64,000 nucleotides of DNA. Source: an uncultured bacterium. GTDB lineage: Bacteria > Bacteroidota > Bacteroidia > Bacteroidales > CAIXTV01. Of this stretch, positions 1 to 64,000 are shown piece by piece (position 1 is the stretch's first letter; every line of letters starts with the position of its first letter). The stretch lies in assembly GCA_903922465.1 (NCBI GenBank), contig CAIXTV010000078.1, positions 3,624 through 67,623 on the forward strand, read 5' to 3'. The notes beneath the pieces are model-generated. The model saw only the letters and a program-made list of their open reading frames with translations. It was not told the origin of the DNA and did no database searches. The position numbers and the translations under genes were made by a program.

Positions 1-1
1 C

Positions 2-925
2 TTTAAATTGATTCCTATTCAACAATATCATTTTACGGATTCGACACTTGAATATAATGAGTATTCGGATGAAAGCGAAAGTGTGAGCAAAAGCATTGCT
101 ATTTCGGATATTGTATATGCTGTTTCGCCTGAGAGCAAGCAAAAAATGCTTGACAAATCAACTGTTTCGTGGATAGATTTGGAGGGGAAAACCCATGTGG
201 AAAAGGTGGCTGACTTAAAACAAAAAATCATTAAAGATCATATTTTGAAACAAACTTTTTGGTTGGGGACTGATTTGTTTGGACGTGATTATCTGAGTCA
301 ACTCATTATTGGAGCAAGGGTGAGCTTGTCGGTGGGCTTTATTTCGGTGATGATATCGCTGCTTATTGGGGTTTTGTTGGGTTCACTGGCAGGATATTTC
401 AAGGGATGGGTTGATAATTTGATTATGTGGTTTATCAATGTGGTGTGGTCGATTCCGACTTTGCTGCTGGTGATTGCTATAACTTTTGCCTTGGGGAAAG
501 GCTTTTGGCAGGTGTTTATTGCCATTGGTTTGACAATGTGGGTGGAGGTTGCCCGCGTGGTGAGGGGGCAAATTATCAGCATACGCGAACTGGAATATGT
601 TGAAGCCGCCCGTGCCTTGGGTTTTAGTAATTTAAGAATCATTTTCAGACATATTTTGCCAAATGTTACTTCATCCATCATCATCATTTCGGCAGCAAAT
701 TTTGCTTCAGCCATATTGATTGAAGCGGGTTTGAGCTTTTTGGGAATAGGTGTGCAACCTCCCATGCCTTCGTGGGGGATGATGATTAAAGAGAATTATC
801 GTTTCATTATACTTGATTCTCCTTACCTTGCAATCGTTCCGGGTTTGGCAATTATGCTGGTGGTGCTTGCTTTTATGGTAATAGGAAATCAGTTGAGGGA
901 TGTTTTAAATGTAAAAGAGCAGTGA
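2..925 (+). CDS. ABC transporter permease, OppC/DppC type (5' end outside window)
   Basis: Frame is open to the window edge. GTDLFGRDYLSQLIIGARVSL motif is followed by a multi-TM permease core and an EAA-like loop (EYVEAARALGFS). The expected first TM helix is missing, so the gene starts upstream. Confidence 0.8.
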   Translation, partial: FKLIPIQQYHFTDSTLEYNEYSDESESVSKSIAISDIVYAVSPESKQKMLDKSTVSWIDLEGKTHVEKVADLKQKIIKDHILKQTFWLGTDLFGRDYLSQLIIGARVSLSVGFISVMISLLIGVLLGSLAGYFKGWVDNLIMWFINVVWSIPTLLLVIAITFALGKGFWQVFIAIGLTMWVEVARVVRGQIISIRELEYVEAARALGFSNLRIIFRHILPNVTSSIIIISAANFASAILIEAGLSFLGIGVQPPMPSWGMMIKENYRFIILDSPYLAIVPGLAIMLVVLAFMVIGNQLRDVLNVKEQ

Positions 926-1162
926 GAAGAATGGACAATGGAGAGTTTGTCCATGTCTAAATAACGTTGACCCTTTTTCTTGTGAATTTATTGATTTCTG
1001 AATGAATTTCAGTGTTTTTATTCTTAAAAAAAAGAAGGTGAAATTGTGAACAATCTTAAAATAAGGATAATATTAATTAGGTGGATTTTCATCACTACAT
1101 TTTTAACGCCTGACATTTAACTGTTTACAATGAATGTCTTGAAAATAATCTTGATGTTTGTA

Positions 1163-1219
1163 AGGATAATCCTACGTAAAAATCAGGATAATCCTACACA
1201 TATTTAGGCTAAGCCCTAC
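1163..1219 (+). promoter_or_regulatory. Three direct repeats (AGGATAATCCTAC x2, AGGCTAAGCCCTAC) at 21-22 bp spacing; candidate operator
   Basis: Read directly at 1163-1175, 1185-1197 and 1206-1219. They lie just upstream of a -7 box and the receiver gene. Each repeat is nearly palindromic (AGGAT-A-ATCCT). Confidence 0.35.
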
Positions 1220-1241
1220 ACGATAGGACATTGTTTGTTAT

Positions 1242-1249
1242 TACTTTTG
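1242..1249 (+). promoter_or_regulatory. Bacteroidota-type -7 promoter box TACTTTTG (TAnnTTTG)
   Basis: Exact match to the TAnnTTTG consensus, 36 bp upstream of the ATG at 1285. Confidence 0.45.
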
Positions 1250-1284
1250 CCTTATTATTCTTAACAAAACTAACTAAACTTAAA

Positions 1285-1683
1285 ATGAGAGTATTATTGG
1301 CAGATGATTCGGCTTTAATTCTGGAGCGGGTGCATGAAATGGTAAGCAGATTTGATCAAGTGGAGATTGCTGGATTATATAAAAATGGGACAGATACACT
1401 TGAAGGGTTAAAATTGCTAAAACCAGATTTGGCAATAGTTGATATAAATATGCCCGGATTAAATGGATTGGAGGTTCTGGAAGAAATCAGGAAAGAAAAT
1501 AAAGTGATTAAATTTATCATTTTAACATTTTATTCAACTGATCATTATCGGCATAAAGCAATTGAGTTGGGAGCCGACTATTTCTTTTCAAAAGTAGACG
1601 ATTTCGAAAAGGTTTCGATAGTCATTGAAGAAATGTTATTGAATGAAGAAAAATCAAAGAAAAAAACCGAAATATTAAATTAA
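1285..1683 (+). CDS. Stand-alone response regulator, receiver (CheY-like) domain only
   Basis: MRVLLADDS...DLAIVDINMPGLNGLEVL...KFIILT shows the acidic pocket, phospho-acceptor Asp and conserved T/K pattern. There is no output domain. ATG 1285 is preferred over the TTG at 1231 because of the -7 box position. Confidence 0.85.
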   Translation: MRVLLADDSALILERVHEMVSRFDQVEIAGLYKNGTDTLEGLKLLKPDLAIVDINMPGLNGLEVLEEIRKENKVIKFIILTFYSTDHYRHKAIELGADYFFSKVDDFEKVSIVIEEMLLNEEKSKKKTEILN

Positions 1684-2002
1684 CAAATAAAAACAAAGCC
1701 TCGATATTTTAACTATTATTTAACCATGTATGATGGTAACAATTTGTCACAATAATGTGTTTAAAATAATAGCGAAATAGTTAAATCAACATTTTAAGGA
1801 AAAAAGATTGTTGGGTTTAATATATAAAAAACAATTATTAATATAAGAAATATGCTAATCTATAGATTTTATTTGGTGTCCACAGATTTTCATCTTTAAT
1901 TTAGCAAATTAATTTTAACAAACCTCAATTCGCCAATAAGCATAAGTTTGATCTTAAAATAAAGAATAATCAGAAGATAACAAGAAAAACAAAACTTTAA
2001 CA

Positions 2003-5000
2003 ATGAATATAATTCGTACATTTTATGTAAGGTTTTTGATTATTCGGCAAGTTTTAATTGCAACTTGCGTGGCTATGCTTTTGTCTTTTCAATCGTTCAG
2101 TCAGTGTCCTCCTGCTACAAGTTTTATTGCATCAACCAACCTTGCTTGCTCAGGTATTCCTGTACAGTTTAGCAACACCTCTAGTGGTTCTAACTTAAGT
2201 TTTCTGTGGAATTTTGGAGATGGAACCACATCTGTCTTACAAGATCCAATTCATACTTTTCCAGATTTATCTGGTGTTGGGAGCGATAGTTACACCGTTA
2301 CTTTAACAGCAACTAACACAATTTTAAATTGCTCCTCAAGTACAACAGCTTCCATTATCGTAAAAAAGAAACCTTCTGTTTACTATTGGCAAGCAAATAA
2401 TTTCAAGGTTTGCCTAAATTCATTAAATTCATTGCCTTATAACATATCGGTATATAACTACTCCGATACAATTAATATTAGTTCTTATACTGTTGATTGG
2501 GGGGATGGGAGTGTGGTTCAAAATGTTCCACTTCCATTTAACACTTCAACTCCGTTTTCGCATGTATATAATAATTCTGGTTATTATCCTATTCATTTTA
2601 CTGCAGTTGGAACTAATGGCTGTATAAATTCCACTACCGATACTCTATCGATAATTAGCAATCCCGTGGCTCAATTTACTCCTCCACCCTCAGGGACTAA
2701 TACTGGCTGTACTCCTTTAACAATAAACATTATCAACACAAGTTCTAATGTTACTCCAAATACATTAACCATTGTTTCATGGGGAGATTTGAGTTATGAT
2801 ACTTTAGCCTTAGGGCAAGTTGCAGGTGACACTATTTATCACACTTATTATAATCCAACATGTGATATTAGTGGTCTTAGCAATCCCTATCTAATTCAGT
2901 TAACAACTATCAACACTTGCGGATCTAGCTATTTGGTTTACTATCCGATAAATGTTTATAAAAAACCTATTGCAATATTTGCTTTGGGTGAAGATACGGT
3001 TTGCATAAACAATCCGGCAAATTTTGCCAACATATCTATTCCTAACTTTTGTGCTTCAAATCCAGTTACTTTTTATCAGTGGAATTTTGGGGATGGAAGT
3101 GGAACAGGGCTAATTCCTGGCTTGCCAATTAATCCAACTCCTGATGTTTCGCATGTTTACACTGCACCTGGGGTGTATAATGTTAATTTGGAGGCTTCTA
3201 ATACTTCGATGAATGGTTGTGGACTGACAGATACAACTCTTAAGATTGTTGTTGTTCAAACAGTTGCTGAGTTTAACCATGATAATGTTTGTTTGAATTC
3301 GCCAACACATTTTTATGATTCATCATGGACCATCGGAGGTTATGTTTACGCATGGCTTTGGGAATTTGGCGATGGAACAACTTCTTCGGTTAAAAACCCT
3401 ACTCACACCTACCTGAATCCCGGCACTTATAATGTAATTCTGCATTCAACTGGTAATACAGGATGTACCGATACAGTTTCTCACCAGGTTATTGTTTACC
3501 CAAAACCCCTTCCGAATTTCAGTTTTACGCATACCTGCACTGGTGATACAGTCCATTTTACGGATCTTTCTACCTCGACAAGTAGCATAGTCTGGACCCT
3601 TTGGAATTTTGGTGATGGTACTTTTTCAACACTGCAAAACCCAACCCATTATTATAGCACACCAGGAACATATCAGGTAACACTAAGTTTAACAAATGCC
3701 TTAGGCTGTTCAAAATCAATTACACAAACACTTAGTGTTCGTTTGCTTCCAAATGCACAATTTGCAACAAGTTCTTCGATTAGTTGTGTCCTCAATCCTC
3801 AAATACCATTTACTGATTCATCGACATCACCAAACGGCAGTATTCAAAGTTGGACTTGGCAATTTGGAGACGGTACTTCATCTAATTTACAAAACCCCGG
3901 TCATTCATATCTGAATTTTGGTTCTTTTTGGGTTACACTTATTGTAACTGATCAAATGGGATGTGTAGATTCTATAACCCATTTACAAACAGTTAACCCT
4001 CTTCCTTCAGCTAATTTTGTTGCTGATACGGTGTGTTTTGGTACACCAACACACTTCACAGATCAATCATCTCAACAGGTCGGGACTATCATTAATAAAT
4101 GGAAATGGCATTTTGGTGACAACCAAATTGACTCTCTAAATCAAAATCCGTCACATATTTATGCAAATCCGGGATTGTACAACGTAATGCTTGTTATTTT
4201 CAACTTAAATGGATGTTCCGATACTGCAAATCAAAATGTATGGGTAGACTCAATTCCTTCACCAGCTTTTACAGCAAATACAGTTTGTATTGGCAATACT
4301 ACTACTTTTACTCAAAATTCAGTTGCTCATGGTTCTCCAATAGTAGAATGGGATTGGCTTTTTGGTGATGGAGGAAGCGCAATAACACCAAACCCTTCAC
4401 ATTTGTATTCAAGCTCAGGGACCTTCAACGTTGTTTTAAAGGTAACTGACAATAAAGGTTGCTCTAACCAGATAACACAATCGTTAAACGTTTACCCCTA
4501 TCCCAATCCTGATTTTTTTATTGTTCCCTCATGTTTAGGACAACCCACACAATTTCTTGATTCTTCTAGTGGATTGGGATTCCCAATTGTAAGTTGGAGT
4601 TGGAATTTTGGGGATGGAACTTTTTCATCATTGCAAAATCCTATAAAAACGTATAATTCGGTTGCCACTTATAATATTCAATTAACCATAAGCAATGCCA
4701 ATAATTGCCTATCTAGCATTAGTAAAAGCTTTGTTTTTGATTCGCTTCCTGAAATTCATTTCTATACTGATACGGTTTGTTTAGGTAGTCCCACTCACTT
4801 TTACGATATTTCTGTTTCGCATGGAAGTAATAATTTTTCGTGGCTTTGGAATTTTGGAGATGGGACATCCAGTTTATTACAATTCCCTAGCCATACATTT
4901 TCCACCCATGGACTTCACAATGTTTCACTTATTGTAACTAACATCAGAGGATGTTCAGATACTTTAATAATGCCAGTCATAGTTGACACTTTACCAAGCC

Positions 5001-8000
5001 CACAATATACAGCTAATACTGTTTGCCTTGGGAATTCTACTCAATTCAATCAAAATTCGATAGGACACGGAGGAGCAAATATCACCAATTGGAATTGGTC
5101 TTTTGGTGATGGAAATATCTCGAATGCAGTCAATCCCACACACATATATTCAGGATTAATAACGTATAATGCTTCACTTCAAGTTACTGATAGCAAAGGT
5201 TGTTCTTCGACTATAACACATCCTGTAAATGTTTATCCCTTACCTGTTGCTAATTTCTCCACTATTAATAATTGTCTAGGATATTTAACTACTTTTTCTG
5301 ATTCAAGTAATTATGCAGGAGGTACTCTAAGTTCTCAGAAATGGTTTTTTGGTGATGGTGGATCAGCTAATAATATTTTACACCCAATCCATGTGTATCC
5401 CTCAGAAGGTATTTACAATGTCGTCTATATAATTTCAAATACTAATGGTTGTATTGATACTATCATAAAGCCTGTCAAAATAGATTCTTTACCTTTTGTG
5501 TTTTTTATTTCTGATACTGCATGCAAAGGAAGTGCTACCCATTTTTTCGATTATTCTCAGTGGCATGGAAGTCTTAATGTTTCTTGGCGTTGGTACTTCG
5601 GTGATGGCTTCTCAAGTAATGTTCAACATCCATCACATACCTATTTAAATTCAGGGAATTATAACGCCACTTTAATTGTTACTAATCAATTTGGATGCTC
5701 CGATACTGTTATTTTACCAGTTCACGTTGATTCTATACCAACAGCAAATTTTAGCTCTGTTAATGTTCCTTTAGGGTCTCCTACTCCTTTTACCAATCTT
5801 TCAGTTCCTCATGGAAGTCCAATTGTGAGTTGGCAATGGTATTTTGGTGATGGAACTTCTTCAACTTTATCCAATCCGAATCATTTCTATGCAACTGCTT
5901 CCACATTTACAGTAAAACTAATTGTGAGAGATGCAAAAGGATGTCTTGATACTGTTATTCACACAACAACAGTGTATCCTTTACCCTTGCCTAATTTTAT
6001 TGCAAATGCAGTATGCTTTGGAGATACAACTCATTTTACAGACATCTCGCTTCCTTCGGGTAGCCCAATAATTGGTTGGTCATGGAATTTTGGAGATGGA
6101 AGTACATCTATAATTCATAACCCTAATCATTTATATACTAACCCTGGAACATATATTGTAAAGCTTAAAGTAACTGCATTAAATGGTAGTTCTGATAGTA
6201 TTACAAAAAATGTTATTGTATATAATTTACCAATTCCGAATTTCACCAGTTCAATTTCCTGTTTTAATACACCTACCCAATTCACAAATATATCTAGCTG
6301 GTTAATTGCTCCTATTTCATATTCCAGCTGGTCGTTTGGCGATGGTACGACTTCATCCAATAGTAATCCTTTGCATCAATACGCTTTAGCTTCTAGTTTG
6401 ACTAACTTTACAGTAATACTTACCGTCACCGATACAAATGGTTGTAGCAAAAGTATTTCTCACATCCAAGTTATTTATCCTGAAGTTTTTGCTCAATTCC
6501 TTAGTGATACAGTTTGTTCTCTTTCTCCTATTCAAGTTATAGACCAATCGAATAGTCCATCTGGCATTATAACCAATTGGCAGTGGAGTTTTGGCAATGG
6601 AAGTATTAGCAATCTTCAAACTCCTATTTATACATACCCTATTGTCAATAATCCTACTTATTATCCTGTCAGATTAGTTGCAACTGATAATCATTCTTGT
6701 AAAGATACTATTCAACATTTCTTGCTTGTAAATCCATTACCACAAGTAAATTTCACAAATGATACTGTTTGCTTTGGCTCAACGACTCATTTCTTCAATA
6801 ATTCATTTAGTACAGGAGGAGCTATTACGAATTGGCTTTGGAGTTTTGATGGAGCTGGATCCAGTAGTATACAGCAACCTGTTTATGTATTTAATCATTG
6901 GGGGATTTCTAATACATCATTAACTGTTACGGATAATAATGGCTGTTCAAAAACATTATCAAAACAAGTTATGGTTGATTCTTTGCCGATTGTTAATTTC
7001 ATATGGTCAGGGAATTGTGCTACTTCACTTGTTGATTTTTTTGACCAATCCACAGGAAATGGTAATTTAATTTCAAGTTGGTATTGGGATTTTGGGGACT
7101 TAAATTATTCCTCCCTTCAAAATCCAAGTCACTATTATAATATAGTTGACACTTTTAATATCACACTAACAGTTACCAACACACGAGGGTGCTTAAATAG
7201 TGCGAGTCAGGCATTATACGTGAATCCTTCATTGGGATTTACTTTTAATTCTGATACCGTTTGTAGTGGAGAATCTACAACCTTTACTCATTCAATTTTA
7301 AATCCAAATACCCATTTAGTTGCATGGCATTGGGATTTCGGTGATGGATCTTCATCTGTTTCTATTAATCCTATGCATCAATATGCTTTATCTGGAAATT
7401 ATAATGTTTCCTTAACGGTGTTGGATAGTAATGGATGTGTTGAAAGTATAACCAACTTAGTGAAAGTTAATCCACTACCCGTAGCTGATTTTTCCGCAAA
7501 TAATGTCTGTTTAGGAACTCCATCCCTTTTTATTGATATTTCTTCAGGAATGGGGTCAGCTATTGTTAGTCGTGAATGGGATTTAGGAGATGGCACTAAT
7601 ATTTTGGGCGGTTTAACGCAAACTCATGTTTACACAAATTCAGGATCTTATACTTGTCGTTTAATTATTATTAATGCCAATGGATGTAGTGATACCATAA
7701 TAAAAATAGTTAATGTAATTTCTGTCCCTCTTGCTGATTTTTCATTTAATAATGCATGTTTAGGCTCCAATACTTTATTTACGGATAACTCAATTTGTTT
7801 AAATGGTGTTATTAACAGTCATCTGTGGAACTTTGGTGATGGAAGTTCTTATTATATTCCTACTCCTGCCCAATACACTCAATACTTGAATCATTTATAT
7901 AATTTACCCGGTAGTTATCAAGTGAGCCTAGTTGTTGCTAATTCGTTTTGTTCCGATACCGCTCTGATTAATATTGTAATTGATTCAATTCCGGAAGCAC

Positions 8001-9763
8001 ATTTTATTAACACATCTGCATGTTTTGGTGATTCTACCATTTTTACCGACCAATCTATAACAACAGACAATATCATTGTATCATGGAGTTGGACATTTGG
8101 AGATGGACATACATCAAGTCAAATAAATCCTTTACATCAATATGCTAGCCCAGGAACTTATTTAGCGAGTTTGACCGTTATCGATTCGAAAGGTTGCATA
8201 GATTCTATTCAACATTGGGTTCTTGTGAGGACATTGCCTGTAGCTAATTTTTCTTTTATCCCGGCAAACGCTGGCATTCCTGTCGTGTTTAACGATCTGT
8301 CAATCGCAAACGGAGGGGCTATAAATAACTGGCAATGGAATTTTGGCAATGGAGATACATCCTTATTGCAAAACCCTATAGAAGTCTACGTTAACCCCGG
8401 TTTTTATACTATATCATTACATATTACCAATATTTGGGGTTGTTCAGATACAGCTAGCCATGTTGTTTTAATAAATTCACCAGTGATACAGGCAGCGTTT
8501 TCATTTGTTACGGGCTGCATAGGATCAACTACTCTATTCACCGATTCATCAACTTTAAGTTGGGGATTTATTAGTCAATGGTTATGGGATTTCGGAGATG
8601 GATTTTCGTCTACGCTTCAGAATCCTTCACATACCTATGCTGCGCCCGGGAACTATAATGTTACTCTTATTATTCATGGGAACTACAATAATTCAGATAC
8701 TATTATTCATATTGTCCCGGTGCATACTATTCCTTTAGCAAATTTCGATTACTCCTCTCCTTGTGTTAATGCATCGACTGATTTTACAAACACCTCAACT
8801 GTGGCTCCCGGCAACATTGTTGGCAGTACATGGCTTTTTGATAATGGCTTAATTGACAATACTTTTAATTCGTCTAAAGTATATACCGATACCGGAAGTT
8901 ACTTGGTATCCTTAATTGTTATATCAGACATGGGCTGTAGCGATACAGTCACGCGTACTTTATCAGTAAGTCCACAGCCTGAGGTTCATTTTTCGAGCAA
9001 TCTTACAAATGGTTGTGCTCCTTTAATTGTAAACTTTATGGATTCATCGATAGTTATGAATGGGTCGATAACTGATTGGATATGGAACTTTGGTGATGGA
9101 AACACTTCAAATTCGCCTATTCAGGTAAGTCACACTTATTTAAGTACAGGGAATTATAGTGTTGTTTTAAAAATAATATCTGACCAAGGTTGTTCGAATA
9201 TGCTTACCATTAATAATTTTATTACGGTGCATCAAAATCCTATTGCAAGCTTTACTCATGCCCCTGATTGGGTCACAGAAATTGACGGAACGGTTTGGTT
9301 TTCGGATCTTTCTTTTGGAGCATCGACATGGGAATGGGATTTTGGAAACGGAATGAATTCTTATCTGCAATCGCCCGTTACCACCTATAATACAGAAGGT
9401 AATCCAACCATCACCCTGATTGTTTCAAACAATTATGGGTGTAAGGATACAACGATGCACGTATTATATGTATATCACGATGATGCCTTTTTCATTCCTA
9501 ACGCCTTTACTCCAACTGCTGATAATCTGAATAGTTATTTTGGGCCTTATGGGGTTGATTTAGAAAGTAAGCATTTCAGAATGTATGTTTGGGATCGTTG
9601 GGGTGGCTTGGTATTTTCCAGCACAAACTATTCCCAATTATGGGATGGTAAGGATAAAAAAGGAGATCCATGCCCATTAGGAGTATATGTTTACAAGCTA
9701 TTTCTTGATGACAAAAACGGTGAGAGTAAAGAGAAAAACGGTCAAGTGACACTTGTTAGATAA
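2003..9763 (+). CDS. Giant secreted PKD-repeat protein (2586 aa) with gliding-motility-associated / T9SS type B C-terminal domain
   Basis: N-terminal hydrophobic signal-like segment. About 29 repeats carry W-x-FGDG-x-x-S...NP-x-H-x-Y...Y-x-V-x-L. The C-terminus (FIPNAFTPTADNLNSYF...WDRWGGLVFSS...GVYVYKL) matches the type B sorting domain. Confidence 0.9.
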   Translation: MNIIRTFYVRFLIIRQVLIATCVAMLLSFQSFSQCPPATSFIASTNLACSGIPVQFSNTSSGSNLSFLWNFGDGTTSVLQDPIHTFPDLSGVGSDSYTVTLTATNTILNCSSSTTASIIVKKKPSVYYWQANNFKVCLNSLNSLPYNISVYNYSDTINISSYTVDWGDGSVVQNVPLPFNTSTPFSHVYNNSGYYPIHFTAVGTNGCINSTTDTLSIISNPVAQFTPPPSGTNTGCTPLTINIINTSSNVTPNTLTIVSWGDLSYDTLALGQVAGDTIYHTYYNPTCDISGLSNPYLIQLTTINTCGSSYLVYYPINVYKKPIAIFALGEDTVCINNPANFANISIPNFCASNPVTFYQWNFGDGSGTGLIPGLPINPTPDVSHVYTAPGVYNVNLEASNTSMNGCGLTDTTLKIVVVQTVAEFNHDNVCLNSPTHFYDSSWTIGGYVYAWLWEFGDGTTSSVKNPTHTYLNPGTYNVILHSTGNTGCTDTVSHQVIVYPKPLPNFSFTHTCTGDTVHFTDLSTSTSSIVWTLWNFGDGTFSTLQNPTHYYSTPGTYQVTLSLTNALGCSKSITQTLSVRLLPNAQFATSSSISCVLNPQIPFTDSSTSPNGSIQSWTWQFGDGTSSNLQNPGHSYLNFGSFWVTLIVTDQMGCVDSITHLQTVNPLPSANFVADTVCFGTPTHFTDQSSQQVGTIINKWKWHFGDNQIDSLNQNPSHIYANPGLYNVMLVIFNLNGCSDTANQNVWVDSIPSPAFTANTVCIGNTTTFTQNSVAHGSPIVEWDWLFGDGGSAITPNPSHLYSSSGTFNVVLKVTDNKGCSNQITQSLNVYPYPNPDFFIVPSCLGQPTQFLDSSSGLGFPIVSWSWNFGDGTFSSLQNPIKTYNSVATYNIQLTISNANNCLSSISKSFVFDSLPEIHFYTDTVCLGSPTHFYDISVSHGSNNFSWLWNFGDGTSSLLQFPSHTFSTHGLHNVSLIVTNIRGCSDTLIMPVIVDTLPSPQYTANTVCLGNSTQFNQNSIGHGGANITNWNWSFGDGNISNAVNPTHIYSGLITYNASLQVTDSKGCSSTITHPVNVYPLPVANFSTINNCLGYLTTFSDSSNYAGGTLSSQKWFFGDGGSANNILHPIHVYPSEGIYNVVYIISNTNGCIDTIIKPVKIDSLPFVFFISDTACKGSATHFFDYSQWHGSLNVSWRWYFGDGFSSNVQHPSHTYLNSGNYNATLIVTNQFGCSDTVILPVHVDSIPTANFSSVNVPLGSPTPFTNLSVPHGSPIVSWQWYFGDGTSSTLSNPNHFYATASTFTVKLIVRDAKGCLDTVIHTTTVYPLPLPNFIANAVCFGDTTHFTDISLPSGSPIIGWSWNFGDGSTSIIHNPNHLYTNPGTYIVKLKVTALNGSSDSITKNVIVYNLPIPNFTSSISCFNTPTQFTNISSWLIAPISYSSWSFGDGTTSSNSNPLHQYALASSLTNFTVILTVTDTNGCSKSISHIQVIYPEVFAQFLSDTVCSLSPIQVIDQSNSPSGIITNWQWSFGNGSISNLQTPIYTYPIVNNPTYYPVRLVATDNHSCKDTIQHFLLVNPLPQVNFTNDTVCFGSTTHFFNNSFSTGGAITNWLWSFDGAGSSSIQQPVYVFNHWGISNTSLTVTDNNGCSKTLSKQVMVDSLPIVNFIWSGNCATSLVDFFDQSTGNGNLISSWYWDFGDLNYSSLQNPSHYYNIVDTFNITLTVTNTRGCLNSASQALYVNPSLGFTFNSDTVCSGESTTFTHSILNPNTHLVAWHWDFGDGSSSVSINPMHQYALSGNYNVSLTVLDSNGCVESITNLVKVNPLPVADFSANNVCLGTPSLFIDISSGMGSAIVSREWDLGDGTNILGGLTQTHVYTNSGSYTCRLIIINANGCSDTIIKIVNVISVPLADFSFNNACLGSNTLFTDNSICLNGVINSHLWNFGDGSSYYIPTPAQYTQYLNHLYNLPGSYQVSLVVANSFCSDTALINIVIDSIPEAHFINTSACFGDSTIFTDQSITTDNIIVSWSWTFGDGHTSSQINPLHQYASPGTYLASLTVIDSKGCIDSIQHWVLVRTLPVANFSFIPANAGIPVVFNDLSIANGGAINNWQWNFGNGDTSLLQNPIEVYVNPGFYTISLHITNIWGCSDTASHVVLINSPVIQAAFSFVTGCIGSTTLFTDSSTLSWGFISQWLWDFGDGFSSTLQNPSHTYAAPGNYNVTLIIHGNYNNSDTIIHIVPVHTIPLANFDYSSPCVNASTDFTNTSTVAPGNIVGSTWLFDNGLIDNTFNSSKVYTDTGSYLVSLIVISDMGCSDTVTRTLSVSPQPEVHFSSNLTNGCAPLIVNFMDSSIVMNGSITDWIWNFGDGNTSNSPIQVSHTYLSTGNYSVVLKIISDQGCSNMLTINNFITVHQNPIASFTHAPDWVTEIDGTVWFSDLSFGASTWEWDFGNGMNSYLQSPVTTYNTEGNPTITLIVSNNYGCKDTTMHVLYVYHDDAFFIPNAFTPTADNLNSYFGPYGVDLESKHFRMYVWDRWGGLVFSSTNYSQLWDGKDKKGDPCPLGVYVYKLFLDDKNGESKEKNGQVTLVR
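2105..9475 (+). repeat. About 29 tandem PKD-domain coding repeats (roughly 80-90 aa each), diverged at DNA level
   Basis: I counted 29 WxFGDG-type motifs in the translation. Boundaries are approximate. Confidence 0.8.
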
Positions 9764-9846
9764 ACAAAGGCACTCCATTATTTCTTGTCGGCTCCTTAAG
9801 TTTTAATAATATTACTTATTAATCTTCTGACCTTAATTCAATAATC

Positions 9847-10917
9847 CTATTTCAATTCGAGTTTTTGCTTTTTAGGAAATGCCAATGAAGCTAAGATGCT
9901 GGTGATGAGTATGCCTAAAATCACATACAATGAATGTGCGGTGGTGAATCCGATTTCTTCTAACCATGAATGTATCAGCATTTTTGTTCCAATAAAAATC
10001 AGTAAAACCGAAAGTCCTGTTTTTAGGTAATGGAAAAGATTGATGATATTCACCACAAGGAAGAATAATGACCGCAAGCCTATAATGGCAAATATATTTG
10101 AAAAGAAAACAATATATGGGTCTTTTGAAATGGAGAATATGGCTGGCACTGAATCGACTGCAAAAATCAAATCGGAGAATTCTACTACCAAAAGCACTAT
10201 AAACAGAGGGGTAATAAAATACTTTCCGTTTTCTTTTATCCAAAACTTTTCTTTCACAAAGGTTGGATATACTCTGAAAAACCTTGATGCAAACTTGACT
10301 ATAGGATGATGTTCCGAATCAATTTTATCTTCTTTATTGCGGCTAAGAAACATTTTTATTCCGGTGAATACTAGGAAAACTCCGAAGATGTATAGTATCC
10401 ACGAAAACTGATAAATCAGGGCTGCGCTTAAAAAGATAAATAAAAATCTTAGTATTAACGCGCCTATTATTCCCCAAAACAACACTCGCTTATAGTACTT
10501 TTTTTCTACTGCAAAGGCACTGAATATTAGCACCATAACAAAAACATTATCAATTGAGAGTGAATATTCGACCAGATATCCTGTTAAGTATTCGAGGGCG
10601 AGATTGTTTTTATAAATGACCAGAGCTTCGGCGAAGTTTGTGCAATGACTGAAGTTGATAGGATGTTGAAATTTATCTTTAACTGCGAGGAGTTTATCCC
10701 AATCGTTGTTGGCAATGCCATGTATGAGTTCGCCGTGGGTTTTGATGATAAAATAGAACCCTATCGACAATACAACCCAAATGCTTGTCCAAATAATAGA
10801 TTCTTTAAATGACACGATGTGATTGTTTTTATTGAAGACTCCAAGGTCGAGCACTAAGAATAAAGTAATCAGGGTAATAAAGCCACCAAAGAATAATATT
10901 TCGCTAATATGAACCAT
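9847..10917 (-). CDS. TerC family integral membrane protein
   Basis: LVEYSLSIDNVFVMVLIF and DLIFAVDSVPAIFSISKDPYIVFFSNIFAIIGLRSLFF are the duplicated TerC signatures. The protein is multi-TM. Confidence 0.85.
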   Translation of the reverse strand: MVHISEILFFGGFITLITLFLVLDLGVFNKNNHIVSFKESIIWTSIWVVLSIGFYFIIKTHGELIHGIANNDWDKLLAVKDKFQHPINFSHCTNFAEALVIYKNNLALEYLTGYLVEYSLSIDNVFVMVLIFSAFAVEKKYYKRVLFWGIIGALILRFLFIFLSAALIYQFSWILYIFGVFLVFTGIKMFLSRNKEDKIDSEHHPIVKFASRFFRVYPTFVKEKFWIKENGKYFITPLFIVLLVVEFSDLIFAVDSVPAIFSISKDPYIVFFSNIFAIIGLRSLFFLVVNIINLFHYLKTGLSVLLIFIGTKMLIHSWLEEIGFTTAHSLYVILGILITSILASLAFPKKQKLELK

Positions 10918-11009
10918 AAAATTTTCTTTCTTGCAAAAGTAAGAAAACTATCGATACCTAAAAATGTAATAAACCTTAGTGAAATCGCATTTCTAAAGTA
11001 AAATAATAT

Positions 11010-11017
11010 TAGTTTTG
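11010..11017 (+). promoter_or_regulatory. -7 promoter box TAGTTTTG
   Basis: TAnnTTTG match 37 bp upstream of the glutamine synthetase ATG. Confidence 0.4.
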
Positions 11018-11053
11018 CGAAATTTATGATTTTCACTAAGATTAATTCTGCTC

Positions 11054-12559
11054 ATGGAAAAAAACCTCATTTCTCTCAATCCTAACTCAATAGTACAGTT
11101 TCTTCAAAAAGCGGCTGAAGACTTTAGCAAAAACGATATCATTCGTTATGTTACCGAAAATAATATTAAAATGATTAACCTGCGTTACGTAGGAGGCGAT
11201 TATCGACTTAAAACTTTGAATTTCGCCATACAAAATCAGCATCATCTAGACCAAATATTGACTTTTGGTGAAAGAGTTGATGGTTCGAGTTTGTTTTCTC
11301 ACATCGAAACAGGTTCGAGCGATTTATATGTGATTCCTAAATATCGCACCGCTTTTCTAAATCCTTTTTCAGAAATACCTGCCGTTGATATTTTGTGTTC
11401 TTACTTCAATAAAGACGGGGAGCCTTTGGCTTCTTCTCCCGAAAACATTTTGATTAATGCCCACGAGGTGTTGAAAAAGCAAACAGGTTACGAGTTTGAG
11501 GTGATGGGTGAACTTGAATATTACTTGATAAGTCCGACCGAAACCCTTTTTAATGCTACCGATCAAAAAGCCTATCACGAATCGGGGCCTTTTGTGAAAT
11601 GGGAAGAATTTCGTGCCGAAGCCATGATGGCCATCACTCAAACGGGGGGTCAGATTAAATATGGGCATTCTGAGGTAGGAAATTTCACTATGAATGGTTT
11701 GAATTATGAGCAAAACGAAATTGAGTTTACGCCCGCTAAGCTTGAAAACGCTGCCGATCAGTTGTATATTGCCAAGTGGATACTTCGCAAACTTGCTCAT
11801 AAACATAATGTGAATCTTACATTTGCGCCCAAAATTACGGCTGGAAAAGCAGGCAGTGGTTTTCATATTCACACCAAACTCACCAAAAACGGCAAGAGTG
11901 TCATGCTCGAAAACGGGAAATTGAGCAATGTGGCTAAAAAGGTGATAGCGGGATATTTAACTCTTGCGCCTTCATTAACTGCATTTGGAAACACCAATCC
12001 CACCTCATATTTTCGCTTGGTACCTCATCAGGAAGCGCCTACCAATATCTGTTGGGGCGATCGCAACCGCTCGGTTTTGGTGAGGGTTCCTCTAGGGTGG
12101 ACTAGCGCTAAAAACATGATTTGCAAGGCTAATCCTTTAGAAATTTGTTCGGAAGCTGATTTTTCGGAAAAGCAAACGGTTGAGTTTCGTTGCCCCGATG
12201 GTTCGGCCGATATTTATTTATTGTTAGCCGGCCTTACCGTAGCTGCCCGTCATGGCATCGAAATGCCCGACGCTATTGAGTATGCCGAGCATCGCTATGT
12301 TGATATTAATATTTTTGAAGAAAAGAATAAAGAAAAAGTTGACAGCCTTTCCAAGCTTCCGGTTTCTTGTTTCGATTCGGCCATACAACTCGAAAATCAA
12401 ACTGAACTCTATTTAAAATACGATGTGTTTACTAAAAGTATGATTGATGGAGTGGTTAAAAAACTTAAAAGTTATCAGGACGAAAGCCTTCGCCAAAAAC
12501 TCCATTCCGATAAAGAAGGGATGTTGCAATTGGTGAATAGCTATTTCCATTGCGGATAA
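11054..12559 (+). CDS. glnA: Glutamine synthetase family protein (about 500-aa form)
   Basis: N-terminal beta-grasp-like region and a catalytic region with GSGFHIHTKL (compare GSGMHVH) and NPTSYFRLVPHQEAP. The length does not fit the 729-aa GSIII type. Confidence 0.8.
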   Translation: MEKNLISLNPNSIVQFLQKAAEDFSKNDIIRYVTENNIKMINLRYVGGDYRLKTLNFAIQNQHHLDQILTFGERVDGSSLFSHIETGSSDLYVIPKYRTAFLNPFSEIPAVDILCSYFNKDGEPLASSPENILINAHEVLKKQTGYEFEVMGELEYYLISPTETLFNATDQKAYHESGPFVKWEEFRAEAMMAITQTGGQIKYGHSEVGNFTMNGLNYEQNEIEFTPAKLENAADQLYIAKWILRKLAHKHNVNLTFAPKITAGKAGSGFHIHTKLTKNGKSVMLENGKLSNVAKKVIAGYLTLAPSLTAFGNTNPTSYFRLVPHQEAPTNICWGDRNRSVLVRVPLGWTSAKNMICKANPLEICSEADFSEKQTVEFRCPDGSADIYLLLAGLTVAARHGIEMPDAIEYAEHRYVDINIFEEKNKEKVDSLSKLPVSCFDSAIQLENQTELYLKYDVFTKSMIDGVVKKLKSYQDESLRQKLHSDKEGMLQLVNSYFHCG

Positions 12560-12595
12560 ATGGAATTGATGAATAACTCTATTCGAAATATAAAT

Positions 12596-12620
12596 GGGCC
12601 TGCAACACAGGCCTTTTTTT
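12596..12620 (+). terminator. Intrinsic terminator after glnA-like gene
   Basis: GGCCTG-caaca-CAGGCC stem-loop followed by T7. Confidence 0.7.
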
Positions 12621-12705
12621 GTGCCTAAATATTAAGGCTTTTTGATTGAAGGGCTTGATGGTTCTTAGGAAAGAAATTCTTTTTACTGCCAGCCTTTTAG
12701 CGAGG

Positions 12706-13030
12706 TGGAAATGCCCAACCCGGAAAACCGGGATAGGCTTGCGTATTTGGAGAAGCCTATCCCAGAAAATTGGGATAGGCTAATAGAGTTCGAGAAGCCT
12801 ACCCCAGAAAATCGGGATAGGCTTATAGAGTTCGAGAAGCCTACCCCGGAAATTTGGGATAGGCTAATAGAGTTCGAGAAGCCTACCCCGGAAATTTGGG
12901 ATAGGCTAATAGAGTTCGAGAAGCCTACCCCAGAAAATCGGGATAGGCTTATAGAGTTCGAGAAGTCTACCCCAGAAATTCGGGATAGGCTTATAGAGTT
13001 CGAGAAGCCTACCCCAGAAAACCGGGAGTT
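12706..13030. repeat. Tandem array A: about 7.5 copies of a 42-bp unit (GAGAAGCCTACCCCAGAAAATCGGGATAGGCTTATAGAGTTC)
   Basis: Read directly. Each unit holds the inverted repeat AGCCTA(C/T)CCC-N8-GGGATAGGCT. Both strands stay open across it, giving track ORFs 12705..13049 (+) and 12683..13039 (-). Confidence 0.95.
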
Positions 13031-13087
13031 GATTCTCAATGATTTATAGCTGAATAAAATTGATAAAACCGCTCACATCAACCATCA

Positions 13088-13966
13088 TCACGATTCGGTG
13101 GGCTTATTATATTTCCATCTTCTGTGCGACCACAGCCAATACTGAGGGTGTTGCATAATCCGTTTTTCAATATTATGGGCAAACACTTGAGTGATTTCGC
13201 CCGGGGCCATCTTGGAGGGGTCGCTAACAATTGGGACAAGCTCAATTTCGTAGAAACCTCTTCTAATGCGTTTTATGTCGATATAAATTACAGGGTAGTT
13301 GAACCTGAGGGAATAATTTTCGGGGCCATGCAGAAAGGCAGTTTGTATGCCTAAAAAATCGGCCCAAATTGCTTTGTCTTTATTAGAAGGGTTTTGGTCG
13401 GCTATCATCAGATAGATGCAGCAATCGTTCTGATAATTAATAAAGGTGCGATGGGTTTGAAAAATGGAAGTGAGCAGAGTCCCGTGCTTTCCCCTCGAAC
13501 GACGAATAAATGCATCAACATAAGGATTCGACATGGGTTTATAAAACCCAACCGCCTTATGCTTCACCTGCAAACCACCCGACATGGTTCCCCATTCGAA
13601 GTTGCCATAATGAGCCGTAACCCCAATGACACTTTGCCCACTTTGGTAATATTCATCCAGAATCTCAGGATTCAACAAGGTGTGGCGACGAATGATGTTT
13701 GCCCGACTCATCGTAAAACCCTTAATCCCCTCGAGTAGCATATCGGTGAAATAATGATAAAATTGACGGGTAATTTTTTTAATTTCGGAAGAAGATTTCT
13801 CGGGAAATGCTTTGCGAAGATTGGCTACGACCACCTTTTTCCGATAGCCAAACACCCAATAAACCAAGGCGTAGAACATCCCCGAAAGGGCATAAATCAA
13901 CCAAAAAGGCATGGCTCCTAAAAAGAACACAAAAAACAAAAACAACATATATGATAGGCGATTCAT
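13088..13966 (-). CDS. Lipid A biosynthesis (LpxL/HtrB-like) or lysophospholipid acyltransferase family protein
   Basis: N-terminal TM anchor and an HYGNFEW H(X)4E-type acyltransferase motif. Size is about 290 aa. Confidence 0.7.
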   Translation of the reverse strand: MNRLSYMLFLFFVFFLGAMPFWLIYALSGMFYALVYWVFGYRKKVVVANLRKAFPEKSSSEIKKITRQFYHYFTDMLLEGIKGFTMSRANIIRRHTLLNPEILDEYYQSGQSVIGVTAHYGNFEWGTMSGGLQVKHKAVGFYKPMSNPYVDAFIRRSRGKHGTLLTSIFQTHRTFINYQNDCCIYLMIADQNPSNKDKAIWADFLGIQTAFLHGPENYSLRFNYPVIYIDIKRIRRGFYEIELVPIVSDPSKMAPGEITQVFAHNIEKRIMQHPQYWLWSHRRWKYNKPTES

Positions 13967-14033
13967 ACGGTGTGCTTGGGTGTTATGGATAGATTATTAA
14001 GCATTATATACTTTGGAGAATAGATAAAGACGC

Positions 14034-14079
14034 AAGATCCAAATTCCAAATTCCAAGACACAGATTCCAAGACCCAAGG
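14034..14079. repeat. Heptamer array (AAGATCC AAATTCC AAATTCC AAGACAC AGATTCC AAGACCC)
   Basis: 7-bp period read directly. It is the reverse-complement orientation of the array at 14211-14250. Confidence 0.8.
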
Positions 14080-14210
14080 TGTTTTTTCGTAGCTATCATT
14101 TCTTGTAATTTTTGGATGAAATAAATTGTATGGTCATATTATCCATTGCGTATTGAGCACGTTTCAGGTTTGGTAAAGACCCCCAACACCATATTCCAGA
14201 CGAGGAGCAC

Positions 14211-14250
14211 CCCTTTGAATTTGGGACTTGGATATTTGAATTTGGGTCTT
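14211..14250. repeat. Heptamer array (CCCTTTG AATTTGG GACTTGG ATATTTG AATTTGG GTCTT)
   Basis: 7-bp period read directly. It is inverted relative to 14034-14079 and belongs to the same family as 57189-57250. Confidence 0.8.
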
Positions 14251-14263
14251 ATCCATTAGTTAA

Positions 14264-15541
14264 TCAGTCAACTATAATAAGATAGTAGTTCTTTTTTCCT
14301 TTTTGTATAAGGATGTATTTCTGATTTAAGAGATCAGCAGTAGTGACTTTGTGGCTTTCCGAAATGCGGGTTTTATTCAGTTGCACCCCATTGTCTTTAA
14401 GCATGCGGCGGGCATCGCTTTTCGAAGGAAATATCTGAGTGTGTTCACAAAGTAAGTCTACCAAATCAATACCTTCAACTAAAATATTTTTAGCAATGCT
14501 GAAACGCGGAACACCATCGAACACCGAAAGCAGGGTGTCTTCATCAAGTTTGTTAAGGGTTTCGTAAGTGCCCTTTCCGAATAGAATTTCAGAAGCCTCA
14601 ACAGCCGATTGATATTCCTTTTCAGAGTGCACACGTATGGTAACATCTTTGGCGATAGCCTTTTGCAAAAGGCGAAGATGAGGCTCGTTGCGATGTTCGG
14701 CAATCATGGCTTCTATCTCGTCCCTCGAAAACAAAGTGAAAATTTTGATGTACTTTTCAGCATCGTCGTCAGAGCAATTGAGCCAAAACTGATAGAAATG
14801 ATAAGGGGAAGTCTTAGCAGGATCGAGCCAAACATTGCCCGATTCGGTCTTCCCGAACTTACCGCCATCGGCTTTGGTGATAAGGGGGCAAGTAAGGGCA
14901 AAAGCTTCTCCTCCAGTTTTTCTGCGAATCAATTCGGTTCCAGTAGTAATATTACCCCATTGATCAGAGCCACCCATCTGAAGTTTGCAATTTTTATTTT
15001 CATAAAGCCATAAAAAATCGTAACCCTGCACCAGCTGATAGGTGAATTCGGTAAAAGAAATGCCTGTTTCCAGCCTTTTTTTCACTGAATCTTTAGCCAT
15101 CATATAGTTTACGGTAATATGTTTGCCCACATCACGCAAAAACCCTAGGAAACCATAATTCTTCATCCAATCATAATTATTGGTCATTTCGGCACGATTG
15201 GGAAGCCCTTCGCTAAAATCCAAAAAGCGGTCGATTTGATTTTGAATACACAACTGATTGTGTCGTAGGGTTTCTTCATCCAACAAATTGCGCTCTTCCG
15301 ATTTCCCAGAAGGATCGCCTATCATGCCGGTTGCCCCTCCCACAAGAGCAATAGGTTTGTGCCCCGCAAGCTGAAAATGCTTTAGCAACATAATTGAAAC
15401 CAAATGACCAATATGCAAGGAGTCAGCCGTTGGGTCGATGCCGACATAAGCCGAAGTCATTTCTTTTTTAAGTTGTTCTTCGGTTCCGGGCATCATGTCG
15501 TGTATCATGCCTCTCCATTGGAGTTCTTCAATAAAATTCAT
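14264..15541 (-). CDS. tyrS: Tyrosine--tRNA ligase
   Basis: HIGH motif (LHIGHLV), KMSKS-equivalent KFGKT and a C-terminal S4-like domain. Length is 425 aa. Confidence 0.95.
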
Positions 15542-15555
15542 TTAAAATAGTGTAT

Positions 15556-16314
15556 TTAATAATTTATCTTCCGGTGTATTCCCAAAACGACGCCTCCCGT
15601 AAAATTATGCGATGGCTCATAAACCCCTTTATTGTTTAGAAGCTGAAATTGGGTGGCATTAATATCGTTAATTGTGTATTGGAGACGGATTCCTGTATTA
15701 ATAAAAAAATTACGGCTCAATAAAATATCGGCTCCAAAGTCCAAAATCCCAACAATATTATAGGTTTTATATCGACTCCAAATTTCATGTTTCGAGACAT
15801 CAATAAATTCATGTATTTCCGGATTGTAATAAGTCCAAGAGTCGACCCACGAATTGCCGGTCTTTTGCTTATACGATTGACTTGCCGAATGTAAAATTCC
15901 TAAAGCCGGTCCTGCCATAAAATAAAAGCGTAAGCTTTCTTTTCCAAAGCTATATTTTAGCATTAAAGGGATGTGAATATAATTGAGGTCGATCTTTCTA
16001 TCAATATAAATGGTGTTCTGACTCTTGTAGCCATCATAATTTTGCCCCATGGTGTTAAAGGTGAATTCCATCTTTAAGCCCCAGTTAAAATTGAAATTCA
16101 TGCCAATAGAAGCATAAATTCCTAATCCGTATTTAGGCGAATAGTCTAATTCTGGTTCCCCATAAGTATTTTGATTTACAATCCAGCAACTATGTCCGCT
16201 AACACCTAAACCTACGGTAGCAAAACGTTCATTCTTATGGAAGTTTTTTTGAGCAAACAGATGGTTGCTCAATATCATACAATATATTGCTACAACAAAA
16301 TAATACTTTTTCAT
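15556..16314 (-). CDS. Outer-membrane beta-barrel (porin-family) protein
   Basis: Signal peptide MKKYYFVVAIYCMILSNHLFAQ, an alternating aromatic/hydrophobic beta-strand pattern and a C-terminal aromatic residue. The internal ATG 16314 is preferred over 16380. Confidence 0.6.
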   Translation of the reverse strand: MKKYYFVVAIYCMILSNHLFAQKNFHKNERFATVGLGVSGHSCWIVNQNTYGEPELDYSPKYGLGIYASIGMNFNFNWGLKMEFTFNTMGQNYDGYKSQNTIYIDRKIDLNYIHIPLMLKYSFGKESLRFYFMAGPALGILHSASQSYKQKTGNSWVDSWTYYNPEIHEFIDVSKHEIWSRYKTYNIVGILDFGADILLSRNFFINTGIRLQYTINDINATQFQLLNNKGVYEPSHNFTGGVVLGIHRKINY

Positions 16315-16409
16315 TTGCCTTAAATTAAAAGAACTGTCCTGAATATGTTTTTTGGAAAAGAAGTAAACATTCTTAACCAAAAACCTGTAATTTCGGGACA
16401 GTTCAGTAG

Positions 16410-16480
16410 AGGTCTCGTCCGGATTTGAACCGGAGTAGTCGGTTTTGCAGACCGGTGCCTAGCCGCTCGGCCACGAGACC
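16410..16480 (-). tRNA. tRNA-Cys (anticodon GCA), 71 nt, CCA not encoded
   Basis: Folded by hand. Acceptor is GGTCTCG/CGAGACC, T arm is TCCGG-TTCAAAT-CCGGA and the anticodon loop is CTGCAAA. Confidence 0.9.
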
Positions 16481-16550
16481 TTGATGCTGCAAAAGTATAA
16501 AAAACTTCTTACAATGTATGTTTTTTTTATCGCAGTGGTTAAATTCCTCC

Positions 16551-16901
16551 TTAAACTACCGTCGAAAAGCTTACCCTTTCTACTTTCCCCCCAATGGGTG
16601 GGCTCAACTTCGATACCTTAACATTTAGCTGAAGGATATCGGGATATTGTTTTTTTATGGAGGATGTTATTCGCCAGCAAACGTTTTCTAACAAATGTGA
16701 TTTAATTTCCATTTGCTGTTTCACCAAAGCAAATACTTTTTGATAATCAACCGTTTTATGAAGATTATCAGTACAACATGCTTCTTCCACATTTACTTCC
16801 ATGCTAACATCCACCACAAAACGTGTTCCTATCACTTGCTCTTCAGCAAAGCATCCATGATAGGAAAAAAACTCCATTCCTTCAATTGTAATTAACGACA
16901 T
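16551..16901 (-). CDS. folB: Dihydroneopterin aldolase
   Basis: 116 aa. ITIEGMEFFSYHGCFAEEQVIGTRFVVDV matches the FolB N-terminal signature. Confidence 0.85.
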   Translation of the reverse strand: MSLITIEGMEFFSYHGCFAEEQVIGTRFVVDVSMEVNVEEACCTDNLHKTVDYQKVFALVKQQMEIKSHLLENVCWRITSSIKKQYPDILQLNVKVSKLSPPIGGKVERVSFSTVV

Positions 16902-17048
16902 AATTGTATTTCTTTCCTTTGTTTAATGGGAACAAATGTATTATTAAAATTTTATTGTCCTGATAAAAATATCACCATAAAGAAAAATTGATTTCGCAAA
17001 TAAGTATCATCTATCGCACAGCATTGCATCATGCAAGGGAGGATTTTG

Positions 17049-17056
17049 TACTTTTG
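17049..17056 (+). promoter_or_regulatory. -7 promoter box TACTTTTG
   Basis: TAnnTTTG match 21 bp upstream of the glnS ATG. Confidence 0.45.
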
Positions 17057-17076
17057 CATTTTAAATAATTAATTTT

Positions 17077-18783
17077 ATGACTGAGAATACAGACATTTCA
17101 ACTGACAAAACACCAAAACCGGTACTGAATTTCATTCAGGAAATCATCGAAAACGACATCCGAAACAATAAAAATGATGCAAGGGTGCATACTCGTTTTC
17201 CACCTGAACCCAATGGATATTTGCATATTGGTCACGCCAAATCTATTTGCCTAAACTTTGGCTTAGCCAATAAGTATAATGGAAAATGCAATCTCCGATT
17301 TGACGACACCAATCCCGTGAAAGAAGATGTTGAATATGTCGATTCTATCATGGAAGATGTTCGTTGGTTGGGTTTCGACTGGGAGGACCGCTTGTTTTAT
17401 GCTTCCGATTATTTTGAACAAATATATGAGTTTGCCTGTCAATTAATTCAAAAAGGGAAAGCTTATATATGTGACCTAAGTGCTGAAGAAATAAGTAATC
17501 TTCGTGGAACTACCACACAAGCAGGCACAGAAAGCCCTTATAGAAATCGTACTATTGAAGAAAGTTTGGATCTTTTTCATCGTATGCGTGCTGGTGAATT
17601 TGCTGAAGGCAGCCATGTTCTGAGAGCAAAGATTGATATGGCATCTCCAAACATGCATATGCGCGACCCTATTCTTTACCGAATTATTCACACTGAACAT
17701 CATCGTACTGGCAACAAATGGTGCATTTATCCAATGTATGATTTTGCTCATGGGCAGAGCGATTCATTAGAAAGAATCACTCATTCAATTTGTACCCTTG
17801 AGTTTGAAGTACACCGTCCTCTTTACGATTGGTTTATTCGTGAATTGGAAATCTATGCTCCTCAACAAATTGAATTCGCCAGATTGAATTTGAGTTATAC
17901 CGTAATGAGTAAACGCAAACTCCTCGAATTGGTTAAAAACAACTATGTAAATGGTTGGGATGACCCACGAATGCCTACCATTTGTGGTTTGCGCAGAGCA
18001 GGATACACTCCTGAATCAATTCGTAATTTCGCCGAAACTATTGGTGTAGCAAGACGAGATAACATTATTGATGTAGCCCTATTGGAACACTGCATACGTG
18101 AAGACCTTAATAAAAAAGCTGCAAGAGTAATGACAGTAATGAACCCCTTAAAAGTAATCATCACCAATTACCCAGAAAATCAAACAGAAGAACTTGATGC
18201 AATTAATAATCCTGAAGATGCTTCGATGGGAACTCGAAAAGTCCCTTTTTCAAGAGAAATATATATTGAACGGGAAGACTTCATGGAAGATGCTCCGAAG
18301 AAATACTTCCGATTAGCCCCAGGGAAAGAAGTGAGACTTCGTTATGCCTATTATATCACCTGCAACGATGTGATTAAAGACCCCGAAACCAATGAAATCA
18401 TTGAATTACATTGCACCCTTGACCCACTTACCAAAGGGGGATCATCACCAGATGGTCGAAAAGTGCAAGGAACCATTCACTGGGTTTCAATACAACATGC
18501 ACAGCAAATTCAGGTAAATCTTTATGAACGCCTATTTACTAAAGAAAATCCTGAGGATTTGGCAGAAGGAGAGGATTTCAAAATTAATCTTAACTCTAAT
18601 TCATTAAATGTGATAAAAGCTTACGCAGAACCATATTTAGGTCAAAATTCAGTTTCTGGAAGTAAATTCCAGTTTGAACGTATTGGTTATTTTTGTGCAG
18701 ATTATAATAGCACCAATCATAGCCCCATATTTAACCGTACCGTTACCTTAAAAGACTCATGGAGCAAAATGCAAAAAAGCTAA
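17077..18783 (+). CDS. glnS: Glutamine--tRNA ligase
   Basis: [22 protein letters not shown] is nearly identical to the E. coli GlnRS HIGH region as I recall it. VMSKRKL supplies the KMSKS motif. Length is 568 aa. Confidence 0.95.
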
Positions 18784-18814
18784 GTTTCATAGGTATTTGA
18801 AATCAAATTTACAA

Positions 18815-18852
18815 AAGGAAGCATTTATTTATAGTGCTTCCTTTTATTTTTT
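18815..18852 (+). terminator. Intrinsic terminator after glnS
   Basis: AAGGAAGCA-N11-TGCTTCCTT stem-loop followed by a T-rich run. Confidence 0.65.
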
Positions 18853-18860
18853 TACTTTTG
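18853..18860 (+). promoter_or_regulatory. -7 promoter box TACTTTTG
   Basis: TAnnTTTG match 24 bp upstream of the gatE ATG. Confidence 0.45.
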
Positions 18861-18883
18861 ACGCAAAATTAAAGACCTGCTGA

Positions 18884-20881
18884 ATGAAATCTCAATTTGA
18901 TCCACGAAAAAATTACGAGGCCAGTAAAAAAGCCGTTGGGTATATTCCTCGTAAAAATGCTACTCAACAAACTTACAACGACATTGGTTTTATGTCAGGA
19001 CTAGAAGTGCATCAGCAATTAAAAACCAAACACAAACTTTTTTGCTCCTGCCCTGCTGGAATTTATCATCATCACTCAAAATATGATGCAGAAGTAATCC
19101 GCCACATGCGTCCAACGCTCAGCGAACTTGGAGAATATGACGGAACCGCTCTTATGGAGTTTAAAACTCGGAAAAATATTGTCTACAGGCTTAAGAATGA
19201 AACCACCTGTACTTATGAAGTTGATGACACCCCCCCTTTCCCTTTAGACCGTGAAGCTTTGGAATATGCGATTGAAATTTCACTGTTATCTAAGCTGAAT
19301 ATTGTTGGGGAAGTGCATATTACACGAAAACAATATCTAGATGGAAGTATTCCAACAGGGTTTCAACGCACTGGAATTATTGGTGTAGAAGGAGAAATTT
19401 ATATTAAAGACCGACCAATTCGTTTAATTCAACTGAGCCTTGAAGAAGACTCTTGTCGCGAGATCTCAGATATAGGCCATGTTAGGATTTACAATACCGA
19501 CCGTTTAGGAATGCCTCTAATCGAAACTGTTACTTATCCCGATATGAAAAATCCTGATGAAGTTATGGAAGCTTGTAATTATATTCGTTTTCTTAACCGA
19601 AGCACAGGTAAAGTGCGAACAGGCATCGGAGCAGGCAGACAGGATGTGAATGTAAGTTGTGCTGGTGGGACAAGAGTTGAAATTAAAGGAGTTGCTCACA
19701 CACGTTGGATACCAGAACTTACCCATGTTGAAGTGTTTCGTCAGTGGGCATTGTTGAAAATCCGGGATAGACTTAAAGGACTCATCCCTATTCCTGAAAA
19801 TTGGAAAATAAACTTCGAATATCTCGACTTTGATGCTTTTGAACTAAATTGGGAACCCCTTAAAATTGCGAAAGAAACAGGTCAAAAACTCATAGCCATT
19901 AATTTGCCATATTTTAAAGGAATACTTTCTCATTTCACCCAACCAAATCAGATTTTTGCAAACGAAATTAGCGACCGTCTGAAAGTAATTGCTTGCCTTG
20001 AAAAACCCAACATATTGCACTCTGAACAATTCAAACCTATCATCAAAGCAGAAGATTTTGAAATTATTGCTTCGATACTTAAAGCAAAAGAACAGGATGC
20101 TCAAATTGTTATTTGGGGACATGAAGAAGACATGAAAACCGCTCTTGAAACTATTGAAGAACGTTGCAAAATGGCATTACTGGGTGTTCCAAATGAAACC
20201 CGTAAATCACTTGAGAACGGTGCGACCATTTTTGAAAGAGTATTACCTGGGGCAGATAGGATGTATCCAGATACTGACTCTGCTCCTATTCCTTTAGAAG
20301 ATAATTATATTGATGAGCTTCGCAAACGTCTTCCTGATGAAGTCATGAGTCGTTATCACCAACTGAAAGAATGGAAAATACCAGAAGATACTTACATATA
20401 CATTCTCAAAAGAAATCTTTTCCCTGTAATTAAGCGCATAATTCTCGAACTAAAGCTTAATCCTACCTTTGTAGGAACATTTTTTGGCCACACACTTAAG
20501 CATGTTGAAGGACAATTTAATTGTCCTGTTGAATTTAATTATGAAATCATCTATGCTTTATTTAAATATCTTACACTACAAAAAATTAATGTTGAAATTG
20601 CCCGAAAGATGTTAACCGAAATTTATGAACATCCTAAAATGGATTTCGAATCAGTACTTACAAGCATTAACTTCAAACCTTACAATAAAGAAAAAATACT
20701 TTCTAATCTGATTTTCTTAAAAGAAAAATTCCATTCTATCCGATGGGGAAAGAATGAAAGCGATGAAACCAATTGGATACTTGGTCAATTACGTCCTGTA
20801 GCCCTCGGCAACATTACTTTTTCCGAACTCAAAGCTGACATCGAAAATCCTAATAAACCATCAACTAAAACATCACTATAA
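18884..20881 (+). CDS. gatE: Glutamyl-tRNA(Gln) amidotransferase subunit E (archaeal-type GatE)
   Basis: GLEVHQQLKTKHKLFCSCP, RPTLSELGEYD, RKQYLDGSIPTGFQRTG, LEEDSCR, DRLGMPLIETVT, RQDVNVS and RVEIKGV are GatE-type rather than GatB-type (RKNYFYPDLPKGYQ, RCDANVS). An insertion domain and helical tail are present. Length is 665 aa. Confidence 0.9.
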   Translation: MKSQFDPRKNYEASKKAVGYIPRKNATQQTYNDIGFMSGLEVHQQLKTKHKLFCSCPAGIYHHHSKYDAEVIRHMRPTLSELGEYDGTALMEFKTRKNIVYRLKNETTCTYEVDDTPPFPLDREALEYAIEISLLSKLNIVGEVHITRKQYLDGSIPTGFQRTGIIGVEGEIYIKDRPIRLIQLSLEEDSCREISDIGHVRIYNTDRLGMPLIETVTYPDMKNPDEVMEACNYIRFLNRSTGKVRTGIGAGRQDVNVSCAGGTRVEIKGVAHTRWIPELTHVEVFRQWALLKIRDRLKGLIPIPENWKINFEYLDFDAFELNWEPLKIAKETGQKLIAINLPYFKGILSHFTQPNQIFANEISDRLKVIACLEKPNILHSEQFKPIIKAEDFEIIASILKAKEQDAQIVIWGHEEDMKTALETIEERCKMALLGVPNETRKSLENGATIFERVLPGADRMYPDTDSAPIPLEDNYIDELRKRLPDEVMSRYHQLKEWKIPEDTYIYILKRNLFPVIKRIILELKLNPTFVGTFFGHTLKHVEGQFNCPVEFNYEIIYALFKYLTLQKINVEIARKMLTEIYEHPKMDFESVLTSINFKPYNKEKILSNLIFLKEKFHSIRWGKNESDETNWILGQLRPVALGNITFSELKADIENPNKPSTKTSL

Positions 20882-22266
20882 TGAGCGAAGATATTTTTCA
20901 GGGCTATAAAGGCAAGGCCCTTGAAACACTAAAACAATATAATGTACGAGTTTGGGGGCAGGCCATGATAAATACCAGCCGTGGCGTATTTAACGGAACA
21001 ATACTTCCTCGTTCGGAAAACGACGATGACCTACATATTGTAATGAAAATACCAACAGGTTATAATGTTGGCATCGACATTCGTAATATTATTGAGATGA
21101 AGGAGACAGGATATAAAAAAGCAAATTATAAAATTCCCGAAAAGGAATTCCCTCAACGTCCTGGATTACCTAAAGTAAAACTAATAGGCACAGGAGGAAC
21201 TATTGCCTCCCGTCTTGATTATCGCACAGGTGCAGTAATCCCTGCTTTTTCTCCTGGCGAGTTGTATGGTGCTGTTCCCGAATTAGCTGATATTTGCAAT
21301 CTCACAACGGAAAAGGTTTTTGCCGTTTTCAGTGAAAACATGGGCCCCGAACAATATAAGAAGCTTGCAATTGCTATAGGCAAAGAAATTGAAAATGGTG
21401 TGGATGGCATTGTAATTGGTCATGGGACTGACACCCTACACCATACTGCTGCTGCACTAACCTATATGGTGCAGAATCCTCCTGTTCCAATTGTCTTGGT
21501 AGGTTCTCAGCGTTCATCTGACCGTCCCAGCTCGGATGCCGCCCTCAATCTAATGCATGCCACTACAGCTGCAGGACATGGCGACATTGCCGAAGTTATG
21601 GTTTGTATGTTTGGACCCACAAGTGATGAATATGGCTTACTCCACCGTGGTACACGTGTTCGTAAGATGCACTCCTCCTATCGTTCGACATTCCGCACCA
21701 TTGGAGATACACCCCTTGCAACTGTTACGCGCAAAGGTGTTGTCCCTATCAAAACCGAATACAATCACCGTCGCAAAGACCGGAACGTTACCATATTACC
21801 CTATTTCGAAGAAAAAGTATCTATCGTATATTATTATCCAAATATGCAACCTGATATTATTGATTCGCTGGTTGATAATGGTTATAAAGGCATCATAATT
21901 GCAGGCACTGGATTAGGGCATGTAAACAAAGCAATTTATCCTGCAATTGAAAGAGCTGCTTCAAAAGGAGTGCATATTTACATGACAGTTCAAACTCTTT
22001 GGGGATATGTGCATATGTTTGTATACGATACGGGAAGAGACCTGATGGCGAAAGGAATAGTACCTGCCGCAAATATGCTGCCTGAAGCTGCATATATTAA
22101 ACTCGGCTGGGTGCTCGGTCAAACAAATGATCCAGAAAAGGTCAGAGAAATGATGCTTACTCCTATTAATGATGAAACCACATCTCGTGAACCTTATAAT
22201 GGTTACCTCATCTATCAAGGTGGTGTTAAAGAAATAGAAGACTTTATTAGGAAAGTTCATAAGTAA
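20881..22266 (+). CDS. gatD: Glutamyl-tRNA(Gln) amidotransferase subunit D (archaeal-type GatD, asparaginase-like)
   Basis: GatD N-domain (IVMKIPTGYNVGIDI) plus asparaginase motifs GTGGTIASRLDYRTGAV and HGTDT. The start overlaps the gatE stop (TAATG). Confidence 0.9.
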   Translation: MSEDIFQGYKGKALETLKQYNVRVWGQAMINTSRGVFNGTILPRSENDDDLHIVMKIPTGYNVGIDIRNIIEMKETGYKKANYKIPEKEFPQRPGLPKVKLIGTGGTIASRLDYRTGAVIPAFSPGELYGAVPELADICNLTTEKVFAVFSENMGPEQYKKLAIAIGKEIENGVDGIVIGHGTDTLHHTAAALTYMVQNPPVPIVLVGSQRSSDRPSSDAALNLMHATTAAGHGDIAEVMVCMFGPTSDEYGLLHRGTRVRKMHSSYRSTFRTIGDTPLATVTRKGVVPIKTEYNHRRKDRNVTILPYFEEKVSIVYYYPNMQPDIIDSLVDNGYKGIIIAGTGLGHVNKAIYPAIERAASKGVHIYMTVQTLWGYVHMFVYDTGRDLMAKGIVPAANMLPEAAYIKLGWVLGQTNDPEKVREMMLTPINDETTSREPYNGYLIYQGGVKEIEDFIRKVHK

Positions 22267-22601
22267 GAATAAAAAGTCCAATGTTAGGAACTGGATTTTA
22301 TCATTATAAAAGTATTAGATTAAAACTCAAAATTCAAAGAATAAAGGATAGGTTTTTTGTTTTTCTACTTACAATTTGATTCATTTTTCTTTTAAAAAAG
22401 GATTTTTTATTCTTACTAAAAAACAATTATAGATTATACAACTTATTAAACCAAAGAAATAAACTTTAAAAATAATATTTAATCATATGAAATACTGTAT
22501 ATTGTATTCATAAGTATCGAATTTCTGTTTACATAGCAAGAAAAAAGAAAAACTTTTTTTGATAAAAATCGCATCAATAAATATTTTTTGTAGTTTTGTC
22601 T

Positions 22602-22609
22602 TACTTTTG
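22602..22609 (+). promoter_or_regulatory. -7 promoter box TACTTTTG, with a second TAGTTTTG at 22591
   Basis: TAnnTTTG matches about 30-45 bp upstream of the maeB ATG. Confidence 0.4.
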
Positions 22610-22637
22610 TTAACCCGTTCACAACATATAAATAATT

Positions 22638-24923
22638 ATGGCAAAAATCACTAAAGAAGACGCACTGAATTATCACTATAATGGCCGCCCAGGAAAAATT
22701 GAAGTAATTCCTACTAAACCTCACAGAACCCAAAGAGATCTTTCTTTGGCTTATTCTCCAGGTGTTGCCTACCCATGTCTTGAAATTCAAAAAAATCCTC
22801 AGGATATATATAAATACACTTCAAAAGGGAATTTGGTAGCTGTAATTTCAAATGGGACAGCTGTACTAGGTCTTGGAAATATAGGAGCAGATGCCGGGAA
22901 ACCAGTTATGGAAGGGAAAGGCTTATTGTTTAAAATTTTCGCGGATGTTGATGTTTTTGATATTGAAGTAGAAACAAGAGACATCGATGTTTTTGTTGAA
23001 ACAGTTAAGCAAATCGCTGTTACTTTTGGTGGCATCAATCTTGAAGACATCAAAGCTCCAGAATGTTTCGAAATAGAAGAAAGGCTGAAGAAAGAATTAA
23101 AAATACCCGTAATGCATGACGATCAGCATGGGACCGCAATCATTTCCTCAGCTGGGCTTATTAATGCATTGGAAATAGCTGGGAAAAAAATCGAAGAAGT
23201 AAAACTTGTGGTGAACGGAGCTGGTGCTTCAGCAATAGCCTGTACCAAACTAATGGTTTCTCTTGGCGTAAAGATTGAAAATATTATTATGCTTGATACT
23301 AAAGGGGCATTGCGTAAAGACAGAACTGACCTTAATAAATATAAAGAGTTGTTTGCAACGACAAGGGATGTACATACTCTTGCGGAAGCCATGAATGGAG
23401 CAGATGTGTTTTTAGGACTATCTTCTAAGAATATTGTTTCAAAAGATATGGTTCGCTCAATGGCTGTAAACCCAATTGTATTTGCTATGGCAAATCCTGA
23501 TCCTGAAATCACTTATGAAGACGCTATTGACGCAAGAGAAGATGTACTTATGGCAACTGGACGTTCCGATTATCCTAATCAGGTGAATAATGTTTTAGGG
23601 TTCCCATTTATCTTTCGTGGAGCACTTGATGTAAGAGCAACATGCATAAACGAAGAAATGAAGATAGCAGCGGTTTATGCCCTTGCTAAACTTACCAAAG
23701 AAAATGTGCCAGAAGGGGTAAGTAAAGCCTATAATGTTAAAAATCTCATTTTTGGAAGAGATTATTTTATTCCAAAACCCCTTGATCCAAGGCTAATAAC
23801 TGCTGTTGCTCCTGCTGTTGCAAAAGCTGCAATGGACTCAGGTGTTGCACAAAATCCTATTACTGACTGGGATGCTTACAGATTTGAACTTTCAACCAGA
23901 CTGGGTCTCGATAATCAATTACTTCGTACCATAACACAAAAAGCAAAGACTGATCCACAGAGAGTAGTCTTTGCAGAAGGAACCAATTTAAAAATACTTA
24001 AAGCTGCATATGAAGTATTGCAGGAAGGTATTGCAAAACCAATATTGCTGGGCGATGCTGACCAAATAAAACAAATATTGGCAGAAAATAATATTGATTT
24101 ATTGGATGCACATATTATTGACCCAAGAAGTAAGGATATTGAAGAAAAAAGAATTCGCTTTGCCAAATTAATTTGGGAAAAACGACAGAGAAAAGGTATT
24201 ACATACGATGAAGCTTATGAATTAACCTTTAATCGTAATGATTTCGGGATAATGATGGTAGAAACCGGAGAAGCAGACGCTATGGTTTCCGGTGTAGCAA
24301 GTGAGTATGGAGAAGTGATGAGTCCTGCTTTGAAATTAATTGGCACCGACCCTACTTATGGCCGTGTTTCAAGTATGTATATTGTAATTACTAAAAAAGG
24401 ACCTTATTTCTTTGCCGATACTACTGTTAACCTAGAGCCTGATTGGGAAACATTAACAAAAACTGCATTGCTTACAGCAGATGAAGTTCGCAAATTTAAC
24501 ATTGAACCAATAATTGCAATGGTTTCTTATTCTAACTTTGGGTCTGTTAAGGCTTCTGAGTCCACCATGGGTGCCGAAAAGGTTAGAAAAGCTACTAAAT
24601 ACTTACATCAAAATTATCCAAATTTGTTGGTAGATGGGGAAATTCAAGCAAATTTTGCCCTCAACAAAGAATTATTAAAAGCAAAATTCCCTTTTTCTAA
24701 AATTGCCAATCACAACGTAAATACTCTCATATTCCCAAATCTGAGTTCTGGTAATATAGCTTATAAAATCATGCAAGAAATCGGTGGAGCAGAAGTTATT
24801 GGGCCTATACTTATGGGAATGAAAAAACCTATACATGTAGTACCACTTGAATGTACCGTTAGAGAAATTGTTAATATGACTACAATTGCAGTATTAGATG
24901 CACAATATGCAAAGAAAAAATAA
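22638..24923 (+). CDS. maeB: NADP-dependent malic enzyme (malic enzyme domain fused to PTA-like domain)
   Basis: 761 aa. N-terminal malic enzyme and NAD(P)-binding region (VVNGAGASAIA) with a C-terminal phosphate acetyltransferase-like domain. Confidence 0.9.
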   Translation: MAKITKEDALNYHYNGRPGKIEVIPTKPHRTQRDLSLAYSPGVAYPCLEIQKNPQDIYKYTSKGNLVAVISNGTAVLGLGNIGADAGKPVMEGKGLLFKIFADVDVFDIEVETRDIDVFVETVKQIAVTFGGINLEDIKAPECFEIEERLKKELKIPVMHDDQHGTAIISSAGLINALEIAGKKIEEVKLVVNGAGASAIACTKLMVSLGVKIENIIMLDTKGALRKDRTDLNKYKELFATTRDVHTLAEAMNGADVFLGLSSKNIVSKDMVRSMAVNPIVFAMANPDPEITYEDAIDAREDVLMATGRSDYPNQVNNVLGFPFIFRGALDVRATCINEEMKIAAVYALAKLTKENVPEGVSKAYNVKNLIFGRDYFIPKPLDPRLITAVAPAVAKAAMDSGVAQNPITDWDAYRFELSTRLGLDNQLLRTITQKAKTDPQRVVFAEGTNLKILKAAYEVLQEGIAKPILLGDADQIKQILAENNIDLLDAHIIDPRSKDIEEKRIRFAKLIWEKRQRKGITYDEAYELTFNRNDFGIMMVETGEADAMVSGVASEYGEVMSPALKLIGTDPTYGRVSSMYIVITKKGPYFFADTTVNLEPDWETLTKTALLTADEVRKFNIEPIIAMVSYSNFGSVKASESTMGAEKVRKATKYLHQNYPNLLVDGEIQANFALNKELLKAKFPFSKIANHNVNTLIFPNLSSGNIAYKIMQEIGGAEVIGPILMGMKKPIHVVPLECTVREIVNMTTIAVLDAQYAKKK

Positions 24924-25046
24924 TAATGTTAATTGATTCTGCCAAAATTATTATTTTTGCTTCCAAAATTAGGGAAATAATAATTTCGAATCAACAATTA
25001 TATATCAAATAAATATTTTTATTAATCCAACCTTTAAAATAAAATT

Positions 25047-26264
25047 ATGAGTCTAAGTATTATTGGAAGAGCAGTTCAAGAATCTGTTACTTTAAAACTC
25101 AATGAAACTGCAGCAATTCTCAGAGCAAAAGGAGAACCTGTTATTCATCTTGGAATTGGTGAGCCCAAAAGCAAAGCACCTCTTGATGCGCTAATTGCAG
25201 CAGCAGGAAGTCTTAGTTCTGGAGATGTACGCTATACGCCAGCTGATGGGATTCCGGCACTTAAACAAGCAATTGTTCGCTATACCGGCGACATGTACAA
25301 ACGCATTGTCAGTCCAGAAAATGTAATCGCATCTAGTGGTGCTAAACAGGCCATTATGGTCGCTTTACAAGCAATTTTAAACCCACAAGACGAAGTGGTT
25401 TTCCCAGCACCATATTGGGTCAGTTATCCCGAAATGGTTAAGCTCTGTGGGGCTGTTCCTGTTCCTGTCATTCCTGAAGACGGAAGTTTTCATCCAACAA
25501 TTCAGGATATCGAAAGAGTTACCGGATCTTATACAAAAGCTATTATTATAAATAGCCCTAATAACCCATCTGGTGTAATGTATTCAGAACAATTTATAGC
25601 TGAAGTTGTTGAATTTTGCGATAAAAAAAGCATTTATCTAATCATGGACGATATTTATCATAGGCTTTTGTTTAATGGTAAAAAGGCTATCAGTTGTTAC
25701 AAGTTTCTCAACAAAAGCATTGATGAATCTAAACTTATTGTCATTAATGGAGTATCTAAACAATATGCAATGACAGGTTTTAGAATTGGCTGGGCTGTAG
25801 CTAATAGAAAACTTATAAAAGCAATGACCAACATCCAAAGTCATCAAACTTCTGGCCCTTCAGTTGTTTTGCAATTAGCAGCAGTGGGTGCAATAAACGG
25901 CATTCAGTCAGGTGTGGACAACTTATGCCTGACACTTGAAAATAACACGAGAGTGATGATGGAACAATTAAATGCCTTTGAGGGAGTTAGAGCAGTGCAA
26001 CCCGATGGAACCTTCTATTGCTTTGTTGATTTTAGCCATTATGAAAAAGATTCAACTAAACTTTCATACTTCTTACTTGATAAAGTTCGGGTCATTACGG
26101 TACCTGGGATAGAATTTGGCCTCGAAGGTTACCTTCGCTTATCCACCTGCGGTTCTATTAAGGATATTACCCAGGGGATTGAACGAATTAAATGGGCTCT
26201 TGACCCTAATTCTCCCAATGAATTGTTTATTGGAGAAAGAAAACTTGTTCGAGATTGGTTGTAA
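25047..26264 (+). CDS. Class I pyridoxal-phosphate-dependent aminotransferase (aspartate aminotransferase-like)
   Basis: SPNNPSG and the PLP-lysine motif SKQYAMTGFRIGW. Length is 405 aa. Confidence 0.85.
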   Translation: MSLSIIGRAVQESVTLKLNETAAILRAKGEPVIHLGIGEPKSKAPLDALIAAAGSLSSGDVRYTPADGIPALKQAIVRYTGDMYKRIVSPENVIASSGAKQAIMVALQAILNPQDEVVFPAPYWVSYPEMVKLCGAVPVPVIPEDGSFHPTIQDIERVTGSYTKAIIINSPNNPSGVMYSEQFIAEVVEFCDKKSIYLIMDDIYHRLLFNGKKAISCYKFLNKSIDESKLIVINGVSKQYAMTGFRIGWAVANRKLIKAMTNIQSHQTSGPSVVLQLAAVGAINGIQSGVDNLCLTLENNTRVMMEQLNAFEGVRAVQPDGTFYCFVDFSHYEKDSTKLSYFLLDKVRVITVPGIEFGLEGYLRLSTCGSIKDITQGIERIKWALDPNSPNELFIGERKLVRDWL

Positions 26265-26297
26265 ATTAAAATAGTCAGTAACTTAACTAATATAATT

Positions 26298-27947
26298 ATG
26301 TCAAAGTATTTGAAATTCGAAACACCTGCACAAAAACAGGCCGCAAATTTAAAAAGCGAATTCGGTTTAAAAAATCACGGATTAGTACATTTGGATAGAG
26401 TTTATTGGAACCTTTCCGAATCTGCACTATACGAGGAAGCAATTTTCAGAAATGAAGCAAAGATAGTAAATGGAGGAGCTCTCTTGGTACACACAGGTAA
26501 GTGGACCGCAAGAGCCGCCAGCGAAAAGTATTTTGTTAAAGAAGATACTACTGGAGAAAAAATAGACTGGGGGAAAAACAATCGCCCCCTTAGCGCAGAA
26601 AAATTTGACGCATTGTTTTCACGCTTACAAGCATTTTTACAAGGCGAAGAACTATTTGTTCAGGATGTTTATGTTGGAGCAGATCCTGAATATCAAATGC
26701 CTATCAGAATTATTACAGATTCTGCCTGGCAAAGTTTATTTGCAAGAAATATGTTTTTAACAAACAAAACTCTTGAAAAATATAAAACACACATTCCTGA
26801 TTTCACAGTAATTGCTGCTCCTTCTTTCAAATTGGACCCTAGAGTTGATGGCACAAATAGTGAAACAGCAATCGTGATAAATTTCGAAAAACGCATCGCA
26901 ATCATTGGTAATACTGAATATGCAGGTGAAATTAAGAAATCTATTTTCACCATAATGAATTTCTTAATGCCAATAAGAGATGTTATGTCAATGCATTGTT
27001 CTGCAAACGTAGGTAAAGATGGGGATGTAGCATTATTTTTCGGCTTAAGTGGAACAGGAAAAACAACTCTTTCTGCCGATCCAAATAGAAGTCTGATTGG
27101 TGATGATGAGCATGCATGGAGTGATGATGGCGTTTTTAATTACGAAGGTGGTTGCTATGCAAAAGTTATCCGTTTATCTGCAGAAAACGAACCAGAAATT
27201 TACGAATGTACCCGAAAATTTGGCACTATTCTAGAAAATGTTGTTTTCGACCCAACTTCAAGAAAAATTGATTTAGATGATGATCAAATTACTGAAAATA
27301 CCAGGGCTTCATATCCCTTAGATTTCATACCTAATGCCATTCCTGAAAAAATGGTGAGAACTCATCCTAAGAATGTAATATTCTTAACTTGTGATGCACA
27401 AGGAGTAATGCCTCCTGTTGCTCGACTAGACATGAATCAAGCTATTTATCACTTTATTAGTGGATACACTTCTAAAATTGCTGGAACAGAACTTGGCTTA
27501 GGAATTGAACCTGAAATAGCGTTCAGTGCTTGCTTTGGAGCTCCTTTTATGGTACACCATCCTTATTTTTACGCTGATTTATTAAAAAGTAAAATTGAAA
27601 ACCATGGTGCCAAAGTTTGGCTTGTAAACACTGGCTGGGTTGGAGGTAAATTTGGCGTAGGAAAACGTATAAGTATTCGTCATACACGTAATATGCTTAA
27701 CGCCATTTTAGAAGGAAAACTTAATGACGTAAAATTCAGAAAAGACAAACTTTTCCAATTTGATATACCAATTACTTGTCCTAATGTTCCTGACGATGTG
27801 CTTGATCCATCAAATGCATGGGGTAATAAAGAAGAATATTGGATGAAATATGACGCACTTGCTTCTCGCTATCTTGAAAACTTCAAAATGTTTACAAGCG
27901 GTTGCCCTGAAGAAATAATTAAAGCAGGCCCTAAACGCTTAAAATAA
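26298..27947 (+). CDS. pckA: Phosphoenolpyruvate carboxykinase (ATP)
   Basis: Kinase-1a motif GLSGTGKTTLS, then IGDDEHAW and NTGW. Length is 549 aa. Confidence 0.95.
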   Translation: MSKYLKFETPAQKQAANLKSEFGLKNHGLVHLDRVYWNLSESALYEEAIFRNEAKIVNGGALLVHTGKWTARAASEKYFVKEDTTGEKIDWGKNNRPLSAEKFDALFSRLQAFLQGEELFVQDVYVGADPEYQMPIRIITDSAWQSLFARNMFLTNKTLEKYKTHIPDFTVIAAPSFKLDPRVDGTNSETAIVINFEKRIAIIGNTEYAGEIKKSIFTIMNFLMPIRDVMSMHCSANVGKDGDVALFFGLSGTGKTTLSADPNRSLIGDDEHAWSDDGVFNYEGGCYAKVIRLSAENEPEIYECTRKFGTILENVVFDPTSRKIDLDDDQITENTRASYPLDFIPNAIPEKMVRTHPKNVIFLTCDAQGVMPPVARLDMNQAIYHFISGYTSKIAGTELGLGIEPEIAFSACFGAPFMVHHPYFYADLLKSKIENHGAKVWLVNTGWVGGKFGVGKRISIRHTRNMLNAILEGKLNDVKFRKDKLFQFDIPITCPNVPDDVLDPSNAWGNKEEYWMKYDALASRYLENFKMFTSGCPEEIIKAGPKRLK

Positions 27948-27967
27948 GCTTTGAATAAATTTAATTG

Positions 27968-28012
27968 CCTACTAATTTCCGAATACTTATTCGGAAATTA
28001 GTAGGCTTTTTT
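27968..28012 (+). terminator. Intrinsic terminator after pckA
   Basis: Perfect 17-bp stem CCTACTAATTTCCGAAT/ATTCGGAAATTAGTAGG followed by a T-run. Confidence 0.8.
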
Positions 28013-28438
28013 ATTATTATATTGAACGTTTGTTTTTAAATAAACACATGATAGATAATTCTTATTCGATGTTTTAAATCCAGTGATTATTTATTTTTCA
28101 AACTGATGAAAAGCTAAAAACTCCATGAGAATTCATTGTAAAAATGAATAAAAACATATTTTATTATACCATTTACTTTACTTATTCAAAAAACATTACT
28201 TCATACTTTAAAGTATAAAAAGCCCTGAATGTCCTATTTACAGAGTTTCCTCCTAAAGAAGTTTAAACAATAATGAAATGACACAAAAATAAAATTTCAA
28301 ATTATTTTTTGGTTTCAAAATTATTTGTATTTTAGCATCGAAATTTGAAAGATTAATTCGATATTGTTAATCTATTAACAATAAGTGTTTTTTTCTTGAA
28401 ACAAAAACCAAATAATAAATATTTCTAAAACAAAAAAA

Positions 28439-29743
28439 ATGTCATTATTAAAAACAAAATTTGTTGAAAAAGCCGTTCCTGCTGCGGCTGATTTCAAAAA
28501 ACTGCTGAAAGAATATGGTAACGTTGAAATAGGCAAAGTTACTATTGAATCTGCTTTAGAAGGAATGAAGGGCATTCCTGCATTGCTCTGTTTAACTTCA
28601 AAACTTGACTCTAACGAAGGAATCAGATTTAGAGGCTATTCTATTCCTGAACTTCAGGAAAAGCTTCCAAAGCTTTCTCCAAACGATGAACCTCTTCCTG
28701 AAGGTTTATTTTATTTAATGTTATTAGGTGAAATTCCTACAATGAGTGATGTTGAGGAGATTTCTAAAGAGTGGAAAAAACGTGCTATTATTCCAAAACA
28801 TGTGTATGCAGTAATTGATGCTATGCCTAAAGAATCCGCTCCTATGGCAGATTTTAGCGCTGCAATTCTTGCATTAGCAACTGAGTCTGAATTCCTAAAA
28901 GCTTATAATGCTGGTGTTGGCAAAAAAGATTATTGGGATTCAACTTACGAGGATGCAATGAATTTGTTAGCTCAATTACCAGTAATTGCTGCATATATAT
29001 ATCGTAAACATTTTTTTAATGGAGAAGTTATTGCTGCAGATCCAAGCCTTGATTGGTCAGCGAATCTAGCTCATATGATGGGTTTCGACAGTCCTGAAAT
29101 TTATAAATTATTCAGATTATACTTAACTATTCACGCTGACCATGAAGGTGGAAACGTTTCGGCACATGCTACACATTTAGTGGCTTCTGCTTTAAGTAAT
29201 CCTTATTATTCATATGCTGCAGGAATGCTTGGATTGGCTGGACCATTACATGGTTATGCAAATCAAGAAGTGATTGCATGGGTGCAAGATATGATTAAAG
29301 AAATTGGGACAGAAACTCCAAGTAAACAACAAATTCACGACTTCTGTGAAAAAACTATTGCTGCAGGAAGAGTTATTCCTGGATACGGACATGCTGTATT
29401 AAGAAAAACTGACCCTCGTTTTGAAGCACAAAGAGAATTTGCTGGTAAATATTGCGAAGGAGATAGCTTTATTCAAATCATCAATGATTTATATGAAGTA
29501 GTACCTCCAATTTTGGGTTCTCTTGGTAAAGTAAAAAATCCTTGGCCTAATGTTGATGCATACTCAGGCTCTTTATTAATGCATTATGGCATTAAAGAAG
29601 CTCCTTTCTATACTGTTATGTTTGGTGTTTCAAGAGCTTTAGGCGTTCTTGCTTCTATCCTTTGGGACAGAGCTTTAGGAATGCAAATTGAAAGACCTTC
29701 TTCTTTCACCATGGAGTGGTTTAAAGAAAAAGCTGGAATTTAA
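28439..29743 (+). CDS. gltA: Citrate synthase
   Basis: HADHEGGNVSAH and GYGHAVLRKTDPR catalytic His motifs. Length is 434 aa. Confidence 0.95.
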   Translation: MSLLKTKFVEKAVPAAADFKKLLKEYGNVEIGKVTIESALEGMKGIPALLCLTSKLDSNEGIRFRGYSIPELQEKLPKLSPNDEPLPEGLFYLMLLGEIPTMSDVEEISKEWKKRAIIPKHVYAVIDAMPKESAPMADFSAAILALATESEFLKAYNAGVGKKDYWDSTYEDAMNLLAQLPVIAAYIYRKHFFNGEVIAADPSLDWSANLAHMMGFDSPEIYKLFRLYLTIHADHEGGNVSAHATHLVASALSNPYYSYAAGMLGLAGPLHGYANQEVIAWVQDMIKEIGTETPSKQQIHDFCEKTIAAGRVIPGYGHAVLRKTDPRFEAQREFAGKYCEGDSFIQIINDLYEVVPPILGSLGKVKNPWPNVDAYSGSLLMHYGIKEAPFYTVMFGVSRALGVLASILWDRALGMQIERPSSFTMEWFKEKAGI

Positions 29744-29772
29744 TCATTCTCTAATCTAATAAATATATTAAT

Positions 29773-30711
29773 ATGAAAGTAACCGTAGTAGGTGCTGGCT
29801 TAGTTGGTGCAACTTGTGCCGAAGCCATTGCACACAAAGACATCGTTAATGAAGTAGTTCTTCTTGACGTTAAAGAAAATCTTGCCGAGGGTAAGGCTCT
29901 TGACATGTGGCAAATGTCTAATATTAAACTCTTCGACACAAGAATTACAGGATCGACCAACGATTATTCAAAAACTGCTAATTCTGATATCGTTGTTTTA
30001 ACTGCAGGTATTCCAAGAAAACCTGGTATGTCGCGTGACGATTTAATTTCTATCAACGCTGATATCGTTAAAACCTCTACTGAGAATATCATTAAATATT
30101 CTCCAAATGCTATTATTATTGTAGTTTCCAATCCTTTGGATGTTATGACTTATTGTGCATATCTAACCGCTAAAATGGATTCAAGTAAAGTTTTTGGTAT
30201 GGCTGGAATTCTTGATACTGCCAGATATAGCGCTTTTCTTGCTGAAGCTTTAAATTGCTCTCCTAAAGACATTAAAGCTATTTTAATGGGTGGTCATGGT
30301 GACACTATGGTTCCTTTGCCACGTTACACAACCGTTAGTGGAATTCCTGTTACTGAGTTAATTGAAAAAGATAAACTCGAAGCTATTGTTGACAGAACCA
30401 AAAAAGGTGGAACAGAAATCGTTAATCTTTTGGGTACTTCCGCTTGGTATGCTCCAGGTGTTGCTGCTGCTCAGATGGTGGAAGCCATCATCAGAGATCA
30501 GAAACGTATTTTCCCATGTTGTGTTTGGCTTCAGGGTGAATATGGCTTAAAAGATATTTATCTAGGTGCTCCTGTTAAGCTTGGCAAAAAAGGTGTTGAG
30601 GAAATTATTGAACTCAAATTGAATAAGGAAGAAATGGAACTAGTTAACGCATCTGCTACTGCTGTTAGAGAAGTTATGGATGTTTTAGACAAAATGAATG
30701 CTGCTAAATAA
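29773..30711 (+). CDS. mdh: Malate dehydrogenase (LDH-like family)
   Basis: MKVTVVGAGLVGATCA Rossmann motif, GIPRKPGMSRDDL substrate loop and GGHGDTMVP. Length is 312 aa. Confidence 0.95.
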   Translation: MKVTVVGAGLVGATCAEAIAHKDIVNEVVLLDVKENLAEGKALDMWQMSNIKLFDTRITGSTNDYSKTANSDIVVLTAGIPRKPGMSRDDLISINADIVKTSTENIIKYSPNAIIIVVSNPLDVMTYCAYLTAKMDSSKVFGMAGILDTARYSAFLAEALNCSPKDIKAILMGGHGDTMVPLPRYTTVSGIPVTELIEKDKLEAIVDRTKKGGTEIVNLLGTSAWYAPGVAAAQMVEAIIRDQKRIFPCCVWLQGEYGLKDIYLGAPVKLGKKGVEEIIELKLNKEEMELVNASATAVREVMDVLDKMNAAK

Positions 30712-30726
30712 TCATTTTATTTTTTG

Positions 30727-30764
30727 AAAAAAAGCCGCTTTTGTTTGAGAAGCGGCTTTTTTTA
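30727..30764 (+). terminator. Intrinsic terminator after mdh
   Basis: AAGCCGCTT-N9-AAGCGGCTT stem-loop followed by a T-run. Confidence 0.8.
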
Positions 30765-30790
30765 TTACTTTTATTTTGAATTTGAAACAT

Positions 30791-31489
30791 ATGAAAAAAA
30801 TCGTTGTATTAACAGGAGCCGGCATTAGTGCCGAAAGCGGGATCAGTACTTTTCGCGACAGTGGCGGATTGTGGGAGAAACATGCCGTAGAAGATGTTGC
30901 CACTTTTGAAGCATGGAAAAAAAATCCCCATTTAGTATTGGAATTTTATAACCAAAGAAGGAAGCAATTGCATGAAGTTCAACCCAATGCTGCTCACTTT
31001 GCGCTGGCTGAATTAGAGAAATACTTTGATGTGCAAATCGTAACTCAAAACGTTGATAATTTGCACGAAAGGGCTGGGTCGAAAAAGATTCTTCATTTAC
31101 ATGGTGAGTTGACCAAATCGAGAAGCACTATTGATGATTCCCTAATTTATAATATTGAAGGGTGGGAACTAAAGTGGGGGGATACTTGTGAAAAAGGCTC
31201 ACAGCTTCGCCCTCATATTGTTTGGTTTGGTGAAGCTGTCCCTAATATTGTGCTGGCCTCTGAAATGGCGAGTAAAGCCGATGTTCTGATGGTGATAGGC
31301 ACATCTTTAAATGTATATCCCGCAGCGGGTTTACTGCATTATGCTGCTCCTTTTATCCCCAAATATTTAATAGATCCAGATGCTGCGCTTTATGTGCCTC
31401 AAGTGAAAAATCTCACTATAATAAAGCAAAAAGCGGGAATTGGTTTGCCTGCTTTGGTCAAAGATTTGATTGCTTCACACTCCAATTAG
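30791..31489 (+). CDS. cobB: SIR2-family NAD-dependent protein deacylase (CobB-like)
   Basis: GAGISAESGISTFRD, QNVDNLHERAG and HLHGEL. The protein is short and single-domain. The ATG at 30791 (MKKIVVLTGAG) is preferred over 30776. Confidence 0.85.
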   Translation: MKKIVVLTGAGISAESGISTFRDSGGLWEKHAVEDVATFEAWKKNPHLVLEFYNQRRKQLHEVQPNAAHFALAELEKYFDVQIVTQNVDNLHERAGSKKILHLHGELTKSRSTIDDSLIYNIEGWELKWGDTCEKGSQLRPHIVWFGEAVPNIVLASEMASKADVLMVIGTSLNVYPAAGLLHYAAPFIPKYLIDPDAALYVPQVKNLTIIKQKAGIGLPALVKDLIASHSN

Positions 31490-31494
31490 GCACT

Positions 31495-32334
31495 ATGGAT
31501 TATACCCAAAACAAAAAAAGCATTAAGTATCATTTGAAGAAATTTCTTTTGGCTCACGCCAATGATATCAGAGGAAAATCCATTGTTGACATTCCTGCCG
31601 GCAATGGCGTAACTTCGGCTATTGTTAGAGATTTAGGCGGAAATGTACTCCCTTTCGATTTATTTACCGAGTATTTCACTCTAAGCGAACCCAAATGTGT
31701 GAGGGCAGATGTTATGCAGGGAATTCCTTTAGACAATGCAGTGGCCGATTGGTTGATTTGTCAGGAAGGTATTGAGCATTTCCCAAATCAAGATATTGCT
31801 TTTAATGAGTTTAACAGAGTATTGAAAGTGGGTGGTTCTCTCATTATTACTACTCCCAATTATTCGAATTTGCGTGCGAAGTTTAGCTATATGATTGGCG
31901 AAATGGAAAGATTTAACCGTACTATGCCCCCAAACGAAATGGATTCGGTTTGGATGAGCGCTAATGATTCGGGGACTGTGCCCTACTACGGACATGTTTT
32001 TCTGATTGGTATTATGAAACTCCGATTATTGGCTAAACTCAACGGCTTTGATATCGAAAAAATCGTTTTCACCCGCATTAAAACTACATCTCTGCTGATG
32101 ATGCCAATTTTCTATCCTTTTATTTTACTTTTCAACAGCATTACCTATGTGAGGAATATCTTAAAAGCAAAAAGTAAACATCAGAAATTGGTCTATAAGG
32201 AAGTGTTTCGTTTGAGTATTCAGCCCAAAATTTTGGTTGATGGACATCTTTTTGTCGTATTTAAAAAGAAATCCTCTGCTACCGAAGCTATCTTAAAAGT
32301 TAAAAGCCGGCATTCGGAATTTGGTTTAACTTAA
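31495..32334 (+). CDS. Class I SAM-dependent methyltransferase
   Basis: Motif I-like VDIPAGNG and post-I/II LKVGGSLIITTPN. It starts 5 bp after cobB. Confidence 0.6.
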   Translation: MDYTQNKKSIKYHLKKFLLAHANDIRGKSIVDIPAGNGVTSAIVRDLGGNVLPFDLFTEYFTLSEPKCVRADVMQGIPLDNAVADWLICQEGIEHFPNQDIAFNEFNRVLKVGGSLIITTPNYSNLRAKFSYMIGEMERFNRTMPPNEMDSVWMSANDSGTVPYYGHVFLIGIMKLRLLAKLNGFDIEKIVFTRIKTTSLLMMPIFYPFILLFNSITYVRNILKAKSKHQKLVYKEVFRLSIQPKILVDGHLFVVFKKKSSATEAILKVKSRHSEFGLT

Positions 32335-32521
32335 ATTCGCAGCGACCGAAAAGCTTGCATATAGGGTTGTATCATACAGCTTAAAAGCTATTATTAATAT
32401 ACTTAACATCAGATAGTGGCTTATATGATGTGATTCTCTTTAATATAGGGCTGGCTGAAAGATTATGACTGAAATTTGTAAATCTATACGCTTTCTTGCC
32501 TAATTTTAATACTTTTGCATT

Positions 32522-33091
32522 ATGATAATGGTTGACAATGTAGTGGTTTCTGATGAGCTAATTAAAGCTCGTTTTATGTGTAATCTTGCCGAATGTAAAG
32601 GGGCCTGTTGTATCGAAGGGGATGCTGGTGCGCCTTTAAAGGTGGAGGAAATTGGGATTATTGAAGATGATTTGGATCTCATCAAGCCTTTTATGACGCC
32701 TGAAGGCTTAAAGGTTGTTGAGGAGTTTGGAGTTTTCGACTATGATTCTTTTGGCAATTTTGTCACTCCTCTCATTAAGGACAGGGATTGTGCGTTTGTT
32801 TTTTACAATGATGGCGTTGCCGCCTGTGCTATTGAAAAAGCCCATCTTGAAGGGGAAATCGATTTCCGCAAACCCATTTCGTGTTATTTATATCCCATAC
32901 GTGTTAGCAAATCGGGGCCCATCGAAACCTTGCACTTTCATCGATGGAATATTTGCAGCCCTGCTTTTAGTTTTGGGCAACAGCAACAAATGCCAGTATA
33001 TCAGTTTTTGCGTGAACCTCTTATTCTTAAATATGGTTACGCTTGGTTTAAAAAATTGGAACAATTAGTTGCAAAGAAGAAACTAAGATAA
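32522..33091 (+). CDS. DUF3109-like cysteine-rich protein
   Basis: FMCNLAECKGACCIEGDAGAPL N-terminal pattern, recalled from Bacteroidota DUF3109 proteins. Function is unknown. Confidence 0.5.
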   Translation: MIMVDNVVVSDELIKARFMCNLAECKGACCIEGDAGAPLKVEEIGIIEDDLDLIKPFMTPEGLKVVEEFGVFDYDSFGNFVTPLIKDRDCAFVFYNDGVAACAIEKAHLEGEIDFRKPISCYLYPIRVSKSGPIETLHFHRWNICSPAFSFGQQQQMPVYQFLREPLILKYGYAWFKKLEQLVAKKKLR

Positions 33092-33537
33092 TTGCGTTTG
33101 GGTTTATAATTTCTTCGTGTTTCCGATGTTTTTAAGGTTTAATTCTCCCTTAGAACACCTTTTTACTTGCCTGAATTTCATTAAGCTAAACTATTTTTAA
33201 TTTCATTTAACAAATCTTTCTCGCTGAATTTCTGTCAAATAATTCGTTTAACAAAATAATTCTTGCCTGAGGCCCTGATATTTCGTATTATTGTGCTAGG
33301 TTTTGTTTAAGTAGAATTACTATGTTAAGAGAGGGTCAAAATATTTTTTTATCTTCTGAACCCATGGTTTCAGTTGAGTGGGAAAACCATTTTCATCCAC
33401 TTGGGTTGCTTATGTCATATAAGTTTAAAACTTGTAAACGCTATGATATTATAAGCATATCAAACATTTATATCAGAGCTTTTTACTTTCTGACTTCGTA
33501 TTTACAATTTTCCACACAAGGTTTATTTTCTTTAGTG

Positions 33538-33765
33538 AGAGCTTTAAAGTTTCTCGTTAAAGCTTTAAAGTTTCTCGTACAAGATTTTAATTCTCTAAAG
33601 CAAGCATACTGTTTTTTCGTACACAATTTTAGTTCCTCAAAGCAAGATTTTAATTTCTTCAAGCAAGCATTCTTTTTTGTCGTACAAGATTTTAATTCTC
33701 TCAAGCAGGCTTTCTGTTTTCTCGTACACAATTTATATTTCATTGTACAAGATTATTTCAACCTG
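33538..33765. repeat. Tandem array B: degenerate 42-bp unit of two 21-bp half-units (AAGCNTNCTGTTTTNTCGTAC + AAGATTTTAATTCTCTNAAGC), about 5 copies
   Basis: Read directly. Both strands stay open across it, giving track ORFs 33322..33927 (+) and 33483..33743 (-). Confidence 0.85.
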
Positions 33766-33960
33766 AAATTCAATTATAAAACTGTATATCTGAATTATAT
33801 TGTATTGAAATTCAACTCAAAAACTGTCGGTTCGAGATTTTATTATTCGGCTACCGATAAATTTTATTTCAACCCAACATTTTATTATGATTTAATAATC
33901 TTAAAGCAAAATATCATCAAGCATTAAAATTCAAAATAAAACCTAATTAATAGTAACAAA

Positions 33961-34689
33961 ATGAACCGATCAGTTTATCCAACCAAAAGAATGGCTTTAT
34001 CTGTCTACTTCATGATAGTTATAGCCTATTTAATCGACAACGCAAGCCGACTTCGTATCACCACAGGCAATTGCAGAGCCTTAGCCGCCTTGTATGGGAA
34101 CAGTTCAACAGAAGGCAGCTATCAGTATTATTTTGAACTGTGGACCGATAAAACAGGAAAAAGCACCACCAACGTAAAAACTAATCTTACCACTAAAGAA
34201 AATCTCCTCAAAGCTTTGCTGTCAAAAATTTATAACGACATCCCTCTTAGTAAATGGACCGACACCGACCGTTTGACGCTGAACCGAAAAACTGGTGCAC
34301 ACAAAGCCTACAGTCACCCTTCGACCCCCATTACCGAAAATTGTTATGCAACAATCGTACCCTTGGGTGATGGAGTAGCAAAATTTTCTTGCCGTCCTTC
34401 AAACTCGAAATCGCGTTCTGCTTTACCCAAAAATGCCAACGGAGTAGAGGTGGCTTTTCGTTTGGATTTACCACAAATAGATGAGGCTAGCAATAAGATT
34501 AAACGCACTCCTATCAATAATCCCGAAGATGGAACAAGCAAATTTAGGGATACCAAAGCAAAGTTTATAAAGGGCTTTGGCAGTGATAATGCAGCATTTC
34601 ATTTGCAGTGCTATACCCGTTGGATTAATAGTAAACACCCCAAAATCAACGGGATTTGGACAGGCCCCTTCAGTATTATATTACTTTAA
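33961..34689 (+). CDS. Hypothetical protein (242 aa), no family recognised
   Basis: Long ORF with normal composition and a bidirectional terminator downstream. The C-terminal part may be beta-sandwich/FN3-like (weak impression). A start at 33991 (MALSV) is possible. Confidence 0.5.
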   Translation: MNRSVYPTKRMALSVYFMIVIAYLIDNASRLRITTGNCRALAALYGNSSTEGSYQYYFELWTDKTGKSTTNVKTNLTTKENLLKALLSKIYNDIPLSKWTDTDRLTLNRKTGAHKAYSHPSTPITENCYATIVPLGDGVAKFSCRPSNSKSRSALPKNANGVEVAFRLDLPQIDEASNKIKRTPINNPEDGTSKFRDTKAKFIKGFGSDNAAFHLQCYTRWINSKHPKINGIWTGPFSIILL

Positions 34690-34755
34690 ATCAGTAATTT
34701 TTGGCTGAAATTTCGCAAACTAAATAATATCAGTTTGCGTGAGGAATTATCAGAA

Positions 34756-34791
34756 TAAAAAAAAGACCCTCGTACATGAGGGTCTTTTTTA
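34756..34791. terminator. Bidirectional intrinsic terminator between convergent genes
   Basis: A-run, AGACCCTC-gtacat-GAGGGTCT stem-loop, then T-run. Confidence 0.8.
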
Positions 34792-34809
34792 AATAGGTTT
34801 AAACTCGCT

Positions 34810-35823
34810 TTAGATTGTAGGATACAATTTAAAGATATCGTCTGATTTCATCAGAATATCAATATATTGAGCTCTTTTATAAGCAAATTTATCTTTGATG
34901 TTCTTTTTCGAAAGTTTTCCTTTGAAGTCGCTAATCGAATCATATTTCTTTTCGGCCATCCATGCTTCAATATCGGTGAGCATTTTAGCCACATGTCCGA
35001 TTTGGTTTTTATAAATAGTGCTGGCCACCTGAACACAATCGGCTCCGGCAAGTAACATTTTGATTACGTCGCTACCTTCAAAAATTCCGGTATTAGCACA
35101 AATGTTGGCCTTAATGTTTCCATGTAATAAACCTGCAAAGCGCATCGTAATGCGATTATCTTCAACATTGCTTACTGTGTAAGGGAAAACCTGGGTTTCG
35201 GTGTTAATGTCGATATCGTGTTGGAAAAAACGATTAAAAGCAACCACAGCGTCGGCACCTGCTTCATCCATTTTTGCAATAAAACGCAAAGGATTTGAAT
35301 AGAAATAACTCAATTTAACACTAACGGGTATCTTAACGGCAGCTTTAACGGCTTTCAGTATTTCAACCTGAGCATCTTCGATAGTTTTACCGCAAAGGTC
35401 GAACTTCACAGGCACTGCATAAAAATTAAGCTCAATAGCATCAACACCTGTTTCTTCAATTTTTTTGGCATATTCAACCCAAGTATCTTCATAAACTGCA
35501 TTCAAACTGGCAATAAGCGGTATAGTAACAGCTTGTTTTGCCAAACGAAGATTCATCAGAAACTCCTCAGGACCTGCATGGGTAATATCAGGGAACAAAG
35601 AAGTCATTTCGGCATTGCGTTCTTCAAATTCGGTCATTGTTTGGTGCATTTCGAGGTTTTCGAGTTGAATTTGTTCCTCGAAAATCGACTTATAAACTAT
35701 GGCAGCTGCACCTGCTGCTTCCATTTTTTTAAGATTGTTAATGTCAACAACCAAATTGTTTGCACCAACGATGATAGGGTTTTTTAATTGTAACCCCATG
35801 TATTGTATAGTTAGATTAGCCAT
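34810..35823 (-). CDS. Dihydroorotate dehydrogenase-like TIM-barrel protein (non-canonical active site)
   Basis: Collinear with class 1 DHOD/PreA (IVGANN..., AIELN..., VSVKL...). The N-x-S-C-P-N catalytic loop reads ELNFYAVP instead. Confidence 0.7.
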   Translation of the reverse strand: MANLTIQYMGLQLKNPIIVGANNLVVDINNLKKMEAAGAAAIVYKSIFEEQIQLENLEMHQTMTEFEERNAEMTSLFPDITHAGPEEFLMNLRLAKQAVTIPLIASLNAVYEDTWVEYAKKIEETGVDAIELNFYAVPVKFDLCGKTIEDAQVEILKAVKAAVKIPVSVKLSYFYSNPLRFIAKMDEAGADAVVAFNRFFQHDIDINTETQVFPYTVSNVEDNRITMRFAGLLHGNIKANICANTGIFEGSDVIKMLLAGADCVQVASTIYKNQIGHVAKMLTDIEAWMAEKKYDSISDFKGKLSKKNIKDKFAYKRAQYIDILMKSDDIFKLYPTI

Positions 35824-36000
35824 GATATTGTTTGTTTAATATAATAAGTAACATTATTTGATTTGTATTGTTTATTAGGGATGTCTATAAAAATTCAAAA
35901 ACCGGCAATCTTCATTCAGCAAAATTAAACTTCAAGGTTTGTTTTTTGGAGATTGAGGAGTGCCGGATTTATATAATAGTTTTAGTATTAGTTACAGACG

Positions 36001-39000
36001 TTATTTCGTATAGTCCATATTTGCTTGTCTGCGATAACCATCGTAACGCCATTTAGCATTTTCTTCGGCAGCTTTAAATAGTTCGGCAGCTTCTTTAGGG
36101 AAAGATTTTTTCAAAGAAGTGTAGCGAACTTCACTGTTAAGGAAATTCTGGAATTCTTCCCATTTAGGTTCTTTCGAATCGAGAATAAATGGATTTTTAC
36201 CTTCGTCAGCTAAAGAAGGGTTATAACGATATAAATGCCAATAACCTGATTCAACAGCACGTGCCGACTCATCCTGAGTTTTACCCATTCCTGCTCTTAA
36301 ACCATGATTAATACAAGGTGCATAAGCAATAATAATTGAAGGCCCCGGGAAAGCTTCTGCTTCTTTCAATACTCTGAAGTATTGACCCATATTGGCTCCC
36401 ATAGCCACCTGAGCAACATATACATAACCATAAGAAATAGCCATCATACCTAAATCTTTCTTGCGAATTCTTTTTCCTGAAGCAGCAAATTTAGCAACAG
36501 CACCCACTGGAGTTGCTTTTGATGACTGACCACCCGTATTAGAATAGACTTCGGTGTCGAGAACAAGCACATTCACATCTTCGCCACTGGCTAAAACATG
36601 ATCTAAACCACCGTAACCAATATCATAAGCCCAACCATCACCACCAAAAATCCATACCGATTTCTTAACAAGATATTGTTTCAAATCGAGAATTTCTTTA
36701 GCATAACTTTCTTTTGATTTTTCAAGCAAATCAACAACCACTTTCGATGCTTTCACCGAAGCGTCAGAGTTCTTCATACTGGAAATCCAGTTTTCAAAAG
36801 CTTCTTTAACATCAGCAGCAACACCTTTAGCCATTGCAACTTCCATCAAACGCGAAAGACGTTGTCTCATTTTATCAATACCCAATGACATTCCATATCC
36901 ATATTCAGCATTATCTTCAAATAATGAATTAGCCCATGCTGGACCATGACCGTTTCTTAGATTAGCTCTGTAAGGAGTAGATGGAGCCGAACCTCCATAA
37001 ATAGATGAACAACCAGTAGCGTTGGCTACCATCATACGTTCGCCATAAAGCTGAGTAATGAGTTTAATATAAGGAGTTTCTCCACAACCAGCGCAAGCAC
37101 CTGAAAACTCAAATAAAGGTTGAGCAAATTGACTGTTCTTGAAAGTTTTAAACTTATCAAGGGTGTCGTCTTTGTAAGTTACTTTATTAGCAAGATAATC
37201 CCAGCGACCAATTTCAGCCTCCTGACTGCCAAGTGGTTTCATAACTAAAGATTTCACTTTCGAAGGACATACATCTGCACAATTACCACAACCAGTGCAA
37301 TCTAATGTACTCACCTGTATGCGGAACTGCAAACCATCAACATCTTTACCTGTGGCTTTAACCACTACGGTGTTTTCAGGAGCATTCTTTAATTCAGTAT
37401 CATTTAATAAGAAAGGACGAATAGCAGCGTGAGGGCAAACATAAGCACACTGATTACATTGAATACACGTTTCAGGAACCCATTCAGGGACATTCACAGC
37501 AATACCTCTTTTTTCATATTCAGTTGTTCCGGCAGGGAAAGTACCATCTTCACGACCAAGGAATGCGCTTACGGGTAAATCATCTCCCTTTTGTGCATTG
37601 ATAGGTTCCATAACATTCTTGATGAAATCAGGAATATTGCGGGTATCAACATGTTCTTTCACAACAATGTTTTTCCATTCTGCAGGAACAGCAACTTCAA
37701 TAACATCACCCCCACGATCAACAGCAGCATTGTTCATGGTAACAATTTCTTCACCCTTATTACCGTAAGATTTGTAGATGGCTTTCTTCATTTCTGTAAC
37801 GGCAAGTTCGTATGAAATAACATTCGAAACTTTAAAGAAAGCAGCCTGCATTATGGTGTTGGTGCGGTTGCCCAAACCAATTTCATCAGCTATTGCGGTA
37901 GCGTTTATGATATAAAACTTAATTTCGTTTACTGCCAAATACTTCTTGAAGCTATCGGGAAGCCTGAGTTTTGTTTCTTCCGCATCCCAAATACTATTGA
38001 AAAGGAAAGAGCCTCCTTTTTTCAATCCTTTAAGCATGTCATATTTATCTAAATAAGATGGAACATGGCAGGCAACAAAGTCAGGAGTGTTAACTAAATA
38101 GGGTGAACGAATTGGATGATCACCAAAACGAAGGTGAGAAACAGTAATACCACCCGATTTTTTTGAGTCATAAGCAAAATAAGCTTGACAATATTTATCA
38201 GTAGTATCACCAATAATTTTTATTGAGTTTTTATTTGCACCAACAGTACCATCAGCACCTAATCCAAAGAATTTACCTTCAATGGTTCCTTCAGGATTAA
38301 CAATGATTTCTGGTAATAAAGGCAATGAAAGATGAGTTATATCATCATTAATCCCGATAGTGAAACGATTTCTTGGTTCTTTTGCAATCAGATTGTTATA
38401 AACCGAAAGCATTTGAGCAGGAGTGGTATCTTTTGAACTTAAACCATAACGTCCTCCAATAATCATAGGCATATTTTCTTTTCCGTAGAAAAGGTCTTTA
38501 ATGTCTAAATAAAGTGGTTCGCCATTGGCACCTGGTTCTTTAGTACGATCTAATACACATATTTTCTTAACGCTTTTAGGCATTACATTAAAGAAATATT
38601 TTTCTGAGAATGGACGATATAAGTGAACACTGATGATACCAAGTTTTTCACCCTGTTTAGCTAAATAATCAACCAATTCCTTAAGAGTTTCGGTGATTGA
38701 GCCCATAGCCACTATAACATTTTCGGCATCTTTTGCTCCGTAATAGGTAAATGGATGATATTCACGACCGGTAATTTTTTTCAGTTGTTGCATATAGTCT
38801 TCAACAACATCTGGTAATGAATCATAAAAACTGTTGGCAGCTTCGCGTGATTGGAAATAGATATCAGGATTCTGAGCAGTACCACGAGTAACAGGATGTT
38901 CAGGGTTAAGTGCTCTGTCGCGGAATTCTTGAAGAGCCTTGTAATCGATAAGTGTTGCCATTTGCTCAGTAGTAGGAGCTTCTACTTTCTGAATTTCATG

Positions 39001-39537
39001 AGATGTCCTAAAACCATCGAAGAAGTGCATAAATGGCACTCTTGATTTAATAGCAGCTAAGTGAGCTATACCTGCTATGTCCATAATTTCTTGAACGCTA
39101 CCGGTAGCCAACATAGCAAAACCAGTTTGACGTGTACTCATAACATCGCTATGATCTCCAAAAATAGACAGCGCCTGAGCAGCTAAGCTTCTTGCTGAAA
39201 CATGAAATACTCCGGGTAATAATTCACCGGCAATTTTATACATATTCGGAATCATCAACAACAAACCCTGAGAAGCTGTGTAAGTTGATGTAAGAGCACC
39301 GGATTGCAAAGAGCCATGCACAGCACCAGAGGCTCCACCTTCTGATTGCATTTCGGCTACTTTTACGGTTTCGTTGAAAATGTTTTTTACGCCATGGGCT
39401 GCCCATTCGTCAACGTATTCTGCCATGGTAGAGGAGGGAGTGATAGGGTAGATTGCTGCCACTTCACTAAACATATAGGCAATGTATGCGGCCGCATAGT
39501 TGCCATCACATGTTTTGAAATTTTTTGATTGTTCCAT
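36001..39537 (-). CDS. nifJ: Pyruvate:ferredoxin (flavodoxin) oxidoreductase
   Basis: 1178 aa. Two ferredoxin-type clusters (CIQCNQCAYVCPHAA, CTGCGNCADVCP) and the TPP-binding GGDGWAYDIGYGGLDH motif. Confidence 0.95.
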   Translation of the reverse strand: MEQSKNFKTCDGNYAAAYIAYMFSEVAAIYPITPSSTMAEYVDEWAAHGVKNIFNETVKVAEMQSEGGASGAVHGSLQSGALTSTYTASQGLLLMIPNMYKIAGELLPGVFHVSARSLAAQALSIFGDHSDVMSTRQTGFAMLATGSVQEIMDIAGIAHLAAIKSRVPFMHFFDGFRTSHEIQKVEAPTTEQMATLIDYKALQEFRDRALNPEHPVTRGTAQNPDIYFQSREAANSFYDSLPDVVEDYMQQLKKITGREYHPFTYYGAKDAENVIVAMGSITETLKELVDYLAKQGEKLGIISVHLYRPFSEKYFFNVMPKSVKKICVLDRTKEPGANGEPLYLDIKDLFYGKENMPMIIGGRYGLSSKDTTPAQMLSVYNNLIAKEPRNRFTIGINDDITHLSLPLLPEIIVNPEGTIEGKFFGLGADGTVGANKNSIKIIGDTTDKYCQAYFAYDSKKSGGITVSHLRFGDHPIRSPYLVNTPDFVACHVPSYLDKYDMLKGLKKGGSFLFNSIWDAEETKLRLPDSFKKYLAVNEIKFYIINATAIADEIGLGNRTNTIMQAAFFKVSNVISYELAVTEMKKAIYKSYGNKGEEIVTMNNAAVDRGGDVIEVAVPAEWKNIVVKEHVDTRNIPDFIKNVMEPINAQKGDDLPVSAFLGREDGTFPAGTTEYEKRGIAVNVPEWVPETCIQCNQCAYVCPHAAIRPFLLNDTELKNAPENTVVVKATGKDVDGLQFRIQVSTLDCTGCGNCADVCPSKVKSLVMKPLGSQEAEIGRWDYLANKVTYKDDTLDKFKTFKNSQFAQPLFEFSGACAGCGETPYIKLITQLYGERMMVANATGCSSIYGGSAPSTPYRANLRNGHGPAWANSLFEDNAEYGYGMSLGIDKMRQRLSRLMEVAMAKGVAADVKEAFENWISSMKNSDASVKASKVVVDLLEKSKESYAKEILDLKQYLVKKSVWIFGGDGWAYDIGYGGLDHVLASGEDVNVLVLDTEVYSNTGGQSSKATPVGAVAKFAASGKRIRKKDLGMMAISYGYVYVAQVAMGANMGQYFRVLKEAEAFPGPSIIIAYAPCINHGLRAGMGKTQDESARAVESGYWHLYRYNPSLADEGKNPFILDSKEPKWEEFQNFLNSEVRYTSLKKSFPKEAAELFKAAEENAKWRYDGYRRQANMDYTK

Positions 39538-39601
39538 TTTAATCTTAATTAATTCTGTTTGTAGCTTAAAACCAATTATTTGGTTAAATTCTTATTGTCG
39601 G

Positions 39602-39609
39602 CAAAAGTA
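39602..39609 (-). promoter_or_regulatory. -7 promoter box TACTTTTG on the minus strand, for nifJ
   Basis: The plus strand reads CAAAAGTA, 65 bp upstream of the nifJ ATG. Confidence 0.4.
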
Positions 39610-39943
39610 TAAATTCTTTTTGGTTATTTAAAACATTTAGGGCTAAAGATTTTTTATTGTTGCTTATTTTGAAACTATATAAAAAAGGACCAAGCAACTA
39701 TGATGTTCTAACTATCTGAAATATCATGAATGTCTACTTAAAAGGATTTAGGTGACAAGGAGCAAATTATTACAGGAACAACCAAAAATTGTGCTTCCGT
39801 TTGACGCAATTGCTGTAAAACATCTATCTTAATCAGCAAAAATTATTTTTTAAACCTTATTAGGAAACATGCACTTATATTAATTTTGCTTCCTTTTAAA
39901 GGCCTAAATCAGGGTAAAATCTAATTTATGTGTATTATTTGTG

Positions 39944-40507
39944 ATGGAAGATACCGAATTATTAAAACGACTCAAAGCTGGGGATAAAACTGCCTTTACT
40001 GAGTTGGTATCTATATACGCAAGCAAGGTTACCAATACTTGTTACCGTTTTTTTCTCGACAAGCAAGATGCTGAAGATATTTCACAAGAAGTATTTATTG
40101 AAATATATCAATCGATTAGACATTTTAAAGGAGATGCAAAGCTTTCGACATGGATATATCGCATTGCAGTAAGTAAAAGTATGGATGAAATTAAACGCCG
40201 TAATCGCAAAAAACGTTTTGAATCAATTGGCAAACATCTTCATCTTGATGAATTTGCAAATTGGATATCGGGAGGCCACATGCCCGATGAAAGAATAAAT
40301 GAAAAAGATAAAATGAAAGAAGTGATGCAGGCTTTAAACACATTAGCCGAAAACCAAAGGATTGCATATACCCTAAGCAAAATTGAAGGCTATGGTAATA
40401 AAGAAATAGCAGAGATTATGAAAACAAGCACCCTTGCCGTTGAATCATTGATATACCGTGCAAAAAAGAAAGTGAGCAAGGCATTAGAATTGATTTTGAA
40501 AAAATAA
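39944..40507 (+). CDS. ECF-type RNA polymerase sigma-70 family factor
   Basis: Region 2 (DAEDISQEVFIEIYQSI...STWIYRIAVSKSMD) and region 4 HTH (NKEIAEIMKTSTLAVESLIYRAKKK). Confidence 0.9.
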   Translation: MEDTELLKRLKAGDKTAFTELVSIYASKVTNTCYRFFLDKQDAEDISQEVFIEIYQSIRHFKGDAKLSTWIYRIAVSKSMDEIKRRNRKKRFESIGKHLHLDEFANWISGGHMPDERINEKDKMKEVMQALNTLAENQRIAYTLSKIEGYGNKEIAEIMKTSTLAVESLIYRAKKKVSKALELILKK

Positions 40508-40559
40508 TCAAGCAATACCGCCAGAAATCAAAATACTTGTCGTCTAACAAATAAGAATA

Positions 40560-40865
40560 ATGAAAGAATTAGCCTTACATATTGAAGTAACACAAAGCCT
40601 CCTAGAGTTTGAAACCCTTAAAGACATTGAGATTTCAGCAGAATGGGAACAGTCATTAATCAACAGAATTAATAAATCGAAACTTCATTCTTTATCACGC
40701 TTATCTTTGAATATGTTTGTTGTTACCATATTAATTATCTTGTTCAACCTGAGTTTTATATTGAATATCTTAATCCACAATTCCCCTGCTTCTTCCTCAC
40801 ACCAAAGAGATTTGCAAATGATTTCGAAAGACTTTTTGATTAATCCTGTTTCATTAAACAAATAA
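40560..40865 (+). CDS. Small single-pass membrane protein, putative anti-sigma factor
   Basis: Called from its position after the sigma gene and one TM segment (MFVVTILIILFNLSFILNILI). No zinc anti-sigma motif is present. Confidence 0.45.
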   Translation: MKELALHIEVTQSLLEFETLKDIEISAEWEQSLINRINKSKLHSLSRLSLNMFVVTILIILFNLSFILNILIHNSPASSSHQRDLQMISKDFLINPVSLNK

Positions 40866-40868
40866 ATC

Positions 40869-41369
40869 ATGGACCTATTCACTCAAAAAAAACTGTTAAT
40901 ACGCATTATCATCCTATTGATTGCTCTTAATTTGCTTTCCTTAGGTGCGTTTTTGTGGAAAAATTGTTCCCAATCCCATCCACCAGAAAATTGCAAGAAA
41001 ATTGAAAGAGGAGATGTTTCAGGAGTACTTAAGAAAGAGTTAAACCTGAATGAAAACCAATTTATACAAGTCACAAAACTAAGAAACTTATATTTTCAGA
41101 AAGAAAACATAATCTCTGAAGCTGTGCGCTCAGCAAGAGATTCAATGAATCAATTGATGTATAGCAGCAAAAATCATGAAGCATTAATAGTGGACCTTGC
41201 TCAAAAGGTTGCCGAAAAAGAATTTCAGATGGAAATGCTTCGATTCGAACAAGCAAAAGCACTTAAAACCATTTGCACCCCTGAGCAAATGGAAAAATTC
41301 GAAAGATTGGTAAAAGAAATCAGGGATTATTTTAAACCTGAAAATTCAAACAAAAGAAAAGAAAAATGA
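40869..41369 (+). CDS. Periplasmic Spy/CpxP-like (LTXXQ-type) helical protein
   Basis: N-terminal TM/signal segment and LNLNENQFIQVTKLR...FQMEMLRFEQAKALKTICTPEQMEKF helical repeats. Confidence 0.55.
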   Translation: MDLFTQKKLLIRIIILLIALNLLSLGAFLWKNCSQSHPPENCKKIERGDVSGVLKKELNLNENQFIQVTKLRNLYFQKENIISEAVRSARDSMNQLMYSSKNHEALIVDLAQKVAEKEFQMEMLRFEQAKALKTICTPEQMEKFERLVKEIRDYFKPENSNKRKEK

Positions 41370-43021
41370 CAATTAAGTATTATTCAACACTTAAAAACAA
41401 CTTTACGGCCTTAGCCGCTTTTTTATTATTAACTATAAATGCAGCAGCACAAACATTTACCGAAATATTGGGTAGGCCAACTAATAATTCCATCACGGTA
41501 AGCATCTTATTTAATCAAAATGTAAACATATATGTTGAATATGGCACGGTAGCGGGAGTATATACTAATTCAACAACTCAAATTAGCAACATTGTTAACA
41601 CCCCCGATGAAATTGATTTAACAAATCTGACACCTGATACCAAGTATTATTATAGAACAAGATATCGTTCAACTAGCTCAGGAGCTTTTCTTTCAGGCAG
41701 CATGCATTCCTTCCACACACAGCGTAGTTCCGGAAGTACATTCACTTTTACCTTAGAAGCAGATGAGCATTTGTATGACAAAAAGGGTGTAAAAAGCATT
41801 TATCAGCTATGTTTGAATAATCAGGCTCAGGATAAACCTGATTTTATGTTGAGTTTAGGTGATATTTTTGGTGATGATCACAATCCATTTACCATTACTG
41901 CAGCTCAGGTAGATTCACTTCATAAGGATTATTTGCCTTATCTTGGAAGTATCTGTCATTCGGTTCCGTTTTATGTTTGTCTGGGAAATCATGAAGGTGA
42001 ATTTGATTATTATTATGCTCAAACGCCTCCCAATAATTTGGCAATATGGGGAACCTTATCGCGAAAATTTTATTATCCAAATCCTTATCCTAATGCTTTT
42101 TATTCCGGTAATACTGATGTAGAACCTTACGGAATTGGCAATCCCGAAAACTATTATGCATGGACATGGGGAGATGCATTATTTGTTGTACTCGATGCTT
42201 ATCGCGATCAATGCGATACTTCCGTAAAACCCAAAAGTTGGAACTGGTCTTTAGGTCTGCCGCAATATTCCTGGTTTAAGAATACCCTAGAAGGAAGTTC
42301 CGCTAAATATAAATTTGTTTTTATTCATCAGCTCAGGGGTCAGGGAAGAGGAGGTGTATTAGATGCTCCCTTTTATGAATGGGGTGGATATGAGGCAAAT
42401 GGTACAAATTATAGTTTTACGACTAACCGTCCAGGCTGGGATAAACCTATTCATCAACTCATGAAAGACAACAAAGTAAATATTTTATTTCATGGTCACG
42501 ACCATCTTTTTTCACATGAAGTGTTGGATAGTATCGTGTATCAGGAATGTCCCATGCCCAGTGATTCGACTTATGAGATAGGGATGTTAGCAAATGCTGA
42601 CGCTTATGCTACCGATACTATTGGAGGTTCGGGTCATCTTAGGGTAACAGTTTCTCCTGCATGTGTTAAGGTAGATTTCGTACGCGTGTATTTACCTGCT
42701 GACACACTCAGCGGCCTTCATCATAATGGAGAAGTTGCATTTAGCTATACCATTGGTAATTGCGTCTCTACTGATATAAATACATTAAAATCCGATCCTT
42801 TTATTAAAGTGTATCCAAATCCAGCAAAATATTTTGTGAAGATAGAATTGCCTGAAGGAGTAAATCATTCTACGAATATCTTACTTGACATGATTGGTCA
42901 AACTGTATTGAAAACTAATTCTAATGACATTGATTTGACCCACATTCCTAATGGAATATATTTCTTAAATATAAAAACCGCAAAATTTGAAATGAATAGA
43001 AAAGTCATTATAAACCGATAA
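41366..43021 (+). CDS. Secreted metallophosphoesterase with PAP/PhoD-like N-terminal domain and T9SS type A C-terminal sorting domain
   Basis: Signal peptide, YYYRTRYR beta-sandwich, LGDIFGDD, CLGNHEGE and GHDH. C-terminus is VYPNPAKYFVKIEL...GIYFLNIKT. ATGA overlap with the preceding gene. Confidence 0.8.
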   Translation: MTIKYYSTLKNNFTALAAFLLLTINAAAQTFTEILGRPTNNSITVSILFNQNVNIYVEYGTVAGVYTNSTTQISNIVNTPDEIDLTNLTPDTKYYYRTRYRSTSSGAFLSGSMHSFHTQRSSGSTFTFTLEADEHLYDKKGVKSIYQLCLNNQAQDKPDFMLSLGDIFGDDHNPFTITAAQVDSLHKDYLPYLGSICHSVPFYVCLGNHEGEFDYYYAQTPPNNLAIWGTLSRKFYYPNPYPNAFYSGNTDVEPYGIGNPENYYAWTWGDALFVVLDAYRDQCDTSVKPKSWNWSLGLPQYSWFKNTLEGSSAKYKFVFIHQLRGQGRGGVLDAPFYEWGGYEANGTNYSFTTNRPGWDKPIHQLMKDNKVNILFHGHDHLFSHEVLDSIVYQECPMPSDSTYEIGMLANADAYATDTIGGSGHLRVTVSPACVKVDFVRVYLPADTLSGLHHNGEVAFSYTIGNCVSTDINTLKSDPFIKVYPNPAKYFVKIELPEGVNHSTNILLDMIGQTVLKTNSNDIDLTHIPNGIYFLNIKTAKFEMNRKVIINR

Positions 43022-43075
43022 AATTAATCTAATCCTTTATTCTTAGTCTTTAAAAATAACACCATAAATCAATCC

Positions 43076-44740
43076 ATGAAATTTAGCAAAATTAACTTCC
43101 TAATCATTTTCACAATTACCCTTATTAGCAAGCTTGCAATCAGCCAAACCTTTAATGAAATATTAAGCAGACCAAGCAACAACTCTATTACCATGAGCAT
43201 TTTGTTTGATCAGTCAACTGAAGTGTATTGGGAATATGGATTAACTTCAGGAACTTATACTGCAAATACTCCCACCTATAACGCTGATACGAATTCAGCA
43301 CTTATGGTTGATTTTGCAAATCTTCAGTCTAATAAGAAATATTATTACCGTACTCGTTATAGGGCAAGTGATTCTACCTCTGCATTTCTTGCTGGAACAG
43401 AGCATACTTTTAGAACCGCAAGAACATCTGGAAATACCTTTACTTTTGCTATTGAAGCCGACCCTCACCTTGATACCAACTCACTACTTTCTTCATATAC
43501 CTTAACCCTTCAAAATATTTTATCTAAAAACCCTGACTTTCTAATTGATTTGGGTGATATTTTCATGTCGGAAAAACTACCTGTAATTAATCAAACTGAA
43601 ATAAGCAATCGTCATAAGTTGTACCGACCTTTATTTGGAGCTATCTGTCATTCTGTCCCGCTATATTTAGTTTTGGGTAATCATGAAGGAGAGTTAGGAT
43701 GGCGATTAAATAATACAGACACATGTTTGCCTGTGATGGCTTCAAAAATACGTAAAACATTCTATGCAAATCCTCTACCGAGCACCTTCTATACTGGGGA
43801 CAGCATTCCTGAAAATTTCGTTGGGCTTCGTCAAAACTATTACGCATGGGAATGGGGCAATGCCCTTTTTGTTGTTCTGGATCCATTTTGGTATACAATC
43901 ACTAAACCTGATTGGGGCTGGACCTTAGGTTTGGCGCAATATAATTGGTTTAAAAATGTATTGACAAACAGTCAGGCTAAGTTTAAATTTGTTTTTTGCC
44001 ACAATCTGGTTGGAGGCAAAGGAAACGATGCACGTGGGGGCTCTGAATATGCAGATTTCTTTGAAATGGGAGGAAATAATGCAGATTCTATCTGGGGTTT
44101 TGATTTTAGTAGACTAGGTTGGCAAAAGCCCATTCACACACTGATGAGAGAAAATAACGTGAATGTTTTCTTCCATGGTCACGATCATTTTTATGGGAAA
44201 CAGGATAAAGATGGGATAGTATATCAGGAAGTTCCTCAACCATCAAATAAAAACATTACGAATATATCAGCAGCATTATACGGTTATGTTGATGGTGTAT
44301 TATTGCCCGGACGAGGTTATCTATTGGTTACAGTTACTGATACGAGTGTTAAGGTAGATTATATAAAGACCTATCTTCCAAATGAGGAAACCGGAGGTCA
44401 CAGTAATCAAGAGATGGGTGCTACTTATACAATATTCTCAACCTCTACAGGAATAGAAATAGCAACTCCTTCAACATTAAAATTAGAACAAAATTATCCC
44501 AATCCTTTTAATAATGAAACAACAATAAAATATGAAATCCCCTCAAAAAATAATGTGACGATTAAAGTTTTCGATATCTTTGGAAGAGAAAAAGCTACAT
44601 TATTAGATAAAGAACAGCATGTCGGAAAACATTCCATAAATTTAGATGCAAATAAATTGTCATTAAGCAGTGGAATATATTATTGCAAGCTTTCAATTGG
44701 TAAGGAATCTAAAAGTATAAAAATAATTTGTATAAAATAA
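43076..44740 (+). CDS. Secreted metallophosphoesterase, paralog of 41366..43021, with T9SS type A sorting domain
   Basis: Same motif set (LGDIFMSE, VLGNHEGE, GHDH). C-terminus is NYPNPFNNETTIKYEI...GIYYCKL. Confidence 0.8.
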   Translation: MKFSKINFLIIFTITLISKLAISQTFNEILSRPSNNSITMSILFDQSTEVYWEYGLTSGTYTANTPTYNADTNSALMVDFANLQSNKKYYYRTRYRASDSTSAFLAGTEHTFRTARTSGNTFTFAIEADPHLDTNSLLSSYTLTLQNILSKNPDFLIDLGDIFMSEKLPVINQTEISNRHKLYRPLFGAICHSVPLYLVLGNHEGELGWRLNNTDTCLPVMASKIRKTFYANPLPSTFYTGDSIPENFVGLRQNYYAWEWGNALFVVLDPFWYTITKPDWGWTLGLAQYNWFKNVLTNSQAKFKFVFCHNLVGGKGNDARGGSEYADFFEMGGNNADSIWGFDFSRLGWQKPIHTLMRENNVNVFFHGHDHFYGKQDKDGIVYQEVPQPSNKNITNISAALYGYVDGVLLPGRGYLLVTVTDTSVKVDYIKTYLPNEETGGHSNQEMGATYTIFSTSTGIEIATPSTLKLEQNYPNPFNNETTIKYEIPSKNNVTIKVFDIFGREKATLLDKEQHVGKHSINLDANKLSLSSGIYYCKLSIGKESKSIKIICIK

Positions 44741-44752
44741 AATCTTAGAATT

Positions 44753-47008
44753 ATGTGTAAAAAAATCAGCATTCTTCTTTTCCTGGGAATATGTTTCTCT
44801 GGCATAAAAGCTCAAAAATTACTCCCATTTAAACTTCCTGAAACTGGGCAAACTACAAGCTATACAACAACTCATGGAGAAGATTCGGACTATCTTATCA
44901 ATTCTCTATCCTTTACCGATAAGGGCGATGGAACCATAACCGACAACAACACCGGACTAATGTGGCAAAAGGTTGATGGTGGAGAAATGACAAATGAAAG
45001 TGCGATTACATTTAGTAATAATTTGATTCTTGGCGCTTATAGTGATTGGCGTTTACCAACAAGTATTGAGTTGTTTAGTATAAACAAATACTCACTTGCA
45101 AATCCAGCCTTAGATACAGCTTACTTCACAAAAACCTTAGCTGAATATTGGTGGACAAATGAAAAACAAGCAGGAGATACCACTAAAGTTTGGGTGGTGA
45201 ATGCAGGTGGTGGTATTGGTGCACATCCTAAATCAGAAACAGTAAGTGCAGGTGGAACAAAAAAAATCCATGTCAGGGCAGTAAGGAATATTTTTGGTAC
45301 AAGTTTTTCGTTACCACATTTTACCGATAATGGAAACGGTACAATTAAGGATAACTATACAGGTTTGATATGGCAAAAAATTCAATCTCCTGATACCTTA
45401 TCTTGGGAAGACGCTCTTACTTACGCAAATAATTTAACTTTAGCAGGAAAATCTGATTGGAGGTTACCAAATATTAAAGAGTTGCAATCGCTGAATGATG
45501 CGACTATTCACAATCCCTCATTCAATCATATATTCTTTACAAATGTTACTTCTGGTAACTATTGGACATCTACCACTCTACTGCAGCAAACTCCCACAAA
45601 GGCATGGGATTTAAATGTTGATTACGGCATTGTTTCCTATAATGATAAAACAAGAAAAGAAAACGTACTTTGTGTTAGAGGAGGCGTGGATAATCAGGAT
45701 ATGAATTTTTCTGAAGCTTTAATCCCTGCAGGGGAATATGCAATGGGTGACCATTTTGGTTTTGTTGACCCAGGTCATCCAAGTGATGAGTCACCAATCC
45801 ATACCGTTAAAGTAGACTCGTTTTATATGTCAAAGACTGAAACTACCAATCAACAGTTTTTGAACTTTTTGAATTCATACTTATTAAATGGCTTATTACA
45901 GGTTACAAGCAATACTGTCTACCTAACAGGTGACACGAATATTCTTTGCTATACAAACCAGTCTGCATCTTATTATAGCATCAGTTACAATGGAAGTTTA
46001 TTTTCACTAGCTGACTTCAGAGCCTATCATCCAATGACCGGGGTGTTATGGTTTGGTGATATTGCCTTCTGTAACTGGCTAAGTTTACAAAATGGGCTTC
46101 AAGAATGCTACAATCTGCATACAGGTGATTGTGATTTTGCTAAAGATGGCTATCGTTTGCCAACAGAAGCTGAATGGGAATGGGCAGCCCGAGGAGGACA
46201 CACTAATCCTTATTTAAAATATGAAATCGGAGATACAATCAATAGAAGAGCAGCGAACTTGCCCAATTCAAGCGATCCTTATGAAGGAACCAATGTAGCC
46301 TTATATCCTTTTACTACTCCTGCCGGTTTCTTTGATGGAACATTGAAACAAAAAACCGATTATAATTGGCCTGGAACTGCTGCCACTTATCAAACAGACA
46401 ATAGTGCTAATGGCTTTGGGTTATACGATATGCAAGGCAATGTTTGGGAACTTATCAACGATTGGTATGGACAAACCTATTACAGTTCAAGTCCCTATGA
46501 TAATCCCACGGGTCCCACCTCTGGATTCATCATGCCTGATGGAAAACCATACAGAGGAATGCGTGGTGGAAACTGGTACAATGGTCTCGATTCGAATGGA
46601 GTGAACGATGGACATTCAAGAGTATCAAATCGCAACCCTTCTTATTATCGCGGACCTCAAGATCCCAATCATCCATGGTATCATATAGGCTTTAGAGTGG
46701 TAAGGAAGTACACTGCTATTCCTTCAGATGTGCAGAATTTACAAGAAGAAAAAGGAAGTTTGCAAGTTTATCCAAATCCAGCTTCCTCAGAAACCACAGT
46801 AAAGTTCGAATTTTTACAAAATGCTGATGTTTCTCTGAAAATTTACAGTCCTCTTGGGCAATTGCTTTCTATTTTGTTTGAAGGAAAACTATCTCAAGGA
46901 GAACATTCTTTCCAATGGAATGCTCAAAAGGTTGCTGTTGGAATGTACACTTGTATTTTGACTACAAATAATATGACTTCAACACATAAAATATTAATCC
47001 TTAAATAA
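44753..47008 (+). CDS. Secreted protein: two DUF1566 (Lcl-like) modules, an FGE-sulfatase-family domain and a T9SS type A sorting domain
   Basis: DWRLPTSIELFSI and DWRLPNIKELQSL mark the DUF1566 modules. GYRLPTEAEWEWAARGG, GNVWELINDWY, MRGGNWY and IGFRVVR mark the FGE-like fold. C-terminus is VYPNPASSETTVKFEF...GMYTCIL. Confidence 0.8.
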   Translation: MCKKISILLFLGICFSGIKAQKLLPFKLPETGQTTSYTTTHGEDSDYLINSLSFTDKGDGTITDNNTGLMWQKVDGGEMTNESAITFSNNLILGAYSDWRLPTSIELFSINKYSLANPALDTAYFTKTLAEYWWTNEKQAGDTTKVWVVNAGGGIGAHPKSETVSAGGTKKIHVRAVRNIFGTSFSLPHFTDNGNGTIKDNYTGLIWQKIQSPDTLSWEDALTYANNLTLAGKSDWRLPNIKELQSLNDATIHNPSFNHIFFTNVTSGNYWTSTTLLQQTPTKAWDLNVDYGIVSYNDKTRKENVLCVRGGVDNQDMNFSEALIPAGEYAMGDHFGFVDPGHPSDESPIHTVKVDSFYMSKTETTNQQFLNFLNSYLLNGLLQVTSNTVYLTGDTNILCYTNQSASYYSISYNGSLFSLADFRAYHPMTGVLWFGDIAFCNWLSLQNGLQECYNLHTGDCDFAKDGYRLPTEAEWEWAARGGHTNPYLKYEIGDTINRRAANLPNSSDPYEGTNVALYPFTTPAGFFDGTLKQKTDYNWPGTAATYQTDNSANGFGLYDMQGNVWELINDWYGQTYYSSSPYDNPTGPTSGFIMPDGKPYRGMRGGNWYNGLDSNGVNDGHSRVSNRNPSYYRGPQDPNHPWYHIGFRVVRKYTAIPSDVQNLQEEKGSLQVYPNPASSETTVKFEFLQNADVSLKIYSPLGQLLSILFEGKLSQGEHSFQWNAQKVAVGMYTCILTTNNMTSTHKILILK

Positions 47009-47015
47009 TACAAAT

Positions 47016-48809
47016 ATGAAAAAATCAATTTTATTATGTGGCTTTGTAATAGCTACATTGATTGCCTATTCACAGGAAAGTTTTTTTGTTTCCACAGAAA
47101 CAAGGTATTGGGATGCTTCAAAAACCTACAGTGGTTACACACTTTTTGGCACAAGAGGAGTGTCTTATCTCGTTGATATGGAAGGGCACGTTATACATAC
47201 CTGGAATCTTGGCACAAATCCTCGTTTTACCGAATCAGGAACTTTGCTTGACGCCGTTGGTGGAAATCCAAGTAATCAGAATTCATGGAAAGAACTTGAT
47301 TGGAACGGAAATACAGTTTGGCAATACACCGAATCGCGTACTAATTATCATGGGCATCATGATTTTGCTAAAATTTATAACCCTAAACTTGGTGACTCAA
47401 CCTTTATTTATATCGCAAATAAAGACCTGACATCTGCGCAATGTCTCGCTGCCGGTTGCGACCCTGTAAATACCTATACCAATCCTCAAATGGATGCAAT
47501 TGTAGAGGTTAACAGACAAGGAACTGTTATATGGGAATGGTGCTTTTTCGATCATGTTGTACAGGATATAAATTCGAGCTTGCCCACTTATGGAGTAGTT
47601 GCTAATACCCCAGGAAAGATCGATTTAAACATTAGGGGCAACTCTGTCAAAAGCGATTGGATGCATTGTAATTCACTTGACTATAATCAGTCTTTGGATT
47701 ATATCGTTATTAATTCAGTGCATGGTGAGTTTTATGTTATTGACCATGGAAACACCTTTGTGCCAAATTATCCTGATAGTAGCATTCTTAAAGCTGCTTC
47801 GACTCTTGGAGATTTCAAATATCGCTTTGGTGACCCTGCTAAATATGACAAAGGAGATCCTCCCTCAGTTCTTGATAATTGGGAGAAAGCCACTAATGGA
47901 CACAAACAACTTGGAGGTTCACATGACATACAATGGATAAAACAAGGTTTGCCCGGAGCAGGGAATTTCATGGTTTTCTGTAATGGTCAAAATTTGTTTG
48001 AACTTACTCCACAGTCATACATCATCGAAATAAATCCTTATTTAAATTCATCTGGAACTGTGACTTCTGCTTATGTGAATCCTCCAGATGCGGGCTATAA
48101 TGTTGTGAATTCTCCCGACAATAATTTAATGAAGGAAAAGAAAAACATATCAAAACAGGTCGTTTGGAGATATTCAAGTAAAAATAATACCTCATTCTAT
48201 AGTACGATTGGATCAAGTGGGCAGCGATTGCCAAATGGGAATACTTTGATTTGCTCAATGAATGACGGGCACTTTTTTGAAGTAGCTCCATCCGATACTT
48301 CAATTGTTTGGGAATATATCAACCCTATGACTAGAGATGGAATTAAGAAAATAAAACCAGATAATTATCCCACTTATAACGGAGTGTTCAGAGCCTATCG
48401 ATATGCCAGCGACCATCCTGCACTCGTGGGTCAGGATTTGACAGCAGGAAGCACTATGACTGGTTCTACCCCCAGTTATTGGACACCTGCAGACCTTACA
48501 GCAAAAGAGGAAATTAATAACTATTTGAAACCAGAAGATGTGTTAAATCAGAATTATCCTAACCCATTTAATAATTCGACCACCATAGAGTTTAACATAA
48601 CGGAACCTAAAAAAGTAAGTGTTGAGATATTTGATTTCTCGGGCAATCTTGTAAAAACCCTTGTCAATAAATCTTACTCAAAAGGTGATTACACTCTTAA
48701 TTGGGACGCATCAAACGAAAGCGGAAATAAAGTAGCCAGTGGAATGTATTTCTATATTCTCAAAGCAAACAATCAACAGATAACAAAGAAAATGATATTA
48801 ATTAAATAG
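47016..48809 (+). CDS. Arylsulfotransferase (ASST)-like beta-propeller protein with T9SS type A sorting domain
   Basis: Signal peptide and recurring H-centred motifs (HGHHDF, WMHCNSLDYN, IDHG, SHDIQW, RLPNGNTLIC). C-terminus is NYPNPFNNSTTIEFNI...GMYFYIL. Confidence 0.65.
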   Translation: MKKSILLCGFVIATLIAYSQESFFVSTETRYWDASKTYSGYTLFGTRGVSYLVDMEGHVIHTWNLGTNPRFTESGTLLDAVGGNPSNQNSWKELDWNGNTVWQYTESRTNYHGHHDFAKIYNPKLGDSTFIYIANKDLTSAQCLAAGCDPVNTYTNPQMDAIVEVNRQGTVIWEWCFFDHVVQDINSSLPTYGVVANTPGKIDLNIRGNSVKSDWMHCNSLDYNQSLDYIVINSVHGEFYVIDHGNTFVPNYPDSSILKAASTLGDFKYRFGDPAKYDKGDPPSVLDNWEKATNGHKQLGGSHDIQWIKQGLPGAGNFMVFCNGQNLFELTPQSYIIEINPYLNSSGTVTSAYVNPPDAGYNVVNSPDNNLMKEKKNISKQVVWRYSSKNNTSFYSTIGSSGQRLPNGNTLICSMNDGHFFEVAPSDTSIVWEYINPMTRDGIKKIKPDNYPTYNGVFRAYRYASDHPALVGQDLTAGSTMTGSTPSYWTPADLTAKEEINNYLKPEDVLNQNYPNPFNNSTTIEFNITEPKKVSVEIFDFSGNLVKTLVNKSYSKGDYTLNWDASNESGNKVASGMYFYILKANNQQITKKMILIK

Positions 48810-48821
48810 GAGACTCAAATT

Positions 48822-50489
48822 ATGATAAACAAAAAAACAATTACAGCAATTAGCTTATTTTTTCTGTTCTTTACCTTAACTGAAATTTATGGACAAATAC
48901 AAACCATGGGGGTATTCATTAACGATACAGCTAAGGTTTTCAACGGCTATACCCTATTTGCCCCAAAACAAAACAACATGACGTATTTGATTAATAATAA
49001 AGGTCAGAAGATTCATGAATGGACAGCAAGTACCTATCCTCCCGGACAATCAGTTTATTTATTAGAAAACGGAAATATCCTTAGAACATGCATGACACAA
49101 GGAAATCTTGGGACAGGCGGTGGAGAAGGTGGCAGGATTGAAGAATACACTTGGAATGATAGTTTAGTGTGGTTTATGAATTATTCCACCACAACCTATA
49201 TGCAGCATCACGATATTAAAAAACTACCGAATGGAAATATCATTATGTTGGTTGTTGAGAAAAAGACACGTGCTGAAATAGAAGCTGCAGGCTTTGATAC
49301 GGCAACATTTCAACAGCCCGATTTTGGTCAAAAGAACTTTATTTTGCCTGACTGCATCATCGAAATTCAGCCAACATATCCATCAGGTGGCACAGTAGTT
49401 TGGGAGTGGCACGTTTGGGACCATTTGATTCAGACCCATGATTCCACAAAGGCTAATTATGGTGTTCCAAGTGCCCATCCCGAATTGATTGATTGTGCTG
49501 GAGATCATCGTACAAAACCTTTGTTTTGGAATCACATGAATGCTATTGATTACAATCCTACCCTCAACCAAATTGTGATGAGCGTTAGGGGAAACAGTGA
49601 ACTTTGGATTGTCGACCATAGCACAACAACGGCTCAATCTGCAAGTCATAGTGGAGGCGCCAACAATAAGGGAGGCGATTTATTGTATCGTTGGGGAAAT
49701 CCCTTAACCTATGGAGCAGGAACTGTTAGCAACCAAGCTTATTTCGAACAACACGATGTAGAATGGATTAAACCAGGATGCCCCGGGGCTGGCGATTTAT
49801 TGTGTTTTAACAATGGTGTAAACCGCAACTATTCGAGTGTCGACCAAATTACTCCTCCCGTAAATGGCAGTGGCGTATATTCAATTGTTGCAGGTTCGGC
49901 TTTTGCTCCAACCAACTTCACTTGGACTTATCAAGCAACACCTCCAACCTCACTTTATGCGCATGACATATCGGGTGCACAGCGTTTGCCTAATGGAAAT
50001 ACTACTATTTGTGCCGGTCCATTTGGTGCTTTGTATGAGGTTACGGCAGCAGGCGAAGTTGTTTGGAAATATATAAGCCCTGTTGACGAAACAGGTCCTT
50101 TAAACCAATACGACTCCATACATCACAACCCTGTTAGACCTGAAGAAACCATGAATTCAATATTTCGTGTTTATAAATACCCCACAACCTATAGCGCTTT
50201 TATCGGAAGAGATATGACTCCCGGAAATGTGATTGAACTATATCCAACTGGTGTAAATGAAAATCCTTTGAATACAATTCAGGTATATCCAAATCCTTTT
50301 ATTGATAAAATTCATATTAATAATACTTTAGGAAACGAGAATTATGAGTTGTTCAATGCCCTAGGGAAGCTTATTTGGACGGGTAAAAATATCGAAAACC
50401 AAAATTTCAATCATTCGCAAAGGGGGATGTACTTTTTAAAAGTACAAACAAATGATGCTTTTAAAACCTTTAAACTTTTAAAGCATTAG
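48822..50489 (+). CDS. Arylsulfotransferase (ASST)-like beta-propeller protein, paralog, with T9SS type A sorting domain
   Basis: QHHDIKKLPNGNII, WNHMNAIDYNPTLNQIVMSVRGNSELWIVDH, EQHDVEWI and RLPNGNTTIC. C-terminus is VYPNPFIDKIHI...GMYFLKV. Confidence 0.65.
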   Translation: MINKKTITAISLFFLFFTLTEIYGQIQTMGVFINDTAKVFNGYTLFAPKQNNMTYLINNKGQKIHEWTASTYPPGQSVYLLENGNILRTCMTQGNLGTGGGEGGRIEEYTWNDSLVWFMNYSTTTYMQHHDIKKLPNGNIIMLVVEKKTRAEIEAAGFDTATFQQPDFGQKNFILPDCIIEIQPTYPSGGTVVWEWHVWDHLIQTHDSTKANYGVPSAHPELIDCAGDHRTKPLFWNHMNAIDYNPTLNQIVMSVRGNSELWIVDHSTTTAQSASHSGGANNKGGDLLYRWGNPLTYGAGTVSNQAYFEQHDVEWIKPGCPGAGDLLCFNNGVNRNYSSVDQITPPVNGSGVYSIVAGSAFAPTNFTWTYQATPPTSLYAHDISGAQRLPNGNTTICAGPFGALYEVTAAGEVVWKYISPVDETGPLNQYDSIHHNPVRPEETMNSIFRVYKYPTTYSAFIGRDMTPGNVIELYPTGVNENPLNTIQVYPNPFIDKIHINNTLGNENYELFNALGKLIWTGKNIENQNFNHSQRGMYFLKVQTNDAFKTFKLLKH

Positions 50490-50513
50490 AAACCCCTAAA
50501 GACTAAAAAAATT

Positions 50514-50538
50514 AACCTCCTTTTGGGAGGTTTTTTTA
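50514..50538 (+). terminator. Intrinsic terminator closing the eight-gene unit
   Basis: AACCTCC-ttttg-GGAGGTT stem-loop followed by a T-run. Confidence 0.75.
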
Positions 50539-50552
50539 TGGAATAAACCCAA

Positions 50553-50860
50553 GGAATTACTCCTCTTGCCAGACTAAAGGGTCCTCTCACAGGACTAAAG
50601 CTTCCTCCAGCCAGACTAATTGGTCATAGTAACAAGACTAAATAGTCCTATGTATAATACTAAATACTCTGGAGTAGGACCAAATACTCCTGTTATAGGA
50701 CTAATTACTCCTTGTTGTTAGACTAAATAGTCCTCCCAGAAGACTATTTAGTTATACCTCCCAGACTAATTAGTCCTCCATCCGACCAATTAGTCCTCAA
50801 TTAATACTCGAAAGTCTTAAAATAGGAGTCGATAGTCCTCATTTAGGACTTATTTTGGAG
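50553..50860. repeat. Tandem array D: about 14 degenerate copies at about 21-bp spacing of a palindromic motif (A)GGACTAAWTAGTCCT
   Basis: Read directly. The best copies are AGACTAAATAGTCCT (50635, 50720) and AGACTAATTAGTCCT (50763, core GACTAATTAGTC is a perfect palindrome). Spacing is 20-22 bp. Confidence 0.85.
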
Positions 50861-50914
50861 GTCAAACAATGAATTATTGATGGGGTTAAAGCCTGTATAT
50901 CAAACTATAAAGAA

Positions 50915-50950
50915 TAAAAAAAAGGGCTGTTGTTTTAAGACAGCCCCTTT
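50915..50950 (-). terminator. Intrinsic terminator of the minus-strand sigma triad
   Basis: On the minus strand, GGGCTGT-N9-ACAGCCC is followed by T8. Confidence 0.75.
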
Positions 50951-50965
50951 AATTGTAAAATCAAA

Positions 50966-51574
50966 TCATTCATCATCGTTATCAATTCCTGCACAACGCC
51001 CTCCGCCATAGCCGGCACATAATCCTGCTCCATTACAAGGACCTTTTCCACCGCCATAGCCAGTGCCATTTCCCGGTCCGTTTCCATTGCCTTTGCCTTT
51101 TCCACGGGGGCGATCTTTTACTTTATTCATCAATTCTCTCTGAAATTCTCTTTCTGCTTTTTGCAGAATAGCTACTTTCTTGATGCTTATCACTTTTTTG
51201 AATTTAGCGAGGTATTCTTTTTTCAAATCTAGCATCTTTTGAGCATGCGTCATTTGGTTGTTAACAAAAGTTTCGGCTTCTTCATTGCTCATTTCGTCAA
51301 CGCCTTTTTGCCTTAAGGCTTTGTTGGTTTCCATCGATTCTTTTCCAATGGCTTCTTTCTTGGTTTGATACTCGTTATAAATGGGCCAAAATACCTTGGC
51401 TTCGTCAGAAGTCAATGATAGTTTTTGAGTGATGAATGCAATCTTTTGCGATTCGATTTTGTCTTTGATTTCTTTGCGTTTTTCTCCTTTTTGCGCCATG
51501 CTTAGGACCGAAAAAGAAAGAAAAATGATCAACAGAGTTGATTTAATAAGCTTTGTAATTTGTGAAGTTTTCAT
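50966..51574 (-). CDS. Periplasmic helical (LTXXQ/Spy-like) protein with Gly-rich, Cys-containing C-terminal tail
   Basis: Signal peptide ...SVLSMAQ and LSLTSDEAKVFWPIYNEYQ helical repeats. The tail reads GKGKGNGNGPGNGTGYGGGKGPCNGAGLCAGYGGGRCAG. Confidence 0.55.
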   Translation of the reverse strand: MKTSQITKLIKSTLLIIFLSFSVLSMAQKGEKRKEIKDKIESQKIAFITQKLSLTSDEAKVFWPIYNEYQTKKEAIGKESMETNKALRQKGVDEMSNEEAETFVNNQMTHAQKMLDLKKEYLAKFKKVISIKKVAILQKAEREFQRELMNKVKDRPRGKGKGNGNGPGNGTGYGGGKGPCNGAGLCAGYGGGRCAGIDNDDE

Positions 51575-51586
51575 ATTTATTTGGTT

Positions 51587-52084
51587 TTAAAGTTCATTTA
51601 TATTGTCAAGGGCATTTTCGTCATCTAAATAATCAATAACATCATCGATGGTGATGTCGTTTTCCTGTATAGTTTTATTTAGATCATATTTTTCAATTGG
51701 AGCTAAAGTATAATTTGTGCCCCTTATCTGTTTCGCCATAGTATCATCAGATTTGAAGAATTTCTTATTTGAATCACCTGCAATAGAAGTGTTGTTGGCC
51801 AAATAAGAAGAAGGCTGATTGTTTTGCATTACAATAAATATTACTCCCGAAACGATGACTATAGCAATAAAGGCAGTAGCTAATCGGTAAACAGGTTTCA
51901 CGAAAGCTTGTGAGAAAAACCCATGAGAGGGAGCATGTATCCTCTTATTGATTTGCAAGGGAAGCGATTCGAAATAATTTTCAGGAACCTCAAAAGGATT
52001 TGCATCCTTATTATTCAATAATGAATTCAACCCGAACTCTTCTTCAGGTATAAACTTATTGGTTGAATTATTATCCGCTTTCAT
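51587..52084 (-). CDS. Single-pass membrane protein, putative anti-sigma factor
   Basis: Called from its position after the sigma gene, the NPFEVPENYFESL motif and one TM segment (LATAFIAIVIVSGVIFIV). The alternative ATG at 52138 would overlap the sigma stop. Confidence 0.5.
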   Translation of the reverse strand: MKADNNSTNKFIPEEEFGLNSLLNNKDANPFEVPENYFESLPLQINKRIHAPSHGFFSQAFVKPVYRLATAFIAIVIVSGVIFIVMQNNQPSSYLANNTSIAGDSNKKFFKSDDTMAKQIRGTNYTLAPIEKYDLNKTIQENDITIDDVIDYLDDENALDNINEL

Positions 52085-52127
52085 TTTTATTGAATTTTGT
52101 ATTATGACTATTAATCTGAATAAAGGT

Positions 52128-52676
52128 TTAATTTCCATTAATAAATTTCTCGATTTTTTTTGCAGCGAGATGATAAGATGCCTTCAAAGCACCTACTGAA
52201 GTGCCAAGTATATCAGATATTTCCTCATAGGGCATTTCTTCATAATAGCGCATATTGAATACCTGTTTTTGTTTTGGTGGAAGTTTTAATAATGCCTTTT
52301 GCAAAATGTGTTCGGTTTGATTGCCCGAGAAGAAGCTATCATCTTTCAACGAATTTATCAAATGTTCTTCGTAATCGCTGAATCGCACAAAATATTTTAA
52401 TTTTTGTTTCTTGATAAAAGAATTGGTTTCATTTATTCCTATGCGGTATATCCAGGTAGAAAGCAAAGCATCTTCCCTGAATTGATGAAGGTTTCGCCAT
52501 ACTTTAATAAATACATTTTGGGTTATATCATCAGCATCTTCATGCTTAAGCACCATGCGCCTGATGTTCCAATAGAGTAGTTTCTGATATTTTTGAACTA
52601 TTAAATTAAAAGCATAATCCGAGGTATCCGCATTGCGGAACTTTTCAAGTAATTCGGAGTCGGTAAATTCGTTCAT
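52128..52676 (-). CDS. ECF-type RNA polymerase sigma-70 family factor
   Basis: Region 2 (DADDITQNVFIKVWRNL...STWIYRIGINETN) and region 4 (YEEISDILGTSVGALKASYHLAAKK). Confidence 0.9.
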   Translation of the reverse strand: MNEFTDSELLEKFRNADTSDYAFNLIVQKYQKLLYWNIRRMVLKHEDADDITQNVFIKVWRNLHQFREDALLSTWIYRIGINETNSFIKKQKLKYFVRFSDYEEHLINSLKDDSFFSGNQTEHILQKALLKLPPKQKQVFNMRYYEEMPYEEISDILGTSVGALKASYHLAAKKIEKFINGN

Positions 52677-52772
52677 GCATTTTAGTGTTCGGGTGGAACG
52701 AAACTCAAGAATAAGAATATGGCAGTATAAGTTTCACACAATAAGCACTTATACAACGGAGGCTTTGTGAAT

Positions 52773-53729
52773 TTATTTCTTTCGGCTAATTGCTTTAAGG
52801 GCCGCATCCACAATGTGATGAGCTTCGAGGCCGTATTTTTCGAGTAATTGTTCGGGAGTTCCACTTTCGCCAAATTTATCATTCACAGCAACCATTTCCA
52901 AAGGAGTTGGCATATTGCATGATAAGTATTGAGCAATACTGTCGCCCAATCCTCCATTCATCATATGTTCTTCTGCCGTAACTACACATTTGGTTTTGCT
53001 TACAGAGAGTTTGACTGCTTCAACATCCAAAGGTTTAATCGTATGAATATTGATAATTTCGGCACTGATGCCTTTTTCTTCCAACATCCGGCATGCTTCA
53101 ATGGCTTTCCAAACCAGATGACCTGTGGCAAAAATACTAACATCAGTCCCTGGATTCAATAAAACTGCTTTTCCAATAATAAAGTCCTGATCGGCAGGAG
53201 TGAAATTGGGAACTTTAGGTCTGCCGAAGCGTAAATATACAGGTCCGACATATTTTGAAACAGCAATGGTTGCGGCTTTGGTTTGGTTAAAATCGCAGGT
53301 ATTGATGACTACCATATTGGGAAGCATTTTCATTAAGCCAATATCTTCCATAATCTGATGCGTAGCCCCATCTTCGCCTAAAGTGATACCTGCATGTGAG
53401 GCACAAATCTTTACATTCTTATTTGAATAGGCAACCGATTGACGAATTTGATCATACACTCTTCCGGTAGCAAAATTAGCAAAGGTTCCTGTAAAAGGAA
53501 TCTTCCCTCCTATGGTCATGCCCGCGGCTAGGCCTATCATATTAGCTTCAGCTATTCCTGTCTGGAAAAAACGTTCAGGAAAGAGAGAGGCAAATTCGTC
53601 CATTTTTAATGAACCCGTTAAGTCAGCACACAGGGCAACAATATTATTGTTCCTTTGGGCAGCTTCAACTAATCCTGCGCCAAAACCCGAGCGGGTATCT
53701 TTCATTTCTGTGTATTCGAAAATATTCAT
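52773..53729 (-). CDS. Transketolase, C-terminal (pyrimidine-binding) subunit
   Basis: GIAEANMIGLAAGM and EDGATHQ. Length is 318 aa. Confidence 0.9.
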   Translation of the reverse strand: MNIFEYTEMKDTRSGFGAGLVEAAQRNNNIVALCADLTGSLKMDEFASLFPERFFQTGIAEANMIGLAAGMTIGGKIPFTGTFANFATGRVYDQIRQSVAYSNKNVKICASHAGITLGEDGATHQIMEDIGLMKMLPNMVVINTCDFNQTKAATIAVSKYVGPVYLRFGRPKVPNFTPADQDFIIGKAVLLNPGTDVSIFATGHLVWKAIEACRMLEEKGISAEIINIHTIKPLDVEAVKLSVSKTKCVVTAEEHMMNGGLGDSIAQYLSCNMPTPLEMVAVNDKFGESGTPEQLLEKYGLEAHHIVDAALKAISRKK

Positions 53730-53741
53730 GTTCTGATAGTT

Positions 53742-55133
53742 TTATTGATATAAGTTGATGCGGACAGTAGCCCCCGATTCAACTTTAAATTTCTTTTCTA
53801 TGGTATAAAGTGATTTATTGACAAACTTTGCACGAAAAACCACTCTATAGTTTCCGGGTAGCAGTATTAATGATTCCTGTTGTTCGTTTTCCCTTAGATT
53901 ATAAATCAATTCCAATTTATTGTCTTTTTCTAAAAACAAACCCCCATAACCATTAATTGTTTTTTGTATTACAGCTATACCCGGCATTGGGATTTCAACC
54001 GTGGTGGTAAAGCTTTGTTTTATATCTACATCGTTTATTTTCAAACGGGGAAGACTTAATATTTCGAGGTCGTACTTTCCGGTTATGTATTTCTCAATTT
54101 GATCGAAGGTTTGCACATTGATGGTTTCCATTTTATCCTTCTGACGGACGATGCATTGGATATCCTTTACGTTTTTGAGGCCACCACCCAAAACTCCCAG
54201 CTTAAGATATCCCTGAGGGCAACTCACCGGAATTATGGTATGTTTTCCTGGGGTAAGACTAACGTTTTTTACTCCGGTTGGAGGAATGGTATGCACTACA
54301 ATATCATATTTCAGTAGGGGGTCAATAGAAAGGGTATCGGGAAGCCCTTTTCCATTAAAAGTGTGTATGAAATTATATTTGATCAATCCTGAATAATTAT
54401 CAAAGAAAGTCATATTCACATTGGTTTCTGTGGGATTGTTATCCTCATCCAATAAATTCACCTGAGCTGTGGTGGAATTGAGTGCCTGAGAAATCACCAC
54501 ATTTAATGCTTTGGTAAAATCAGCTTCTTTTGAAGCATCGAAATAAGTCCCCACGCAATCAAATGCAGCTTTGAAATCTTTTCCTATTCCGATGATAAAA
54601 GGCTTTAATATAATACCTTTCTGTTGCAGCATCTTCGACACTGCACAGGGATCGCCCTGGCATTCTTCCAAACCATCGGTAATGAGGATAATTATATTCC
54701 TGCAGTTATCGCAGGCATTGAAATCATCAGCGGCAAGTTCGAGTGAACGAGCGATGGGTGTGGTCCCTCTGGGGATTAAGGCTTTAAGGACATGACGAAT
54801 TTTGGTAGTATTATTAAGTCCAATAGGCACTTCTAATTTTGAGTCGTCGCAATCCTGAGGTGGGAAATCCTTTTGATGGCCATATACCCTTAATCCAATT
54901 TCGAGAAAAGGAACATTTTTAATGCTATCGAGAAGGTTAGAGAGGAGTTTTTGTGCAATCGTAATTTTGCGGTCGCTCTGCCATTTGGCATACATACTTT
55001 GAGAAGCATCGAAAATGAATAAAATACGAGTAGTTTTATTGGCTTGAGGTTTTTCGCCAAGCACCTGAGCATTTGTGTGCCCAAGCAAAGCCAGCATAAA
55101 CAACACTATTATTCCGTTTTTAATGAATCTCAT
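53742..55133 (-). CDS. Secreted von Willebrand factor A (VWA) domain protein with C-terminal beta-rich region
   Basis: Signal peptide MRFIKNGIIVLFMLALLGHTNAQ, MIDAS motif FIFDASQSM and IILITDG. ATG 55133 was chosen because the track ORF start at 55217 overlaps the upstream gene. Confidence 0.75.
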   Translation of the reverse strand: MRFIKNGIIVLFMLALLGHTNAQVLGEKPQANKTTRILFIFDASQSMYAKWQSDRKITIAQKLLSNLLDSIKNVPFLEIGLRVYGHQKDFPPQDCDDSKLEVPIGLNNTTKIRHVLKALIPRGTTPIARSLELAADDFNACDNCRNIIILITDGLEECQGDPCAVSKMLQQKGIILKPFIIGIGKDFKAAFDCVGTYFDASKEADFTKALNVVISQALNSTTAQVNLLDEDNNPTETNVNMTFFDNYSGLIKYNFIHTFNGKGLPDTLSIDPLLKYDIVVHTIPPTGVKNVSLTPGKHTIIPVSCPQGYLKLGVLGGGLKNVKDIQCIVRQKDKMETINVQTFDQIEKYITGKYDLEILSLPRLKINDVDIKQSFTTTVEIPMPGIAVIQKTINGYGGLFLEKDNKLELIYNLRENEQQESLILLPGNYRVVFRAKFVNKSLYTIEKKFKVESGATVRINLYQ

Positions 55134-55143
55134 GTGTTTTATT

Positions 55144-55989
55144 CTAATAATCGCCCAGAGTAAGAGGGAGTTGTTGTAAAGCAATTGCCAACTGATCGTC
55201 ATTTGGTGCTGAGCCATGCCATTTATGGGTACCCATCATAAAATTCACCCCACAACCCATTTCTGTTTTCATGAGGATAACAATAGGTTTTTGTTTTCCG
55301 GTGTGTGATTTCGCAAGCAAAAGAGTATCGATAATATCCTGCATTTTATTACCATTTGCCTCCAGCACTTTCCAACCAAATGCATTCCATTTGGCTTTTA
55401 AATCGCCTAAGCTGCAAACATCATTTACCGGCCCATCAATTTGTTGTCCATTATAATCGATGGTAGCAATAATATTATCCACTTTATTAGCTGCAGCGTA
55501 TATGGCTGCCTCCCAAATTTGGCCTTCCTGAAGTTCTCCATCGCCATGTAAAGTAAAAACTGTGTGAGAGTCATTATTCATTTTCTTAGTGAGGGCTGCT
55601 CCTATTCCCACCGATAAGCCCTGGCCTAGCGAACCACTGGCGATACGTATCCCCGGAAGTCCTTCGGCTGTTGTAGGATGACCTTGTAAACGCGTATTCA
55701 ATTTTCGGAAAGTGGCTAATTCGCTTACATCGAAATAACCAGAACGAGCCAATACACTATACCATGCAGCCGAAAGGTGTCCATTTGAAAGGAAAAACAC
55801 ATCTTGCCCTTCTCCGTTCATTGTAAAACGTTTGGGATTATGTATCAGTACTTCGAAGTAGAGAGCAGTGAAAAAATCGGCACAACCTAAAGAGCCTCCC
55901 GGATGTCCTGATTGAACGGCATGTATCATGCGAAGTAGATCGCGGCGAACCTGAATTGCGGTTCGTTCCATTTCTTGAATTGTTAGCAT
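55144..55989 (-). CDS. Transketolase, N-terminal (TPP-binding) subunit
   Basis: HPGGSLGCADFFTALYF, GSLGQGLSVGIGAAL and GDGELQEGQIWEA. Length is 281 aa. Confidence 0.9.
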   Translation of the reverse strand: MLTIQEMERTAIQVRRDLLRMIHAVQSGHPGGSLGCADFFTALYFEVLIHNPKRFTMNGEGQDVFFLSNGHLSAAWYSVLARSGYFDVSELATFRKLNTRLQGHPTTAEGLPGIRIASGSLGQGLSVGIGAALTKKMNNDSHTVFTLHGDGELQEGQIWEAAIYAAANKVDNIIATIDYNGQQIDGPVNDVCSLGDLKAKWNAFGWKVLEANGNKMQDIIDTLLLAKSHTGKQKPIVILMKTEMGCGVNFMMGTHKWHGSAPNDDQLAIALQQLPLTLGDY

Positions 55990-56215
55990 AAGGTGATATT
56001 AAATTCGTTTCAAAATTACATCAAAATCTAGTGCAATATTTCGATTTGTTTATAAAAAGTGAAAAAAAGTAGTAAAACGACAAAGTCTGCATACTTGTTA
56101 AACAGCCGATAAGAGGGCAAATTATTAGCATTGTGAGGCACTAATGAATATTATTGTAATTTTACTTCAAATATTATCAACTCTTTTTTCTCCTATTTAT
56201 TGTATCTTTCAATTG

Positions 56216-57124
56216 ATGAAAAAAACACTTTTACTCCAAATCATTGCCATAATCACTGGAGTGGTATATATTGTTTCAGGCATAGGGAAAGCCTTTAACA
56301 CCACCGCTTTTGCTTATATTATTTACGAATATCATTTCGGATATGCCTTTCTTGTAGCTCCCGTCATTCCTGTAATTGAAGTCTTATTGGGATTGATGTT
56401 GGCTTTTAGAATTTATCCTCGTTTTGCAGCAATTACTTCGGTGGTGATGCTCACAGTTTTTACTATCATATATGCTTATGGCTATTGGGTTCATCAAATT
56501 GAAGACTGTGGTTGTTTTGGTGAAATTAAGGCTTTGCAACTTTCGCCTTGGGTGACTTTCACACGCAATATACTACTGCTAGCCATGAGTGTTTTCATCG
56601 CATTGAAATCCTCTGCCGAAAAACACAGGAATATTACACCTTGGAAAGTTTGGATAGTTTTTCCAATGATTATTGCCGTTTCTCTCCTTTCAGGATTCTC
56701 GTTTAAACTCACTGCCGAAGAAGCCGATACAACCCATCCCTGGCAAGGAAAAGCCGTTAAGGACACCCAACTTCCTTTGTTTATTCACACAAGACCCGAT
56801 TCAACTTATCTATGCTTTGTTTTCTCATGGAAATGTCAGCATTGCTGGAATTCTATCGAAAATGTGAAGAGCTTTAAAACCTATCATGTGGTCGATACCA
56901 TTATCGGCATTTCGCTTCACGATGACAAGAATGAGGCCCGCACACGTAAGTATTTCGACATTAACTTCCCTGTAATAAAAACCTCACGCGATTCGACAAG
57001 GATGCTTACGGAGGTTTTCCCAACCATGTTCATTATCAGCAACGATACCATCAAGGTAGCTTATCAAAGTGAAATCCCATCTCATCTCACTTTATTGGGT
57101 GCTTCATTCGCAAAGGACAAATAA
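56216..57124 (+). CDS. MauE/DoxX-family membrane domain fused to a thioredoxin-like CxxC domain
   Basis: Four TM helices with the DCGCFG motif, then a soluble region with WKCQHCW. The ATG at 56216 (MKKTLLL) is preferred over 56144. Confidence 0.6.
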   Translation: MKKTLLLQIIAIITGVVYIVSGIGKAFNTTAFAYIIYEYHFGYAFLVAPVIPVIEVLLGLMLAFRIYPRFAAITSVVMLTVFTIIYAYGYWVHQIEDCGCFGEIKALQLSPWVTFTRNILLLAMSVFIALKSSAEKHRNITPWKVWIVFPMIIAVSLLSGFSFKLTAEEADTTHPWQGKAVKDTQLPLFIHTRPDSTYLCFVFSWKCQHCWNSIENVKSFKTYHVVDTIIGISLHDDKNEARTRKYFDINFPVIKTSRDSTRMLTEVFPTMFIISNDTIKVAYQSEIPSHLTLLGASFAKDK

Positions 57125-57188
57125 TGATGCTCATCTTGCAAATACAAAAGGGAAGACCTTCCATACATAAGAAAAAACAAGGCATAAG

Positions 57189-57250
57189 CCCTTGGGGCTT
57201 GGCATTTGGGGCTTGGGACTTGGGTCTTAAACCTTGCTTCCTAGGTCTTT
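57189..57250. repeat. Heptamer array (CCCTTGG GGCTTGG CATTTGG GGCTTGG GACTTGG GTCTTAA ACCTTGC TTCCTAG GTCTT)
   Basis: 7-bp period read directly. It shares GACTTGGGTCTT-like units with 14211-14250. Confidence 0.8.
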
Positions 57251-57290
57251 TTTCTCACAACAATTGTTATTAACTCCGAAATCAACATAA

Positions 57291-58358
57291 ATGAAATCCT
57301 TTTCTGCCCGCCTCGAAAAGTGGTATCTTGAGCATCAGCGCGACTTGCCATGGCGCAAGACCCGCGACCCCTATTTGATTTGGATATCAGAAATAATCTT
57401 TCAACAGACTCGCATCAACCAGGGTTTCGAGTATTACCAGCGATTTGTTGAAGCCTTTCCAAATGTGGCTAGCTTGGCCGGGGCCGATGAAGCGGCTGTC
57501 TTGAAACAATGGCAAGGACTTGGTTATTACTCGAGGGCACGCAATATTTATAAAGCCGCTCAAATTATTATTGAAAAGCATCAAGGGGTTTTCCCTGACA
57601 CCCTTGAAGACATTAGAAAGCTACCCGGAATTGGGGAATATACAGCCGCAGCTATTGCTTCTTTTGCCTTTATGCAGGTCTTTCCGGTTGTCGATGGAAA
57701 TGTCATCCGTTTCATCAGCCGGCTCTATGGCTTAGAAAGTCTCTTTACGACAGATGCCGCCAAAAAAGAACTCTATGTCTTGCTCAATACCCTTATCGAC
57801 CCTCAAAAGCCCGACATCTTTAATAATGCCATTATGGAATTCGGGGCTTTGCAATGCAAGCCGGCTTCTCCCGATTGTAAAAAATGTGTTTTTCAGGCTG
57901 AATGTGTGGCTTTAAAACAAAAGCGTGTTGACGAACTACCCTTAAAGTTGAAAAAGAAAAGCAACCCCATCGTTTTCCTGAATTATCTTATGTTCATTTC
58001 TGAAGAAAATAAAGAGCAGCTTACTTGGTTGCGTAAGCGCAGCGATATGGGGATTTGGCAAAATCTCTACGATTTCCCCTGTCTTGAAAGCGACCAAAAA
58101 CTCAGTTTTAAACAGTTCGAGCAACAAGAGTTTTTCAAAGACATCGTTTCGAAAACACCTTATCATCATATTAAAACAAGTGCAAAGCACATACACAAAC
58201 TTACCCACAAAACATTTTATGCCTATTTTCATGCGGTGGAGTTTGACAATGAAGTGCCCAAAACCTTAGCGCATCTTCATAAGACTTCTACCGATAAGCT
58301 TCACGACTTTCCTGTGTCGAGACTAATGGAGATTTTTCTGGAGGAAAATGGGTTTTAG
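57291..58358 (+). CDS. mutY: A/G-specific adenine DNA glycosylase
   Basis: LPWRKTRDPYLIWISEIIFQQTRI, an HhH-GPD region, the Fe-S cluster loop CKPASPDCKKCVFQAEC and a NUDIX-like C-domain. Confidence 0.9.
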   Translation: MKSFSARLEKWYLEHQRDLPWRKTRDPYLIWISEIIFQQTRINQGFEYYQRFVEAFPNVASLAGADEAAVLKQWQGLGYYSRARNIYKAAQIIIEKHQGVFPDTLEDIRKLPGIGEYTAAAIASFAFMQVFPVVDGNVIRFISRLYGLESLFTTDAAKKELYVLLNTLIDPQKPDIFNNAIMEFGALQCKPASPDCKKCVFQAECVALKQKRVDELPLKLKKKSNPIVFLNYLMFISEENKEQLTWLRKRSDMGIWQNLYDFPCLESDQKLSFKQFEQQEFFKDIVSKTPYHHIKTSAKHIHKLTHKTFYAYFHAVEFDNEVPKTLAHLHKTSTDKLHDFPVSRLMEIFLEENGF

Positions 58359-58464
58359 TTGTATTTACTAATTGAACTTCAGCAATTATTATTTTTTTGT
58401 TTGTAATAGTTTATAAACAGATTAATTTGTAATTTTACATCGGTCAAATAAAAATCTTTTTATC

Positions 58465-59061
58465 ATGCTTCATCATTTAAGACATACACCGTGTCTTTTG
58501 TACAAGATGCGATTTCAGGAAAACCTACTAAAAATGGGTTTGAAGCCCGTAATAGTGAAAGCGGTGCAAATTGAGATTGACGGGGAGATTAGTGAGGAGG
58601 CACTTATGGAGCTACAACATTGCATGACCGACTTGCGGCATGAGGAAAAACATGAGCCAGAAGTTTTGCTTGTTCGGAAAACTATTGAGCTTATTTTAAA
58701 TGCTTTTGAATCAGAGGATTTAATGCCTCCCAAAAGCTTTACAAAGACAATTAAACATAATATATATCACGATTACACCCATGTTGCAAAGCTTTTTTCG
58801 AGACTGATGGAGATTCCTCTGAAAAAGTTTATTGAAAAAGTAAGAATAGAAAAAGTAAAAGATTATATAAACAAAACCCCTTTAAGTTTAACTGAAATTG
58901 CCGATAAGTTGAATTTTTCGAATCAGGGGCATCTTTCATTACAATTTAAGGAACATACCGGCATTTCACCAAGGGAGTTCAGGGCTATTGTGAAAACGAT
59001 AGAGCATGATTGTAAAAATTCATTACAAGAAAATTGTAAGGATTTGGGACTTACGTTATAA
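58465..59061 (+). CDS. AraC-family transcriptional regulator (short Bacteroidota type)
   Basis: C-terminal HTH LSLTEIADKLNFSNQGHLSLQFKEHTGISPREFR. The N-terminal small domain resembles the common roughly 190-aa Bacteroidota AraC family. Confidence 0.75.
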   Translation: MLHHLRHTPCLLYKMRFQENLLKMGLKPVIVKAVQIEIDGEISEEALMELQHCMTDLRHEEKHEPEVLLVRKTIELILNAFESEDLMPPKSFTKTIKHNIYHDYTHVAKLFSRLMEIPLKKFIEKVRIEKVKDYINKTPLSLTEIADKLNFSNQGHLSLQFKEHTGISPREFRAIVKTIEHDCKNSLQENCKDLGLTL

Positions 59062-59350
59062 ATTATAAATGCTTGATGCTATTTGTTATAGTCTAGTTTT
59101 TATTTAATTAGCCGCATTAAGTCATTTTAAAAAATCCAAAGACCTAAAGCAGACGATTATCTAATTTTGACTGTGTAATAAGGGCTTTGCATTTGGGCAT
59201 GGGGTTTTAAAACTTACAGGAATAGTCGCCTTTTTTTTTATTGAAAAAAAACGGTTTTATATAAATAAAAAACGGAAATTTACATAAATATTACAACTTT
59301 CAGATGTAGATTTGCTACATCATTATTTTTAACCATTAAATACCAAAATC

Positions 59351-60004
59351 ATGACAGTAATTATTCTTTACGAACCTGTTTTACATTGCGATGGCCGTGA
59401 CAGCAGTGAGGTTTATGCACTTGGAGTCAAGATGATAAATGGAGTTTATTATTATGACGGAATATTTCCCGAGCCAACTGTAACTCGTGCTGTATTTGAA
59501 CCTTCATTGGAAAAACTAAAAAACCTGATTACGGTAGCAAAAGGCAATCACGACAAAATATTGGAACGCAATGCCCAGTCAGCTGTAGTATTTGGCTATA
59601 TTAAACAATTGTTGATCTACGTTAAACCTATTTGCGGCAACGAGATTGAACTAATAAATAAATCAGGTTTCGATTCAAACAATCCGAAATCACCTCACGG
59701 CTTGGCCGATAAAGCTGTGATTAAGAGAATAGTGAGAGGGGTCGACCCCCACACTGCAAAAGTGATGCTTGCAAAATTAACGGGTTTAGAAAAACATAAA
59801 AGAGAAGCCCGAACCTTCACAGTTTATGTTTTCGATTCGATGGAAACTGAAGAATATAAAATTGGATGCGTTGAATCAGATTCGCACAAGCTTATCGTAA
59901 AAAATGTTCCCTATCTGATAGCCAAATATTATGCAGTTGGAATTCAAAATGCTGCTGGTAAAAATGAATTATCTGATAAGATAAAATTTACATTGACCGA
60001 CTAA
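59351..60004 (+). CDS. Hypothetical protein (217 aa), no family recognised
   Basis: Long ORF with normal composition. The C-terminal roughly 90 aa may be FN3/beta-sandwich-like (YYAVGIQNAAGKNELSDKIKFTL), but this is a weak impression. Confidence 0.5.
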   Translation: MTVIILYEPVLHCDGRDSSEVYALGVKMINGVYYYDGIFPEPTVTRAVFEPSLEKLKNLITVAKGNHDKILERNAQSAVVFGYIKQLLIYVKPICGNEIELINKSGFDSNNPKSPHGLADKAVIKRIVRGVDPHTAKVMLAKLTGLEKHKREARTFTVYVFDSMETEEYKIGCVESDSHKLIVKNVPYLIAKYYAVGIQNAAGKNELSDKIKFTLTD

Positions 60005-60156
60005 GTTCTATTTTGGGACGTTTAAAAAATTCAATCATACAAAGCAATAAAGGGGTGTAGAAAAGAAATTCTATGCCCCTTTGTTTTTATTCGATGTTAG
60101 GGCTTAACAAATTTAATGTAATACGATTGAGTTTTTCCGTCATGACTTTAGCAAAT

Positions 60157-60450
60157 ACAGTATACAGTAATTGTTTTTCTGTCGACTGTATTTCAATTAC
60201 GGTATACGGTAATTGTTTTTCAGTTGACCGTATTTCAATTACGGTATACGGTAATTGTTTTTCAGTTGACTGTATTTCAATTACGGTAAACGGTAAAAGT
60301 TTTTCGGTCGACTGTATTTCAATTACAGTAAACGGTAATTGTTTTTCGGTCGACTGTATTTCAATTACGGTAAACGGTAAAAGTTTTTCGGTCGACTTAA
60401 TTTCAATTACGGTAAACGGTAAAAGTTTTTCGGTCGACTGTAATTCTGTA
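60157..60450. repeat. Tandem array C: 7 copies of a 42-bp unit (ACGGTAWACGGTAAWWGTTTTTCRGTYGACTGTATTTCAATT)
   Basis: Read directly with an exact 42-bp register over 294 bp. Two unit variants (TACGGTAATTG...CAGTTGAC and AACGGTAAAAG...CGGTCGAC) are intermixed. Confidence 0.95.
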
Positions 60451-60658
60451 AAGTTAATGAAAAAAACATCATTTCTCCAATATAAAAGATATATATTGCT
60501 CTAAAAAAGTTGCATAATGTCTTAAATATATGGAAAATGTGATAAACTCAGGCAAAGGAGCAAGCGAGCTGTAGGTTTCACCAATAAAAGCCTAATAGTC
60601 TACAAGTTCATCTCCCCCCCTCTGTCTTAACTTCAACTTAAGACACTCTAAATACCCC

Positions 60659-60711
60659 AGGCACTCTAGGCACTCTAGGCACTTTAGGCACTCCAAGTAC
60701 TCTAGGCACTT
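60659..60711. repeat. 9-bp tandem repeat (AGGCACTCT) of about 6 copies, abutting the stop codon of the minus-strand gene
   Basis: Read directly: AGGCACTCT AGGCACTCT AGGCACTTT AGGCACTCC AAGTACTCT AGGCACTT. Confidence 0.9.
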
Positions 60712-62863
60712 ATCTTATCAAACTTAACGAGCCCGTTTTCTTATAAGCATTTCCAAGGAAATCTTTATAGCTAAGGGCGTATATATAAGTGCCCTGTTCG
60801 GCATCTTTATTCTGATATTGCCCATTCCAGCCAATATCGATGTTGTTGGAAGTGAAGATAAGCTGCCCCCAACGGTCGTAAATACACATTTGAAAATCGA
60901 GCACCCCTTCGCCATAAGCCTTGAAAATACTGTTCAGGTTTTGGTATTCTGGAGTAAAGGCATTGGGGATATATAGTTTAATGTCGGGATACACCACCAC
61001 GGTGATGCTGGTCGAATCGGTGCAACCATCGGCATTGCTCACAAAGAGGGTAACCAAATAATTTTGTGCCGTTGAACTGCTATAGGTATGGTAGAAATCG
61101 TTGGTGTTGGCAGAAGAACCATCACCCAAGTTCCATACCCACGAGGCACCTCCCACCGAAACCGCAGTGAAATGAACAGTGGCGTCGAATATGGAAACCG
61201 GATTAGGATTGGCAACAATCGACGGATTTATCAAAGGATACACCATCACCTGAACCGAATCGGTGGCCTTGCAGCCATGACTATCGTTGCCCGTTACACT
61301 ATAGAGTGTGCTGGCCTGTGGACTTACCAAAGGATTCGCCAAGGTGGTTTGCGTGGCTAAGCTTGGGTCCGAAATGTTTGATGTCCAAATATAGTTGAGG
61401 GCTCCTGCAACATTTAGTTGAACCGATTGCCCCAAACAAATGGGATTGGGAGTTGCCGTAAGGCTTAAAGATATTGAAGGAAACACACTAATCAAAACCG
61501 AATCTTTGGCAATCTGATTGCAGGCGTCTCTTAAACTAATTACGTACAAGCTTGTTGTTGTTGGGCTCACCACACGTTGGGTGTTGGTGTCACCATCGTT
61601 CCAACTGAACTGATAAGGCAATATGCCACCACTCCCATTGGCCGTTAGCGAAACACTACTCAATCCACATATAGTGGTGTCGCTATTTGCATTGACCACA
61701 AGCGGAAGATTGGGCAATATGCCAATGGTAAGAGTGTCGAAGTTACAGGCAGAAGTCTTGATGAGCAATTGAATATATTTAATAGTCGTAAAAGTCGCAT
61801 TGTTATAAGGCGAAATCGTAAACATAAGCGAATCGGTGTTCGCGGGTATAAAAATGGTATCAGGAATGCTGGGATAGTCAAGCCCATTTACGGCGCTTCC
61901 TTGTTTGATGATTTGAACCGGATAGTTGTAATTGTAATGAGCAGGTAAGGTGAGCTTCACAATAGCATCGTTGCATCCTCTAATCATAACAGTGTCGGAA
62001 AGCGCAGGCATGGTGAAAGAATGACTCACCACTATCTGAGGACTGCTAAAGCTATTGGCTTCGAGAAACACCCCCGAATCGTATATGGCATTCGAAATGT
62101 CACATATGGCTATTTTAATATGATAGCTTGTGCAAGGAACCACCTTTGCCCATGCGGTTAGAGGAACAGTAGCACCCGTATAAGTTAAATTTTGTATGAA
62201 GGTATGATAATATTGTGTGTAGTTGAGGTAGCAAGGAGTGGTGCTTCCCATAGAAACTCCCCCATTAACAGTATTAATGCTTACAGGCAAATTGGTTCCG
62301 GGAATTAAGGCAATATTGGTGTTCGAATAATTTCCACCTGCTGGATTAGCTCCCGAAATAAAGAAACCAAAAACATCATCATAAGAGGTGCAAACGGCCG
62401 TAAGGTATTCGTTAGATGCAAATACATATTTAAACTTAACGGTATCGGAACTGGGAATAAAATCAAACTCTAAGCGAGCAATATCGTGGAGCGATTTCCC
62501 GGGTTTCAAGGCTTGCAATTGAGGGTCGGTGGTGATTTGAGCCCCATTAATAACAACACTAAGTGCACCATTTGTTGCAACCTGTATCCCTCCTGTTGAA
62601 ATGGTTAATCCGGTTCCAAAACCCAAATTGGTAGGTGTGGCGCCAGTTGTAAAAGAACCTATTTGATTGGATATACTGATGGTAGCGGGCGAATCGTTAA
62701 ACTTTACATTACTCACTGTCACCCCATTCCCAAGCAAAAAGTTTTGAACAAGCTGCATGGGAGTCATACCAATGCCAGAGGCTGTTGCCAATTGCGCATA
62801 CGACGGCAGACAAACAACCGAAAGTAACAAACTTAAAACAATGATATATCCCTTGGAAAACAT
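60710..62863 (-). CDS. Secreted choice-of-anchor-L / Ig-like / PKD protein with gliding-motility-associated (T9SS type B) C-terminal domain
   Basis: Signal peptide. N-terminal MTPMQLVQNFLLGNGVTVSNVKF...GLTISTGG resembles choice-of-anchor L. A PKD motif (WVWNLGDGSS) is present. The C-terminus is YIPNAFTPEYQNLNSIFKAYG...YDRWGQLIFTS...GTYIYALSY. Confidence 0.8.
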   Translation of the reverse strand: MFSKGYIIVLSLLLSVVCLPSYAQLATASGIGMTPMQLVQNFLLGNGVTVSNVKFNDSPATISISNQIGSFTTGATPTNLGFGTGLTISTGGIQVATNGALSVVINGAQITTDPQLQALKPGKSLHDIARLEFDFIPSSDTVKFKYVFASNEYLTAVCTSYDDVFGFFISGANPAGGNYSNTNIALIPGTNLPVSINTVNGGVSMGSTTPCYLNYTQYYHTFIQNLTYTGATVPLTAWAKVVPCTSYHIKIAICDISNAIYDSGVFLEANSFSSPQIVVSHSFTMPALSDTVMIRGCNDAIVKLTLPAHYNYNYPVQIIKQGSAVNGLDYPSIPDTIFIPANTDSLMFTISPYNNATFTTIKYIQLLIKTSACNFDTLTIGILPNLPLVVNANSDTTICGLSSVSLTANGSGGILPYQFSWNDGDTNTQRVVSPTTTSLYVISLRDACNQIAKDSVLISVFPSISLSLTATPNPICLGQSVQLNVAGALNYIWTSNISDPSLATQTTLANPLVSPQASTLYSVTGNDSHGCKATDSVQVMVYPLINPSIVANPNPVSIFDATVHFTAVSVGGASWVWNLGDGSSANTNDFYHTYSSSTAQNYLVTLFVSNADGCTDSTSITVVVYPDIKLYIPNAFTPEYQNLNSIFKAYGEGVLDFQMCIYDRWGQLIFTSNNIDIGWNGQYQNKDAEQGTYIYALSYKDFLGNAYKKTGSLSLIR

Positions 62864-63016
62864 TAAAACTTAGTTATTGTATTAAAGAAACAAGATGCTT
62901 CCTTTTAAGCTGCAAAATTACAACATTTTCCTCACTTACTAATTGAACTAACATTAATTATATATTAAGCTCCCCTCTGCAAGACTTAATTATAAAAACA
63001 CAGCTTATTTAAAGCA

Positions 63017-63046
63017 GAAAAGGCTGCCCTCATCGGGCAGCCTTTT
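63017..63046 (-). terminator. Intrinsic terminator after the pyrophosphatase gene
   Basis: 12-bp stem AAAAGGCTGCCC/GGGCAGCCTTTT with a T-rich tail on the minus strand. Confidence 0.7.
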
Positions 63047-63065
63047 CTACATATTATACTGGATA

Positions 63066-64000
63066 TTATTTGTTGATTCTCATCTTATAAAATGAGCGAT
63101 AAACAAAATATAAAGCAACTGCAAGGAAAGCAAAACCTACATAATGAGCAATAGGTCTAAACTCTACAGAAATTGCAATTTCCATTGCTAATAAACCAAA
63201 TAAAGTGGTGAACTTAATAATAGGGTTTAATGCTACAGAAGAAGTATCTTTAAAAGGATCACCAACGGTATCGCCAACAACAGCAGCAGCATGTAAATCG
63301 GTTCCTTTTTCTTTCATATCCACTTCAATCACTTTCTTAGCATTATCCCAAGCACCACCAGCATTTGCCATAAAGATAGCCTGATATAATCCGAAGAATG
63401 CAATAGAAATAAGATAACTAACAAATAAAGAAACAGGAGCAGCAGCTTTTAGTTTTTCCTCAGGTGACATCGATTCGGTTAAACCTACAGGAGAAGCAAG
63501 AAAGGCAAAAGCTAAAGCAAAGGAGAAAATAGCAATAAAGATATTTAACATCCCTTTTTGTGCGTATTGAGTACAGATTTTTACAACTGCTCTCGATTTT
63601 TCAACATCAGCTTTTTTAGGAGCATTAGGGTCAAGGTTAATATGTTCTTTTATATAAGCAACTGCACGGCTTGCACCAGTAGAAACTGCCTGAATTGAAG
63701 CACCAGAGAACCAATATACCACTGCGCCACCTAAAAGAAAACCAAAAATTGAATAAGGATTTAAAAGGTTTAACACCATTTCAGGTTGAATTCCTAATGA
63801 ATGTTGAATAACTAGAATCAATGAGAAAATCATAGTCGTTGCACCAACAACAGCAGTTCCAATTAACACTGGTTTTGCAGTAGCTTTAAAGGTATTACCG
63901 GCACCATCGTTTGCCTCAAGATAATGTTTTGATTTTTCGAAATCAGGTTTGAAACCAAAGTCTTTTTCAATTTCAGCGCTAATATTAGGAAGTTCTTCAA
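63066..64000 (-). CDS. hppA: Membrane-bound proton/sodium-translocating pyrophosphatase (C-terminal part; gene continues past window end)
   Basis: GDTVGDPFKDTSSVALNPIIKF and GGAWDNAKK motifs, multi-TM. The frame stays open upstream of the track start (..AGNTFKATAKPVLIGTAVVG) to position 64000. Confidence 0.9.
   Translation of the reverse strand, partial: EELPNISAEIEKDFGFKPDFEKSKHYLEANDGAGNTFKATAKPVLIGTAVVGATTMIFSLILVIQHSLGIQPEMVLNLLNPYSIFGFLLGGAVVYWFSGASIQAVSTGASRAVAYIKEHINLDPNAPKKADVEKSRAVVKICTQYAQKGMLNIFIAIFSFALAFAFLASPVGLTESMSPEEKLKAAAPVSLFVSYLISIAFFGLYQAIFMANAGGAWDNAKKVIEVDMKEKGTDLHAAAVVGDTVGDPFKDTSSVALNPIIKFTTLFGLLAMEIAISVEFRPIAHYVGFAFLAVALYFVYRSFYKMRINK

Follow-up and report, generated by a model that had tools for sequence, protein, structure and literature searches.

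Do the eight genes that follow one another on the + strand of an uncultured Bacteroidales (CAIXTV01), from a sigma factor gene to a pair of ASST-like propeller genes, belong to one system, and if so, what might that system do? The unit lies in contig CAIXTV010000078.1 (GCA_903922465.1), within a window of 64,000 nt, by which we mean the whole stretch of DNA analysed, and a preliminary description of it had been made from the DNA alone. Its features are as follows.

39538–39943, + strand: presumed promoter region of the unit, intergenic and common to the divergent PFOR gene (403 bp, ORF-free)
39944–40507, + strand: g1, ECF-type sigma-70 factor, 187 aa from ATG (Sigma70_r2 and Sigma70_r4_2)
40560–40865, + strand: g2, small single-pass membrane protein with one transmembrane segment
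40869–41369, + strand: g3, membrane-anchored periplasmic LTXXQ protein of the CpxP/Spy/CnrX superfamily (PF07813)
41366–43021, + strand: g4, exported PAP/PhoD-like metallophosphoesterase (Fn3-like N-domain, Metallophos, T9SS CTD)
43076–44740, + strand: g5, paralogue of g4 with 42% identity (Metallophos; TIGR04183, 45.7 bits)
44753–47008, + strand: g6, exported lectin-like protein (two Lcl_C/DUF1566 domains, FGE-sulfatase fold, T9SS CTD)
47016–48809, + strand: g7, exported ASST-like beta-propeller with T9SS CTD, a diverged paralogue of g8 with 29% identity (PF05935)
48822–50489, + strand: g8, exported ASST-like beta-propeller with T9SS CTD (PF05935, 1.4e-16)
50514–50538, + strand: intrinsic terminator closing the unit (8-bp stem, 3-nt loop, U-run, A-tract flank)

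The operon and its recurrence in other genomes

Calling the ORFs of the window again returned the gene order and gap values of the preliminary description. Eight intact ORFs span 39944–50489, separated in order by 52, 3, −4, 54, 12, 7 and 12 bp, the negative value representing the motif ATGA in which the g3 stop and the g4 start overlap. The only other ORF of at least 100 aa in the unit, of 122 aa, is inside g7 in another frame. The strong terminator that had been placed downstream was also recovered, as a hairpin at 50514–50532 followed by a U-run (−12.5 kcal/mol, z = −2.66). Comparison of the region upstream of g1 with its orthologous counterparts revealed no ECF-type two-block motif above the level of shuffled controls, and this region has no match in Rfam.

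A relative of g8 is present in 273 species genomes, and the cluster is found again in 79 loci of other species, from which it follows that the clustering is not due to chance. Among 32 related loci of at least 19 kb each, all five genes for exported proteins are found on one strand in 23, counterparts of g6, g7 and g8 occur together in 30, and a phosphoesterase is present in 27. About 20 different gene orders are observed, always on one strand, and the intergenic gaps are short: their median length is 17 bp, and 86% do not exceed 100 bp (n = 330). Regulators apart, no gene family recurs beside the cluster; the sulfatases, SusC/D pairs and glycoside hydrolases whose absence from the unit had been remarked upon are missing there and do not recur in relatives. 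The tightest pairing is that of the FGE-like/DUF1566 protein with the ASST-like propeller, the FGE-like gene lying directly upstream of an ASST-like gene in 68 cases. Among 73 long representatives, the propeller is fused to an FGE-sulfatase domain in nine and to Lcl_C in nine, one single chain having the order LclC-LclC-FGE-ASST-ASST. The module extends to an Ignavibacteriota genome (L002/L048), at a locus without phosphoesterases, and a contig of 58.5% GC (L087) carries a sigma factor, a small ORF, a Metal_resist protein, an FGE::ASST fusion and a phosphoesterase.

We conclude that g1–g8 form a single operon and encode a cell-envelope system that is conserved and self-contained, and in which g4–g8 are co-conserved and operon-like. 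Its core, consisting of the FGE-like/DUF1566 protein and the ASST-like propeller with the phosphoesterases as frequent partners, is narrower than the eight-gene unit originally delineated, and its distribution reaches beyond T9SS. The literature searched contained no paper describing the system or its gene combination, in keeping with the earlier remark that the combination was not recognisable as a described pathway.

The exported proteins

Each of the five proteins g4–g8 passes the T9SS type A sorting domain models TIGR04183 / PF18962 (37–46 bits; cut-off 23), as had been proposed, and by eye each N-terminus resembles a signal peptide in which Gln follows the probable cleavage site. In these two features they resemble T9SS type A cargo such as the gingipains and the secreted enzymes of F. 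johnsoniae. T9SS secretion, predicted for all five proteins here, does not define the system, since other lineages use lipoprotein signals or fusions; in the module of locus L084, for example, lipoprotein anchors replace the T9SS tails. Our literature search found no paper tying ASST-like proteins to T9SS. The family assignments made earlier agree with the Pfam and NCBIfam matches and with the fold searches.

The phosphoesterase g4 matches Metallophos (2.8e-09) and Por_Secre_tail (1.1e-10), with a weak match to Pur_ac_phosph_N, and g5 adds a weak PhoD_N match to Metallophos. The top fold matches of the g4 AF2 model (pLDDT 77) include wheat purple acid phytase (6gj9, 1e-17), PhoD (2yeq, 5.5e-16) and kidney-bean PAP (4dhl). 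Residues D133/H135, D166, N208/H209, H321 and H378/H380 of g4 are invariant in 25 sequences, and the same motifs are present in g5, so that all metal ligands of a binuclear metallophosphoesterase are retained in a PAP/PhoD-type architecture. Like the purple acid phosphatases and phytases and Bacillus PhoD, g4 is a secreted protein in which an Fn3-like N-domain precedes the metallophosphatase domain. However, the first motif of g4 and g5 is a generic DxH, the PAP tyrosine ligand is missing (GDIF rather than GDxxY), and a T9SS CTD is present; the likeness to PhoD is drawn from architecture and fold.

In g6, two Lcl_C domains (about residues 60–309; 6.6e-53) are followed by an FGE-sulfatase-fold domain (residues 322–651; 8e-39) and the T9SS CTD (residues 672–749). 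Its sequence matches in the PDB are FGE, T. denticola TvpA and PorK/GldK. The Cu-binding Cys pair at the active-site position of FGE is missing from g6 and from all 53 orthologs, and we therefore reject g6 as a formylglycine-generating enzyme. In this respect g6 is like PorK/GldK, TvpA and PvdO, other FGE (SUMF1) superfamily members in which the catalytic cysteines are missing; it differs from FGE, PorK/GldK/GldJ, PvdO and TvpA in having a pair of DUF1566 domains together with a T9SS tail, and in being tied or fused to ASST-like propellers, an association for which no literature report was found. FGE-fold and DUF1566 domains are typical targets of diversity-generating retroelements (DGRs). Both FGE and DUF1566 are mentioned in DGR papers, where the targets are presented as ligand-binding proteins of C-type-lectin fold (PMC11661182). 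The C-terminal domain of the Legionella adhesin Lcl, which belongs to the same PF07603/DUF1566 family as the two copies in g6, binds sulfated glycosaminoglycans (PMC11162425); g6 has no collagen-like repeats, however, and its likeness to Lcl, whose binding surface is trimeric and cationic, is drawn from domain family. As all three of its domains belong to lectin-like ligand-binding families, g6 is probably a binding protein or partner. The count of five enzymes given previously is accordingly too high, although that of five exported proteins stands. The FGE-like domain is highly conserved across the 53 orthologs and rich in His, with H334, H342, H350, H426, H621, H640 and H644 invariant, and it could itself be catalytic.

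The propellers g7 and g8 match PF05935 at 43.9 bits (2.1e-11) and 61 bits, respectively (cut-off 24.2), and g7 also matches TIGR04183 at 46.2 bits. No match to any ASST in the PDB was returned by phmmer. For the AF2 model of g8 (pLDDT 81), the top fold matches are Cpz4 of caprazamycin biosynthesis (9KF4/9KF6; 1.9e-14 to 9kf6) and E. coli ASST (3elq/3ets/4p04; about 1e-8), with TM-scores of only 0.43–0.57, those to Cpz4 being 0.47 when normalised to the length of the query and 0.57 when normalised to that of the target. In the structural alignment with E. coli ASST, for which the identity is only about 11–13%, H356, R374 and the catalytic, sulfo-histidine-forming H436 correspond to H238, R256 and H311 of g8. 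His130, His238 and His311 are invariant across 59 diverse representatives, making His311 (codon 49752–49754) a candidate catalytic residue; Arg256 is not kept in the wider family. The equivalent of ASST His252 is indicated by a weak local alignment (score 35 versus 26 ± 4.6 for shuffles). The orthologs of g7 are 62–79% identical to it, with H114/H115, H180, H217, H244 and H303 invariant (n = 65 sequences) and His at the position of Arg374.

The g8 protein retains the histidines that perform sulfuryl transfer in E. coli ASST, and its model shows an ASST-like fold. It shares PF05935, a six-bladed propeller and an extracytoplasmic location with E. coli ASST (3ELQ/3ETS) and Phocaeicola vulgatus BvASST, and by extension its chemistry may be PAPS-independent. 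Unlike E. coli ASST, the two diverged paralogues lack the N-terminal beta-sandwich domain and DsbL/DsbI partners, are exported by T9SS through a C-terminal sorting domain, and are always partnered with or fused to the FGE-like/DUF1566 protein. The catalytic part of Cpz4 is close in size to that of g8, at about 450 aa, and is also without the N-terminal domain. Cpz4 reportedly sulfates a sugar hydroxyl with an aryl sulfate as donor. It differs from g8 in that it is cytoplasmic and serves the secondary metabolism of an actinomycete, with a dedicated donor from a PKS/PAPS pair; no comparable donor genes are linked to g1–g8.

The regulatory genes

The sigma factor g1, which may start at GTG 39941 or ATG 39944, matches Sigma70_r2 (4e-15), Sigma70_r4_2 (3.6e-14) and TIGR02937 (90.9 bits; cut-off 42.9). 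Its orthologs (57–70% identity) adjoin the module in about 19 loci. No Pfam or NCBIfam family matches g2, a candidate anti-sigma factor, which keeps its position between the sigma and LTXXQ genes in 17 loci and is conserved at an N-terminal 'F-E...W-QSL', the transmembrane segment and a C-terminal 'IS-E-LINP-S' tail. As it contains no Cys, a zinc-binding (ZAS) anti-sigma is ruled out. The g3 protein matches LTXXQ (25.3 bits; cut-off 24.3) and the CpxP-family model NF009391 (6e-08), and its orthologs match PF13801 Metal_resist.

An ECF sigma factor, a single-pass membrane protein of about 100 aa and a membrane-anchored LTXXQ/Metal_resist protein recall CnrH/CnrY/CnrX and CpxP/Spy, and we take the three-part likeness to be to CnrYXH of Cupriavidus. 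Here, by contrast, the sigma gene comes first, and g3 has no CnrX-type metal site, no His being conserved among its orthologs. Several lineages have the trio together with the module. Nevertheless, a sigma factor heads the unit in the window without being a defining feature of the system as first described: the trio adjoins the module in only seven of the 32 long relatives and a LytS/LytTR two-component pair, which replaces it in many Bacteroidales, in 11.

Proposed function and its alternatives

Our best explanation, which we hold tentatively, is that the g1–g8 system processes the sulfate and phosphate esters carried by organic matter outside the cell. The phosphate/sulfate-ester scavenging or remodelling suggested at the outset is, on the sequences, a reasonable proposal. 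In such a scheme, g2 would hold the sigma factor g1, with periplasmic g3 modulating the hold, until an envelope signal freed g1 and the operon was transcribed as one message, in which the g3 stop overlaps the g4 start. The products of g4–g8 would pass through the inner membrane via Sec, leave through the outer membrane via T9SS and remain attached to the surface. There g6 would bind an anionic, ester-decorated organic substrate, such as a glycan bearing sulfate or phosphate groups or polyphenolic material of the lake; g8, and probably g7 too, would remove or transfer sulfuryl groups via a sulfo-histidine intermediate without PAPS, and g4 and g5 would cleave phosphate mono- or diesters of this material by hydrolysis. 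Overall, anionic ester groups would be stripped off or rearranged, so that the material could be used or tolerated. Against this reading stand the lack of a sulfate or phosphate transporter linked to the cluster, the lack of an ECF promoter motif together with the absence of the sigma trio beside the cluster in most relatives, and, in the propellers, the variable Arg256 position, occupied by His in g7, the weakly aligned equivalent of ASST His252 and the missing beta-sandwich. The restriction of characterised ASSTs to aryl-sulfate donors also speaks against it, as does the conserved, His-rich FGE-like domain of g6, which could be catalytic rather than a binder.

A second reading, which we consider somewhat unlikely, is envelope defence against toxic phenolics. 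The trio would sense damage done to the membrane or periplasm by phenolics of humic or plant origin, and surface ASST-like enzymes would sulfate these phenols from environmental aryl sulfates, making them anionic and membrane-impermeant, with the phosphoesterases and the lectin-like protein assisting. The trio is of envelope-stress type and stays with the FGE/ASST core in distant lineages, and the organism, like most of its relatives, originates from stratified lakes (BUCK21-1, Lac Pavin, ELA and the Kiruna/Umea bins). Lakes of this kind are humic-rich, and purple acid phosphatases prefer aryl phosphates. Phenols and aryl sulfates are, moreover, the substrates of every characterised ASST, aryl sulfates being the only donors; natural substrates are unknown, and detoxification is the role usually proposed (PMC13426309, PMC12809581). 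This reading leaves without a role the three-domain lectin-like partner, whose fusion to the enzyme in other lineages is more typical of polymer-acting enzymes; many relatives have the LytS/LytTR regulator instead, and suitable sulfate donors outside the cell would have to be assumed.

It is unlikely that the propellers of this clade are not sulfotransferases but polymer-active enzymes, such as a new class of lyase, hydrolase or esterase acting on anionic polysaccharides, in which the ASST histidine site would be reused and the FGE-like/DUF1566 domains would serve as carbohydrate-binding modules. Other domains fused to the propellers (PKD, FG-GAP, Ig-like, dockerin, beta-helix/pectate-lyase-like and SGL) give an architecture typical of extracellular carbohydrate-active enzymes, and the similarity to ASSTs is low by phmmer, TM-score and domain content. 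However, the propellers exceed the cut-off of the Pfam ASST model, two true sulfotransferases are the best structural matches, the family shows no variation at the sulfo-histidine position or at two other active-site His, and neither SusC/D pairs nor glycoside hydrolases are linked.

Phosphorus scavenging, in which the PAP/PhoD-like enzymes would free phosphate from organic P such as phytate, diesters or teichoic-like polymers and the propellers would be histidine-nucleophile phosphoryl transferases or phosphatases acting on related substrates, appears improbable. Two intact phosphoesterases, the best fold match to a purple acid phytase, a freshwater-lake habitat and the chemical analogy between sulfuryl and phosphoryl transfer all favour it, and freshwater lakes are commonly phosphorus-limited. 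Yet the minimal conserved core, at the Ignavibacteriota locus and in the fusions, is without phosphoesterases, regulation is not of Pho type, no phosphate transporter is linked, and we know of no ASST-family member that transfers phosphoryl groups.

That g6 matures or assembles the propellers, as FGE does sulfatases, rather than binding substrate is very doubtful. The adjacency and fusion of the two genes, the seven invariant His and the enzymatic name given in NCBIfam to PvdO, which is FGE-like and likewise without cysteines, are consistent with such a role; the missing Cys pair, the DUF1566 domains, which suggest ligand binding, and permanent fusion, unusual for a maturase, argue against it. 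The PFOR gene next door suggests that the organism is an anaerobe, and O2-dependent FGE chemistry is therefore unlikely. Finally, that g4–g8 are unrelated secreted proteins under one regulator is scarcely credible and already contradicted by the comparative sequence data, the five genes persisting together without the sigma trio and through rearrangements, other anchors, phyla and fusions.

The operon is thus a real cell-envelope system with a function undescribed in the literature searched. Were its ASST-like propellers g7 and g8 to act on glycan sulfates, as the ester-processing explanation allows, this would be new chemistry, because the donors of the ASSTs characterised so far are all aryl sulfates.

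Organisation of the unit and its surroundings

ORF calling places eight intact genes head to tail on the + strand, separated from g1 to g8 by gaps of 52, 3, −4, 54, 12, 7 and 12 bp; the overlap is an ATGA in which the stop codon of g3 meets the start codon of g4. The unit and the neighbouring features discussed here are as follows.

39944–50489, + strand: genes g1–g8
50514–50538: hairpin followed by a U-run, 3′ of g8 (−12.5 kcal/mol, z = −2.7)
50572–50795: array of about 11 copies of a 12-bp palindrome
50966–52676, − strand: second, unrelated ECF sigma unit, convergent with g1–g8
52773–55989, − strand: split transketolase
2003–9763: protein of 2586 aa; some 26 PKD repeats, CHU_C (type B) sorting domain
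17077–22266: glnS with gatE-like and gatD-like genes

On the 5′ side, a divergent pyruvate:ferredoxin oxidoreductase gene lies across a 403-bp gap, and no known RNA family or riboswitch was found in or near the unit, the upstream region included. The family assignments made in the preliminary description all hold in HMM searches of g1–g8. The g1 gene encodes an ECF sigma factor, g2 (the candidate anti-sigma) a 101-aa single-pass membrane protein without family, and g3 a membrane-anchored LTXXQ protein of the CpxP/Spy/CnrX superfamily. These are followed by two metallophosphoesterases, g4 and g5, an FGE-like/DUF1566 protein, g6, and two propellers resembling arylsulfate sulfotransferase (ASST), g7 and g8.

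[quoted passage not shown] Their N-termini, read by eye from the sequence, are hydrophobic and signal-peptide-like, with Gln after the likely cleavage site. With a sorting domain and a signal-peptide-like N-terminus, g4–g8 have the features predicted for T9SS type A cargo. The PKD/CHU_C protein at 2003–9763, with its T9SS sorting domain, supports a T9SS-proficient host.

Several neighbouring features deserve record in their own right. The palindrome, GACTAAWTAGTC, recurs just 3′ of the terminator with 0–2 mismatches at a regular spacing of 20–22 bp; the array is absent elsewhere in the window, and no exact copy occurs among the 83 loci searched. It has the look of either a degenerate tandem repeat of 21/43 bp or a row of putative binding sites for a protein that contacts DNA as a dimer. 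In the convergent unit, the second ECF sigma gene (52128–52676) is followed by two ORFs without family, at 51587–52138 and 50966–51574. The transketolase is divided into an N-terminal gene (55144–55989) and a pyrimidine/C-terminal gene (52773–53729), between which a 491-aa VWA-domain ORF (53742–55217) overlaps the first. Further away, the genes immediately after a bona fide glnS (TIGR00440, 745 bits) score above the cut-offs of archaeal equivalog models, with 399 bits for gatE_arch (cut-off 320) and 498 bits for gatD_arch (cut-off 324). GatDE is generally considered specific to archaea and should be redundant beside GlnRS.

Conservation of the gene set and natural fusions

With g8 as query, over 7300 clusters at 90% identity were matched, and almost all of them come from Bacteroidota metagenome-assembled genomes (MAGs); the nearest are 60–76% identical, and relatives bear the PGAP name 'aryl-sulfate sulfotransferase'. 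When each species was represented by a single genome, relatives turned up in 273 genomes, from which the best 79 loci were retrieved. These best loci are, by their labels, mostly from lake MAGs (Lac Pavin, ELA, and the Kiruna, Umea, Alinen and Loclat bins), together with one Ignavibacteriota MAG. The window's own locus was also found in BUCK21-1 metagenome assemblies, which we attribute to the data set of Buck et al. on stratified freshwater lakes and ponds. No cultured carrier appeared among the best 120 matches of a search seeded with the ortholog from a Paludibacter MAG, all of these being MAG or metagenome proteins.

The retrieved loci were searched by tblastn with g1–g8 and all their ORFs were clustered; the counts refer to the 32 loci of at least 19 kb. 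Lack of co-conservation had been named as grounds for rejecting the unit; this refutation fails because the genes recur together in relatives, with all five exported proteins encoded in 23 of the 32 long loci. The combination g6, g7 and g8 is found in 30, and at least one phosphoesterase in 27. The cluster genes are always on the same strand and occur in some 20 different orders, separated by a median of 17 bp and by 100 bp or less in 86% of consecutive pairs (n = 330). The commonest constant adjacency, with 68 instances, is an FGE-like gene followed by an ASST-like gene. Only regulators recur as neighbours of the cluster. A polysaccharide-utilisation locus was rejected, since SusC/D pairs, glycoside hydrolases and sulfatases are not recurrent neighbours of the cluster in the related loci. 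A protein of about 410–450 aa without a Pfam match lies near the cluster in eight loci (L014, L043, L065, L071, L075, L076, L081 and L082; for example L075, 16518–17759).

The partnership of FGE/DUF1566 protein and propeller is confirmed by natural fusions. An exhaustive HMMER search with g8 returned 1805 clusters at 50% identity with E values of 1e-30 or better, and many representatives of this wider family are long multidomain proteins. In a Pfam scan covering 73 of them, an FGE-sulfatase domain shares the chain with the propeller in nine and an Lcl_C domain likewise in nine; the representative P0343 reads LclC-LclC-FGE-ASST-ASST, that is, g6, g7 and g8 in a single chain. No phosphoesterase is fused to the propeller in any of the 73. 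Most of the remaining domains on these chains serve for anchoring or are Ig-like (T9SS tail, PKD, FG-GAP, dockerin), besides a few SGL, EF-hand and PBP domains and one beta-helix. The giant proteins P0342, P0345 and P0346 contain two or three tandem ASST-like propellers with FG-GAP or beta-helix domains.

Three further loci indicate that the system is independent of T9SS and present outside Bacteroidales. On a 3.0-Mb contig (L084, 4785–11476) the order is sigma, small ORF, LTXXQ, LclC, two metallophosphoesterases, FGE and ASST; the orthologs of the five exported proteins have lipoprotein signals with a lipobox Cys and no T9SS tails, and g6 is split into DUF1566 and FGE-like proteins. The contig L087, of 58.5% GC, encodes an FGE::ASST fusion with 58–60% identity to g6 and g8. 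In front of it stand a sigma factor with only 26% identity to g1, a small ORF and a Metal_resist protein; behind it stands a g5-like phosphoesterase (51% identical). The Ignavibacteriota genome has sigma, small ORF, LTXXQ, g6 and g8 only. As judged from these comparisons, the core of the system is the FGE-like/DUF1566 protein with the ASST-like propeller. The phosphoesterases are usually included, and an LTXXQ-type sensor trio accompanies the system across distant lineages.

The exported proteins

The propellers g7 and g8, which are 29% identical to one another, match the ASST profile PF05935 with 43.9 and 61.0 bits (cut-off 24.2). An AF2 model of g8 (pLDDT 81) finds as its best fold match Cpz4 (1.9e-14), the ASST-type sulfotransferase of caprazamycin synthesis; E. 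coli ASST comes second (1.7e-08 to 3e-07), and the TM-scores to these entries lie between 0.43 and 0.57, in keeping with their beta-propeller fold. Direct PDB sequence searches with g8 and g7 gave no informative match, and g8 was connected to ASST by profiles and the fold search only. Neither protein has the N-terminal beta-sandwich of the homodimeric E. coli ASST: the Pfam matches enter the model at position 80 (g8) and position 55 (g7), and the first propeller strands of the g8 model lie at about residue 30.

Alignment of the E. coli CFT073 ASST sequence to the g8 profile with hhalign in local mode was reliable over the C-terminal half only. There, His436 of ASST, which becomes sulfurylated, aligns with His311 of g8 (EQHDVEW/YTQHTAW), corresponding to His303 of g7, and the sulfate-binding His356 of ASST aligns with g8 His238. 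The equivalent of the active-site His252 of ASST is probably g8 His130, placed by a weak local match (THESIETPNG/HHDIKKLPNG) about 1.9 sd above shuffled sequences. His130, His238 and His311 do not vary among 84 g8 orthologs or among 59 diverse representatives of the family, and g7 keeps the histidines. Arg374, which also binds sulfate in ASST, aligns with g8 Arg256, which is conserved in close orthologs but not over the wider clade, and is His in g7; Arg290, unlike Arg256, is invariant. The g7 orthologs are the most conserved in the cluster (62–79% identity). The two proteins thus belong to the ASST superfamily as remote members whose histidine site is plausibly intact; the ASST reaction, a PAPS-independent ping-pong transfer of sulfuryl groups between phenols, is putative for them. 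In L004 the cluster is followed downstream (11705–13408) by a third paralogue of ASST type, with 34% identity to g8.

The g6 protein comprises two Lcl_C (DUF1566) domains and an FGE-sulfatase domain (PF03781, 8e-39) whose PDB matches are FGE (1e-17), TvpA and PorK/GldK. Where FGE has its Cu(I)-binding cysteine pair after the RGGS motif, g6 reads RGGNWYNGLDSNGVNDGHSRVSNRN, and there is no Cys column in the active-site region across 53 g6 orthologs. Lacking the catalytic cysteine pair in the window and in all 53 orthologs, g6 is not a formylglycine-generating enzyme of the FGE/SUMF1 type. In some Bacteroidales it is split into FGE-only and DUF1566-only proteins (cluster 14). FGE-fold and DUF1566 domains are among the ligand-binding targets of diversity-generating retroelements. 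The C-terminal domain of Legionella Lcl binds sulfated glycosaminoglycans (PMC11162425). On the simplest reading g6 would be a ligand-binding protein; since several of its His residues are strongly conserved, it may instead be catalytic.

The phosphoesterases g4 and g5 are 42% identical and contain all the generic metallophosphoesterase (PF00149) ligand motifs, DxH, GD, GNH(E/D), H and GHxH. Residues Asp133, His135, Asp166, Asn208, His209, His321, His378 and His380 are invariant in 25 sequences including g5. The best fold matches of a g4 model (pLDDT 77) are wheat purple acid phytase, B. subtilis PhoD and kidney-bean purple acid phosphatase (PAP). With an Fn3-like N-domain preceding the catalytic domain, as in PAP and PhoD, g4 matches 6gj9, 2yeq and 4dhl over about 500 aligned columns. 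The first and second motifs read EADEH and GDIFG in g4, and EADPH and GDIFM in g5; the GDxG first motif and the Fe(III)-binding Tyr of GDxxY are absent, so that neither is a purple acid phosphatase proper. An SGL (SMP-30/gluconolactonase-like) domain is fused to one phosphoesterase in L003 (1624–4107).

Regulation, proposed working and significance

The layout of g1–g3, an ECF sigma factor, a short candidate membrane anti-sigma and a periplasmic LTXXQ/Metal_resist protein, resembles that of CnrYXH. The conserved His ligands of CnrX are, however, absent from the g3 family: no His is conserved among 21 orthologs, which argues against a CnrX-type metal sensor, and a PDB sequence search with g3 gave no CnrX, Spy or CpxP match. 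A search for a two-block ECF promoter motif common to 19 non-redundant sigma orthologs, over 220 bp of upstream sequence, was negative: the best pair occurred in seven sequences, compared with 5–7 in shuffled controls. The preliminary description presented the unit as headed by an ECF sigma factor; this is true of the present genome and does not extend to the system, since the sigma trio is adjacent in only 7 of the 32 long loci. In 11 the cluster adjoins genes for a LytS-type kinase and a LytTR response regulator, and in 2 it adjoins both modules. The LytS (PF06580)/LytTR pair, which often replaces the ECF trio, adjoins the five-gene cluster in L010, L023, L024, L034, L039, L046, L058, L065, L071, L074–L076, L081 and L082. 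This pattern suggests that the two modules are interchangeable regulators.

We propose that an envelope signal acting through g3 and g2 would release g1, and that g1–g8 would be transcribed as one message, as the overlap, the tight spacing and the single terminator suggest. The g4–g8 proteins would then be exported by Sec and T9SS and retained at the surface, where g6 would bind an anionic ester-bearing substrate, the propellers would move or remove sulfuryl groups via a sulfo-histidine, and g4 and g5 would hydrolyse phosphate esters. We put this scheme as a whole forward tentatively, at somewhat short of an even chance. That a coherent, conserved system exists is far more certain than what its substrate is.

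A bolder reading, which we offer as speculative and on balance unlikely, makes the FGE-like/DUF1566 lectin protein and the ASST-like propeller the halves of one unrecognised extracellular enzyme system, fused in many lineages and usually accompanied by its own sigma/anti-sigma/LTXXQ sensor and PAP/PhoD-like phosphoesterases. In this view, polymers or humic matter bound by the lectin would be desulfated, or would take part in PAPS-independent sulfuryl transfer, on the surface of anaerobic cells. Surface detoxification of phenolics, which would call on the same ASST-like propellers, is likewise unlikely. It is rather less likely that the propeller clade has a different, polymer-directed chemistry; the invariant histidines speak against it. 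Phosphorus scavenging would give the leading part to g4 and g5, with their full set of ligand motifs, and is improbable; the Ignavibacteriota locus has neither gene. A role for g6 as a maturation factor would fit its FGE fold and the constant FGE–ASST adjacency, and, the cysteine pair being missing, is very unlikely. That the five proteins are unrelated cargo sharing one regulator is contradicted by the comparative data and is scarcely credible.

Research on PAPS-independent aryl sulfotransferases spans more than 40 years, and their natural substrate, donors and role are still unknown (PMC13426309, PMC12809581). Searches of the literature on ASST with T9SS, Bacteroidota or FGE/DUF1566 found no description of the cluster. 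In particular, no report turned up in which an ASST-like propeller and an FGE-like/DUF1566 protein are constant partners, in which such a core is frequently paired with phosphoesterases of PAP/PhoD type and its own ECF module of LTXXQ type, or in which an ASST-like propeller system is displayed at the surface by T9SS. All the components come from known families and the operon logic is ordinary; the comparative sequence evidence for an uncharacterised system is solid, and no new mechanism is demonstrated.

At this locus an ASST-like enzyme has constant genetic partners, namely a lectin-like FGE/DUF1566 protein, PAP/PhoD-like phosphoesterases and a dedicated envelope sensor, in anaerobic freshwater Bacteroidota and other lineages. 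This partnership suggests a substrate (the ligand of the lectin domain), a location (the cell surface) and a trigger (whatever the LTXXQ trio senses). If the propeller and the lectin protein are indeed two halves of one enzyme system, this would be the first physiological context for ASST-type enzymes and a formylglycine-independent route for organic sulfate esters. Action on sulfate and phosphate esters, if true, would bear on the turnover of organic sulfur and phosphorus in stratified lakes; if it is wrong, the g8 clade, with its 1805 clusters, would be a large unexplored enzyme family.
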